From positions 1-36,842 of the forward strand of contig JAUCBJ010008922.1 in the NCBI GenBank assembly GCA_032718475.1: a stretch of DNA of 36,842 nucleotides, in the 5' to 3' direction. The stretch is from Nemertoderma westbladi. Lineage: Eukaryota; Animalia; Xenacoelomorpha. Shown one piece after another: positions 1-36,842 of the stretch. The first letter of the stretch is position 1, and each line of letters begins with the position of its first letter. The notes under the pieces were generated by a model. The model saw only the letters and a list, made by a program, of their open reading frames with translations, did no database searches and was not told the DNA's origin. The position numbers and the translations under genes are program-made.

Positions 1-703
1 AACAGTAAGAGTCTTTTTCTCTTTGGGGCGAGCCACTTTACTAGGAGGGCTATAACTCCTGGGTGAGGGGTGCAATACGATTGCATCTGAAGGTTTAGGA
101 TTACGGTCGGTGTATCCGCCGGTCGAGGTACCCGGTTGATCAACGTCAACATCGGTGGAACGAGGTCGAACAACCTTTTGAGCGCGTTTCAGGACAGCGG
201 CTCTTACTGGTCCCTGATGGGTCGTTTGCACGATTGCGATAGGTTGACTGTGTGTAGTGAGAAATTTCCTCGGTTTGATGGTTCTCTCTTTATTTGATCT
301 TTATTTGATGGTTCTGGCTTTATATTCATATGGTCATCGATGAACTTTTTGTAGCTCTGGATGCGAGTTTATGAACAAGTCACCGTATTCTGGATCTTGA
401 CGGATGAAAGTTGATCAAGTTATAGGAATTCAGGTTATTAGGATTAATATTCCTAAGATACTTGCGAACAAATTTAGTTGAAATATTCTCGCCAACACGC
501 TTCATCAGCTGGTAGCTAGGAGTGCGAGATTTTTGCTCGACGGAAGCAAAGAGATAGGGGTGAAACGCATAGACTCCTTCATAGGCACGTCCGGGATAGT
601 ATCGATGACGTGATTCGCAATCGAGATCTGTGTTAGCTTCTCAAGCTCTGATATAACGCAGGGCAACCATTTTGTCTACGCTTTTTAGATCTCAGTTGAA
701 AGG

Positions 704-901
704 GCAATCGAAACTTGCGTGTCCTTTAAACTGACAATGATGACATTGAGTCATAAATTGAGGACAGACTGCGAAGATGTGTAGATTATTGAGTCTACAA
801 TACGCACAATAAATCTCCATAGCAGGTTGATCTTTAAAGTAGGAGCAGGGTACGCTGGAGACCACCGGGGTAAAGTGATCTCGTGATGCACATAATCGGC
901 A
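704..901 (-). other. Three tandem Cys/His zinc-knuckle motifs in the extra ORF
   Basis: CRLCASRDH-x9-C, CAYCRLNNLHIFAVC (Cx2Cx5Hx4C) and CHHCQFKGHASFDC (canonical Cx2Cx4Hx4C). Confidence 0.85.
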
Positions 902-1409
902 ACGTTTCCTAGAAACATAATTGGCATGCCGATAATCGTATGCTGTGAAACATTGTGGACCTTGATACCATTCCAGCACATAATCATTGTCGCTGCTCCT
1001 GGGCGCTGTGGGTTGAATCTCCTCAGACTCCAATCAAATTGGTTCTTCTTCCAATTGCATAGCTGAGGTAGGTGCAGCAGTTTCCTCAAGTGAACCCACT
1101 GTTTGAACTTCTACAATAGAATAACCTGTGGGAATTTGGGGTCTTTGTATGACAGATGAATGTAGGTTCTGTATTCAAACGTCCTTAAAAATGGCGAATC
1201 CAGCGCTGTCCAACTTCTCAGCAGCTGAGTCTCTTAAGCTGAGCTTGGTCAAAGCGCGGTCCTTGAACTGACTATCAACGTTGCGGAACGGAGTCAGAAA
1301 GCGCCTAAAGCATTCGAATCGGATGAAATTATTGTGTTCATCTAGCTTGGCGAGTTTGGTTCCAAGCAGTAAGGGATGAGCGCGTATAGTGCGAGTGCAC
1401 ACATCGGCT

Positions 1410-2130
1410 AGCCAACCGGCAAGTGCGGCGTTCTCGAAGATAGTGTATATAGCTAATGAGGGATGGAGTGGAACACTCATAAAGCTATAGACGACGCCAG
1501 GTACGGTTAATGGTCCGTCAAAATATAATCGAGAATAATGATCTCCATATATTTGTTGGTAACTGACAGGGTTTCCAACTTTGAAATTCCATCCATATTC
1601 TTGGAAGGCAAGATGTCCGATAGAGGTTCATTGTACTTTATTGATTCCGCTTGATGTATTGGCATACATAGTTCGGAAGAAACCTCGGCCTTCTGCCCAT
1701 GGTGCAATCAGCTGGGTGTCTACGAAAGGATATGGGATATTCTCCATGTTTCTGAAGTCATTTTGGAGATCTCCATAAACAGCTTTTAAACTTAAACTTT
1801 TAAACCGATTTTAAGGAATCTCTCGTCAAACAGCATCTCGAGCACTGGCTGGGATAGCATAGATCCATCTATACCCATGGCCGGTTTGCGCTCGGTATCG
1901 GTAACATAACGCTGCGCGAGTTTGAATTGTCCATGTCGGAGTTTCTTTTGTATCTCGGTGAGAGTCTCAAAAGAATCGATCATGTCGGAACACGCTCGAG
2001 TAAACACATGTGTAGAACCAGCTAGTCCTCATATGTGTATCATTCGCATAGTTCCCAGTTCTCCAACCGGCACGCTACCTTCGTTATCGTAAGTGACAAC
2101 TCCATACATTTCGATAACGTTAAGAGTTTC
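1410..2130 (-). other. DEDDy (DnaQ-superfamily; WRN/EXD/Mut-7/RNase D-like) 3'-5' exonuclease-like domain in the extra ORF
   Basis: ExoI-like GVVTYDNEGS (D at 2088-2086, E at 2082-2080). ExoII region LEMLFDERFLKIGLKV-[frameshift]-LKAVYGDL, then FVDTQLIA and SIGHLAFQEYGWNFK. ExoIII-like PLHPSLAIYTIFE has E in place of the usual D. Motif order and spacing match the family; recognised by eye only. Confidence 0.65.
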
Positions 2131-4399
2131 GTTCCACTCTTTGGTAGTGTTTTCTATGGTCATACCCACTGTATGCCATAAGGTTGCGTGTTCGCTTGCG
2201 TTAGGTAAATCGCTATACTTCAGATAATGTGTAGTATAAGTCTCTGCATCTCCATATCGCTGTATTCTCTCTTCCTCGAATAATACGTCGAGATTCCAAT
2301 GGACTAATCGAGTTTTAATAAATCCATCGAGATTATACGGAGGTATTATGTCCTTTTCTATTCTTGAAACATTATAAGGTTTTCTGAATGAGTTTACTTT
2401 AACCAATTGATCTGAATGTTTCTGTAGTTGTTCGAGTTCAACAAGATCAAGGGGGTTTATCAATGGTAGAAACTTTAAACTGTGCGTAGGATCTTCCGGT
2501 TTCACCATATAATATTGAGTCAGATTGACATAATAAGGGTGATCTTTGATCCCATAAAATGAGTTTGGTAAAGGTCTAGCGCGTAGGTTGACCTCGTATA
2601 CCATACAACGGACAAGATCCGCTCGATTGTCCGGAGGTTCAACGAGTATACCGTCGACACGAGCGGCCTCGATTGGCGGACGTTGTAACATAGGAGTGTC
2701 AGCGATAAGATATCTAGATCTTAAGTTGATATCAACCGGTTGGGGTTGTACCGTGGCGAAGAGTTTGTCTCCGAAATGGGGAACCATCGAAGGATGAATG
2801 ATGGTTTTGGAATAGAGATCAGTCATAAGAATTTGAGCTTCTGGCTGGGCTAAAGCTGCTTCCTCTCTCTCATCCATTTCGATGTGCTTCTCCTCGAGCT
2901 GATTTTCCTCCGCTTGTCGTTGGAAGCATTCGTCCAAGAACTCTTGTAGAGAGTACGTTCGTCCAAGTTCGATATCTTCTTCGAGATTCTGGATTTCCCG
3001 ATCGAACTGGGGTAAAGCCAATTCTTTTACCGCTTGGACTTGTTGTTGCAATTTACGTTTGTCTAAACAATCGTAGGTTCCCTTTCCGATCTTTTGTCGA
3101 ATAGCGTCTAACAAGTTTCATACAATGCTCTCCTCCACCTCGGTGACAGGTTGTATAGGGGTAAAACCGGGATGATTATACAGGTTGAACGGTGATATTA
3201 GCTGTCCGCGTCCCAATCCGGCTAGGTAGGATGGGCGAATATCTAGAGAGCCCACAACCGGAGTGCCACCGACTAATTGTTCGGGTAACACTAGATCTTT
3301 GAACAATGAGTAGAGTTCAGGAGGATCCGTCATACTATTAGGATCAAGAGTCTGAGGTCTCACCAGAGAATGAGGAGGTCTGACCGAGTATTCCGGAACT
3401 CTGATCATAGGTTTATTTAAGGATCGTTTGAGTCAAGCGAGCATAGGTGATACGTCGAATAAGTTACGCTCAAAACTCCCGTAAGTATAGCGAGTAAAAC
3501 TGTGTTTAGCGCAACGTCTCCGCGGATTTTTATGTCTTTCCGTTTGTTGATTGGGTCTAGGGCATTCATCGCAGTAATGCCAAAGACGCACGTCTTGTAA
3601 GGGGAACGCTGGTGATCTTTCTCCAGTTTTACAATATTCCTCCATCTGTTCGAAGCTATCCGGTACAACAGGTAGCGGTCGATCGGCGGTAAGATACATC
3701 ATAGTAACATAGAGTCGTTTGAGTTCTATCATAGGGTTATGATGTATACCTTGAGGATATCGAGTTTCTAGATTTTGTTGACTGGCTACATTGAGATAAG
3801 TTTCTCTCAAGAATTCCAAATATTCGTTGAAGTCACTGCGTTTATCCGGCTCTTCAACATCTTCTCTTTCGAGTCGGTTTCGTATAGAATTTTCATGTTC
3901 GATTCTCAGTTTATCATTCCGACTCCGCTGGGTATGATATTTAAATAGGATCATTTCTCTTTCTGTATCTACATCGTCCATGTCGTGTAAGTAAATCGAT
4001 AGGATGACCAGTAGTTAAGAAGTCAATATACGTACCATTACGATGCGTATAGCGAGCGGTGAATTTCCGATAGTCCAATTCACGCTTGTGCTGTTCTTTT
4101 GACATTGGCGGTTCGATATAATGGCCATCATCTTCCGTAGTATGTTGACTAGCGTCGCTGCTTATTAAACTATCAACAAATGCTTGCAGTGGTAGTGTAT
4201 ATCGCTCCATGATACCAAGATCATCTTCTATCAACTCAGTCATAGCTGCTATATGAGTTTATTGATATTAGAGTTAATAATAATCAGGCTAGCAGTCGTC
4301 GCTGCCTCCCCCTCAGTGCCCCCGGACAGCGCAAGATCCTCAGCGCTGATGTACTGTCGTCTCTGTGCCTCTCGCCAATGTAGTAGCTACACAACGACA

Positions 4400-5830
4400 A
4401 CAACAACCAGCGCGAGTCACTCCACTGTCCATCCCAAGGGCTTAGATATACTGGAGGTACTTGCTACATAGGCGGGGTAACTTTCACAACTGCGACTCGC
4501 TACTGTAAACACACTTTAGTAGTAACATTTACCTATAAATACACAAATTCCACATTCCTGTCACAATTTGTACAAATTAGGGCCATTTGTCCGTTAGTCA
4601 AATGCCTTCCAGAATGCCACGTTATTATTATGTATCCCTGGATACTAGCAAGGTGCTATTTATTCCGCATGCTATTCAATAGGGCAAGCTTTCTATTGTT
4701 CCTTTAACTCGCTTCTAATTCTAGCGTGGTTGTTACTATGGTGACATTATGGAAAGCTAGCGGTAGAATTAGAGTAATTCTCATGCATTCAGATCTGGGA
4801 TGCTATTTAATAGTGATTCTTTAATTGTCAATATTCCCCTTATACATGATTTTATGAATTTTATCGGCTATTGACTGTACACTGGAGATTCTCTCACACT
4901 AATATACTTAATAGGGTGAATCTCCGCTCCCATGATCTATTAAGTAATGGAATTTTGGGAATGTTTATAAATTGTATAAAATGACAATTTATCAAATTCA
5001 TGAGAGGATATGAATTTAAAATTTATTCCCGTGAATTTTATTATTTGTTATTAAATAGACACAATTTTATTCCAGAACATGTCTGGGGACTAGGATCCTT
5101 AATTCCAGAAATTTGTCTTTTAAGAGTATCGGTAAGTACTACGATATCTTAATTGACTAGAATTTTAGAGGATCGAAAATTTTAACATATTTGATTTATA
5201 GATTTTCTGGAGTTAATTTGTTAGTTTTGTTAATTTGTTATTTCCTCTATTTTAACATTTGTTATAACAAACGTTATAAATATTTATTAAATATTTAATA
5301 TTTAAGATGGGCACCGATTTATTCCAGAACATGTCTGGGGACGTTAACCACTGATTCTAGAATTTTGTCTTTCAAGTATATCGGTGGGTGCCGCGATATC
5401 TTAATTGACTAGAATTTCAGATGGTCAAAGGGTTTAACAGATTTATTTGAAGATTTATTAACAGATTTGTTTGATAACATTATTAATATTAATAATATTT
5501 GTTAATATTTTGAGCTTCAACGCTACTGTTAAATGGACATCATTCTACTATATATATTATTTAAGATACGGTATGAGAGCAATATTGCAAGAAGCAATGT
5601 CAGTGAGAAAAGGCAAGTCGTTTCCAAGGTCTACCCAGAGCTTGGTTTAGCCGAGACACGAGAATCTGAACTTTGCATTCCTGATACTCTACTTACCAAT
5701 AATACTTGAGTATAGTAGGGGCGGTATATTGTACTTTTAATAAGTACAGACATTTCATCTTACTGTAGTCACGTATTTATAGTATGATACGGACAGTAAG
5801 GAAAGAGAAAATGAATTATTTCTCGCCGTT
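4400..5830. other. Hairpin-dense non-coding spacer between integrase and the extra ORF
   Basis: Many inverted repeats: TCTAATTCTA/TAGAATTAGA (4714-4773), GGAGATTC/GAATCTCC (4884-4925), CAATAG/CTATTG (4677-4698), GTATCC/GGATAC, TAGCA/TGCTA, nested AATTGTCA..ATATTCCCC / GGGGAATGT..TGACAATT (~4823-4989) and CTTACTGT/ACAGTAAG (~5759-5799). Confidence 0.65.
5066..5460. repeat. Diverged two-copy direct repeat (period ~252 bp), each copy carrying the same hairpins
   Basis: TTTATTCCAGAACATGTCTGGGGAC at ~5066 and ~5318, followed in both copies by ...TATCGG...CGATATCTTAATTGACTAGAATTT. Confidence 0.85.
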
Positions 5831-6030
5831 AAACGAAATATATTATACTAAGTAATTAAGTAATAAAACACGAATATATTGCACTAATCTACTGAATAAT
5901 CGTTAAAATATTATTCTACTAAATAAAATTAAAGAAAACGATTATAATAATAAAATTATATAATAATGCATACATAAATATAAAAATAAAAAAATAAAAT
6001 AATGTAGTCACACACCTACTCCAAACACTG

Positions 6031-7902
6031 TTACGTTGGGGAATCCCTAGAAGTTTGTTGGATTAGGGAGGTGGTCGTGGGAAGAGTCTCTTGCCTTCCA
6101 TAGTTACCGGACAACTCTCGGTCTCTTTCCAGTAAACATAAACGACCAACTGGGCGATAAAGTTGTTGTGTTTCGAATACAAATCCAGGTTTCTTAAAGC
6201 TACGTCGCATGACAACGAGTTCTACCGATCGTACTAAACCATCATATGAGATATGAGTCTCGATGATACGAACTGTCTGCCACCTCTTACGTGGAAGATA
6301 TGATTCCACGATAAGGACCATGTCTCCGGCGCTGACGTTTTCTTGCTGCGCAAACCACTTTGTTTGAAGTTGTAGCGTAGGAAGATAATGTTTTTGGAAA
6401 TGGTCAGCGAAACGACGGGATAATAACTGCATAAGTCGCCAAGTTTGTCGGCAGTATTCGTCTCCGTCTGTGATTTCCGATTGCGGGAGCATGGCTACAG
6501 GTTTCTTTAGTAGGAAATGCGCGGGTGTTAGCGCTTCTAGGGAGTCGGGGCTCGATGAGACTGGCATAAGCGGTCTCTCGTTAAGATAGGCGGCGATTTC
6601 TTCCATTAACGTCCACAAAAGTTCGTCGGTGAGATACGCGCGGCACGGCACTATAAAGTGAAATGCGGTCTTCACGCTTCGTATTAGTCTCTCCCAACTT
6701 CCTCCCCACCAAGGGGCGTCGGCGGCGTTGAAGGTCCAGCTAGATGCTGTTACCCTTAGATGATCGTCCACCTGTCTTTGGTTCCAATCTTTTACGTAAG
6801 CTTTGATCTCATTATTGGCGCCAATGAAGTTTGTTCCTTTGTCAGATCTCATAGTGTTGCTAGTCCCAAAACGAGCGATCTGTCGGCGTAAACTCAGTAT
6901 GAAGCTGTTGGTAGATAGATCGTTCACCATATCTAGATGGATCGCTCTACAAGTCATACAGACAAAGATGACACACCATCGCTTGACTATAGTCCTAGCA
7001 CGGCATACTTCAATAGGGCCAAATAAATCCATACCAGTATTAGTAAAGGGTGGTTCATAACAGCTTACTCGTTCCCAAGGTAATTCTGCCTCTCGCTGTG
7101 TTAAAGGCCTACTAAATGCTTTCCTATAAGGTATACAGTTCCTAAGAACTTGGTTCAGAGCTCTACGGGGCTTGTGGAAATAATAGCGAGTTCGAATTTC
7201 GCTAAGAACTCGTTCTCTACCAGCATGGTAAAGCCTACTGTGAACATCTACAATCATCTTGATTTGTAATTCAAGATTTCTAATGAGTATGGGAAACTTA
7301 GTGTCAAAGGACAATGGAGCATTGGTTAATCTCCCTCCGACACGTATTAACCCATCTATCATTGTACTAGAGAATCGATCCCTTAAGCGCATCTGTGGAT
7401 TTCTCAACAACAGGAAATACTTATCGGAATCTTCGTAACATTGCAGGAGTCTCAGTATCTGCTTATTGGTATCATCATGTTCTTGGTAACTGATCTTCTC
7501 AGTCAGAAACCTATCAGACACTCTATAAGTGGGAAGGTTTTTAATAGCATGGACCCTTTCAGATACTATTGGAGCGGTATCACTAGCGATTTTCATCCTG
7601 GAATAGTGATGATGGAAACACCTTTTCAGATACACAACGGCCTTGCAAAGCCGATTCCAGGAGCTATAATGATCTATTGCTCTTTGTAGGAGAGGGGAGA
7701 GTCCTTGCGAGACGTCTGGTGTTCCAGATTTCCAGTCTCTTTCCCTGATTTCTATAACAGATTTATTCATATTTCTTGTAACATCCGTGGGTGTATTTAA
7801 ATCCACAGCGTCGTCACCGGAGGTGTGTAGTACAGACAGATCTATCACGGGTTTAAATAACTTTGATTTACTCGTCCGGGTTTTAGGTTTGACTTTCTCC
7901 AC
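6031..7902 (-). pseudogene. BEL/Pao pol: integrase (HHCC zinc finger, DDE core, C-terminal domain)
   Basis: GLIRVGGRL, HSRLYHAG...CIPY (second Cys changed to Tyr), TGMDLFGP, RSDKGTNF, WERLIRSVK, LNERPL, LTPAHFL, GDMVLI. Confidence 0.95.
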
Positions 7903-7929
7903 TCCCTTGGCTTGTCTAATCTCCGCCGA

Positions 7930-8460
7930 GATGAGGGGGCCATTCCTCCTCTTCTTTACTCAGGAAGTCGGGTCCACCTAACCAGTCTGGAGTATCTATC
8001 AATTCTTGAGGAGTTGCTCCTCTGGAAGCGATGTCAGCTGGATTAATCGTCCCAAGGCAAAGTCTCCATTGATCCGTATTAGAGCAACTGAGTATAATGG
8101 CTACTCTGTTGGTAATGAAGATGCTGAAATGACAGACTTATTTGTTATATACTCCAGAACGAGTAAAGCATCAGTCCAATAGACAGTTTTCTTCAGTGGA
8201 TAGTCGATCTGTTCTGTTACATTCTGGCCGATGGCTGTAGCGTATATTATATATATATATAATATATATATAGCCTTTAACTCGTAGTTTGTTGTTTATT
8301 AGGGCCTTAGAGGCGACTAATGAAACTTTAATTCCATCCAGAGTTTCAACCCTCAGGTAGGCTACTATACCGATTCCCATATCGCTGGCGTCTCCAAACA
8401 CATGGAGTTGATAGGAATATGTGGGGAGAACGTGACCAAAATATGAGCGGGAAATCTTAT
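7930..8460 (-). pseudogene. BEL/Pao pol: RNase H region, frameshifted
   Basis: LHVFGDASDMGIGIVAYLR and LVASKA. Other frames give YWTDALLVLEYI, FITNRVAII, NPADIASRG (~8020-8046) and WLGGPDFL...WP. Confidence 0.92.
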
Positions 8461-9570
8461 AAAGTTCTCGATGGATGGTAGAGAATCTTCCCATTTCATC
8501 CACTTCCTTAGCAGTTCTCCCTTGAGTGGATCATCCCACGAGTGGTTTTCGAGCCACATTTGTTGTACTAAGCTCCGAGCAACTAATATGACTGGGCTAA
8601 TAAATCCCAATGGATCGAAATAAGTGCTCAGGATACTTAGACAAATCCGTTTAGTTCTAACTGGATTATCTCGTTGTTTTAACTGAAAGAATAAGATATC
8701 TCTCTCCGTGTCCCATTTTAATCCAAGAGTCTTGGTTTCTGGAAGATCGTCTTTAATGCGGTCCAGGTCTTTAACACCGCGGTCTTCTGCTGGTATCGAT
8801 TCCAGGAACTCACGGGAGTTGCTAGTGAATTTGGTTAGGCGAAATCCACCTCGTCGTAAGCACTCAACCATTCCCTTGGCAACATTTATTGCTTCTTCCA
8901 CCGATGGAAGGGACTTTAAATTGTCGTCTATGTAAATATCCCGTTTGATGTTGTCGATAACCGCTTTAGAGAAGGCGTCTCGGTTGTCATCGGCAGTGGT
9001 ACGCACTACCGAACAAGCGTTCGAGGGGCTCGAGATGATCCCGAAAGCCTGGATTGTCATCCAGTACTCTACTGGTTTTCGGTTGAGGTCTCCTTCAGGC
9101 CACCACAGAAATTGTAGGCTGTCTCGATCCCTATCCAATGCTTTGACTTGTAGGAACATGCCTTCGATGTCCGAAGCGAACGCGATCGAATATTGCCACA
9201 GTCTTAGTAATATTCCCAACAAAGATTGGAGTAAGTTGGGTCCCGGCAACAGTTCGGAATTCAGGGATTGGCCCATGTAAAGGGCGGAGCCGTCAAACAC
9301 TACCCGGACTTCGTTTGGTTTACCGGGATTGGGAACGTAATGATGTGTCAGATAATACGTTCTCTCCATTACGGGTGTTTCTTCCGGAACTCGCTCCGCG
9401 TATCCATTATCTATAAATTTCTTCAGTTGGGTTTTATACATTTCCCTGGCTTGAACGTTAGTCGTCAAACGCCGATGTAATTGTGTGATTCTTTTTTCCG
9501 CTAAAGGTCGGTTATTTACGAAGCTGGGTTCTCGCCGTCAGAATGGAAGACCAATCTCATAGCGACCTTC
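8440..9570 (-). pseudogene. BEL/Pao pol: reverse transcriptase
   Basis: GRYEIGLPF*RREP..NNRPLAEKR, YYLTHHYV, RVVFDGSA, SLNSELLPGPNL, DIEGMFLQV, FGIISSP, YIDD (8923-8934), GGFRLTKFTSNS, KTLGLKWD, FDPLGFISP. Confidence 0.95.
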
Positions 9571-10290
9571 ATCCTTCAGATAACGTGTGGTCGTTTCCTG
9601 AATCTGCTTGGCTCTCTCTTCTTCGACAGATAAAGCTTTGTCGTAGGAATTAGGCTCTACGGCTTTTTGAGTAAAGAATCGTACGGTGTGTTCATCGCGT
9701 AGTTTGTTATTATATCGATCTACTACTTCGTTTAATTCATCATTGTACTTCAATGGTTCGCTATGTTGGTTGATAAGGTTACATAGGTTGACTTGGTTTA
9801 ACCAAGTTTGAGTCTCAGTGAGGAGATCAATGGTATTTTCCTCGTCATATAGGTTGCTTATGCCATCATTATCTGAGGAGTATGGACTTTCCTCAGTTGG
9901 AATTTCTTCTTCACTTATATCTTCCTCCCATTCACTCACCTGGTGGACTCGTTGACTTGGGAGTCTTTCTAGTAAGGTCATATGGGAAGGTCCAGTGAAG
10001 TACCAACCTACTCTCATTCTTCCCGCATACATCTGGAGTGGTTGCGGTCGAGCTGGCCGTTTTTCTAATGTCTCAAGCGCCTCGTGCGCATTTTGGCCGA
10101 GTAAAATCTGCACCCCTGGATAATCCGTACTAAATCTAGGTATGTTGCATTGCTGGGTAAAATGATCTTCATCCCAGTTGTAAGGCTCCACTTGGCTAGT
10201 AGCAAAGTTCTTTATCGTCACCATATATTACACTATTTTCTCCTAGTTCATCCTGGGGAGTGGACAACGCACCCACGTAGTAATCTGTGG

Positions 10291-10520
10291 TTACTGTGGA
10301 TTTCCAATAACATGCATAATTCCGGAAAGGTTCAGTTTGGTTCGGAACATTGGTTGACCAGCAAAGATATCTTCGGCTAGGTCTTTGTCGATAAAGGTGC
10401 CTGTACTGCCGGAGTCAAGGAGGGCATTTACTATTAAGCCCCTCCCTATTCCATGCACCCTCAGTTGCACCACCGGGAATTCTCGGATACCGACAGATGA
10501 AGTTGGCGCTTTCCAAGAGG
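10291..10520 (-). pseudogene. Retroviral-type aspartic protease
   Basis: FPVVQLRV...VNALLDSGSTGTFIDKDLA, with the catalytic Asp codon at 10416-10414. Confidence 0.9.
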
Positions 10521-10752
10521 GCTGTCGATCCGGAATAGACAGTCGAGGATCTTCTCCGTCTGTTTCAGTCTCATACGTAAGCGCTCGATACACAGTTGTG
10601 TTGATCATATAACAAGATTCATTTTCGTCTGAGAATTCGTCTGTGTAGAATCCTTCCATCTCCGAACTGTGGTCAGTGACGTTCACATCACTGAATTGGA
10701 CATGTAGTTCGGGTTCACTCACCTGACTCGTACGGGTCCTGTCAAATTCTGT

Positions 10753-13059
10753 ATGCAGCAAGATATGATGTTTCGCGCCGCACTTAGCACACTTCGCATC
10801 TGAGTAACAGGATTTCCCGGATTATGATCAGATCTGTATGGGATATCATTATCAACAGGCTTATAATTACCCTTAATAGGGTTTACTATAGGAGTTTCTA
10901 CTTCGCTAGCAGTATAGATGCGTGTAGGCTCCACACCTTGCGCATGAAATACTTCAGACCTAACGGGCTGACACATTGTTACAGGGGGTGGTGGTATACC
11001 CATTTGTATATTTACTAATTTATCGCGCTCTAGAGCGATACTTTGTTGTACTTCTTGCAGTTCTAACCTACTCTCTCTTACTGTTCCCTTTAACAGTTGA
11101 ACAGTCCCTTCCAATTCTCGGACTTGCTCGGAAGATTTGATTTTATTACCTTCCAGCTGTCTGAGCAACTGCTCCATCCCCCGCCGTGCTTCATCCATCC
11201 ACTCAACCGCGGAGTCGGGAGTTGCCAACGTAGTAGCTGGATGGCGCATCGGGATGACGGGAGACAATTTGTTTATAATGTCTTGCTCGGCATCCAGGAC
11301 TGTTTGGGATTCCGGCAATTGTCTACTGGGCACAGGTAGTTTTCTACTGTGCAAAGGGAACTTAGAGCTAGGTTCTTGAAGCAAAGGGGTCTCTAAAAAG
11401 GGAGTGGCTTCACTAACAGGCCTAATTATTTCGGGCTCATCTACTATAGTTGGGAGTCTTTCTACTCTAATAATTTGGTCTGTAGGTTCTTGATTACTTG
11501 AGTCTACATTAGCTAGTTGCCTTCTCACCGCAGGAGGCAAATTAGGTAACTTCTGCTGGTGTGGCGCTCTTCTACGTCCCCTTGAACGAGATTTATTACC
11601 TTTACCCTCGGGATCCATTGTATCACCTTCATCAGAGGAGGTAAATCCCTGTCTTCGGGGAGTAGATCGACTCAGTAGCTGCATCTGAGTAAGCTACTCT
11701 TTGTTTATTTAAGTAATCTTGTTTCGCCTGAAGGTTCTCCAACTCTAGTTGGGCTGTCGCTTCAGATGCCCTCCGTTCTGCTTCTGCCACTGCCGCTGCT
11801 GCTGCCTCCTTTCTTTCAGATTCTGCCACTGCCGCTGCCGCTTTTCTTTCAGCTTCTGCCGCTGCCGCCGCTGCTGCTAACCTTTGGTTTTCTATTTGCT
11901 TTTTCTTTATTTGTTCTTCTTGGTCCATTGCGATGAGGATGCTTTCATCAAATTTAGCCTGCTCTGCAGCTAATATTTCCGCATCTAAAGAATCCAACAC
12001 GAATTTGGCTCCCTCACTATTAGGGTGAAGTCCAGCTAGCCGTCTCCTTAGCTCTTTGTCACCTATAAATCGTTGATAATCCGACAGATAGATGTCAATA
12101 GCATCCTTCTTCTGAGGTTTTTCGGATTTCGCTTCGCCTTCCACATGAGAAAAGGTGGCCTCTGTTGATTCTCCGTGGGTTATGCACTCAGTTAGCTGAA
12201 CCTTCCATTGTGTCGTTCCCTGGACCTTAACATTCACTCGTTGGAACAAAGTCTTTACAGCCACTTGCAACGATGTGTCTTGGCTTCTCTTCGAGGCTTC
12301 CTCAAAGGATGAAAGGATTAATCTGATCCGCAAGATGCGTTCTCTCACTTGATAAAGCAGCTCTCCCTGCTCTTGAGGTCCTTGTGGTTGTTGAAATAAA
12401 TGTTCTTTCAGTCGTTCCAAGGAATTGAAGAATCCCTGGACATATCCTGCTCCTGACCTCTTCCATACAGCTGGATCTCGAGTGTCCCTTACTATCCCCA
12501 TTCGGTATAAGTCTTCCCAGGCAGCTTCTGATAAGTTAAATGGGAGTCCAGGTCCAGGGAAGTTCTATTGCATCTCTACAATAGACCTTAGTTCTTCCAT
12601 CGTGTATCCCGCATAACTGTCCCTGGTCGATCTCTTATTTCTCATCCAATCAGCTTGATGTTCCTCCACAGCTATCAATACTCTAGTGAGTACGGCCCCA
12701 GGAAGAATTAGAAGTGGATCTGGATAAACCGCTTCTTCCATCCTTGCTCCAATCTCGGGCGTTAACTCTTCAGTGTCGGAACTAGAGTTATTCTGCCGTT
12801 GAGAAATAAGTTCTCGGTTCGGGTGCTGTTGTTGTTTAACAGCCGTCTCTTGGTCTCGCTTAACTTGAGCCCTAGTGCCTATAATAGACCTATGGTGCTT
12901 TACTAGCCTAGGGTCTGATACCACTACTTTAGGGATAACCTTTCTCACAGTAGGAGGGGACTTAGACTTCGGTCTGAGATGTTCTATACTTTGATCTGGG
13001 TCACCGATCGTTCTTTCTAGGAGACTATCTGACAGTGTTTGCTTTATGTCAGACATCAT
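10753..13059 (-). pseudogene. gag-like region (coiled-coil, Ala/Glu-rich N-terminus); capsid core apparently deleted, last zinc knuckle retained
   Basis: ORFs 13059-12565 and 12501-11632 are in frame across one TAG, then shift into 11684-10719. CAKCGAKHHILLH (10791-10753) is in frame with the protease ORF. Confidence 0.8.
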
Positions 13060-14687
13060 TTATTTTACAGTTGAATGCCTACTACTATAATGACAGTTAA
13101 AGCAAGTCTAGGGGAAATCAGTATCAACTGTCAGCCTAGTAGTTACCGATATTACTTACCGATATTGCTTACTGTAAATACCGGTATTGTCAATTATTTA
13201 ATAATAACTGATTTTCTGAATTTTAGGGGTTACCTCCCTTTACTTTATTACTGATATTAAGCAGTAGTTCAACTGATATTAAGACCTTATTGATGTATAA
13301 CAGGCTTACTGATTTATAAATCTGATTGAGTTGATTTATAAATATATATATATATACCCGTAATGGGTTTTGACAATATTTGAAATAAATGTTATTATTT
13401 CTGGATAAGAAATCACTACACAGAAGCTGAACGCTCTCAGTGGAGTGCTACTTGTTATACACTAATACGGATAATTCTACTTAACTAAGGTACTTATCAC
13501 TACAAATTACTTACGAATCGGGTTGAGATTACACAATCTAAATAAACAATAAACAAGTTATACGTACAATTTTTTAGGGTAATTTAACAAGAAATCTACG
13601 AACCAGACTAACAAGGAGTTAGAATTTCTGGTTCTTACAAACTGACAGGAAATTATGGTAGTTGAAACCAATAAAGTAGTAGTAAGTAAGTTGCGTTGTC
13701 CAGATAAGGAAATACCACCATCTGACGACGTATAGTCTTAAACTATAAGTACTACGTTATGTACCTGGAGTGTCCTATACCTAGAGGTTAATTATCGAAG
13801 CCAACCAGAGCTAACGGACCTATTAACCACATTACAACACAAGTATACTGCCTACACACTAAATTACTTTCGGAAAGCACTGTACTCTAAACCCTAAATT
13901 AGGTACAAGTACTTATACAACAAATAACCAGCAGTTAAATATACGTGAACAGCCAAAAGAACCACGGTATCTGCTGGAGTGACCGGAGCACAAAATCACC
14001 AGTCTTTACCTACGCCAAGCAGCCCTGATGTAGTACCGTGGTTAATTTAACTATAATGGTATGTATAACAAGCACAATTACTGTAGGAATAAACTTGGGG
14101 AGTTGGAGGTTGCGAATACTCGCATAAACTCTGAATAATAAATATTACGCTACCCGCACAGACAATTCAAATAAAACACAGACCAAATGCTGGCAGACTA
14201 TTGTCAAGCCTAAATAAACTACAGTATATGCAAACTCCGAAATGGTTAGTTAGTAGGCATTCTAACCAAGTAGTACGGCTTATTATTTCGTAGAGGATTT
14301 ACCTTACAGCACTGGATGTCTCCACCTTCCTAACTAGCACTTTATCGGACAGACACTCTACATACACTGCAATCGCCTCAGACCTAACAACAGTTAGACA
14401 ACAATCCGGCCTACAAATTATTTATACAATCTGAGCAGGCTTACACGCCTTCTGCTCAATATTACACTTACGGATAAATAAAACTGACAGAAATAAGTAA
14501 AATCCCAATAAAAACCAGGGCTGCAGTCCCCGATTAAATATTAAGACCTAGCAGTATAGAATTATCGCAATCGAAATAATACTGCTGTACCTGTAAGTAC
14601 CGGTTCGGATCAGGCCTACAGTTTACCGTCCTACCAGTACATTCGACTTTATTGCCTACTGCGCAATAAAGAACCAAAATCTATTAA
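13060..14687 (-). other. Long (~1.6 kb) 5' leader of the BEL/Pao element
   Basis: No long ORF between the LTR end and the gag ATG. It contains short repeats (TTACCGATATT / ACTGATATTAAG, ~13140-13340) and stems such as ACCACGGTA/TACCGTGGT (13961-14042), AGCAGTAT/ATACTGCT and CTTTATTGC/GCAATAAAG (14647-14671). Confidence 0.65.
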
Positions 14688-15070
14688 TGTTCGCGCTTTC
14701 AGACCTTTAGCAGTTTAACCTGCCAATTTTAATTGTCCTCTTGTTTATAAATCGACTTTAGGCCTTACCAATTACCTTGTGTACTGAAGTTACATCTGCC
14801 GAAGCCAGTCCGTGCCCGGCGTATGACCCACGGTGTGGGAGACTGGATTCGGGTTCCTTGGGAAGTATTGCAGTGTAGAACTACTCTGTATTATTCGATT
14901 GATCACTACTATATAATCTCTGACAACTATATTTACTTTCGGGGAAATATTAACAGTTCCTTTAGGACGTGGCGCTTTAAGTATAAAAACAGAGTTATGA
15001 CTTATACTAATCACAACTAGATGGCCACAGAGTTTTGTAAATAGCGCATTCTTTAGGAGATGCTTTATTA

Positions 15071-15132
15071 ACCTTCACACTACTTCACACGACTTCACAC
15101 TACTTCACACTACTTTACACTACTTCACACTA
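15071..15132. repeat. 10-bp tandem repeat (TACTTCACAC) x~6 inside the LTR
   Basis: Directly visible; absent from the LTR copy at 25200-26174. Confidence 0.9.
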
Positions 15133-15603
15133 ATTTGCCGACCGTCACTGAATTTGATCATATATAAGGAGGATTGCAACTGACACACATAGGGATTATG
15201 AAATAGCATTTAATTCACACAAAACCACTATAATTTAAGTCGCAGTTGCTACCGGTATACTCTTTTCCTCTTACCTCAGTAATCAATAAGATTGAGGGGT
15301 TTATGATTATTTATCGGTATTCTCCAAATATAACATCCATTAATATAACAAGAATTAATACTATATAAAACAGAAGTAAAATAGTGCAGTGATTCAGTGA
15401 TTCAGTTGTATGAAATGAGTTAAGTTAATAGATTTACATTCCTATAACCAAGGCCATCAGATGTTCCCGGGCCAAAGTCTGAAACTTCCGTACAGAAGCA
15501 CAGAATTCTGAGCTGAATCTAATTCTCAGAAAAATAATAACCATCATGCATTGCGCGAGTTTCTCAGGTAGGTCTCTGTTAGCTGTAAAGTGAAAATCGC
15601 TCC

Positions 15604-15613
15604 GATTGGCTGA
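15604..15613 (-). promoter_or_regulatory. CCAAT (NF-Y-like) box in the presumed U3
   Basis: TCAGCCAATC on the minus strand; GATTGG is conserved in all three LTR copies (15604, 16110, 26057). Confidence 0.5.
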
Positions 15614-15869
15614 ATAAGACAGAACAAAGAAACCTCCACGTCCACAGAGAATCAGCTGATAGATTTCGTCATCCCGGCTCTAATTCCTTTCCGACGCGTA
15701 GTTGAATAATTTTAGGGCTATTTTAGAGTATTCTGCGCATTGCGTAAAAATGACTTGTTATGTCCACAAAAGCTTTTACAAGACTGCTCTGGGTATTACG
15801 TTGCCACGAGTTAGGGCGAGATCTTTCTAACGAGATATAGTTAGCGAGATTTCATCGAGATTAGAGAAG

Positions 15870-16284
15870 TGCGGTGAAATGAGTATGCGATGAAATCAGA
15901 AGTCAGTTTGTGTCGTGTGATACGAAATGTGCAATGCCATGTTAATAGATTTGCGTTCTTATGACTCTCTTAGGCCACTGATAATAGGGCAAAGTCAGAA
16001 CAGTCAGAACATCAGAATGAATGAATTCTGAATGAAGGAATTCGCAGAATTTTGCCGCATTGCGTCATTTCTTATAGGCCACTGAGCACAGGGGAAGGGA
16101 AATCGCTCTGATTGGCTGAATATGTCAACAACAAAGCAGATTCTTCACACAAAGAAACAGCTGGTAGATTTTGTCATCCCAGCTCTGAGTTTTTGACAGA
16201 CACGTAGTTGCATAAGCCATAGGCCTTTTAGAGTATTTAGCGCATTGCTCAAAATGACTTATTTTGTCCACAAAAGTTTTTACA
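15870..16284 (-). repeat. Partial, diverged LTR (U3-side portion) of a related family directly upstream of the 5' LTR
   Basis: 15941-16284 aligns by eye with 15424-15780 (GTTAATAGATTT, GATTGGCTGAATA, GTCATCCC, GCGCATTGC, GTCCACAAAAG.TTTTACA). The left boundary is approximate. Confidence 0.75.
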
Positions 16285-16339
16285 GTAATGCCTCGGCAAC
16301 CAAATTTGGATACATACACTCATGAGCATGTGGACGACT

Positions 16340-16932
16340 TCTGTTATTCCGACTTGTAAATGGTTGTTATAAAGGTATTTTTAAGAAAATGGTCGATAAA
16401 ATTATAGATTCAAAAGATCATCCGTTGCATAAATCGTTGTTAGCACATACCTCTAGAAATGCCTCAACTAGGAACAATTTTGCCATATCTTACTGTCGTA
16501 CTCACAATTATAGAAACTCTTTTATACCAACTGCACTGCGTTTTTTGAACAAGCCGGAAACTTTACAATATTTGTAGTAACAATATTGGTATTACATCTT
16601 TTCGGCCACAGTACCGTGTTTTACTTTGATTATCTTTTTTTTTAGAAAATACCGTTTTCATTTTTTTTCATTTTTTTATTTGACTAGTATAATTCTAATT
16701 TTTGTAATATCTGCATCATTATATGAACTCATTTCCTGCCATATATAGTGTTTATATATCGGCCTTATATGAACTGTCCCAACTTGATGAATATTATAGT
16801 ACTTAATGATTGGTTCGATTTTAGCTCTTAAAGTGTGCATATTTTAATTAACATTTTGAAATTTTTAATCGATCACGGTAATAGAACTTAATCTACATAG
16901 CGTATTTTATAATCACATACATAAATAAATAA
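16340..16932 (+). mobile_element. 5'-truncated LINE 3' end (Rex1/Babar-like ORF2 C-terminus plus 3' UTR)
   Basis: KIIDSKDHPLH...CRTHNYRNSFIPTALRFLN, then a T-rich UTR ending in ATAAATAAATAA. Confidence 0.7.
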
Positions 16933-16934
16933 TT

Positions 16935-17470
16935 ACCTGGGATCGTGGATTCGGAAGTCAGATAGGACCTCCGAATAAGTAATGGAAAGACATGGGCAGC
17001 TTGAATGGGTTTTTCAGCATAAGTCATACAGAATACGTCGGAAAATTAAGAACCGATTATTTAGAGCAGCAGTAGTTCCAGTACTCCTCTATGGGTGTCC
17101 ATGCTGGGCTCTAACTGCTTCGGACACCAATTGTCTGGGTGGCACATTCACAAGAATGCTGCGTCGGGTTCACTGTGTCAAGTACAATGCACACATCTCC
17201 AACCAGACACTATATAATATTGGAGGTGTCTCACTGGTTCCCCTAAAGTTGACACTTGAGCAAAGCCGCCTCCGCTTTGCAGGACATTGTTTTCGCCGTG
17301 AGGACCACCCTGTGCACAATCTTGTGCTTTGGCAGCCCCATGGAGAAAATAAGCATGGTGGACAGCCCATGACTTTCTTGAGATGCCTTTTAAAGGACAG
17401 TTGAAGATGCGGATAATCTCTCGAAAGTCATGGGGGATAGGGAGTTGTGGTGGTGAAACATAGATAATAA
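16935..17470 (+). mobile_element. RTE-like LINE fragment (region C-terminal to RT)
   Basis: KNRLFRAAVVPVLLYGCPCWALT, TRMLRRV, HISN..LY, RLRFAGHCFR, LVLWQP. Confidence 0.8.
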
Positions 17471-17631
17471 GCCGGCATAGTTGAGTTTACTAGGCGAATC
17501 TGCCCCCCCCCCCCCCCCCCCCCATCTCTATAGACTTGCAGTGTATTAATACTGTAGTAGGCCTAGCGTACCGTACAGCACTTAAACTTGGATTTATTGG
17601 TTTAATTTTTTGGTTTGGTTAGGGTTATTGT

Positions 17632-17817
17632 TGGTCAGGCCCAAAGCTTTATTAAAACTCGTGTAACCCTAACTCAAGTCATGAGACTCTAATCTAAGAT
17701 ATTTTGTGTAATTTTGGACCCGTAATGTCCGAAATTTCTGAAAATTTATTAGATTAGAACCTCATGACTTAGGGTTAGGGTTACATGACAGTTTTAATTA
17801 GGGTTTCTGACAGCCAC
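17632..17817. repeat. Short foldback/MITE-like element with TTAGGG-like units in its arms
   Basis: TAAAACTCGTGTAACCCTAACTCAAGTCATGAG..TCTAATCTAA is inverted to TTAGATTAGA..CTCATGACTTAGGGTTAGGGTTACATGACAGTTTTA. Confidence 0.75.
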
Positions 17818-18745
17818 TCTCGATATCTGAGGTGAAATTGCTTTGGGGGCGGGGGGGGGGGGGGCGCATATGACTCTCGGCGAACTTGCACGGCGGGGGG
17901 GGGGGGGGGGCATTTAAATCTAATCTCCTGCAGGCCTTACCGAAGGCCCTACTCAATGCAGCTTGGAATGCAGTATTGCTGCTGGAAATAACATTTTATC
18001 AATCTTCATCATCATTAATGTAATTAATTATAGTGTCAAAAGATGCGCAAGACTCGCCACTTTCAATTCATATCAGCCATGTGTAAAATGATTTATTGTG
18101 TGTTTGAATCGATCGAACATTACTGTCCATAGAAACACCAAGATAAGAAATAAAATCACGTTAGTGACATCAAATCCGTAGCAGCCAACACAGCCAATTC
18201 TCTAATATGGCTTCCCATGCTTACTTAAACCCGCCCTTTCGACCGTATCCTCGTATTTTTACAAAAGACACACCCCGCCACTCAGTTGAGTTTGTTTAAA
18301 TGAATGTTAGTGAATGTTATTTATTACCAATATACATACAACATATACACCAACATATACGGTACTGTATATAATAACAAACACATAATATATATAGTAT
18401 CTACAGTAGGTAAAGGAGGGCAGCCAAATAGAAAAGCTAGTAAACGGCAAGTTTGTTGAGTGCACCTTGTTACCCCTTATTCAATTGTTTCTAGCCCAAC
18501 AATTTTTTCGCGCACCAACACTATTGAAAGGCTTGAAATATGGGATATTTGGATCGGCAGACATACAGTAGTATCACTTTATAATTAGAATTGGCAATTT
18601 ATTTTGGATGAGCCAACTTTTGAGCCATTTTCATTCAATTTAAAATAACTGTTTAAAAAATTATTTTTTTTATAATATTTTTTCACATAAGACTATATAC
18701 CAAAAGCTCACTGGATGACTTCGTTGCTGGATAACTCTCCTCAGC

Positions 18746-20035
18746 TTAGGGAGTCCTGTGTTTCATATAGAAAATATAGATAAGGAAGCTCAAAATAAAT
18801 GGAATACCAAACAAGCTAACTATGGAAGTTGCAACAGAAAATCCATATAAATCGTTGAAGGCACCTCCGATTACTGGTCCGCTAATGTGACCAAAAACGT
18901 AAGCTGCACGACTTCCCACCTGTAGCGTTGTGCAAGTGTTTACATCGTCGGACATAGCCAGCCTGCTTTGCACGCCAATACTGGAAGTTGTTGTTAAACC
19001 CAGCGCAATACCTAAAAGAATACAGCCGATAATTGAAAGAATAAAGCTCGCCTGTTGGTTGGAGGTGAGTTGTAGCAAAGGTGAAGGCCCAACAAGGATC
19101 ATACCCAGAATAAGAGCACAGTAACCGCTTACAGCGATAGGAGTTGGATTGAAATGGGGAAAGCGTTGCATTAGAGAGCTAAGTATTAACCCTATGGGAG
19201 TAGCTGTTATTGGGTCAATTAGGAATATGCCTCCAATGGCAACTTGACTCGATTTATAAGCTGCAAACAGATGAGATGCATACGCAACGCCAAAGAAACG
19301 GTAGCATTGACCAAGGTGAACCTGTAAGAAGCCGATTGATAAAATGCCCACATTTTTGTAGACGCCAAACCCATTGTTGCTCCCTCTGGCGACAGCGCTT
19401 TCGATGTTATGGGGAGACTCAATTAGGCAATAGATGGTGGATAAAGCGAGAAGAGACGCAAATATTAAAAACGGTGCCTCGAAACCAAAAGTACTGTACA
19501 TCACTGAACCGAAAATCGGTGCGATCATTCCAGCCACCGAGCCCATGATAAGGGAGAACCCGGCAAAAAACACTCTATGTCCCGGGAATAATTCCATTAT
19601 CAGACTGTAGGTGTAGATTAAAGTGACTGTAACTCCGAAACTGTTTATACTCCGTAGGATAAAACAGACGACAATGTAGACGACGTTGTTGGTTATAAGG
19701 TCGACAAGACTGAATCCAGCAATCCCCAAGATGCCGCCGAAACTGCAAACGCCGTATACGAACAAGGAACTCCATCGAGGTATTCGCATTGATAGTAATA
19801 GAAATACTAACAACATGGTGATTGAGTACGTAGAGGAGAGGGCGCCAATAAGAGTTCGAGACCATCCTCGTTGTTCTCTTACCACGATTGGGAAGAATGT
19901 ATCGGGTAGGTAGAGACACATAGCAGGTATACCTTGGTAAATGCTCAGTAAGATACCCAAGACTATTTTCCGTTTAGTGCAATTGGATTGGGTATCAGCA
20001 GGTAGGACTACGCGTTCATACGTTGTTTCAACCAT
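18746..20035 (-). CDS. Major facilitator superfamily transporter, SLC18B1/vesicular amine transporter-like, intronless (~429 aa from ATG at 20035)
   Basis: Uninterrupted ORF with ~12 hydrophobic segments in a 6+6 arrangement. Motifs FFP, MELFP, G.AGMIAPIFGSVMYSTFGFEAPF, LVGPSPLL and GPVIGGAFNDLYGF are typical of SLC18B1-like proteins. Confidence 0.85.
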   Translation of the reverse strand: MVETTYERVVLPADTQSNCTKRKIVLGILLSIYQGIPAMCLYLPDTFFPIVVREQRGWSRTLIGALSSTYSITMLLVFLLLSMRIPRWSSLFVYGVCSFGGILGIAGFSLVDLITNNVVYIVVCFILRSINSFGVTVTLIYTYSLIMELFPGHRVFFAGFSLIMGSVAGMIAPIFGSVMYSTFGFEAPFLIFASLLALSTIYCLIESPHNIESAVARGSNNGFGVYKNVGILSIGFLQVHLGQCYRFFGVAYASHLFAAYKSSQVAIGGIFLIDPITATPIGLILSSLMQRFPHFNPTPIAVSGYCALILGMILVGPSPLLQLTSNQQASFILSIIGCILLGIALGLTTTSSIGVQSRLAMSDDVNTCTTLQVGSRAAYVFGHISGPVIGGAFNDLYGFSVATSIVSLFGIPFILSFLIYIFYMKHRTP

Positions 20036-20106
20036 GATGGTCAAAAGGTTTAGTAAATCCTCTTAAAAGTCTTGTAAATCATGAAAACAATTATACAAAA
20101 ACAATT

Positions 20107-22176
20107 AACCGGATATTTTTCCGGACAGTATTTTCCCGGATAGTACTGTATGTTCCAAGACAGTATGTTTCCGAACTGTATGTACCCAGAAAGTAAAGTA
20201 TGTTCCGGGACTGTATTTTCCCGGCCAGTATGTTCCCGGAAAGTATGTTCCTAGACAGTATGTTCCCGGACAGATGTTCCTGGATAGTATGTTTCCGGAC
20301 TGTATGTACCCAGAAAGTAACGTATGTTCCGGGAATGTATGTTCACGGCAAGTATTTTCCCGGACGGTATGTTCCTGGACAGTATGTTCCCAGACAGTTT
20401 ATTCCTAGACAGTATGTTCCCGGACAGTATGTTCCTGGATAGTATGTTTCCGAACTGTATGTACCCAGAAAGTAAAGTATGTTCCGGGACTGTATGTTCC
20501 CGGCCAGTATGTTCCCGGAAAGTATGTTCCTAGACAGTATGTTCCCGGACAGTTTGTTCCTGGACAGTATGTTGCCGGACAGTATGTTCCTGGAAAGTAT
20601 GTTCCCAGACTGTATGTTACCGGACAGTATGTTCCTGGACCGTATGTTCCTGGACAGTATGTTCCCGGCCAGTATGTTCCTGGACAGTATGTTCCCAGAC
20701 AGTATGTTCCTGGACAGTATGTTCCAGGACAGTATATTCCCGGACAGTATGTTCCTGGATAGTATGTTTCCGGACTGTATGTACCCAGAAAGTAACGTAT
20801 GTTCCGGGAATGTATGTTCACGGCAAGTATTTTCCCTGACGGTATGTTCCTGGACAGTATGTTCCCAGACAGTTTATTCCTAGACAGTATGTTCCCGGAC
20901 AGTATGTTCCTGGACAGTATGTTCCTGGACCGTATATTCCTGGATAGTATGCTACCGGACAGAATGGTCCCGGACATTATGTTCCTGGACAGTATGTTTC
21001 CGAACTGTATGTACCCAGAAAGTAAATTATGTTCCGGGACTGTATGTTCCCGGCCAGTATGTTCCCGGACAGTATGTTCCTGGACTGTATGTTCCCAGAC
21101 AGTATGTTCCTGGACAGTATGTTCCCGGACAGTATATTCTCAGAAAGTATGTTCCTGGACAGTATGTTTCCGGACTGTATGTACCCAGGAAGTAAAGTAT
21201 GTTCCGGGACAGTATGTTCCCGGACAGTTTGTTCCTGGACATATGTTCACAGACAGTATATTCCTGGAGAGTATGTTCCCGGACAGTATATTCCCGGACA
21301 GTATGTACCTGGACAGTATGTTCCCGGCCAGTATGTTCCCGGACAGTTTGTTCCTGGACAGTATGTTCCCGGACAGTATATTCCCGGACAGTATGTTCCT
21401 GGACAGTATGTTCCCGGACAGTATATTCCCGGACAGTATGTTCCTGGACAGTATGTTCCTGGACAGTATATTCACAGACAGTATGTTACCGGACAGTATG
21501 TTCCTGGACCGTATGTTCCTGGATAGTATGCTACCGGACAGAATGGTCCCGGACATTATGTTCCTGGACAGTATGTTTCCGAACTGTATGTACATAGAAA
21601 GTAAATTATGTTCCGGGACTGTATGTTCCCGGCCAGTATGTTCCTGGACAGTATGTTCCTGGACAGTATGTTCCTGGACAGTATGTTCCCAGACAGTATG
21701 TTCCTGGGCAGTATGTTCCCGGACAGTATATTCCCAGACAGTATGTTCCTGGACAGTATGTTTCCGGACTGTATGTTCCTAGACAGTATGTTTCCGGACT
21801 GTATGTACCCAGAAAGTAAAGTATGTTCCGGGAATGTATGTTCACGGCAAGTATGTTCCCGGAAATTATGTTCCCGGACAGTATATTCTCAGACAGTATG
21901 TTCCCGGACAGTATGTTCTCGGGCAGTATATTCTCAGACAGTATGTTCCCGGACAGTATGTTCCCGGACAGTATATTCTCAGACAGTATGTTCCCGGACA
22001 GTATGTTCCCGGACAGTATATTCTCAGACAGTATGTTCCTGGACAGTATATTCCCGGACAGTATGTTCCTGGACAGTATGTTCCCGGATAGTATGTTCCC
22101 GGACATTATGTTCCCAGACAGTAAATTCTCAGACAGTATGTTCCCGGACAGCATGTTTCCGGACTGTATGTTCCTA
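20107..22176. repeat. 15-bp satellite (CAGTATGTTCCCGGA) with higher-order structure
   Basis: ~2 kb tandem array. The variant block GTATGTACCCAGAAAGTAA recurs at about 20178, 20302, 20457, 20777, 21007, 21177, 21587 and 21801. Confidence 0.97.
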
Positions 22177-23812
22177 GCCACATTCGTTCTGGATCGGGAC
22201 GCCCTTGGTCCTGGGTTAAGGACCCATATACTTGGCTGCAGGCGGGTATATGACCTGGCCAAGCAGATGGTGATCTACCAATGGCTGGTCAGGAGTAGAG
22301 TGTTCTCATGTCCACTCTGAGTGCAACTTCATTTCGACCTACACCTGGCAACAGGGGTACAGGGCATTGCCCAGCAGATGAGCTGCACAGCCAATGGTGG
22401 GACATGTGCTTCTGAGTAAGTATGGGTGATGGGATCCTTATCTGACTCAACTGCGACACCCTCCTTGTGGAATGGCAAACCAGGGTGCGGTATTTGCCCC
22501 GAGAGATGACTCGGAAAAAAAAGCACCCCCAACCCCCACTATGGATTACATTAGTATTGTAATGTGGAGGTCCGGCCACTAGAGGCCAGTGGAATTACCG
22601 GACACAATTGACCCACAGGCGTCAATTATCTCCTGACTGGCTGCCTGTCTTACCCCCTACTGGAGAGAGAGCGGCCAACAATTCTGTTTCATGATGACCT
22701 TTCTGGCCCAAACCCTGGGTGACCAGGGAGGCCAGATTGCGAGGTGGAGAGGGATTCTGGAGTTGGAGGTTACTCTCACGTCCCACCCCGACCAACCAAC
22801 ACTTTGGTGAACCTGAGGCAAGTCACTAGACTGGCCTCAGTTAATGCCCTAACACTCGGGTCCCCAATGCGACAAAGGCGAGCTGACTGCCCTGGCAGAT
22901 AAACTTTCCCTTAGCGCAGTGGGTATTCAAGAGCACCGAGCGGATTTGACAGACTGATGAGGTTCTGATTAAGGACATGGTGGGTGGTTGGCGACTTGCC
23001 CTCGCCGTTGCCATTTATCATGTTTTGGAAGACTTGCTATGAAAGTTCCTAAAGTGGTTCTGATTGTGTGCTACTCTCCAACTAGTGTTGCCCCTGTAGA
23101 GGAGGTGGAAAATTTCTACCACAATCTACAAGCAGCTACTGATGGAGTGGATCAGCATGCATTCTTAACATTCCTGAGAGACTTTAATGCAAGTCTGCAT
23201 CAATCACCTACATCGCCCTGGGTCTATAGCAATAGTGTTAACCGAAATTCCGTCCATCTACAGGATTTAATCTCTGAAAATGGATTGTTTTCGGCTGGAA
23301 CCCAGTTCAAGAAGCGAACTGGAAAGCTATGGACTCATAGTGGACCCAGTGGTCACAAGTCCCAGATAGACCATATTTTGTTTCGTAGGAAATACAGGAG
23401 GAGCTCTGTACAAGACTGTAGTGCATTCACACTTCGACCCTTCTCCAGTGATCACCGCCTTATTGTGGCCAAGGTAAGACTTAGTCTGCGTGCTAGCAGA
23501 ACAACGAAATCTGCCTTGCCGCGGCATGACTGGTTCTCTCTGTTGCAAGAGCCAAGTGTGAGATGTGACACACTTGCACCATTTTTATTCGTAATTGTAG
23601 TTGATTATGTTCTACGCCTGTCCTTAGACCATCTTAATAAAGATGGGGTGATAGTAACACCCCCTACTACTGGCACAAGAAGTAGAGGGAATCCTCCAAG
23701 TACTTTACCTTACTGATCTAGACTTTGCTGATGACTTAGGGGTGCTGTCAGAATCACTAGAGGGAGCCCAAAGGCTCCTCTGCTCATCGGAGCAGGTTGC
23801 TTCTAGTGCTTC
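22177..23812 (+). mobile_element. RTE-like LINE (5' UTR, AP endonuclease, internally deleted and 3'-truncated RT) inserted in the 15-bp satellite
   Basis: APE motifs RLASVNALTL, VGIQEHR, CYSPT, DFNA, QIDHIL and SDHRL. These join abruptly to RT motifs DTLAPFLFVIVVDY and, after a frameshift, TDLDFADDL. Confidence 0.88.
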
Positions 23813-23925
23813 CAGTACTGTATGTTCCCGGACAGTATGTTCCCGGGCAGTATATTCACAAAAAGTATGTTCCCGGGCAGTATAATCACAGACAGTACTG
23901 TATGTTCCCGGGCAGTATATTCCCT
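23813..23925. repeat. Continuation of the 15-bp satellite after the LINE
   Basis: CAGTACTGTATGTTCCCGGACAGTATGTTCCCGGGCAG... Confidence 0.9.
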
Positions 23926-25199
23926 TTTAAACGTCGTGGCCGATATATTGAAGGTAAAATGTGCAAATATTTCTAAATTGTCATTAAAAAACTGTTAAAA
24001 GGGAAATTTTGTGGAAACTTAATAGGACTACTTTCAATCAATTTACTCAGATCTAGATGGGTTAACAGAAATAAATAATGATATTATTGTAACAATGTGA
24101 GTTAGGATAATAGGCTTATAAAGTTATTACACATGTTGTTTTATTATTGTAAGGTAATAAATTCTTAATTTTTCAGCACAGAAATTGAAGCCTACAGCAG
24201 ATGCCAAAACAAGTAACTTTCCAAAGCCCACATCCAAATTGTTCCTAAGGCCAGGGTCACTCAAATTTCAACAATCAACTTTCAAATAACTACGTCTGTT
24301 ACGGTAACGCAGTTGTGTAAATGCGCGCCGTACCATAAGCGTCAGTTTGCGCGTCTACACGGCCAGCGCGGTTCATACGAATGATGGTTCATACAGTTAT
24401 AAAAGGCTTGATTTTTCCGTAGACTATGATATGTATATTGTTCGTTAATAGACTTTAACTTTTAACTCCTTTATTTGCATAATTAATTTTTAAAACCAAA
24501 ATATCACATTATACACAACATTGAAAATGATGCTGGACGCCACCTAGATCGCAAGTGAGTAATGGAGGTGGTCGCACATTGGTGATATGAATGAATTCGA
24601 ATTGAAGTGATTGGTACCGGTGTGCTATACATACAGTATATCGCTACCCTCCCTGTACCCATGCCCCAATGCCGCCCTCTCCCAGTACCGATACAACTTA
24701 CCCGTACTGTAGCTCACTGCCGATCCCCCAGTATTACTAGTGTCAACTGTGATAAACAAAAGGCCTAACAATCTATTACGATAAATAGACAATTAAAGAA
24801 TAGGTAACGTGATAGTTTTGAAAGATGAAAATGATGTTCCTGACGCGCAAAAACTATTTCAGTTAATTTCTTTTAAAATATGTACGTGATTTTATTGATG
24901 TTAAAGATTCTGTGAGTTTGTCCACAGTTGGACTCCTTTATACGCTAAAGTTTCTTGACCAACCATCAAATTCTTCCTTGCAACAAAAAAGTTGTTCTTT
25001 TGGTTCCGATCGTGTACCATACCATAGTGTACTATATCGTACCATAGCTATGTATTTCACTTGAGCGTTTAAATAATAATGACAGACCCGTCGCATCGTA
25101 TTCATAAAATAATGAATGCATAACTGACACAACCTGTAAACTACTGTATATAAATGTTGGATCGGCAATATGTTCAATTTATTATAAATCGGAAAAGAA

Positions 25200-26174
25200 T
25201 GTTCGCGCTTTTAGACCTTTAACAGTTTAACCTGTTAATTTACGTGTCTTCTGTTGTCTGACAGCCCGTAAAAATAATGAACACAGCCGAAGTCAGTCTA
25301 GCGCGGCGTATGACCCACCGTGTGTGGGAGACTGAATTCTATGGCAGAGAGAGGGGTAGGCTACTTTGAATTATTCGATTGTTCTCTACTATATAATCTC
25401 CAAAAACTTTGTATATTTTCAGGGCAATACCAACAGTTCCTCTAGATGCTGCGCTTTAAATACCACGCAGAGTTATGACTTATACTAATTACAACGAATG
25501 GTCATGAGATAACGCAAATGTTTACATCCTTTAGAGATGTATTATTAATCGCTCGCACTCACGTCACTGACAATAATGCTTAAATACGCCCCATTGCTGA
25601 CTGTCACCAATTTTACTCATATATAAGGAGAAATTTAGCTCACGTACGTTGGGGGTTATGAAATAGCATGTATTCATACAGTCCACTGTAATTTGAGCCA
25701 ATCAATTGTTACTATTGTTCCCCTCTGCTTACCTCAATAATCAAGAAAGTCAAGGGAATTATCGATTATTCATAAGTATTCTCCAAATATAAGCATCAAT
25801 TAAATAGGTTACAAACTACAGTAAATAACAGTATAAAACAGTATAAGGGATGCAGCACCGGCAGTGTCAGAATGTCAGGATGTTTGAGAGTCAGGATGTG
25901 TTGCTAATGAGAGTGTCAAGAGTTAATTGATTTGCGTTCTATGATTCTCTCTGGCCGCTGATGTTCTGGGCGAAGTCAGAAAGTCAGAATGAAGGATTTT
26001 GTCGCATTGCGACATTTACATATGTAAACAAAGGCCGGTAAACTGAAAATCGCGCTGATTGGACGAAATATAACATAGGCCCTACGGATAAAGAAACAGC
26101 TGGCTAATTTCGTAATTGTAGCAAAACAGACGCTAGAGGGCATAAGTCTATACATTCTTGTCGAGGCTTTTACT
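25200..26174 (-). repeat. Diverged solo-LTR-like copy related to 14688-15780
   Basis: Starts TGTTCGCGCTTT and shares colinear blocks (CGTATGACCCAC, CTACTATATAATCTC, CAGAGTTATGACTTATACTAAT, CATATATAAGGAG, GTATTCTCCAAATATAA). Ends near GCTTTTAC. No TSD seen. Confidence 0.75.
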
Positions 26175-26432
26175 GATGGGCTGACAATAAACTAATAATT
26201 GTCCCCTAGCTTAACTCAATGCATTAAAGTATAGGTTATGTATACATTTATTATAGGTAGGGATCTAGGGGTCTTAACCTCGAATGATAAGTTTATTTTA
26301 CCGAAAATAACTTATCTTTTATTGGCGCAATTGTAGGACTAATCCCATCACATGCGTACTTTTTAACAGGGTATTGTACAAATATAGGAATCGCGTAATT
26401 TTTCTTGAAATTAATATCTCATATCTATCCAA

Positions 26433-26483
26433 ACCACGTACGCGTTTCGACCTTACTGGCCTACTGGGTCTCATCAGCGTGGT
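26433..26483 (-). ncRNA. Minimal type I hammerhead ribozyme (Penelope/retrozyme type)
   Basis: Minus strand reads ACCACG-CTGATGA-GACC-(14 nt)-GGTC-GAAA-CGCG-TA-CGTGGT. This gives a perfect 6-bp stem I, a 4-bp stem II, the full catalytic core, a palindromic ACGCGT stem III and a GUA cleavage triplet. Confidence 0.88.
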
Positions 26484-26546
26484 GTCGGATTCTAACCTGG
26501 GACCTCGAGGTAGAAGCCGAGACTACAACCACTAGGCCACAGGGTC
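26481..26546 (-). promoter_or_regulatory. tRNA-derived (SINE-like) head with Pol III A and B boxes
   Basis: A box TGGCCTAGTGG (26539-26529) and B-box-like GGTTAGAATCC (26497-26487) at tRNA-like spacing; no intact cloverleaf. Confidence 0.7.
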
Positions 26547-27277
26547 TTGAGATATGGAGTATTAATTTCAAAGCCAGCTGCCATTTTATTAGCCCCCGAT
26601 TTGTATTATTGATAGTAACAATTTGTTGGCAAGCTGTATTTTTCGAGGTGTTTGTTATTATACATTTATTATAGGAAGGGATCTAGGGGTCTTTTCCTCG
26701 AATGATAAGTTTATTTTACAGAAAATAACTTATCTTTTATTGGCGCAATTGTAGGACTAATCCCAGCACATGCGTACTTTTTAACCGGGTAGTACCTGGT
26801 GTACCTGGCGCGTCCTACACCGGTATTAAAATATTTGATATGAAAATTGCCCCTATATCTGCTAATCCCTATATCCAAATCTAACTACTGTATCAAAGAC
26901 GTAAAAACGAGATAAAATTAAATCGCAATATTTAAAACAAATGCTCTGTCTCCACAAATTAGCCTCCTCTATTCTAGCAGCAAAATTGACCAATCAGCGA
27001 ACATTTGTCGAACACAAGTAGGCTTCTTTTCCAGTTCACCCGGAAATGTGTATTTGGCCTAATTAGCAGAGGCTTCGTCAAAGATTGATTTGCCACAACT
27101 TCAGTAGTTATTTAATTCACAAATTCACACTTCGCCTCGCCTCCCTCTGTATAGTACCGGTTCCCGCCGCCACCATGTGATATGTCTGATAATTCCAGTA
27201 CTCTTATAATACGGGAAACTAAAGAAATAAATTGTGCTAAATTATATTATACGGATACAGTAGCAGATGTATAACAG

Positions 27278-27504
27278 GGGTAGGTGTAAAACGCGGATCC
27301 GGATCCGGATTCCAAAATTAAGAATTAATGGAAAGGAGCAGGTTACAGTGGCACGTTATTTTAACCAAAACAATAAACTAAAGTCAATAGAACAGGTTAT
27401 AGTTTTATTTTTGTGAATTATAAAAATGTAAAAAAAATATCGACTTCCGTAGGGACAATGTTAAATGTAGAATCCGGATCCGGATCCGCGTTTTACTCTG
27501 ACCC
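27278..27504. mobile_element. Mutator (MULE)-type MITE, 227 bp
   Basis: TIRs GGGTAGGTGTAAAACGCGGATCCGGATCCGGATTC / GAATCCGGATCCGGATCCGCGTTTTACTCTGACCC with a perfect 9-bp TSD GTATAACAG (27269-27277, 27505-27513). Confidence 0.88.
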
Positions 27505-27897
27505 GTATAACAGTACAGTATATGAAACCAAGGTCCTAGAATGTCTGCAGTTTTAGAGGAAAATAAGTCAGCTGTTATATTCCCCATCATCGTATTTGAA
27601 GTTGGGGAAAATTTCGTAAAAGAAAATTAATTGCTTTTGTTTCACTAACATCCACATATTTGTAGGAAAAATTGATTATTTTTAAATAAAACTAATTTTA
27701 GTTTATGGTTTATAAATATGTACGTTATGGAACTGTTGGTCACTGAACTGTGTGTGTGTGTACCCGTGACAACTATTTCACATTAATTTGTACTAGTACT
27801 AGTAGCTACTGTATAGAGCGAACTTTAAATTTGTATTGTAATGATAAGCGTAACATAAATATTGTACAGTAGTGAAACAGTATTGTACAGTGTAAAC

Positions 27898-28865
27898 GAT
27901 GTGCCGACAGTGTCGGCGTTACGTTGTGCCGAGAGTGTCGGCGTTACGTTGTGCCGACAGTGTCGGCGTTACGTTGTGCCGACAGTGTGCAGATAATGTG
28001 CTGAGTGTCGGTACATTATGCCAACAGCGTCGGCGTTACGTTGTTCCGACAGTGTCGGCGTTACGTTGTGCCGACAGTGTCGGCGTTACGTTGTGCTGAC
28101 AGTGTCGACGTTACGTTGTGCCGACAGTGTTGGCGTTACGTTGTGCTGACAGTGTCGACGTTACGTTGTGCCGACAGTGTCGGCGTTACGTTGTGCCGAC
28201 AGTGTGCAGATAATGTGCTGAGTGTCGGTACATTATGCCAACAGCGTCGGCGTTACGTTGTTCCGACAGTGTCGGCGTTACGATGTGCCGACAGTGTCGA
28301 CGTTACGTTGTGCTGACAGTGTCGACGTTACGTTGTGCCGACAGTGTTGGCGTTACATTATGCCAACAGTGTCAGCGTTACGTTGTGCCGACAGTGTCGA
28401 CGTTACGTTGTGCCGATAGTGTCGACGTTACGTTGTGCCGACAGTGTCGGCGTTACGTTGTGCCGACAGTGTGCAGATAATGTGCTGAGTGTCGGTACAT
28501 TATGCCAACAGCGTCGGCGTTACGTTGTTCCGACAGTGTCGGCGTTACGTTGTGCCGACAGTGTCGGCGTTACGTTGTGCCGACAGTGTCGACGTTACGT
28601 TGTGCCGACAGTGTTGGCGTTACATTATGCCAACAGTGTCAGCGTTACGTTGTGCCGACAGTGTCGACGTTACGTTGTGCCGACAGTGTCGGCGTTACGT
28701 TGTGTCGATAGTGTCGACGTTACGTTGTGCCGACAGTGTCGGCGTTACGTTGTGCCGACTGTGTCGGCGTTACGTTGTGCCGACAGTGTCGGCGTTACGT
28801 TTGTGCCGACAGTGGCGGCGTTATGTTGTATCGACAGTGTTGGCGTTGTGTTGTGCCGACAGTGT
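27898..28865. repeat. 25-bp palindromic satellite (TGTGCCGACAGTGTCGGCGTTACGT) with higher-order repeats
   Basis: Tandem array in which each unit holds GCCGACA-G-TGTCGGC. A variant block GTGTGCAGATAATGTGCTGAG recurs at ~27985, 28202 and 28469. Confidence 0.97.
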
Positions 28866-29254
28866 ACTGGTACTAGTGCTGCGGACAAACATAGTAATCG
28901 GACAAACATAATAGGTCTACAAACATGTTGCAGAATAAAGTTTATTTCATAATAAAAATTTATATTTTTAATTTATAATTTATTATTTAAAAATTTATTT
29001 CTTGTTGAGATGGCCTCCCTGTTTTAATTGAATTTCACTATAATGCTAAACATACATTGTAGTTTGGGGGCAATGGTTAACTAGTGTTGTTGTACTGCAT
29101 CAGGCGTAAACTGGGGGGGATTTCCATTCAAGTTCTCCGAGCAGTTCTTGGCACACACAACATACTGTACAGTCAAAAATTCATAGAGGAATAGCTAAAT
29201 GTAGGCCTACTGTACTTACCCTACCCTACTGTACCTACCCTACTGTTCACTGAT

Positions 29255-29720
29255 ACAACCTTACATTAATTACGGTAAAGTGATCTGGGGTAACGCTCAA
29301 TCTACTGTACACATACGAAACCTACAGTATTAAAATTAAAATAAATAAACTAGTCAGAGCTAGTTCCTTCAGTCACTGCCGGGAACACGCGTCGCCACTC
29401 TCACTTTACAAACAATTACTGTAGATACTCAGCCGATTGAACAACTGCATTTTCTTAAAACAGCTGAACTAATGTGGGAAATCCACAATAACAAAAAACA
29501 TCGTTTCAACATTGTTTCAACAAACATCTACTGTAGATACTTACAACGATCAACGACAAGCAAAAACTACTACCTATGTACCACGGACTCGACTACTACA
29601 AGGACATAAATCATTTAAATATAACGGTGTCATTGTCTGGAACACGCTAGATGTAGATATGAAACAAAGTAAATCGAAAAAAACCACTAGGAAGAAAATT
29701 AAAAAATAAACTAATAAATG
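29255..29720 (+). mobile_element. Degraded CR1/L2-group LINE 3' fragment
   Basis: YGKVIWGNA, FLKTAELMWEIHNN and YVPRTRLLQGHKSFKYNGVIVWNTL, across frameshifts. Confidence 0.7.
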
Positions 29721-31515
29721 AGCTACAGTAAAATAAAAAAAAATACAAAATATTGCGATTTTATCCAGTTTCATAACATAAAAATATAAATAAATATAAT
29801 GAATAAAAAGTAAAATAAATATACAGTACTTTGTGGGATAAAAAAAAGGGAAATTACCTGAGCTGTTGCTGGTTGGTTAGGCTAGGCTAGTACAACGACC
29901 ACCACCACCCCACCCATAATGCAATTATTATTATAATTAATGTGTACGACCAACTCGGTATAAATACAGTAAATCTCAATCTCTACTTTGTTAACAACAT
30001 TTACCTTAACAAATTAAAATCACTCACTTGAGAAAAGATGAAACCACTGCCAGACTGCCACACTGCATAATATAAACTTTATTGTGTCATTGTTAATTGT
30101 GTTGAAATGTGATAGCAAGGGTGCAGGGTGATTGATGTAACGATAGTTACCAAAGTAATCAAACACACAACAAGTCAAGGCAGACTTCGCTATCCTTCAT
30201 TCAGTCATTGCAGCATTGCATTGCAGCATTACTGCATTACGTATTACTGCATTACAGCATTATTGTCTCTATGACCGAAGACTGTACAGCAGCTGTAAGA
30301 CTGTAAGACAGTAAGACCAGTCCAAGTCCAGCAATCTGCCAGTCTGTTGTCTGCTCTGCCTGTCGCTTTTCACCTTTTTCGTAGGCCTATTCAATTCAGG
30401 TTTCAGGTACCGGTATTCAGGTATTCATACTACGGTAACAATTAGACCACAGCGGTAGGTGCTGTGCCGGTGCTAGTGTAGAGGAACTACAGAACTACCG
30501 GTACTCCCGACTGCAATACATACACCTTTAGGTGAATATATCTGGCGCAAAGTAAGAGTCCTTACTTAAATTTTGCTGGCTTCGCTCGCGTTTCATTTAC
30601 ATTTTGTATTGTTAAAATCGCTCTCTAATCATAAATTGACTTTGTGTGTTTCCTGGTTTCATAAAAGACAAAATATCAACACATCAATATTACGACATTA
30701 TACTGTAGTCCTGTAGTCAGTAGAATTCAAGTCAATAATACAGAGGGCCTACATACAGCTGTACAGTATGCAGTATATAGTATATTGAATTGTTAATTAT
30801 TGAAATGGTAACATAAAATGGTGACCAATGAAATGATATAATTCTGGAGAAACACCGATAATAATTTATACGAATACTGGAATACTGTATTTTCTAGTAC
30901 CGGTAGGTTGGTATTGGCGCGATTTCGGACCCGCCACTGGCACGGTTTAATGGCACTATCTGGCCGCCAGATAGTGCCAGACTTGCTCAGATTCTGGCGC
31001 AAGTTTTGGAAGTATTGCAGTCAGGCCGGTAGGCTACTTAGTAACTGAACTACCGCCGTTACCGCAATGCCGTACCGTTCTGAACTACCAGTCTGCCGCG
31101 CCGGTAGGCTAGGGCTAGGCTGCTAGGACAGTGGACAGTAGGAGGCCAGTAGGCTGGCTGTCAACTGTAGGGGTGTAGGCCCTAGTATGACCTATGCCCA
31201 GATGTCTGTATGTAGTAGGCCTATGTAGTAAAAGATGCCACTACAGCACTATGCACTCTGCAGCTCTGTCAGTCTGTCTGCAACATCATAACTGCATAGG
31301 CCTACGGAAGGCCTACTGGTCTAGGCCTAACTCTGTGACTCTGAATTAGACAGAGTCTGATTAGACTCTGAATTAATTGAAAGTAGAGTACCGGTACAAC
31401 AGTCGGTTCTGCAGTAAAAGTAGGCCTACCACAGTCTGCAGTTCCGTAGGCTTTACCTTGCGACCCTTTCCTTTACAGCTTTATATTTATTATAAATCGT
31501 CATCATTCAGTCATT

Positions 31516-31650
31516 ATGGAACCTGCAGAGGCCATTTTGCTGGCGGACAACCTGATTACCCTGAGTGCTGTGGTATTTGTTTCGTTGTTGCTACTTCGAG
31601 GCGTTAAAGATATAGTGGGATATGTAAACAATAGGAAGAGCGATGATTAA
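31516..31650 (+). CDS. Candidate 44-aa single-pass membrane microprotein
   Basis: MEPAEAILLADNLITLSAVVFVSLLLLRGVKDIVGYVNNRKSDD*. Upstream is an acceptor-like CTTTCCTTTACAG (AG at 31477-31478) and downstream an AATAAA at 31668-31673. Confidence 0.3.
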   Translation: MEPAEAILLADNLITLSAVVFVSLLLLRGVKDIVGYVNNRKSDD

Positions 31651-33137
31651 CGGGTCGTCGTTCTGTAAATAAATACTGAAATAGGCCTACCGTAGAATGC
31701 CTCAAAAAGTATTGCTGTATTGTCTGCACAACAAACGACAATCTTCTGATCTTACCTATCCAGCTAATCGGTAGAATTACCGATTTGATTTAGCTATAGG
31801 CATTCAAATACTAAAATACTTGACAAAGCGTGCGGGGATTTACTGGTAACTGTTACAGAATAAAATAAAGATTGAAAGGAAGCGTTCTTGAGCAATGCCT
31901 CCTGTCTTTGGTAAGTTGGAATTTTGGTTGAATGTGGAAGAATTTCAGTATTTGACAGATTTATTGCATTGTTGAATGTTTCTCGATGCGCCTGCGTTGT
32001 TATGTCGTCAACTGAACATGAGTTGTGTTATTCGTTCCCATTTACCGGTATCGCTACCTGTCCAGCTTGTAGGCCGCGGTTGTGTCATCTATGCTTCCCT
32101 TGCAGTTCCGGGTCGGTTTTTAGGACCGGCTAATATAATATTAGGGCCTATATATTATAAGAATAACAAGTAGGTCTAACAATAATAAAAAATAATAATA
32201 AGTTGTGTAGATAGTATTTTTAGACAACAATTTTTAATTAACTTTCTGCTTTCCAACTGGAAGGCATTACAATAAGTAAATATTTAATTATTTTATTTAT
32301 TATTTCCCTACATCCATTATTTCGCTACAATAATGCTGTAATGTTGCTAAATAATGCAGTACCGGCTACTGTAATTTATTGTAAGTTAAGTAAATGGTGT
32401 ATGCTTGCAATGGTTGCGTACATTAAATGGTATATCGTATTACTATTACACTGACTCAACTCCCACCGTAATCGTACTGTATTTTTTGTAATTGTTTATT
32501 GCTTTACCCGCTAATGTTTATAATATATATAAATTATGCATTGTTTTACGTAGCCTATACATATATAATATATATCGTACGTATAGCCTTTATACATTAT
32601 ATATATATGTTATGTGTATATTATATTATATATAATGCTGTATGTGTTTTCGCATATATTATTTACAAACGATACAGTTTCCTATATTTGGGTATACTCG
32701 TATATATGCAAAATATGCATGCGGTATATACTGTTTATGCAATATGCATTTGGACCAGGTTTGCGGTACTATATTAGTGCTTATAATTGGTAAATTTCTC
32801 CTTAATTTCTTCTTAGTTTAATTTCATTTTTAATAATAATATTCTACTTAAATCTTGGAAGTTCTTACATCAACGATTGACATGTTATAAAATGTTCTAG
32901 AAGTCCTTGATATCATTCATTTTAATACGACATAATCACCTTTTAATTAATATTTTTTGCGATTTATTAATATTTTATATGATATATTTAGGGCCAAAAT
33001 TATAATGTTTTTTTTAGAAAGCTCCGGTATATATGTAATTAGTGAAAATTAAATATTGTTTATTTGGAACGTATCTTAATCAATATAAATCATTTCAAAT
33101 CTTGCTTTAAACTAATCCTGTAGAAATAGCATTTGCA

Positions 33138-33969
33138 CCCCCCCCCCCCCCCCCCCCCTAATTTTTCTACAAATCGTAATGAGATTGCATGAAATTTGAA
33201 ACAGAGATAGTTTCACCTCCCGACCACTGACAGGGTGAGCCAGAATTTTTATTTTTGCTTTCAATCTTTAGCTACAAGCGTTTAAAAAGTGTTTCCAGCG
33301 ATATTACACCAGTTACACCGCAGTTATTCTTCTACCTTATAGCTGTTTGTTGGTACCAATGGTAAAGCTGGTCCTGCAAGGATTCCAAATATGTAACACA
33401 ATTTGAATTTCGTCGTAAAATAGCAGAGATATGAGCGTTCAAATGTTGCATGGTTTTGCACCGGCGTGAGGCTATTTTATTCTATTTAATAAATGCATCA
33501 TAATCTGGATTATTTTGTTTATCCAAATACGTAGCTGGGCAACAATGCATTACATCTTTAATCCTACTATTACGTAGCTATTCACACATTTAAAAAATGT
33601 TCCAGAATATGGTTTATTTATTAATAGAATAAAATAGCCTCGCCTCGTTGCAAAACCATGCAACATTTGAACGCTCTTATCTCAGCTATTTTCCAACGAA
33701 ATTCGAATTGTGTTACATATTTAGAATCCTTGCAGGGCCAGCTTTCCATTGGTACCAACAAACAGCTATAAGGTTGAAGAATAACTGCGGTGTAACTGGT
33801 GTAATATCGCTGGAGACACTTTTTTTAAACGCTTGTAGCTAAAGATTGAAAGCAAAAATAAAAATTCTTGCTCACACAGTCAGTGGTCGGGAGGTGGAAC
33901 TATCTCTGTTTCAAATTTCATGCAATCTCATTACGATTTGTAGAAAAATTAGGGGGGGGGGGGGGGGGG
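33138..33969. repeat. Long foldback: ~355-bp inverted arms (33138-33494 / 33616-33969) capped by poly-C and poly-G, likely non-autonomous DNA transposon sequence
   Basis: CCCCTAATTTTTCTACAAATCGTAATGAGATTGCATG... is the reverse complement of ...CATGCAATCTCATTACGATTTGTAGAAAAATTAGGGG, with high identity along the arms. Confidence 0.92.
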
Positions 33970-34784
33970 CGTGTCACTGAATTACGCCACTATATTCTGG
34001 GACATGGTGTATGTATTTTCTTTGAAAGATCCCTTCCAAAAATTCCCCTAAAAGGTAAATGAAAAAGTATTTTTTTCTATCTTGTATGTACGGGTACGCA
34101 CCGCGCAACTTAGTCCCAACTTATAACTTTCTTGAAATTTTATTCTGATTTTATATTTATTTAAACATCGAAATCCAATCAACGATTTTAAAACCGGATT
34201 TTAATAATAATAAGTAATAACTTATTATCTTGTGCGCACAACTTAGCATGTTGAATTTTAATAGGTCGAATTATCCAAAACAATATGTGGTGGCATTTTC
34301 AAAATTGTAACTGGTTTATATGAATAAGTTTACTTTTGCTATGACAGTTACTTGTTAAGAGAAAACCTCAAACTACTAATTCTAAAAGTAGATCTTTTAA
34401 AGACAAAATATAATTTCCCCGAAATAGTAAAATGATTTTTTGCTCATTGTAACCTCGAATATGCGGATAAAAAGTCGGACAAGTAATATGTTACTTTCTT
34501 TTGTAAATAAATATTTATTCTTGTCTGTTTTTATTCATTCACAAATAAATTTACAAGTTATTATTTTGATTGCCGTATATTATATCTTTACCGTTGCGGA
34601 AACCTTTTGATTTTGGTATATATAATATAGTGAGTAAACGGGAGGAAAAAAAGATACAGAGGCGATAGTTTTCATTTCCACGTGATTTCTTATTATATAC
34701 CTCCATCTGTAAGACAATTTTATATTTTAAATAAATCTATTTTTTTCAGTTTTGTTAACCTTAACCTTTGTTTAAATTTGGTCG

Positions 34785-36842
34785 TTTTGCTGTTTACGTG
34801 ATGGTGTTGGTTTGGTTATTGTATTTTTGCTGTTTACGTGATGGTGTTGGGTTGGTTATTGTATTTTTGCTGTTTACGTGATGGTGTTGGGTTGGTTATT
34901 GTATTTTTGCTGTTTACGTGATGGTGTTGGGTTGGTTATTGTATTTTTGCTGTTTACGTGATGGTGTTGGGTTGGTTATTGTATTTTTGCTGTTTACGTG
35001 ATGGTGTTGGGTTGGTTATTGTATTTTTGCTGGTTTACGTGATGGTGTTGGGTTGGTTATTGTATTTTTGCTGTTTACGTGATGGTGTTGGGTTGGTTAT
35101 TGTATTTTTGCTGTTTACGTGATGGTGTTGGGTTGGTTATTGTATTTTTGCTGTTTACGTGATGGTGTTGGGTTGGTTATTGTATTTTTGCTGTTTACGT
35201 GATGGTGTTGGGTTGGTTATTGTATTTTTGCTGTTTACGTGATGGTGTTGGGTTGGTTATTGTATTTTTGCTGTTTACGTGATGGTGTTGGGTTGGTTAT
35301 TGTATTTTTGCTGTTTACGTGATGGTGTTGGGTTGGTTATTGTATTTTTGCTGGTTTACGTGATGGTGTTGGGTTGGTTATTGTATTTTTGCTGTTTACG
35401 TGATGGTGTTGGGTTGGTTATTGTATTTTTGCTGTTTACGTGATGGTGTTGGGTTGGTTATTGTATTTTTGCTGTTTACGTGATGGTGTTGGGTTGGTTA
35501 TTGTATTTTTGCTGTTTACGTGATGGTGTTGGGTTGGTTATTGTATTTTTGCTGTTTACGTGATGGTGTTGGGTTGGTTATTGTATTTTTGCTGTTTACG
35601 TGATGGTGTTGGGTTGGTTATTGTATTTTTGCTGTTTACGTGATGGTGTTGGGTTGGTTATTGTATTTTTGCTGTTTACGTGATGGTGTTGGGTTGGTTA
35701 TTGTATTTTTGCTGTTTACGTGATGGTGTTGGGTTGGTTATTGTATTTTTGCTGTTTACGTGATGGTGTTGGGTTGGTTATTGTATTTTTGCTGTTTACG
35801 TGATGGTGTTGGGTTGGTTATTGTATTTTTGCTGTTTACGTGATGGTGTTGGGTTGGTTATTGTATTTTTGCTGTTTACGTGATGGTGTTGGGTTGGTTA
35901 TTGTATTTTTGCTGTTTACGTGATGGTGTTGGGTTGGTTATTGTATTTTTGCTGTTTACGTGATGGTGTTGGGTTGGTTATTGTATTTTTGCTGTTTACG
36001 TGATGGTGTTGGGTTGGTTATTGTATTTTTGCTGTTTACGTGATGGTGTTGGGTTGGTTATTGTATTTTTGCTGTTTACGTGATGGTGTTGGGTTGGTTA
36101 TTGTATTTTTGCTGTTTACGTGATGGTGTTGGGTTGGTTATTGTATTTTTGCTGTTTACGTGATGGTGTTGGGTTGGTTATTGTATTTTTGCTGTTTACG
36201 TGATGGTGTTGGGTTGGTTATTGTATTTTTGCTGTTTACGTGATGGTGTTGGGTTGGTTATTGTATTTTTGCTGTTTACGTGATGGTGTTGGGTTGGTTA
36301 TTGTATTTTTGCTGTTTACGTGATGGTGTTGGGTTGGTTATTGTATTTTTGCTGTTTACGTGATGGTGTTGGGTTGGTTATTGTATTTTTGCTGTTTACG
36401 TGATGGTGTTGGGTTGGTTATTGTATTTTTGCTGTTTACGTGATGGTGTTGGGTTGGTTATTGTATTTTTGCTGTTTACGTGATGGTGTTGGGTTGGTTA
36501 TTGTATTTTTGCTGTTTACGTGATGGTGTTGGGTTGGTTATTGTATTTTTGCTGTTTACGTGATGGTGTTGGGTTGGTTATTGTATTTTTGCTGTTTACG
36601 TGATGGTGTTGGGTTGGTTATTGTATTTTTGCTGTTTACGTGATGGTGTTGGGTTGGTTATTGTATTTTTGCTGTTTACGTGATGGTGTTGGGTTGGTTA
36701 TTGTATTTTTGCTGGTTTACGTGATGGTGTTGGGTTGGTTATTGTATTTTTGCTGTTTACGTGATGGTGTTGGGTTGGTTATTGTATTTTTGCTGTTTAC
36801 GTGATGGTGTTGGGTTGGTTATTGTATTTTTGCTGGTTTACG
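34785..36842. repeat. Homogeneous 40-bp G/T-rich satellite (GCTGTTTACGTGATGGTGTTGGGTTGGTTATTGTATTTTT), ~51 copies, runs off the window
   Basis: Near-identical tandem units; only occasional single-G insertions and one substitution in the first unit. Confidence 0.98.

Follow-up and report, generated by a model that had tools for sequence, protein, structure and literature searches.

A decayed BEL/Pao retrotransposon of Nemertoderma westbladi lies beside a selected third gene that probably encodes a DEDDy-like exonuclease with zinc knuckles

Results

Organization of the locus

The window analysed here is the whole 36,842-nucleotide stretch of contig JAUCBJ010008922.1 (assembly GCA_032718475.1) of Nemertoderma westbladi. 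Within it lie a BEL/Pao LTR retrotransposon copy, decayed and belonging to a highly repeated family, and an accessory reading frame, ORF3, with the following features.

1..4243, minus strand: ORF3, ~1,409 codons, open at the left edge of the window, with 10 stops and 3 frameshifts in this copy
4244..6030, no strand assigned: spacer between integrase and ORF3, 1.8 kb, AT-rich (33% GC), with no LTR match
6031..10821, minus strand: BEL/Pao pol, broken by stops and frameshifts
10822..13059, minus strand: ORF in the gag position, with a start codon near 13059
14659..14676, minus strand: PBS-like site starting with TGG, 12 nt inside the inner end of the LTR candidate
14688..16300, minus strand: 5' LTR candidate, its inner end placed where a second copy, at 25200, begins to match, its outer end uncertain

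The first-pass annotation had assigned pol to BEL/Pao, and both the PR-RT-RH-IN order and the BEL/Pao-specific domains DUF5641 (E 4.7e-18) and Peptidase_A17 (E 3.7e-15) bear this out. A third Gag knuckle and the protease (10821-10300) precede RT (YIDD at 8934), Peptidase_A17/RNase H, integrase and DUF5641, and the top matches of pol are all BEL/Pao-type polyproteins at ~31-41% identity. The capsid core and the first two Gag knuckles were not detected in this copy. When a 565-position Gag profile built from relatives was applied, only the third knuckle and the protease matched while positions 1-375 did not, and the capsid part of Gag has likely been deleted here. The 5' LTR candidate is up to ~1.6 kb long. 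BEL/Pao elements have a PBS for tRNA-Arg or tRNA-Gly downstream of the 5' LTR, and the TGG-starting site is the candidate here. Another PBS candidate, at ~16304, was dropped, as an inner LTR end is better suited by the break in homology at 14688. The spacer contains a 140-nt duplication (5066/5318).

Reconstruction of the ORF3 frame

Read on the minus strand from 4243 to 1, ORF3 forms one frame joined from four pieces (4243-~4010, ~4000-1804, ~1790-392 and ~390-1), with X at the breaks. These breaks are in-frame stops at 3435, 3120, 2031, 1630, 1177, 1036, 694, 643, 336 and 303 and frameshifts near 4005, 1800 and 390. In each of the eight blocks examined, stops are rarest in the chosen frame, which has 0-2 where the two alternatives have 2-22; the lead is small in blocks 1174-695 (1 vs 2) and 390-1 (2 vs 3). 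Codon usage trained on gag-pol prefers it in seven of eight blocks, with block 691-392 tied (0.114 vs 0.126). Nine of the ten stops share one codon type, compared with 40% in the off-frames (p 0.002). ORF3 may naturally stop at 694, immediately past its final knuckle, and would then have ~1,180 codons. Thus, of the original proposal of a single frame of more than 1,400 codons, the rebuilt minus-strand frame stands, while a single ORF over the whole length is less certain, given that two of ten stops and one of three frameshifts were compared with other copies and that 694 may be the end.

The N-terminal ~700 residues (2150..4243, minus strand) matched no family or homologue in the family libraries and include an acidic, helical-looking stretch near 3000-2850. 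No 19-residue window of ORF3 exceeds a mean Kyte-Doolittle hydropathy of 1.24, which indicates that there is no transmembrane segment. This agrees with the earlier view that ORF3 is not env-like, and an env identity was ruled out on these grounds.

Linkage of ORF3 to pol

ORF3 had been described as lying on the pol strand, 1.8 kb downstream of integrase, with no intervening LTR. This arrangement was confirmed, and nothing in 1-6100 matches the 5' LTR candidate. Coverage of 1-15200 is continuous (30 of 30 bins in four of four runs), and the depth over ORF3 falls within the range of pol. The share of contigs that run on into unlike sequence is 0 in run X1, 0.01 in X3 and 0.17 in X5. The spacer's listed loose ends are short, with median lengths of 9-16 nt, and, judged by eye, look like sequence from the window itself; this test is a weak one, as the LTR end at 14688 is likewise missing among the 24 of 4,440 loose ends listed.

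It is very unlikely that ORF3 is instead carried by some other repeat that flanks or surrounds this BEL/Pao copy. Such an arrangement would fit the lack of a 3' LTR in the window, the 1.8-kb non-coding gap, and the finding of no contig that bridges pol and ORF3. Against it stand the shared strand, the unbroken cover over the spacer, the near absence of divergent contigs in X1 and X3, the nature of the listed spacer loose ends, and the fit of gag-pol codon usage to ORF3. ORF3 is likely, but not proven, to be part of the BEL/Pao element, because the 3' LTR lies outside the window.

Nuclease motifs and zinc knuckles

The four ExoI/II/III-like motifs and three Cys/His clusters that the first-pass annotation had quoted were all found in place in ORF3.

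2077..2150, minus strand: ExoI-like motif and the helix before it, with Asp 2088-2086 and Glu 2082-2080
1709..1833, minus strand: ExoII region, with strand motif 1833-1804, frameshift ~1805-1790, Asp 1771-1769 and DT motif 1720-1715
1433..1483, minus strand: ExoIII-like motif F-x3-P-L-x6-Y-x3-E, Tyr 1447-1445 and Glu 1435-1433 replacing Asp
704..901, minus strand: three Cys/His clusters, at 901-845, 808-764 and 745-704

The ExoI D-x-E, the ExoII Asp and the ExoIII Tyr of DEDDy proteins occur in ORF3 in that order. The spacing inside each motif block equals that of RNase D: the DT motif lies 17 residues past the ExoII Asp, the same distance as from D85 to D102, and the ExoIII block reproduces the spacing of W139, L144, Y151 and D155. 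Alignment to RNase D as a whole requires assuming two insertions of ~40-45 residues each. The ExoII Asp had been thought to fall exactly at the frameshift; this was incorrect, as BLASTP against E. coli RNase D places it at 1771-1769, intact and downstream of the frameshift.

The fourth acidic residue, Asp in the Y-x3-D of DEDDy proteins, is Glu in ORF3 (1435-1433), giving a DEDE set. This Glu is kept in other copies: the difference listed for its codon is synonymous. We therefore class ORF3 as DEDDy-like (DEDE) and not as canonical DEDDy. In addition, the residue 15 past the ExoI Glu is His in ORF3, a position that by eye is an invariant Gln in RNase D. Because of the Glu at the fourth acid and the His in place of Gln, the nuclease may be inactive.

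The knuckles lie ~177 residues beyond the nuclease part. The first cluster is atypical (C-x2-C-x4-H-x9-C), the second reads C-x2-C-x5-H-x4-C, and the third is a canonical CCHC. Searched against the PDB, they matched only two sequences at E≤10, both of them yeast Air2 (0.026 and 8.5). The possibility that they are displaced Gag knuckles was ruled out, as they do not match the Gag-core profile.

Selection on ORF3

ORF3 was compared with other copies of the family. In 1400-2150, 25 of the 40 differences listed (among 151) are synonymous, where 12.4±2.8 would be expected, a count matched in none of 5,000 simulations. Among the same 40 of 151, 24 fall at third positions (p 5e-4), and the five other frames give synonymous counts of 6-14. 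Four of the five listed differences are synonymous in the N-terminal stretch 2455-3604, and so are four of five within the ExoIII motif.

Two of the ten stops and one of the three frameshifts, all in the nuclease region, were compared with other copies. At stops 2031 and 1630, 98.6-100% of the depth is unlike this copy in four of four runs. Across the frameshift at 1790-1815, depth drops from 92,703 to 401 in run X1, from 116,947 to 684 in X2 and from 34,502 to 541 in X3. The checked breaks are thus private to this copy. Recoding of TGA was ruled out, since both TGA stops checked (2031 and 1630) differ in other copies. Together, the synonymous excess in the nuclease region and the private nature of the checked breaks show ORF3 to be a genuine gene on which purifying selection has acted.

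Tests of the DEDDy fold

Standard tools gave no significant support for a DEDDy domain. The Pfam/HMMER check that had been suggested returned no library match, with no DEDD match to ORF3 in Pfam, NCBIfam or PHROGs, none by phmmer against the PDB, and no HRDC or PMC2NT domain in the Pfam search. Local HMMER with DEDDy profiles gave E 0.015-0.08, and on the full length two of three profiles had no match. HHalign probabilities were 0.9% and 0.4%. Single-sequence fold models of two halves were too poor to use (pLDDT 30 and 39), and Foldseek with these models returned no row of 33 at E≤0.001. Homologues were likewise not found by phmmer of 692-1804 against 1.84 billion protein representatives (none at E≤0.001), by word search among proteins of 826-2355 aa (0 of 3,062 candidates), among 27 pattern matches in metagenome contigs and 3 in viral contigs, or in a metagenome scan pairing ORF3 with integrase (0 of 88).

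In favour of a DEDDy domain, the top BLASTP segment against RNase D covered ExoII and the DT motif (E 0.033). Custom glocal profiles gave p ~0.003-0.05, in a test that was devised after the motifs had been seen and in which insertions are cheap. A 28-sequence DEDDy profile scored 10.9 bits on the nuclease region, a score reached by none of 500 shuffles of the region, 352 BEL pol chunks or 360 six-frame chunks. On the full 1,409 residues, the scores of three glocal profiles were reached by 1, 5 and 16 of 300 shuffles, with the same ExoIII endpoint. Ungapped motif-block chain scores were not significant, being reached by 7-30 of 200 shuffles. In the ESM Atlas, the matches listed for the ExoI piece included a single Pfam family, PF01612 (score 0.86, 21% of members), and an 'RRP6-like' cluster came first for a longer piece (0.78), scores below 0.9 being leads only.

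One reading of these results is that ORF3 is a real, selected accessory gene of another fold, and that its DEDDy motifs are chance look-alikes. Non-significance in every standard tool and the absence of matches among the 1.84 billion representatives would fit this explanation. We consider it distinctly unlikely in view of the collinear blocks with RNase D spacing, the glocal and Atlas results, and the synonymous differences in the ExoIII motif. Judged from its sequence, the nuclease region probably has an RNase D/Rrp6-type (DEDDy) fold. Thus the proposal of a DEDDy exonuclease retains motif order, block spacing, the custom profiles and the ESM lead in its favour, while Pfam and HHalign were not significant and folding was uninformative.

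Discussion

The first-pass annotation mentioned DEDDy accessory ORFs in bdelloid rotifer retroelements, and this precedent is real. Bdelloid rotifer DEDDy ORF3s occur in gypsy-like (the LTR elements Juno and Vesta) and Penelope-like (Athena/Terminon) elements (PMC5408684; PMC6431247). Like ORF3 here, they are RNase D-like exonucleases encoded by a separate ORF that follows pol, replaces env and lacks a transmembrane segment, and the acidic set is altered in both, to DEED in rotifers and DEDE here. In contrast, the carrier here is BEL/Pao, and ORF3 is unlike its rotifer counterparts in having ~1,180-1,400 codons, three knuckles and a DEDE set. Purifying selection is demonstrated here, whereas in PMC5408684 only the env-like and GDSL ORFs were examined for variation, which was neutral. 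We found no exonuclease ORF in BEL/Pao in the openly available literature, and the main text of PMC3118150 does not contain the word 'exonuclease'.

The element shares the PR-RT-RH-IN pol order, Peptidase_A17 and DUF5641 with Belpaoviridae (PMC8742986). The profile of that family gives between one and three genes (gag, pol, env), a length of 4.2-10 kb and LTRs of 0.2-1.2 kb (PMC8742986). Here, if ORF3 lies inside the element, the span is at least 16.3 kb and the third gene is not env, and the LTR candidate reaches ~1.6 kb. The element would then fall outside the 4.2-10 kb, gag-pol-env range, which is descriptive; pol sets the family.

Other systems offer partial parallels. Trypanosoma brucei RNase D (TbRND; PMC7797062) likewise has a DEDD exonuclease followed by CCHC knuckles, and these knuckles bind the guide RNA being trimmed. 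TbRND differs in that it is a small mitochondrial enzyme of the cell whose four knuckles follow a linker of 28 residues, compared with ~177 residues here, and no sequence similarity between it and ORF3 was found. Rrp6 and Air2 of the exosome/TRAMP system share RNase D-type motifs and Air2-like knuckle spacing with ORF3, but are separate host proteins, and ORF3 has no HRDC or PMC2NT Pfam match. A collection aimed at Rrp6 yielded 33 DEDDy proteins, none of which bore that name. Dada DNA transposons also carry a DEDDy exonuclease which, unlike ORF3, sits inside the DDE transposase of a DNA transposon (PMC3706591).

The explanation that we tentatively prefer, at somewhat less than an even chance, is that the BEL/Pao copy lies beside a selected third gene, likely element-borne, whose product is a DEDDy 3'-5' exoribonuclease with knuckles that weakens silencing. 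ORF3 would have an mRNA of its own, either spliced or begun at an internal start, as for env, and its substrate would be RNA. Single-stranded RNA would be gripped by the knuckles and its 3' end passed to the catalytic centre, as happens in trypanosome RNase D; two metals would still be bound at the D-E-D-E site, with activity perhaps reduced. By trimming or destroying host small RNAs, ORF3 could weaken silencing of the element, with guide RNAs as the target being the most speculative step.

The same gene and fold might instead be catalytically weak or dead, and serve as an RNA-binding decoy that caps RNA 3' ends or occupies exosome/TRAMP partners, shielding a transcript of 16 kb or more from nuclear surveillance. 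The ExoIII Glu kept across copies is consistent with a decoy, as is the nearest match of the knuckles, Air2, a TRAMP subunit (PMC3384339). Furthermore, the inactive DEDD derivatives Maelstrom and EXD1 keep RNA binding (cited in PMC5408684). However, the domain keeps its Tyr and all but one of the four acids, a change from Asp to Glu is conservative, variation is also seen among rotifer ORF3s (DEED), and the Air2 match is weak (E 0.026) among knuckles that are generically alike. We regard a decoy as unlikely.

A little less probable still is an active exonuclease serving the element's own replication, by trimming genomic RNA or tRNA-primer ends or by proofreading cDNA, and favoured by a very long genome. 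The element's length, 16.3 kb or more where the family spans 4.2-10 kb, would suit such a role. The DEDDy group includes RNases and polymerase proofreading domains, and of the sets used in the block test that of phage polymerase exonucleases came out ahead (score reached by 7 of 200 shuffles), although this profile ranking mirrors the training sets chosen. A 3'-end processing role was proposed in PMC5408684. Yet ORF3 is separate, 1.8 kb past pol and unfused to RT, its packaging is without support, and other BEL/Pao elements replicate without it.

Returning to the silencing hypothesis, a bolder form would see a giant BEL/Pao lineage that has joined an Rrp6/RNase D-type exonuclease and Air2-like knuckles, within a single selected protein, into a small RNA-surveillance module, that uses it as a dedicated anti-silencing weapon, directed at small RNAs or at exosome/TRAMP, and that thereby reached very high copy number. 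We give this form only a small chance of being correct; if true, ORF3 would represent the first case of a BEL/Pao element encoding a suppressor of RNA defence.

Capture of a DEDDy ORF3 would be extended by this element to a third retroelement lineage, and BEL/Pao size would be pushed well beyond the 10 kb of the ICTV profile. Purifying selection is shown on a DEDDy-like ORF3-type gene, and RNA-binding knuckles are added to such an ORF3, suggesting its substrate class. Since the family is of high copy number, population-level and small-RNA tests are feasible. The finding bears on how animal LTR retrotransposons may counter piRNA/siRNA and exosome surveillance.

Results

An LTR retrotransposon occupies the minus strand of 1-16,300, and its pol matches DUF5641 (E 4.7e-18), Peptidase_A17 (3.7e-15) and Integrase_H2C2 in Pfam. 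Judged by homology, pol is of BEL/Pao type; the best 120 of 659 longer homologues were BEL/Pao-type polyproteins at about 29-41% identity. The copy is decayed: its pol contains stops and frameshifts, and neither the capsid nor the first two knuckles of Gag were detected.

Features of the element and its neighbourhood
14688, minus: inner end of the 5' LTR candidate, where homology with the second copy at 25200 starts, at TGTT
12 nt further in from 14688, minus: PBS-like TGG
15594-15780 and 16100-16284, inside the LTR candidate: segments 78% identical, 506 nt apart, with CCAAT-like boxes; a possible U3 enhancer duplication
13060-14687: leader between LTR candidate and gag, unusually long (1.6 kb), with high depth of cover
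10800-10830: gag-position ORF with hardly any gap to the third Gag knuckle and the protease; the missing parts are likely an internal deletion, which may be private to this copy or mark a non-autonomous subfamily
4244-4275, minus: AG dinucleotides shortly before the ORF3 start codon, themselves preceded by an AT-rich stretch; by eye, a candidate splice acceptor
1-24, minus: 13-nt purine run (24-12), 7 nt, then TGTT at the edge of the window; might represent a polypurine tract and the beginning of the 3' LTR, but oddly spaced and within the open frame
25200-~26110: diverged second LTR-like sequence, 69-86% identical in blocks, that starts at the same TGTT end as the 5' LTR candidate; probably a solo LTR from a related family
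16330-17490, plus: non-LTR retrotransposon fragment, by eye, without a Pfam match
18746-20062, minus: intronless host MFS transporter ORF (MFS_1, E 5.6e-18)
22973-23716, plus: non-LTR retrotransposon fragment; endonuclease Exo_endo_phos_2 (E 3.9e-5) at 22976-23716
20100-22200, 27850-28900 and 34630-36842: satellite arrays with repeat units of 15, 25 and 40 nt
33140-33970: foldback element, arms 91-96% complementary

The first-pass annotation had stitched scattered ORFs downstream of pol into one accessory frame, ORF3 (4243-1, minus strand), and this frame is real. Joined, its pieces give 1,409 residues, X marking 10 stops and three frameshifts. In all eight blocks the chosen frame had the fewest stops, and in seven its codon usage was also the closest to that of gag-pol. 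Nine of the 10 stops are the same codon (40% in off-frames), as expected if one recurrent mutational process made them after insertion. The natural end of ORF3 may lie at 694.

ORF3 has evolved under purifying selection. Four DNA sequencing runs publicly available for this organism gave 71,046, 47,889, 24,216 and 617 contigs matching 1-15200 and covered all 30 bins of that interval. Among the 40 differences listed, of 151, in the nuclease region (1400-2150), 25 were synonymous in the first-pass frame against 12.4 expected, and none of 5,000 simulations drawing on identical base changes reached 25; the other five frames gave 6-14. When differences across 1-15200 were classed, using 30 of 40 rows and omitting 10 in non-coding or frame-ambiguous places, 5/8 of those listed in ORF3 outside the nuclease region and 7/15 in gag-pol were synonymous. 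The stops at 2031 and 1630, the two checked of 10, were lacking from 98.6-100% of aligned depth, and depth over 1790-1815 dropped about 60- to 230-fold in the three deep runs, indicating that the frameshift there, the one checked of three, is private to this copy.

ORF3 and pol share a strand, and the 5' LTR candidate had no matches in 1-6100; hence no LTR separates them, as first proposed, and the 3' LTR lies outside the window. Cover was continuous across the pol-ORF3 spacer. Depth in run X1 over ORF3 (34,560-375,451) was in the range of that over pol (69,270-495,176). X1 and X2 come from one sample, and summed depths do not measure copy number. In the runs with a value, all but X2, contigs continuing into unlike sequence made up a share of 0 in X1, 0.01 in X3 and 0.17 in the shallow run X5. 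No contig in the public runs joined pol and ORF3, and the LTR end at 14688 was missing from the 24 loose ends listed of 4,440, which makes the loose-end test weak. Taken together, ORF3 very probably belongs to the BEL/Pao element, and its assignment to a neighbouring element is quite improbable.

The nuclease region had been read as a DEDDy 3'-5' exonuclease, and motif spacing and profile leads favour that reading. In BLASTP against E. coli RNase D, the best segment comprised ExoII and the DT motif (E 0.033). That alignment puts an intact ExoII Asp at 1771-1769, past the frameshift rather than at it as originally placed, and its distance to DT is 17, equal to RNase D. The ExoIII offsets +5, +12 and +16 equal those of RNase D W139/L144/Y151/D155, with Phe replacing Trp and Glu replacing Asp, giving a putative D-E-D-E active site. 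In a post hoc glocal test, a profile built from 28 DEDDy domains of phages and bacteria scored 10.9 bits, equalled by 0/500 shuffles and 0/352 BEL chunks; the top of 360 six-frame chunks was 5.4. When three profiles were run on the whole read-through, 1, 5 and 16 of 300 shuffles equalled their scores, as did 0, 6 and 7 of 120 BEL proteins, and all three alignments ended on this ExoIII. The ESM Atlas gave leads to PF01612 from the ExoI piece (0.86) and to an 'RRP6-like' cluster from a longer piece (0.78), both under its 0.9 line.

In contrast, ORF3 had no DEDD match in Pfam, NCBIfam, PHROGs or PDB sequences, local HMMER gave E 0.015-0.08 or no match, and HHalign with DEDDy gave a probability under 1%. 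The score of an ungapped block chain was equalled by 7-30 of 200 shuffles, although with all 53 sequences the chain fell on these motifs. The DEDDy alignment requires two insertions of 40-45 residues each, and predicted folds of the region were unusable as evidence. The domain is probably DEDDy-like; another fold is improbable.

The three zinc knuckles first noted about 170 codons after the nuclease motifs were recovered as three Cys/His clusters about 177 codons past ExoIII. Pfam zf-CCHC_3 matched them at E 9e-4, short of its cut-off, and among 177,635 PDB sequences the only two matches at E<=10 were both to yeast Air2, a TRAMP protein (0.026 and 8.5), a resemblance that is suggestive only. 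A somewhat unlikely alternative is that ORF3 acts as an inactive RNA-binding decoy against the exosome/TRAMP.

Discussion

DEDDy exonucleases have been described in other mobile elements. For rotifers, PMC5408684 reports DEDDy ORF3s of undemonstrated activity, carried by Juno, Vesta and the Athena/Terminon elements, and tests variation only in env-like and GDSL ORFs; two further sources describe Terminons with DEDDy ORFs (PMC6431247) and Dada transposons as further carriers (PMC3706591). BEL/Pao elements have one to three genes and span 4.2-10 kb according to the ICTV profile (PMC8742986). We found no exonuclease ORF in BEL/Pao in the literature searched, which includes PMC3118150 and excludes subscription papers, Repbase and supplements. 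A search with the C-terminal 371 residues of ORF3 against 1.84 billion representatives gave no homologue at E<=0.001.

Trypanosome RNase D likewise pairs a DEDD nuclease with CCHC fingers, a combination that its authors describe as very unusual; there the fingers bind the RNA under trimming (PMC7797062). For ORF3 itself, the frame, its selection and its motifs are observed directly; the fold, the route of expression, the substrate and the target are inferred. ORF3 might instead process or proofread the element's own nucleic acids, which we consider rather unlikely. Our tentative preference is for an RNA-directed 3'-5' exonuclease, produced from its own mRNA in the manner of an env gene, whose knuckles would grip single-stranded RNA and whose selected role would be the trimming or destruction of small guide RNAs made by the host.
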